From contig JAZDIN010000056.1 in NCBI GenBank assembly GCA_043804895.1, positions 1-11,926 on the forward strand: DNA of 11,926 nucleotides, read 5' to 3'. Positions 1 through 11,926 of this stretch are shown piece after piece. Numbering within the stretch: the first letter of the stretch is position 1; each line of letters begins with the position of its first letter. Source of the stretch: Candidatus Altiarchaeota archaeon (lineage in GTDB: Archaea; Altiarchaeota; Altiarchaeia; IMC4; SCGC-AAA252-I15). A program made the position numbers and the translations under genes. The notes under the pieces were generated by a model that saw only the letters and a list, made by a program, of their open reading frames with translations, was not told where the DNA came from and made no database searches.

Positions 1-1
1 C

Positions 2-133
2 CCGGTCATGGCAGGCGCAGTTGAAGTCAGAACACAACCTACGGGCCGCAACCTCATAGCTGCCAGCACTCCAAGCCAAGGCCTGCTGAGGCAAAGCCAG
101 CAAAACAAGCAAGACCAGAATATTCCTTAACAT
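2..133 (-). CDS. Secreted protein, N-terminal fragment running off the window edge; possible PLC/P1-nuclease-like N-terminus
   Basis: Hand translation from ATG 133: MLRNILVLLVLLALPQQALA-WSAGSYEVAARRLCSDFNCACHDR... Clear signal peptide with ALA cleavage site followed by Trp, as in the 1087-2205 protein. Not in the ORF track. Confidence 0.75.
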   Translation of the reverse strand, partial: MLRNILVLLVLLALPQQALAWSAGSYEVAARRLCSDFNCACHDR

Positions 134-224
134 GACCACAACCCCCTACACTAGTTTATTGGACTCACGAACATAAAAAGAAACGTAAGGTTAATAGGAT
201 ATATTGAGCGTATATCTATTGAAG

Positions 225-813
225 ATGACGGATGATGTAGGAGTGCTAAGATTTAATGCAAGTGATGAGCTTCCGCCTGACAAGGCCAGGTTCTACATTA
301 CACTACCCATAACTGTGAGGGCAGTTAAGGTGGATGCGCCATTCAGTGTGCAGACGATGGAGGGCGTATGCTCTGGCGGAAGTGGGGACTATCTTGTGGA
401 AGGCATCAGAGGAGAACTCTACCCCTGCAGTGCGGAGATATTTCAGGAGAGATACGGAAAGCAGGAGGATATAGGGTATTCCCCGAGAGTCAGGGCGTAA
501 TAGAACGAATGCCAGATAAGGCTAAGGAGTACACCAGACACCGTATCATGACAATGGCTGCGAAGATGGATAAGCCATTTGAGGTGACAGCGACCGACTC
601 CACTGGGCAGCCGTATTCGATGAAAGGTGCGGCTGGAGATTACCTCGTTTGCAATCCTAAAGGGAAACTGTACATAGTAAACCGCACATTTTCGACGAAA
701 CCCACACAGGTATCGTAAACCAGGATAAACCGTTGGAGAGGCTAGACCCAGCGACCATAGTTGTTCCGGATTTGATGCGACAGATAGCGGAAAAGCCCAG
801 AACACGCGTCTGA
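225..813 (+). pseudogene. Tandem PGDYG-like (TxEG...GDYxV...GExYP...IFxxxY) domain gene, apparently broken by frameshifts
   Basis: 225-500 encodes TMEGVCSGGSGDYLVEGIRGELYPCSAEIFQERY. The frame containing 509-718 encodes a second copy (MPDKAKEY...AAKMDKPFEV...GAAGDYLVCNPKGKLYIVNR). Its expected IFxETx motif (IFDETH) lies in a third frame from 688, open to TGA 811-813. Confidence 0.6.
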
Positions 814-818
814 GAGTG

Positions 819-986
819 TTATCTTTCAAGTACCGTATCGCGTATTCTCCCAACCACATACCAGAACGACAGAGCCACGACCGCGAATGCCACTATGCCA
901 AGCTGGCTTCTGATGTTAAGGTACGCCAGGTAGCCTAACACTAGCAGGACGAGAAGCCATAAGACGTAATAAACGAACCTGTTCAT
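819..986 (-). CDS. 55-aa membrane microprotein with two predicted TM helices
   Basis: MNRFVYYVLWLLVLLVLGYLAYLNIRSQLGIVAFAVVALSFWYVVGRIRDTVLER*. Two hydrophobic stretches; the start overlaps the upstream stop (ATGA, 983-986). Confidence 0.7.
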   Translation of the reverse strand: MNRFVYYVLWLLVLLVLGYLAYLNIRSQLGIVAFAVVALSFWYVVGRIRDTVLER

Positions 987-1084
987 CCCTTAGAAAGCCA
1001 CGCCCTCATGAGTTTCCGCTTCCGCCTCTTCTCCAACTTTGTTAAATCCGCGTCCTCATCGGACTCCTTCTTCCTTTCTCGCAT
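983..1084 (-). CDS. 33-aa highly charged microprotein
   Basis: MRERKKESDEDADLTKLEKRRKRKLMRAWLSKG*. AGGTGA SD at 1091-1096, 6 nt before the ATG. Fills the gap between its neighbours with an ATGA overlap. Confidence 0.6.
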   Translation of the reverse strand: MRERKKESDEDADLTKLEKRRKRKLMRAWLSKG

Positions 1085-1086
1085 AT

Positions 1087-2205
1087 TCAATCACCTGCCT
1101 TAATCTCAACCAAAATCGTCTCCCTGTTATCAGACCACGCCCGCACAGTGTCAGCAGCCTCGTTGCCAGCCAAGACTATGACCGTTTGGTCTTGAGCCCA
1201 ATGACCTTTCACAGTGAACATGACATCAGATCCTGGTGCCATAAGGGATTCCTTCGCACCAGCAGGTAACAACAGGCCGGAGACCGCCCCAACACCCTCA
1301 GGGGAGTTATGCCCCCCGAGTATTATTATGCGACGGTTGTACTTAAGTTTTTCAAAGCCGGGAGCGTCAGAGTACACGACGCCAACCCCGCTCGCCTTCA
1401 GGTATTCTACAAAACCGGAGGCCATCCCATAGTCTATGCTGTTGCCCAAAAGCACGACACCCCTCCCAGGACCGTAAGGTATGGACTTCAGCTGCGACCC
1501 TCGGGATGCGAGGCCAGATATTATCCTGTTGACCGTGTTACTTGACTCGCCTAACACCTGATAGTACTGGTTGTGCTCCATGCCTTGATTGCCATTGTCG
1601 AACTTGCACCGTTGACTCGAACTCCAGTCAGTAAGGCCATTGCTTATGGAACGATCTATGCTATCCTCGATGTTCCCAACACAGTCATTAGCCACGAGCC
1701 TGACCTGGTGGAGGGTACTTTCTGAATCCGCGTAGTATGAGGCTCCGACGCAGAAATAGTATATCCGCTCACAAAGGTTAGAGGCCCCCTCAGCAGCTTT
1801 GAACCATTTCTCCGATATGGAGTATGCGGGACGGTCCTGCGGGTCGCCGCAAACCCACTTCTCGCCGCCGCTTTTTATCGGGCAGTGGCTGAAGTCATAG
1901 TGGTTCCCCACATCACCGAAGACGTCGTATGATAGGAGGGAGGGATGAATCTCGGTTGCATTTGAAAGATGCATCTCGCACTTGGACTCATAATCTGCGC
2001 CCATAACACGGTAGGTCGTCTCACATACGCTTGAGAACGAACCTTTATCTGCCAAAGGAAGACACTCCGCCACCGCATCCACACCCCATGCGAACTTAAC
2101 AGCCTCATGGCAGATGAACTTGCTAGCTACCGGACCCCACGCGGAGCCGGAAGGGCAAAGGAGGAGCGTCACAAACAAAGCGGCAAGTAAGAGCTTGGAA
2201 TCCAT
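1087..2205 (-). CDS. Secreted protein: degenerate zinc PLC/P1-nuclease-like domain plus C-terminal S-layer-associated-type alpha/beta domain
   Basis: 372 aa; signal peptide ending GSA-W; GASYYADSESTLH resembles the PLC/P1 HYxxDxxxPxH motif; the C-terminal NSID...IIILGGHNSPEGVG...VIVLAG pattern resembles archaeal S-layer-associated domains. Recognised by eye only. Confidence 0.55.
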   Translation of the reverse strand: MDSKLLLAALFVTLLLCPSGSAWGPVASKFICHEAVKFAWGVDAVAECLPLADKGSFSSVCETTYRVMGADYESKCEMHLSNATEIHPSLLSYDVFGDVGNHYDFSHCPIKSGGEKWVCGDPQDRPAYSISEKWFKAAEGASNLCERIYYFCVGASYYADSESTLHQVRLVANDCVGNIEDSIDRSISNGLTDWSSSQRCKFDNGNQGMEHNQYYQVLGESSNTVNRIISGLASRGSQLKSIPYGPGRGVVLLGNSIDYGMASGFVEYLKASGVGVVYSDAPGFEKLKYNRRIIILGGHNSPEGVGAVSGLLLPAGAKESLMAPGSDVMFTVKGHWAQDQTVIVLAGNEAADTVRAWSDNRETILVEIKAGD

Positions 2206-2236
2206 GGTACAGAATAGGGTTAGGCCATTAAATACA

Positions 2237-2974
2237 CTACTCTATCCACTTATCCAACGTATGTTTCCTGCGCTCCAGCTTCAGTTTCCGCACGTTGAAT
2301 TTCCGGAATTCAAGACCCTCCTTCCTCAGGAGAGTTAACGCGTTAGGCGCGACAGCCGGCGCCATAAGTATGCCCCGCACACCCTGCTTCAAGTGTTCGG
2401 CAAGCCAGTCCCTGTAACGCTTCAACTGCAGGGCCGCCGGCAGGCCGGCAGTCACCGACTTCAACTCCACAACAGCATACGAGCCGCCAATCCTGCCGTA
2501 AAGGTCGAAGAACCCGAGGGGACTGTGGTATTCGACGCTCTTGAGCGTGAAGTCAGCGTCGACTTCGCCTGGGTGGGCTGCAAGCCAGTCCCTCATATCA
2601 CGCTCCGTGTGAGTTAAATCAAGTTTCTCCCGGTCTGATAGAGCCTCAAAGGAGTGGTAGCCGATGACACGCTCGATTGTTATCCTGATCTCCTCGAACG
2701 GCTTCACAGTCCTCTGGCTGAAGACAACAAGCCTACCCCCATCAACGCTGGCTGTAGTGTCACAGGGGGGGCTCATCCAATTCACAGGCTTAAAGCCTGA
2801 AGGCGAATGGACAATCAACGTCGAATCAGGCTTGAACAGGATTATCCTATCCCCTAACCCTATCACAGAACGGCTCCTGCCCCAGTACTCAATGCTGCAG
2901 GAGCATACAACCACTATAGTCTTAGAATCCCCTAAGTCGCCGAGAAAACGCTCCAGAAGCGGATCAGAATCCAT
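2237..2974 (-). CDS. nucS: Endonuclease NucS/EndoMS (mismatch-specific)
   Basis: 245 aa; YWGRSRS...GDRIILFKPDSTLIVH...KPVNW N-terminal domain; RecB-like D...VVELK...QLKRY catalytic motifs; GILMAP; PIP-box-like C-terminus KHTLDKWI. Confidence 0.95.
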   Translation of the reverse strand: MDSDPLLERFLGDLGDSKTIVVVCSCSIEYWGRSRSVIGLGDRIILFKPDSTLIVHSPSGFKPVNWMSPPCDTTASVDGGRLVVFSQRTVKPFEEIRITIERVIGYHSFEALSDREKLDLTHTERDMRDWLAAHPGEVDADFTLKSVEYHSPLGFFDLYGRIGGSYAVVELKSVTAGLPAALQLKRYRDWLAEHLKQGVRGILMAPAVAPNALTLLRKEGLEFRKFNVRKLKLERRKHTLDKWIE

Positions 2975-2988
2975 AAAGGAGTAAAGAT

Positions 2989-3016
2989 GAAAATAAAATA
3001 AAAAAGGAAAAGAAGG
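2989..3016 (-). terminator. Oligo-T archaeal terminator downstream of the histone gene
   Basis: A-rich tract on + (aaaataaaataaaaaaggaaaagaagg) reads as consecutive T-runs on -, about 10 nt after the histone stop. Confidence 0.55.
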
Positions 3017-3024
3017 ATAGGGAT

Positions 3025-3195
3025 TTAGAGGTCCCTAGCCTTGAGTGTGCTGCGGTTGTTGTCCTTACAGCGCTTCTTAGCCTTGTTGATTAAGACTTCA
3101 ACTTCGCCGTTGAGGGCGTCGTAAAATTCTGCTCCAACACTCATGTCCTTTCCAACGTATTCCTTTACCTTCGATTTAACAATCAAATCTGCCAT
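3025..3195 (-). CDS. Histone-fold protein, short-alpha3 type (DUF1931 / face-to-face histone family), 56 aa
   Basis: MADLIVKSKVKEYVGKDMSVGAEFYDALNGEVEVLINKAKKRCKDNNRSTLKARDL*. RxTLxxxDL end with R-D clamp and truncated alpha3; AGGTGA SD at 3201-3206; T-rich terminator. Below the ORF-track size cutoff. Confidence 0.92.
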   Translation of the reverse strand: MADLIVKSKVKEYVGKDMSVGAEFYDALNGEVEVLINKAKKRCKDNNRSTLKARDL

Positions 3196-3248
3196 TTCAT
3201 TCACCTATTTCCTCTTCGAAAAGAGATAATAAGTATATGTTAGGAACC

Positions 3249-3256
3249 TTTAAAAG
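3249..3256 (-). promoter_or_regulatory. Candidate TATA box of the histone gene
   Basis: CTTTTAAA on -, about 55 nt upstream of the ATG, compatible with a leadered, SD-containing mRNA. Confidence 0.4.
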
Positions 3257-3289
3257 CGTTCATTTAAGGCCTCCAGAGCATACGGCAGC

Positions 3290-4159
3290 CTAATCGCTCC
3301 TCGCGCCAGGGCCCTTGTCAACCTCCCCATATAGTGCCTTCACATCGAAACACAGCGAACCCTTACACGTCAAATAGACTGCACCGTCGGTTGAACACAA
3401 CTCACCATCATCACATACATATGAAGGCATCTTGAGCGCCCCCTTATAGCGGGAATCATAACAAACACCCTCAATGCAAGGATTAGTTGGCCCGCAGTAG
3501 TCTGAAACCCGGCTCATGACATGTTGCGTGCAGAAGGAACTGTACCTGCCATGGTTCCTGCACTCAAAGGTTACGTAATCCTGGTACACTGAACCTTCCC
3601 TACAGTACCCAGAACCCCACCGTGGGATGCCGCAACTAGCATTAGTGGTGCACTGTATGACACAAGCAGGACATGAGCCTCCACAGTCAACACCAACCTC
3701 ATCACCATCCCTCAGGCCGTTATTACATGAGACGCACAGCTGACATGGCCCCCCGCAGTCGACGCCAGACTCATTCTGGTTCCTAACGCCATCAGTACAT
3801 GAAGGCCCAGGATTGCACACCGACTTCCCTGGAACACAAACTTCATCAGGCATGCACCACTCAAAAACCTCACGCACAAGAGACCCAACGCACGTCGCAT
3901 TAGGGAGGCCTCGGTCGACGCAAGTATAGTTTATGTGGTCTTTCGCCACGAAATCCTTCCAGCAAACGTAGTCGGTCTCACCGCTTAAGCCGCAGTCCAA
4001 GTCGATGATACACGCCACAACAACAGAGGAAACATTAGTAGCGTTGTAGGAGGCTGCAGTAGACAGGTTAGACTCTTTAGGCAACTCCGCAACCCTCATG
4101 TTGTAGGCGACGAACACGACAACCAAGACGACACCAAGAGCCACAACATACTTCCACAT
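3290..4159 (-). CDS. Membrane-anchored cysteine-rich surface protein (289 aa)
   Basis: Start re-assigned to ATG 4159 (MWKYVVALGVVLVVVFVAY, TM anchor). Two tandem CxxGxRxxxExGVDCGGxCxxC repeats flanked by two copies of a C...C...C...xxxDxxxxxCxxxG...xxC...xxC.P...CxxG module. Confidence 0.85.
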   Translation of the reverse strand: MWKYVVALGVVLVVVFVAYNMRVAELPKESNLSTAASYNATNVSSVVVACIIDLDCGLSGETDYVCWKDFVAKDHINYTCVDRGLPNATCVGSLVREVFEWCMPDEVCVPGKSVCNPGPSCTDGVRNQNESGVDCGGPCQLCVSCNNGLRDGDEVGVDCGGSCPACVIQCTTNASCGIPRWGSGYCREGSVYQDYVTFECRNHGRYSSFCTQHVMSRVSDYCGPTNPCIEGVCYDSRYKGALKMPSYVCDDGELCSTDGAVYLTCKGSLCFDVKALYGEVDKGPGARSD

Positions 4160-4262
4160 ATGCTTTACTTCGGAAGGGAGACCATAAATACTCACAGGCT
4201 TCAGCCTGTGGTATTTATAAGAAAGCCACACGACCCATATTCATCCAATTTCGTTATAAATA

Positions 4263-4616
4263 CTACCTGGAGGCGCCAGCGACAGGCTTCAAAGAAGAAC
4301 AATCAGGTTTGCCAACAACGGAGGTTGACTCTAAAGGAGATTGTGCATTCAGGTACTCACTCCACCCGAGGGCAAAACGGAGCATGAGACCCTCACCCTC
4401 CAAAGGAACCCTCAAACCAGGCGAAATAAGCCTCTCCTGACCCTCCTCAGTAAGCTTCACCTCAACAACAACCCCGCCGCACGCATCATCCACAGGGTGC
4501 ACCAGGAGGCCGACAACACACCCCCTCCTCAACTCACCCCCCGCCCGAGCCGAATCAGTCAACTCCACAGGGATGCCCCGTATATAACTCAACCCGTCAA
4601 CTACAACCTCAAACAT
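4263..4616 (-). CDS. Hypothetical protein (117 aa)
   Basis: Non-overlapping 3' part of track ORF 4263-4937, from ATG 4616 (MFEVVVDGLSYIRGIPVELT...). Protein-like composition and co-oriented with the downstream gene; no family recognised. Confidence 0.4.
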   Translation of the reverse strand: MFEVVVDGLSYIRGIPVELTDSARAGGELRRGCVVGLLVHPVDDACGGVVVEVKLTEEGQERLISPGLRVPLEGEGLMLRFALGWSEYLNAQSPLESTSVVGKPDCSSLKPVAGASR

Positions 4617-4732
4617 TTCCAAACGCCCCCAAACAAAAAAACATCTTAAGTTATGGCCGAACCAGTATAAAAAGTCCCGACAAAACAGCAAGCTTATATT
4701 CACAAAAGCATCTACCAACAAGCCTGATGCAG

Positions 4733-4740
4733 TATAAATA
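4733..4740 (+). promoter_or_regulatory. TATA box, probable leaderless transcript of the nucleotidyltransferase operon
   Basis: TATAAATA ending 28 nt before ATG 4768; no SD in between. Confidence 0.5.
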
Positions 4741-4767
4741 ATTAAGCTCTCCCAATTACTAACACCG

Positions 4768-5349
4768 ATGAAATTCCTAAAGGACAGCGTCATTAAGGTC
4801 GATAGAGAGTTATCTGATTTGGACCGTTTCACATTAGATTTCATAAAAATACTGCGTAAACACACCACATATGTTATCGTCAGCGGATATGTTTCGATAC
4901 TGCTTGGCCGGGCACGCTCAAGCGAAGACGTAGACATAATCGTGCCAAGAATGGACTACGCCAGCTTTTCGAAGCTTGCGGACGATATAAAAGGCGGGGG
5001 CTTCTGGTGCCTGCAAGCTGAAAGGAACAGGAGTATATACGAGTACTTCCAGGACAGAATCGCAGTCAGGTTCGCGAAGAAGGATGCAGTGATACCCAAC
5101 ATAGAGCTTAAATGCGCTAAAAACAGGGCAGACGAAATCGCACTTGATGAGGCCATGACCGTCAAGCTGGACGGCGACGAACTCACCATATCCAATTTAG
5201 AACTGCAGGTCGCCTTCAAGGAGGCGGTCCTGAAGTCGCCGAAGGACATGGAAGACGCGAAACACATAAGGAACATAATGGGGGCCAAGTTAGACAAAGA
5301 TAGGGTTAGAGGGTATAGGAGGATACTTCATGGGATTTACAGAGGATAA
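4768..5349 (+). CDS. Pol-beta-superfamily nucleotidyltransferase (DUF6036/AbiEii-like)
   Basis: 193 aa; YVIVSGYVSILLGRARSSEDVDII matches the hhGGxA...RxTxDhDhh signature; C-terminal K...SPKDMEDA matches the K...RxKDxxD motif. Confidence 0.75.
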   Translation: MKFLKDSVIKVDRELSDLDRFTLDFIKILRKHTTYVIVSGYVSILLGRARSSEDVDIIVPRMDYASFSKLADDIKGGGFWCLQAERNRSIYEYFQDRIAVRFAKKDAVIPNIELKCAKNRADEIALDEAMTVKLDGDELTISNLELQVAFKEAVLKSPKDMEDAKHIRNIMGAKLDKDRVRGYRRILHGIYRG

Positions 5350-5506
5350 CAACAGGGAGAGGATGAAGTTCGTTGACTTATGGTCGAAATACGTGCTGGA
5401 ACATGACGACAAAAACTGGTCACGCCAACAGAACATAATCATTAACTCAAGCCTGAGAACCGCCCACATGACCAAAAAACAGTACCTGCAAATGATGAGA
5501 AAGTAG
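5330..5506 (+). CDS. 58-aa helical partner of the nucleotidyltransferase (putative antitoxin)
   Basis: MGFTEDNNRERMKFVDLWSKYVLEHDDKNWSRQQNIIINSSLRTAHMTKKQYLQMMRK*. AGGAGG SD upstream; 20-nt overlap with the NTase gene. Not in the ORF track. Confidence 0.8.
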   Translation: MGFTEDNNRERMKFVDLWSKYVLEHDDKNWSRQQNIIINSSLRTAHMTKKQYLQMMRK

Positions 5507-5557
5507 CCCCGCCAGGGATAACCGTCCCAGTTCTTATTCCTTACATATTATCTGATG

Positions 5558-5581
5558 AGGGTATATAAATCCATATACCCT
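5558..5581. promoter_or_regulatory. Palindromic operator overlapping the TATA box of the wHTH/RelE-like operon
   Basis: AGGGTATAT-aaatcc-ATATACCCT, a perfect 9-bp inverted repeat; TATATAAA at 5562-5569, ending 23 nt before ATG 5592. Confidence 0.7.
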
Positions 5582-5591
5582 ATAATTTTTC

Positions 5592-5855
5592 ATGGAAGTC
5601 ATCCACTACCCCCGGTTAGACACTGTTTTGAATGTTGAGGGATTCATCAAGTCAAACAGTGGCTCATACAAGAAGAAGGACCTCTGGAGCAGGCTGCCGA
5701 AGAAGATGATGTACCAGACATACTGCGTAATCTTCGATTATTTGGAAAAATCAGGGAAAATTGCCAGAGACAGCGAAGACAAGGTGGCGTGGATATGGGA
5801 CCCGGACGGTGTCAGAAAGTATCTGAGCAAGCCCCACCTTGAGTGGAAGGGATAA
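5592..5855 (+). CDS. Small winged-helix-like protein, putative antitoxin/autorepressor
   Basis: 87 aa; KKDLWSRLPKKMMYQTYCVIFDYLEKSGKI has an HTH-wing pattern (LxxxGxI); TAATG-coupled to the RelE-like gene. Confidence 0.7.
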   Translation: MEVIHYPRLDTVLNVEGFIKSNSGSYKKKDLWSRLPKKMMYQTYCVIFDYLEKSGKIARDSEDKVAWIWDPDGVRKYLSKPHLEWKG

Positions 5856-6190
5856 TGATGAAGTGCAGAGTATTCTTTGCTGACGAAAAAATCAGCGAAT
5901 CATATGAGTCACTCAAGGATTCCAAGACAGAAGACAGAAAACTGCATGAATGGATATCCCGCGCCCTAAAAGACATCAAAGAAGACTGTTTCTGCGGCAT
6001 CCAAATACCGAAGAAACAAATCCCCAAGGACTACATCCAAAAGTATCAGGCAGACAATCTGTGGAAGTATAACCTCCCCAACGCGTGGAGGCTAATCTAC
6101 ACAGTAAAGAGGGACGAAGTCGAAATAATCTCCATAGTCCTAGAATGGATGGACCACACACAATACAACAGAAAACTAGGATACAAGTAA
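5855..6190 (+). CDS. RelE/ParE-superfamily toxin-like protein (111 aa)
   Basis: Start at ATG 5855 overlapping the upstream TAA. LWKYNLPNAWRLIYTV...IVLEWMDHTQYNRKLGY fits the RelE-fold beta-strand / RhhY / C-terminal H...Y pattern. Confidence 0.7.
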   Translation: MMKCRVFFADEKISESYESLKDSKTEDRKLHEWISRALKDIKEDCFCGIQIPKKQIPKDYIQKYQADNLWKYNLPNAWRLIYTVKRDEVEIISIVLEWMDHTQYNRKLGYK

Positions 6191-6325
6191 GAACTCTCGT
6201 CCCGCCAGAAACCGAACAGACGTGGTTCGATTCCCCGAGCACATACAATTTTGTATGTACTTTTGAATAGGTATGGATTTCATAGATAACAGCCTTATTT
6301 GTTGTCCTCAGGAATTCGTGTACTT

Positions 6326-7552
6326 TTACTGTATTAACGTCCAAGTCTCCGTAGAAGTTGAAGTGCCGCACTGATAATCTCCATTATTAAGTTCAAGACA
6401 CATATTTCGGGTAGTGATGCGCTTTAGTGTTTTGCCATCAAAGGGGATGTCAGAAATCGTATAGGTTTTTTTCCAACCCTCCTCTGGAGTCGAATATTCG
6501 TCCATAATTGTCTTCCAATCTTTCTTTTCTTCAGCTAAAACTTTACAGTCCAATTTGACTTTAATATTGCTGATATCACAGTCCTTTCTCCAAGAATCGC
6601 AATCTTGGCTTTTGTATAAGTATTCGCCTGCAGGTATACCACAGGGGGAGATGGTCGTAGTCGCTTTTAATGTAGAGGTTGTTTTTTGTTGGATAGTGGC
6701 TGGTTGCGTGATGATGGTTCCGATAGACTCCAGATTCCTGGCGTTCTCCGCAGTCACCGGCTTATACCCGTTGGGGTCTGTTGCCGACACCTTAGGTAGG
6801 CCGTTCTTTTGTAAAACCTCGTTTATTGCCTCGATGAACATCGGGTCCTTGGAGATGGCTAAGAGATAGTCTTCGAGGTCGGTGGTGGTCGAAGGATTAT
6901 ACTCAAAATACAAGTCTATCGCAGCATACATCCTCTCAAGGCTCTTCGACTCCTCCTTCGGGTCACGCCAACAGAAGCCACCCTTCCCGCTAGGATGGTT
7001 TAGGCCTCCTGGACAATGCCAAGCAGCAGCGACAGTAGTAGTTCTATCTATCGCAAGTTCGATAGTGGCCTTACCAGCCGCCAAATCCGATGGGATGACA
7101 CTCATCAGAGGAGAACCATCAGGAGCCACGGCAGCGACAACAACAGGATAATCCGAATCCAACACCACCCGGTCAATACTGACAGTAAAATCCCCGTTCT
7201 TGTCCGTCGTAGTCGAAGCCCCCGGAACCTTCTCCCACCCATTCTTCCCCGGCCTCACAACAGCCACAGGGGCATTAGAAACACCCCTGCAGACAAACGG
7301 CTCACACGAAGGCCTACTTCGCGTAGACCAAGTACTAGCAACAGCCATGCCCGTCACCTTGGCTCCATCAGAGGATTTGGTGCCTGATGGAACACCGACA
7401 TGACCTTGGATAGTAACCTTATCATTCCCTCCCGCAGCACCAAAAATGCTAAATAATAATGCACCGCCAATCAAAGTGAAGAGAAGGATGAAGAAGACAA
7501 ACGCCGCAAGAAACACAATGACTATCGTCTTGATGGCAAGTTTATCCATCAC
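6326..7552 (-). CDS. Membrane-anchored hypothetical protein (408 aa)
   Basis: Long N-terminal hydrophobic helix; TTTDKNGDFTV (transthyretin-like beta-sandwich motif); Thr-rich linker; small Cys-containing C-terminal domain. Confidence 0.8.
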   Translation of the reverse strand: MMDKLAIKTIVIVFLAAFVFFILLFTLIGGALLFSIFGAAGGNDKVTIQGHVGVPSGTKSSDGAKVTGMAVASTWSTRSRPSCEPFVCRGVSNAPVAVVRPGKNGWEKVPGASTTTDKNGDFTVSIDRVVLDSDYPVVVAAVAPDGSPLMSVIPSDLAAGKATIELAIDRTTTVAAAWHCPGGLNHPSGKGGFCWRDPKEESKSLERMYAAIDLYFEYNPSTTTDLEDYLLAISKDPMFIEAINEVLQKNGLPKVSATDPNGYKPVTAENARNLESIGTIITQPATIQQKTTSTLKATTTISPCGIPAGEYLYKSQDCDSWRKDCDISNIKVKLDCKVLAEEKKDWKTIMDEYSTPEEGWKKTYTISDIPFDGKTLKRITTRNMCLELNNGDYQCGTSTSTETWTLIQ

Positions 7553-7621
7553 TTACATATTCGCCCACACTATTAAAGTGCAGCAACCCCATAAAGTGTA
7601 AGGGGTAGGAAGTGAAAACTT

Positions 7622-7785
7622 TAGCCCCGCCAGGATTCGAACCTGAGTTCCCCGGTTTCTCCGACACCATAACAAGGTGTTCACCTCCAGTGTTCTTTCT
7701 TTTGGGGTGAAGCACTTTTCTTTCTTCGCAAGAAAGAAAAGGGCTCGCCAAAGCCGGGTGTGATAGGCCACTACACTACGGGGCT
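7622..7785 (-). tRNA. tRNA-Gln(TTG) with a 91-nt intron (7657-7747) at canonical position 37/38
   Basis: AGCCCCG/CGGGGCT acceptor stem, CCCGG-CT-TTG-G^A-CCGGG anticodon arm, TCAGG-TTCGAAT-CCTGG T arm; 73 nt after splicing; no encoded CCA. BHB: CUUU/GGAG central helix with GG^C and AA^A bulges. Confidence 0.95.
7691..7747 (-). repeat. Hairpin element, copy in the tRNA-Gln intron (intron nt 1-57)
   Basis: CGAGCCCTTTTCTTTCTTGCGAAGAAAGAAAAGTGCTTCACCCCAAAAGAAAGAACA; 51 of 61 aligned columns identical to 7792-7852. Confidence 0.9.
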
Positions 7786-7791
7786 ATTTTA

Positions 7792-7852
7792 TGTTTCTTT
7801 CTTTTTGGGATGAAACACTTTTTCTTTCTTTTTAAGAAAGAAAAAGGGTTCG
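7792..7852 (-). repeat. Hairpin element, copy in the tRNA-Gly/tRNA-Gln spacer
   Basis: CGAACCCTTTTTCTTTCTTAAAAAGAAAGAAAAAGTGTTTCATCCCAAAAAGAAAGAAACA; starts at the second nt after the tRNA-Gly discriminator. Confidence 0.9.
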
Positions 7853-7853
7853 T

Positions 7854-7924
7854 TGCGTTCGCCGGGATTTGAACCCGGGTTTTTAGCTTGGAAGGCTAAA
7901 GTCCTACCACTAGACTACAAACGC
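7854..7924 (-). tRNA. tRNA-Gly(TCC), intronless, no encoded CCA
   Basis: GCGTTTG/CGAACGC acceptor stem, TTAGC-CT-TCC-AA-GCTAA anticodon arm, CCGGG-TTCAAAT-CCCGG T arm, discriminator A; 71 nt. Confidence 0.96.
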
Positions 7925-7974
7925 GATGTTTTAAGGGTTATGTTTAGGGGGGTTTTATTGATAGGGGGAGGGGG

Positions 7975-7981
7975 TTTATAT
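7975..7981 (-). promoter_or_regulatory. Candidate TATA box of the tRNA-Gly/tRNA-Gln transcript
   Basis: ATATAAA on -, about 50 nt upstream of tRNA-Gly. Confidence 0.45.
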
Positions 7982-7982
7982 G

Positions 7983-8270
7983 TTATTTTTTGGATAGTTT
8001 TTTGTTTATTTCTTCTAGTTCTTTTTTGATTTCGTCTGCTGTTTTGAGTTCTTTTTCTGTAGTGGTTTGTTGTTTGAGGGTTGTTAGGTGGGTTGTGGTT
8101 GGTATGCCTGCTTCTTGGAATATTTTGTCTAGTTTGTTTTCTGTGGTTGGGGGGAGTGGTTGTTCTTGGGGTGTTGTTGTGGTTTTTGTTTTTACGCTGG
8201 AGAGTAGTTCGTCTAGTTTTGTGGATGGGGTTTGTTCTGTTTGTGTTTCTTTGGTTGGGGGTTTTATGAT
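7983..8270 (-). other. In-frame 95-codon coding-like extension beyond the TAA of the 763-aa gene
   Basis: Same frame continues IIKPPTKETQ...KLDELLSSVK...KLDKIFQEAG...ADEIKKELEEINKKLSKK* to TAA 7983-7985; no ATG of its own. Confidence 0.7.
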
Positions 8271-10562
8271 TTATATTTGGGGGGGTTTTTCTTCCAGTAT
8301 TTTTGGGGGGAGGTTCGGGTAGTCCTCCTCTGGTTCTTCTTTTTTTGGTTTTGGTTTTTTGAATTTTTTTATGAGGAGGTATGCTGAGGCTGCTACTATG
8401 AGCGCTGCTACTGCCGCGGCTGCTGTGGGGAGTGTGTTATCTTGTTGTTTGGGGATGGTTTGTTGTTTGTTTTTTTGTTCTGCTTCTATTTCGAGTATTA
8501 GGTCGGTGGTTTGTAGGGCTGCGTCGGTTTGGTCTATTCCTCGGTATAGTTTGCGTGCTTTTTCCGCGTAGTCTTTGGCTGCTTCGTATTGTTGGTTTGT
8601 GTATAGTTCGTTGGCTTTGGCGTAGTGTTTTTGGGCTTCGACTCCGATTTCGCATAGTGTGATGAGGTTCCTTGCTTTTGTTTCCCCTTGGGTGTCTGTG
8701 GCGTTAGCGTAGAGGGTTTGTGAGGTGGTTGCGTCTTCGATGCATCCGGGGTAGTTTGTTGTGTTTAATTTTGAGTTGGCTCTGTCGTAGTATTCGTCGC
8801 CCTTTGCCTTGTGTTCTATTTTTTCTATCTCGCGGTTTATTTTGGAGATGATGCTTTCTATTGAGGTTACGCGGCTTTTGTCGCCGACTTTTTCGTATGA
8901 GTTCTTTGCTTGTTGGGCTGCTGTTGCTGCTTGGTTGTAGTTTTGTTTTTCATATTGTCTTATTGCTTCCTCGTAGTTTTTGTTTGCTTTAGGGTATTCT
9001 TCGGTGTTGTTGAACAGTTTTTCTGCCTTGTTGATGTTGGTTGTGTCTTTGAGTTGGAGGTATATGTCTAGGGCTTTTTTGCTGTATACAATGCCTTCCA
9101 GGTAGTTTTCTGATCGGTAGTATCCGAGTGCCCTTTGGTAGAAGTATTCGGCGTCTATTTGGTCTATGGCTTTGTTGACGAGTGTTAGGGCTTGGTTTGT
9201 GCGGTTTTCGTCTTTGATTTTTGAGTATAATTTCTCTGCTTCAATGGCTTTTTCCTTTGATGTTTGGTAGTCGCCGCTGGTGTAGGCTTCTTGGGCTTCT
9301 TTGTATAGTGCGGCTGCTGTGACTTGTAGGACTGAGGATTCGTTTATTTTGAGGGCGTTCTCTTTTGATGTGGTGTCGTTTAGTTGGGAGTATAGTTCGT
9401 ATGCGAGTTCGGCGTGTTGTTGGGCTTTTTCGAATGAGTTGTTCGCTAGGTATTCGGTTGATTTTTTGAGGTTGTATTGGGCTTTGAGGTTGTTCAGGTA
9501 GTCGGCGTTTATTTTGTAGGTTGTGATTTGCCTTGCGCCGAGGATTACGAGGTTTTCGTTCGTTTCCTGTAGTTGCCCTGTTTTCATATCAACGATGGGG
9601 TAGGTGGTTTCGTATGTCCATTTGAGTTTTCCTGTGTAGTCTAGTGCGTATATGGTCTTGGATGAGGCGATCATCACCTCACCGTAGCCGTCTGCGTCGA
9701 TGTCTGCTGCAGTTACGATGGGCTTTACGGCTAGTAGATGGTATTCCCACAGCTTGTTTCCGCCGGCTGAAATAGCGAAGATTGTGTCGTTTTCAGTGAT
9801 TGCTAGGGCTTCCTTCTGCCCATCGTTATTTATGTCCGCGGCATACACTGCCGTTACCTGGCCCCCGGTGTCGAAACGCCATATCCTGTTGCCGAGGTTG
9901 TTTGTGACGTGCAGGTATTTGTAGGACCCGGCGAGTATTTCTGATGTTCCGTCTCCGTTCAGGTCTGCAGCGTATACTGCGTTGACTGAGCCTTCTGTCT
10001 CGTACTTCCATCTTAGTGTGCCGTCTGAGTTTATGGTGTAGACTATGCCTTCGCGTGCACCGGATATGACCTCCTTTTGTTTGTCACCGTTTATGTCAGC
10101 GACGTAGATGGAGATTGAAAGGCCGTAGCCTAGGTGGCGCCATTTGAGCATGTTGTCTTGGAGGAGGGGGTTGCGTTCCAGGACGAATATTGGTTGGTTG
10201 TATTCGGATAAGCCTGCGGCGCATGTTTTGGCTTCTATCACTGAGCCTACTACGATGTCTGTGTTGTTGTTGGCGTCTATGTCGTCCACGGTAACGGTGT
10301 GTGGGGTGTTGTTAGGCCATATGACCGATATCTTGTTCCTCCATTGTAGTATTCCGTTGTTGTCGAGGAGGTAGACGTAGCTTCCTTCGTTTTTGAAGAA
10401 ACCTATCATGATATCCAGTCTTCCGTCGCCGTCTACGTCTCTTATGTCTAGTCTGTCGCCTCCGAGGTTTATGACCCATACTTCTCTTAGTATGGGGTAC
10501 GTGGCAGCGTTAACCAGTCCTGCGGCTAGTAGGAGTGTTAGCGTGATTCTGATGGCGTTCAT
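8271..10562 (-). CDS. Type I membrane protein: FG-GAP/VCBS-PQQ beta-propeller + TPR-like repeats + C-terminal TM
   Basis: Signal peptide; repeated ADxxxDGxxE and GxxxWxY/F motifs; AxxxYxxAxxxYxxxxY helical repeats; TM AAAAVAALIVAASAYLLI followed by KKFKKPK. Confidence 0.9.
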   Translation of the reverse strand: MNAIRITLTLLLAAGLVNAATYPILREVWVINLGGDRLDIRDVDGDGRLDIMIGFFKNEGSYVYLLDNNGILQWRNKISVIWPNNTPHTVTVDDIDANNNTDIVVGSVIEAKTCAAGLSEYNQPIFVLERNPLLQDNMLKWRHLGYGLSISIYVADINGDKQKEVISGAREGIVYTINSDGTLRWKYETEGSVNAVYAADLNGDGTSEILAGSYKYLHVTNNLGNRIWRFDTGGQVTAVYAADINNDGQKEALAITENDTIFAISAGGNKLWEYHLLAVKPIVTAADIDADGYGEVMIASSKTIYALDYTGKLKWTYETTYPIVDMKTGQLQETNENLVILGARQITTYKINADYLNNLKAQYNLKKSTEYLANNSFEKAQQHAELAYELYSQLNDTTSKENALKINESSVLQVTAAALYKEAQEAYTSGDYQTSKEKAIEAEKLYSKIKDENRTNQALTLVNKAIDQIDAEYFYQRALGYYRSENYLEGIVYSKKALDIYLQLKDTTNINKAEKLFNNTEEYPKANKNYEEAIRQYEKQNYNQAATAAQQAKNSYEKVGDKSRVTSIESIISKINREIEKIEHKAKGDEYYDRANSKLNTTNYPGCIEDATTSQTLYANATDTQGETKARNLITLCEIGVEAQKHYAKANELYTNQQYEAAKDYAEKARKLYRGIDQTDAALQTTDLILEIEAEQKNKQQTIPKQQDNTLPTAAAAVAALIVAASAYLLIKKFKKPKPKKEEPEEDYPNLPPKILEEKPPQI

Positions 10563-10585
10563 TGTTAAATAGTGGCTGGTGAACC

Positions 10586-10593
10586 TTATATAT
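10586..10593 (-). promoter_or_regulatory. TATA box of the beta-propeller/TPR gene (probably leaderless) in a divergent intergenic region
   Basis: ATATATAA on -, 24 nt before ATG 10562. Confidence 0.5.
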
Positions 10594-10653
10594 GCCCCCC
10601 GGGGGTGGGGCTTAGGAGTAGTATTATACCTGGTTTCCTATTGTTTTTAGCAT

Positions 10654-11316
10654 ATGAGGACATTGATTGTTATGCCAGCGTACAACGAGTCCCTCGTGCT
10701 CGCTGAGACGTTGAAGGGCCTGCAGGCATGCACGGAAGCTACCATCCTTGTCGTGGATGATGGAAGCTCTGACAGAACTAGCAAGATAGCCGCTAGATGC
10801 CATGTTAGGGTAGTCAGGCATATGATTAACCTGGGTTTAGGGGCTGCCATAGGGACTGGAGTGGAGGTTGCAAGGAGGGAGGGTTTCAACAGGCTTGTCA
10901 CGTTCGACGCTGACGGACAACATAACCCTGAGGATGTGAAAAAACTCCTGAAGGCGCTTGATAGCAGTGATGTCGCTGTTGGTGTGAGGGAAGTCCACAC
11001 AGACAGGATGCCACTTGTGAAGAAAATCGGGAATTACGCCCTGAACATCCTAACTTTAGCATTATTCGGAGTCTACTCAAGGGACAGTCAAAGCGGCCTC
11101 AGAGCCTTCAACAGGAAGGCTATCGAATCTATGAAACTTAGGGCTAGCAGGTACGAGGTGTCCTCTGAGATACTCTATGAGGCTAAGCGCAGCGGCCTTA
11201 GGTTGAGTGAGGTTCCTGTTGAGGTCATATACACTAAGCACTCCAAAAGCAGGGGGACTGGGGTGTTGGACGGTTTTAAGATAGTGTGGCATATGGTATT
11301 ACACAGAGGCATGTGA
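10654..11316 (+). CDS. Glycosyltransferase family 2 (DPM1-like)
   Basis: IVMPAYNE, VVDDGSSDRT, NLGLGAA, TFDADGQH and DSQSGLRAF motifs. Confidence 0.95.
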   Translation: MRTLIVMPAYNESLVLAETLKGLQACTEATILVVDDGSSDRTSKIAARCHVRVVRHMINLGLGAAIGTGVEVARREGFNRLVTFDADGQHNPEDVKKLLKALDSSDVAVGVREVHTDRMPLVKKIGNYALNILTLALFGVYSRDSQSGLRAFNRKAIESMKLRASRYEVSSEILYEAKRSGLRLSEVPVEVIYTKHSKSRGTGVLDGFKIVWHMVLHRGM

Positions 11317-11317
11317 G

Positions 11318-11656
11318 ATGATAATAGAGGTTCTTGGGCTTGTATTCTCCGCTTTCGCGTTAAGTAGGGTTTTTTTAAGGTTCAGGGAGGGTAAACTCAG
11401 CTGGAGTATGCTGCTCCTGTGGAGCGTGGCATGGCTTACGGTGATAGCTTTCCTGCTTTCTCCAAGCACATTCGAGCCTGTCTCCAAGGTCATTGGGATA
11501 CAACGGCCGCTGGATTTGATGCTTGTGGGGGGGGTTATTCTGTCTTATTATCTAACGTTCAGGATTTACGTCTTCCTTGAGGAGCTGCGCTCTGACGTCG
11601 CGGAGGTTGTGAGGGAAATCAGCCTGAGGAAAGAGAGGAAGCCTAAAAAAGCGTAG
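11318..11656 (+). CDS. DUF2304-family membrane protein
   Basis: 112 aa, three TM segments, GIQRPLDL motif, C-terminal coiled segment (LRSDVAEVVREISL); typical position directly after a DPM1-like GT2. Confidence 0.85.
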   Translation: MIIEVLGLVFSAFALSRVFLRFREGKLSWSMLLLWSVAWLTVIAFLLSPSTFEPVSKVIGIQRPLDLMLVGGVILSYYLTFRIYVFLEELRSDVAEVVREISLRKERKPKKA

Positions 11657-11710
11657 GGCTGAGTGTAGCTTTCTAGACTTCATATACTCTGATTGGTTTA
11701 CTCATACCGT

Positions 11711-11926
11711 TTACGCTAGGCTTGAGCACTCGCCTGTCAATCTTTCTATTCCTTCGAACCGCTTGTTCAGTAGGTTGTATTCTAGGTTGTCGTACTGGAA
11801 TGTTACAGTGTAGGAGTATCCTCCACCAGCTGAACAGTTGAAAGGCATACCACCTTCCCATCTGATGGATTTACCTGGCAGGAGCGTCTCACCAACAGTA
11901 TAGGTGGTCACGCCACTGTCTATTGA
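11711..11926 (-). CDS. C-terminal fragment of a hypothetical beta-rich, probably extracellular protein
   Basis: Frame is open to the window edge (SIDSGVTTYTVG...YSYTVTFQYDN...LTGECSSLA*); convergent with the DUF2304 gene. Confidence 0.65.
   Translation of the reverse strand, partial: SIDSGVTTYTVGETLLPGKSIRWEGGMPFNCSAGGGYSYTVTFQYDNLEYNLLNKRFEGIERLTGECSSLA

Follow-up and report, generated by a model that had tools for sequence, protein, structure and literature searches.

A triplex-type hairpin repeat in tRNA introns of Altiarchaeota

The genes for tRNA-Gly(TCC) and tRNA-Gln(TTG) lie next to each other on the minus strand of contig JAZDIN010000056.1 (positions 1 to 11,926; hereafter referred to as the window, the whole 11,926-nt stretch analysed), from a 1.58-Mb Candidatus Altiarchaeota archaeon genome (GCA_043804895.1; hereafter G000). 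The tRNA-Gly gene is intronless, whereas the tRNA-Gln gene is interrupted by an intron, and the 5′ part of this intron and the spacer behind tRNA-Gly carry two copies of one folded element of about 60 nt. Here we report that these copies belong to a repeat family found across the Altiarchaeota genomes sampled, and that the family has the layout of an intrastrand triplex motif.

Organization of the locus

The features of the locus are listed in Table 1. The position of the splice site is fixed independently by intronless tRNA-Gln orthologs. In G001 and G003, two other genomes of the same genus, the matches to window positions 7785–7748 and 7656–7621 are contiguous, and ARAGORN calls these genes, and that of G004 (same genus), intronless. 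Thus, the intron spans 91 nt and the element copy begins at intron nucleotide 1, whereas the trailer copy begins at +2 relative to the tRNA-Gly discriminator. ARAGORN misreads the tRNA-Gln of the window as 'Stop tta' with the intron shifted by 2 nt; the orthologs show the anticodon TTG and the loop CTTTGGA.

Table 1 Features of the tRNA-Gly–tRNA-Gln locus (window positions)
Position	Strand	Feature	Basis
7854..7924	-	tRNA-Gly(TCC), intronless here; discriminator A at 7854	ARAGORN; Rfam RF00005 at 73.9 bits
7787..7853	-	67-nt spacer between tRNA-Gly and tRNA-Gln, serving as Gly 3′ trailer and Gln 5′ leader; the element copy at 7852-7792 fills nearly all of it	Sequence; covariance model R1 hit 7787-7855 at 62.9 bits, E 4.8e-11
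7834..7846	-	Trailer copy: pyrimidine 5′ arm (C, T5, C, T3, C, T2)	Pairs with 7830-7818 as a 13-bp stem in the MFE fold
7818..7830	-	Trailer copy: purine 3′ arm (A2, G, A3, G, A5, G); loop AAA at 7833-7831	MFE fold; run-length table
7794..7806	-	Trailer copy: second purine tract (A5, G, A3, G, A3), a mirror of the 3′ arm and the candidate third strand	Run code [5,3,3] against 5′ arm [5,3,2]; family statistics
7748..7785	-	tRNA-Gln(TTG) 5′ exon, ending at G37	Contiguous exon matches in the intronless orthologs of G001 and G003; loop reading
7657..7747	-	91-nt intron at 37/38	Orthologs; bulge-helix-bulge check; fold of the whole precursor at -68 kcal/mol, z -4.05
7691..7747	-	Intron copy of the element (intron nt 1-57)	Model R1 hit 7684-7750 at 74.7 bits, E 9.5e-14
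7730..7741	-	Intron copy: pyrimidine 5′ arm (C, T4, C, T3, C, T2)	12-bp stem with 7726-7715
7715..7726	-	Intron copy: purine 3′ arm; loop GCG at 7729-7727	MFE fold
7693..7703	-	Intron copy: second purine tract (A4, G, A3, G, A2), run code identical to the 5′ arm	Run code [4,3,2] against [4,3,2]; in the MFE fold 7702-7693 lie in the 13-nt loop (7702-7690) of a second hairpin, 7710-7703 with 7689-7681, and 7703 is its innermost pair
7659..7662	-	GGAG: 3′ strand of the 4-bp central helix of the splice motif, pairing with C32-U35 (7753-7750); bulges G36, G37 | C (7749, 7748 | 7747) and A, A | A38 (7658, 7657 | 7656)	Read from the sequence; motif script gives H 4/4 and h′ 2 bp
7622..7656	-	tRNA-Gln 3′ exon, from A38 to discriminator A at 7622	Sequence; orthologs

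The original prediction held that the two copies align at 51 of 61 columns, with differences that respect a hairpin, and that one copy starts at the 5′ splice site and the other at the second nucleotide after the discriminator. This observation is confirmed, and every number that we checked is correct. A global alignment of 7747–7691 against 7852–7792 (minus strand) gives 61 columns with 51 identities, 6 mismatches and 4 gaps, and its score of 39 compares with a mean of -7.0 (sd 4.4, max 12) for 2000 shuffles of the trailer copy. The 12-bp core stem of the intron copy and the 13-bp stem of the trailer copy fold with z-scores of -3.0 and -5.3, respectively. Pairwise blastn-short of the two copies alone is weak (E 0.22), because the sequence is of low complexity.

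A repeat family at tRNA processing sites

To examine whether the two copies are a one-off, which had been named beforehand as a refuting outcome, we searched the genome and its relatives. G000 contains at least 19 non-overlapping copies. Eight of them form the 5′ part of 77–134-nt introns at position 37/38, five are trailers beginning 2–3 nt after a tRNA discriminator, one follows a 20-nt tRNA-Val 5′ fragment, one abuts a tRNA 3′ half, and four lie elsewhere. The covariance model R1 matches 38 of 41 genomes of the order at E<=0.01, 48 of 61 genomes of the phylum sample at E<=1e-5, and 0 of 3 Thermococcus-labelled control genomes. Up to 41 strong matches occur per genome, and hundreds of copies occur across the 48 genomes. 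A one-off local duplication, or a chance resemblance of low-complexity sequence, is thereby refuted, also in view of the shuffle test and the covariation described below.

In another genome, G014, we found 25 copies: 13 at intron 5′ ends, 5 trailers, 2 upstream of a tRNA and 5 elsewhere. By contrast, only 3 of 12 copies touch a tRNA in genome G026, and in family f7 most copies are intergenic. Copies also lie next to protein genes and the 5S rRNA. The tRNA preference is thus lineage-dependent. Within tRNA spans or the first 70 nt of trailer, 55 copies are on the strand of the tRNA and 1 is on the opposite strand.

The element matches no Rfam family at the gathering score. In the window, only tRNA-Gly matched, and in seven loci searched at E<=0.1 the matches were tRNA, 5S rRNA and two below-threshold chance hits. 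We found no description of the repeat in print: no paper was found that treats tRNA introns together with Altiarchaeota, and none on triple helices and tRNA introns appeared relevant as judged from titles and abstract openings, although the supplementary tables of a MITE survey (PMC11602168) may list this repeat among its computed MITEs.

The hairpin and a mirrored second purine tract

The hairpin covaries strongly. Over 91 distinct copies, 95.0% of cells are paired, against 85.0% in shuffles (0 of 500 reach the observed value), changes on both sides occur in 14 of 16 pairs, and slid controls give 59–78%, although the alignment used for the pair counts was fitted to the model. The G-C to A-U pair pointed out in the original prediction is the best-covarying pair of the whole family (AU 41, GC 39, other standard pairs 3, unpaired 8).

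Furthermore, the analysis revealed a third part, missed in the original prediction. Two of the four alignment gaps and one mismatch between the copies lie in a purine tract that follows the hairpin and mirrors its purine arm, run for run. Of the 91 distinct copies, 90 parse into the order of pyrimidine arm, purine arm and second purine tract on one strand. The first run-length of this tract equals that of the 5′ arm in 82 of 90 copies (shuffled mean 29.9, max 45). Of 75 asymmetric copies, 55 fit only the mirror, 0 fit only a direct copy and 20 fit neither, and in the parallel register 874 of 902 positions match as T-A-A and C-G-G triads, against a shuffled mean of 670.9 and max of 709. The copies are related and the shuffle tests therefore overstate independence, although about 17 distinct run-length variants all keep the three-way match. 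In this parse, loop 1 is 0–5 nt and loop 2 is 3–13 nt; the commonest subtype has a loop 2 of 11–12 nt, which is outside the limits of the published searches for such motifs (1–6 nt in ITxF and 0–10 nt in the earlier PIT search). This pyrimidine–purine–purine order, with the third domain in the orientation of a reverse-Hoogsteen strand, is the layout of a class II intrastrand (purine-motif) triplex, whose formation here is inferred from covariation only.

We also considered that the second purine tract may serve as an alternative Watson–Crick partner of the pyrimidine arm, acting as a switch, and rejected this reading because 0 of the 75 informative copies fit a direct copy. In many introns, the second purine tract sits in the loop of a second, covarying hairpin (mean best stem 5.85, against a permuted mean of 5.38 and max of 5.65).

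Turnover of copies among loci and genomes

Comparison of orthologous tRNA-Gln loci showed that the intron comes and goes within one genus: the gene is intronless in G001, G003 and G004, and has a 61-nt degenerate-element intron in G002 and the 91-nt intron in G000. tRNA-Gln is also intronless in genome G030. G019 and G020, which belong to one genus, carry different element subtypes in the Gln intron. A 110-nt composite is identical at 107 of 110 positions between the Thr-GGT intron and the Ile trailer, the Thr-TGT and Leu-TAG introns match at 52/54, and the Gly-trailer copy of the window is 57/57 identical to part of a tRNA-Glu intron in another genus. The nearest neighbours of G000 copies are non-orthologous copies in other genomes. 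In G019, a tRNA-Arg has a 'trailer' that is a second intron-like unit followed by a second 3′ exon. By eye, the intron tail of tRNA-Gln seemed to be a degenerate duplicate of the 5′ exon end, but this was not seen in tRNA-Phe and we dropped the idea on inspection alone.

No mobilizing enzyme was found. A search of G000 for Y1 transposase, TnpB-type, tyrosine integrase and RVT_1 domains (PF01797, PF07282, PF00589 and PF00078), which left out GIY-YIG and DDE families, returned no match, which is weak evidence of absence in an 88.68%-complete, 71-contig assembly. Duplications flanking the copies are about 17, 20, 38, 45 and 70 nt long and diverged, with no demonstrated mechanism, and no fixed target duplication is seen, so that insertion as such is not demonstrated. 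We therefore consider it unlikely that the element is a classical MITE mobilized in trans by a transposase encoded elsewhere in the population or on a virus. In favour of this possibility, G026 holds near-identical intergenic copies, strong matches are numerous in some genomes, and Candidatus Altiarchaeum hamiconexum is stated to have the highest density of computed MITEs among archaea, 146 per Mb (PMC11602168). However, the inverted repeat is internal, as the arms of the hairpin, and not terminal. One exact subtype pattern gave 0 matches in viral contigs, a result that covers that subtype only and is not evidence of absence.

The splice motif and the trailers

We next examined whether introns carrying the element could be excised. 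All 33 sampled element-introns, in tRNAs with 16 different anticodons covering 15 amino acids, are 59–158 nt long and lie at 37/38 within a bulge-helix-bulge motif. The central helix has at least 3 of 4 pairs in 33 of 33, and the outer helix has at least 2 bp in 26 of 33; the script picks the best register within ±5 nt of the ARAGORN call, which favours finding the motif. In the window, C32–U35 pair with GGAG, both bulges are 3 nt and the outer helix is 2 bp. G000 encodes one EndA splicing endonuclease homolog of 183 aa (PF01974, E 3e-32). No RNA run was found to contain the window (7400–8100 queried), and splicing, trimming and any released RNA are therefore inferred.

All trailers that we read show the acceptor stem, then 3 nt, then the hairpin, and the canonical cut after the second bulge nucleotide would leave one extra base after the discriminator, a base that is not consistently C. 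On this reasoning we rejected cutting by EndA at a 'half' bulge-helix-bulge.

A role as a transcription terminator or intergenic punctuation element, in which T-runs within a hairpin end transcripts after tRNAs and open reading frames, also appears very unlikely. The trailer copies of Gly-TCC, Leu-GAG and Leu-TAG begin with T5–T6, and in G026 a same-strand open frame ends within about 10 nt of the element start in 4 of 9 intergenic copies, although with 250-nt flanks the open-frame test is ambiguous and we make no claim beyond these four cases. However, 34 sampled copies lie inside introns, where termination would destroy the tRNA, and T5 runs occur in 6 of these 34 against 8 of 18 trailers, a weak trend that does not separate the two contexts. 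In our reading, the Gly–Gln spacer shows no promoter-like box for tRNA-Gln, so read-through seems required. The bacterial PIT elements showed no terminator activity (PMC4666352).

Interpretation

Taken together, our findings suggest, with moderate confidence, that the element is one unit of a short structured repeat whose parts run in a fixed order on one strand: a GARCC head, an all-pyrimidine arm, a short loop, the complementary all-purine arm, a 3–13-nt linker and a second purine tract that mirrors the first. Our analysis establishes the conservation of the hairpin by compensatory change, the position-by-position tracking of the stem by the second purine tract, the sense-oriented placement of copies at the 5′ end of tRNA introns and 2–3 nt behind discriminators, the occupation of non-homologous sites by identical or near-identical copies, and the gain-or-loss states of the Gln intron within a genus. 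The remainder of the model is inference. In this view, the repeat has no enzyme of its own, spreads and is reshuffled by recombination among copies and by local duplication, for example of an intron-plus-3′-exon unit, and survives where the transcript is trimmed. In tRNA-Gln, the head nucleotides follow the 5′ bulge and would help form the outer helix of the bulge-helix-bulge motif, the variable intron tail would supply the four bases that pair with the anticodon loop, and EndA could then excise the intron. Behind tRNA-Gly, the copy would be removed by ordinary 3′-end and 5′-end processing. The triplex, if it forms, most likely forms in single-stranded DNA of the sense strand, where it would favour the rearrangements seen around copies.

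The original interpretation, that the element is a small non-autonomous one inserting at tRNA processing sites where it is removed harmlessly, or a small RNA released in two ways, or the record of an intron gaining sequence from a trailer, is partly supported. A multi-copy, non-coding family concentrated at tRNA processing sites (in G000, 13 of 19 copies in introns or trailers and 2 more abutting tRNA fragments), further covariation, presence or absence of the intron within a genus and the lack of a described family all hold, and exchange between introns and trailers gains support from the Thr–Ile composite and the G019 tRNA-Arg. By contrast, insertion and a mobilizer are not supported, and a released small RNA remains conjecture.

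A host-selected RNA module, either a processing, chaperone-binding or stability signal in pre-tRNA or a source of functional small RNAs made from many loci as excised introns and cut-out spacers, is a less likely alternative. The near-strict sense orientation, conservation across the class, the 57/57-identical copy in another genus, the concentration of mutations in loops while stems are kept, and the second covarying hairpin would fit such a function. However, the element is dispensable at a given locus, subtypes are swapped at orthologous sites, copies occur beside protein genes, and the three-way covariation points to a purine-motif triplex, which according to PMC4666352 does not form in RNA.

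A more far-reaching possibility, which we regard as tentative, is that a self-folding triplex-type repeat is the vehicle of tRNA intron gain in Altiarchaeota. On the single-stranded sense DNA of highly transcribed stable-RNA genes, it would fold into a hairpin-plus-third-strand structure provoking breaks, template switches and unequal exchange between copies, and these events would drop the repeat, with duplicated gene fragments, into tRNA genes and their flanks. Copies landing at 37/38 would survive because their head and an adapted tail complete a bulge-helix-bulge motif. Trailers and introns would then be interconvertible states of one element, with no transposase, integrase or reverse transcriptase involved.

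How archaeal tRNA introns arrive is still called an open question. Here, a whole class of uncultured archaea shows introns whose bulk is an interspersed repeat that also lies in trailers and intergenic DNA, with gain-or-loss states within one genus and intermediate forms such as exon-fragment duplications and a gene with two intron-plus-3′-exon units, making intron birth and turnover directly testable by comparative genomics and simple biochemistry. The element also extends intrastrand-triplex repeats, known from bacteria with no assigned function, to archaea, and gives them a defined, oriented genomic niche and three-strand covariation across about 90 natural variants, which is rare evidence for such a structure. 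For annotation, the Rfam tRNA model and ARAGORN both missed genes, in addition to the miscalled tRNA-Gln, and tRNA counts in Altiarchaeota genomes are therefore likely too low.

Comparison with known systems

The closest known systems are the class II intrastrand triplex repeats of bacteria, the BoxC/PIT/TMECO elements (Holder et al. 2015, PMC4666352). These share the order of pyrimidine domain, loop, purine domain, loop and second purine (reverse-Hoogsteen) domain on one strand; both are multi-copy, interspersed and non-coding, with loops less conserved than stems, both are linked to locally rearranged DNA, and neither has a known enzyme or function. However, the archaeal element is A/T-rich (T and A runs broken by single C and G, giving T-A-A triads with a few C-G-G), whereas TMECO has a G/C-rich consensus, and it is not a member of that sequence family, with which it has no sequence homology. 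Its stems are longer (11–14 positions against 9), its second loop is 3–13 nt against 3 nt in TMECO, and it has an extra 4-bp outer stem and the GARCC head. It lies inside tRNA introns and directly behind tRNA 3′ ends in a fixed orientation, whereas the PIT elements were reported to show no significant correlation with the orientation or function of neighbouring genes.

The transposed tRNA intron groups of Thermoproteales (Fujishima et al. 2010, cited in PMC4033280) reportedly comprise introns more than 70% similar in tRNAs of different identity, must fit a bulge-helix-bulge motif at the new site, and are read as late intron gain. The Altiarchaeota introns likewise recur in tRNAs of different identity, but the phylum differs, and they are long, all at the canonical 37/38 site in the sample and not short at varied non-canonical positions, and built around a repeat that also occurs in trailers, intergenic DNA and the 5S neighbourhood. 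As in the canonical archaeal bulge-helix-bulge intron, the position is 37/38, with a 4-bp central helix, two 3-nt bulges and a predicted cut after the second bulge nucleotide, and an EndA homolog is present, but most of the intron is a shared repeat unit whose head contributes to the outer helix.

Like MITEs and REP-type interspersed hairpin repeats, the element is short, non-coding, multi-copy and hairpin-forming, and varies in copy number between relatives, but it has no terminal inverted repeats, no fixed target duplication and no partner transposase found, and it has a three-part triplex-type design. As in H-DNA-forming homopurine/homopyrimidine mirror repeats, two purine tracts in mirror symmetry are separated by a short spacer. 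H-DNA needs only the duplex mirror repeat, whereas here a third, pyrimidine tract on the same strand makes the motif self-contained in a single strand.

Organization of the tRNA-Gly–tRNA-Gln locus

The tRNA-Gly(TCC) gene, a spacer and tRNA-Gln(TTG) follow one another on the minus strand of the window, with tRNA-Gln split into two exons by an intron. The intron borders do not rest on a tRNA finder. In two genomes of the same genus (G001 and G003) the matches to the two exons are contiguous, and ARAGORN calls those genes, and the gene of a third genome of the genus (G004), intronless tRNA-Gln(TTG). By contrast, ARAGORN calls the tRNA-Gln of the window tRNA-Stop (tta), and the Rfam tRNA model misses it. 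As Rfam lists 19 tRNA matches and ARAGORN 26 in the genome containing the window (hereafter G000), tRNA counts for such genomes are likely too low. In the intronless tRNA-Gln of G001 (locus L059), the anticodon loop reads CATTGGA, so that position 33 is A in place of the near-universal U, which may reflect a sequencing error or a decaying gene. Just upstream of tRNA-Gly, a 286-nt stretch is 84% A+C on the minus strand (A 152, C 89, G 21, T 24), and lies at or beyond the 3′ end of the ORF for a 763-aa FG-GAP repeat protein.

The original prediction held that one structured element of about 60 nt occurs both in the tRNA-Gln intron and behind tRNA-Gly, and this observation proved exact. The alignment of the two copies has 61 columns, with 51 identities, 6 mismatches and 4 gaps, and its score is 39, against a maximum of 12 in 2000 shuffles. 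The 12-bp and 13-bp stems fold as described. One copy starts at intron nucleotide 1, and the other at the second nucleotide after the tRNA-Gly discriminator.

Coordinates of the features described in the text (C, contigs; L, extracted loci; G014, a genome of a different genus; G019, a genome sharing its genus with G020; G026, a complete genome of another family)
Feature	Genome or locus	Position	Strand	Length
tRNA-Gly(TCC)	window	7924-7854	minus	
Spacer between tRNA-Gly and tRNA-Gln	window		minus	67 nt
tRNA-Gln(TTG) 5′ exon	window	7785-7748	minus	
tRNA-Gln(TTG) intron	window	7747-7657	minus	91 nt
GGAG, pairing with C32-U35	window	7662-7659	minus	
tRNA-Gln(TTG) 3′ exon	window	7656-7622	minus	
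tRNA-Gln gene miscalled by ARAGORN and missed by Rfam	window	7621-7786		
A+C-rich stretch	window	7985-8270	minus	286 nt
Second repeat module	G000	C4:79491-79542, C33:5171-5220, C48:12200-12218, C30:753-786, C4:123108-123147, C25:96620-96659, C4:54197-54223		about 50 nt
Third module	G000	C2:23410-23443, C24:28735-28756, C25:40290-40318; also the Pro-GGG and Ala-GGC trailers and after 5S rRNA (C30)		
Second copy of tRNA 3′ end	G000	C15:31335-31540, C47:21170-21339, C33:4979-5140, C40:800-1001		
Second copy of tRNA 3′ end, tRNA-Gly	G001 (L059), G003 (L065)			
tRNA-Arg(TCG) with two intron-plus-3′-exon units	G019 (L105)	C120:2200-2800	minus	
Copies flanked by duplicated gene starts	G000; L084 (G014); L095 and L097 (G026)	C32:2860-3060 (G000)		
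Copies followed by a promoter-like stretch	L092, L098, L099, L100, L102 (G026)			
Two copies with identical flanks	G000	C17:25071-25133, C20:55767-55829		

A repeat family concentrated at tRNA genes

Searches with blastn-short and iterated nhmmer identified 19 non-overlapping copies in G000 (1.58 Mb, 71 contigs, 88.68% complete), and their contexts were read from ARAGORN with introns allowed and from the sequences. Eight copies form the 5′ part of 77–134-nt introns, in tRNA-Gln, Phe, Met, Thr-GGT, Thr-TGT, Glu, Asn and Leu-TAG. Five begin 2–3 nt after a discriminator, behind Gly-TCC, Leu-GAG, Leu-TAG, a tRNA-Ser followed by tRNA-Ala, and tRNA-Ile. One follows a 20-nt 5′ fragment of tRNA-Val, and one abuts a tRNA 3′ half on the other strand at a contig end. 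Of the four that lie elsewhere, one sits between two diverged copies of the first 38 nt of a GH57-like gene, one is near the 5S rRNA gene, and two are of unknown context. The copies on C17 and C20 share identical sequence beyond the element, and one of them is at a contig end, so they may be one locus assembled twice. Because tRNA genes make up well under 1% of the genome, the distribution of the 19 copies is a strong concentration.

A covariance model (R1) built from 15 copies matches 38 of 41 genomes of the order at E ≤ 0.01, and 48 of 61 genomes of the phylum sample at E ≤ 1e-5, including 6 of 12 outside the order, whereas it matches none of three Thermococcus-labelled genomes. Among the best loci from twelve genomes, eleven carry a tRNA at or next to the copy. 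In G014, 25 copies split into 13 intron 5′ ends, 5 trailers, 2 upstream of a tRNA and 5 elsewhere. By contrast, only 3 of 12 copies in G026 touch a tRNA, and the rest are near-identical intergenic copies beside protein genes. Near-identical copies in this genome are followed by a conserved promoter-like stretch and, within about 15–25 nt, a start codon, an arrangement that looks like a repeat-plus-promoter cassette. The tRNA preference is therefore strong in the window's family but not universal.

The element occurs alongside two further modules in G000. The second module forms two G+C-rich hairpins joined by a CACACAC-type linker. It is inserted inside the element in the Thr-GGT intron and the Ile trailer, and it also occurs in the Leu-TAG, Ala-GGC and Gly-GCC trailers and near the 5S gene. 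The third module is a 7-bp hairpin that also begins with GAGCC, 2–3 nt after the discriminator, and is followed by a conserved GCGAAGG-type tail; it seems to be the default trailer of tRNAs that lack the element, and of the 5S rRNA.

Hairpin and downstream purine tract

We aligned 93 copies to the model. In the hairpin, 95.0% of cells are paired, against 85.0% after shuffling (0 of 500 shuffles reach the observed value) and 59–78% when the partner is slid, although the alignment was fitted to the model, which favours the structure. Fourteen of 16 pairs show changes on both sides, and the covarying pair singled out in the original prediction is split AU 41 to GC 39. In the inner stem, changes are almost entirely U-A to C-G and back, so that the 5′ arm stays pyrimidine and the 3′ arm stays purine.

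A further feature, absent from the original prediction, is the purine tract that follows the hairpin. We wrote each tract as run-lengths (T-runs split by C, or A-runs split by G), and in this code the downstream tract equals the 5′ arm in the same 5′-to-3′ order. The first run is equal in 82 of 90 parsed copies (shuffled mean 29.9, maximum 45). Among 75 asymmetric copies, 55 fit only a mirror of the 3′ arm, none fit only a direct copy and 20 fit neither. In register, 874 of 902 positions match, against a shuffled mean of 670.9 and a maximum of 709, and about 17 distinct run-length variants, including rare ones such as 5-1-4 and 6-4, keep the three-way match. This explains two of the four gaps in the pairwise alignment, as the extra T-A pair in the trailer copy has its counterpart, an extra A, in the third tract.

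A mirror repeat cannot be made by templated copying, and it is not what an alternative Watson–Crick pairing would need, whereas it is what a reverse-Hoogsteen third strand needs. The pyrimidine–purine–purine order on one strand is the class II intrastrand triplex layout described for the bacterial BoxC/PIT/TMECO repeats (PMC4666352). That study states that purine-motif triplexes form in single-stranded DNA but not in RNA, and notes that the complementary strand carries the matching pyrimidine motif. We therefore treat the triplex as inferred, and as more likely a property of single-stranded sense DNA than of the transcript.

Fit to the bulge-helix-bulge splicing motif

In tRNA-Gln, C32-U35 pair with GGAG, the bulges are G36, G37 | C and A, A | A38, and intron nucleotides 2–3 pair with the two bases before GGAG. 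A script applied to all 33 sampled introns that begin with the element, which picks the best register within ±5 nt of the ARAGORN call, places every one at 37/38. The central helix has at least 3 of 4 pairs in all 33, and the outer helix has at least 2 bp in 26. In many introns the conserved head (GARCC) pairs with a distal GGTTY just before the anticodon-complementary bases, and the last 4–6 bases of the intron differ with the anticodon loop of the host tRNA. In many intron copies the linker pairs with sequence beyond the third tract, so that the tract sits in a hairpin loop; this helix covaries, but the overall signal is modest. The genome encodes one EndA homolog of 183 aa. This is the size of the homotetrameric type, which is not known to accept other than canonical motifs, in agreement with all the introns being at 37/38.

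Turnover of copies

Within the window's genus, tRNA-Gln is intronless in three genomes, has a 61-nt intron with a degenerate element in one, and has the 91-nt intron in G000, whereas other genera of the family have 80–144-nt element-introns. G019 and G020, two genomes of one genus, carry different subtypes in the Gln intron. tRNA-Gly has an element-intron in G014, G019 and another genome (G009), but not in G000.

Closely similar copies occupy different sites. In G000, a 110-nt composite (the element with another hairpin module inserted) is 107/110 identical between the Thr-GGT intron and the Ile trailer, and the Thr-TGT and Leu-TAG introns match at 52/54, differing only in the loop. The Gly-trailer copy of the window is 57/57 identical to part of a tRNA-Glu intron in another genus. 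The nearest relatives of G000 copies are non-orthologous copies in other genomes; for example, the Gln-intron copy is closest to a tRNA-Arg intron of G019, at 0.96.

Copies are often flanked by diverged direct duplications of the neighbouring gene's start or end, of about 17 to 70 nt. Those next to protein genes, including a GH57-like gene and an ahcY-like gene, duplicate the first 17–70 nt of the gene, and the upstream fragment keeps its start codon. Several tRNAs (Val-GAC, Val-TAC, Ile and Ser-GGA) are followed, after about 65 nt, by a second copy of their last 16–20 nt, which is preceded by the T-stem 5′ strand and a conserved ATAAG-hairpin-CGG insert. tRNA-Gly of G001 and G003 has the same two-copy arrangement with a differently worded insert. 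Where the element is present it follows the second copy, and this insert is present or absent within the genus. The tRNA-Arg(TCG) locus of G019 has a 5′ gene fragment plus an element upstream, then an element-intron, a 3′ exon, a second element with a splice-competent tail, and a second identical 35-nt 3′ exon, which amounts to two alternative intron-plus-3′-exon units. This arrangement shows how a 'trailer' copy and an 'intron' copy can be two states of one thing.

Interpretation and relation to known elements

No Y1 transposase, TnpB-type domain, tyrosine integrase or reverse transcriptase was found in the 88.68%-complete assembly of G000. In the best-supported account, the element is a self-folding interspersed repeat, without an enzyme of its own, that is moved and reshuffled by recombination and local duplication, and that persists where RNA processing removes it. 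The original prediction, which had proposed a small non-autonomous element inserting at tRNA processing sites, a small RNA released in two ways, or an intron gaining sequence from a trailer, is supported only in part. The multiplicity of copies, the covariation and the three-way match are shown by the sequences, whereas triplex formation, splicing, removal by processing and the mode of spread are inferred, and no RNA data could be found. The main rival is a host function at the RNA level, which the 55:1 sense orientation and the deep conservation keep alive. Transcription-terminator and classical-MITE readings fit less well.

The element matches no Rfam family. In the literature searched, no paper links Altiarchaeota with tRNA introns, the few papers considered that mention both Altiarchaeota and introns are on other topics, judging by titles or passages, and none of those mentioning both triple helices and tRNA introns looked relevant from its title and the start of its abstract. 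As far as we could check, the combination is new, namely, a triplex-type repeat that forms the body of canonical tRNA introns and of trailers across a class of archaea. The known systems that it touches are the intrastrand triplex repeats of bacteria (PMC4666352), the similar introns shared among different tRNAs in Thermoproteales (PMC4033280, citing Fujishima 2010), and the computed high MITE density in Candidatus Altiarchaeum hamiconexum (PMC11602168).
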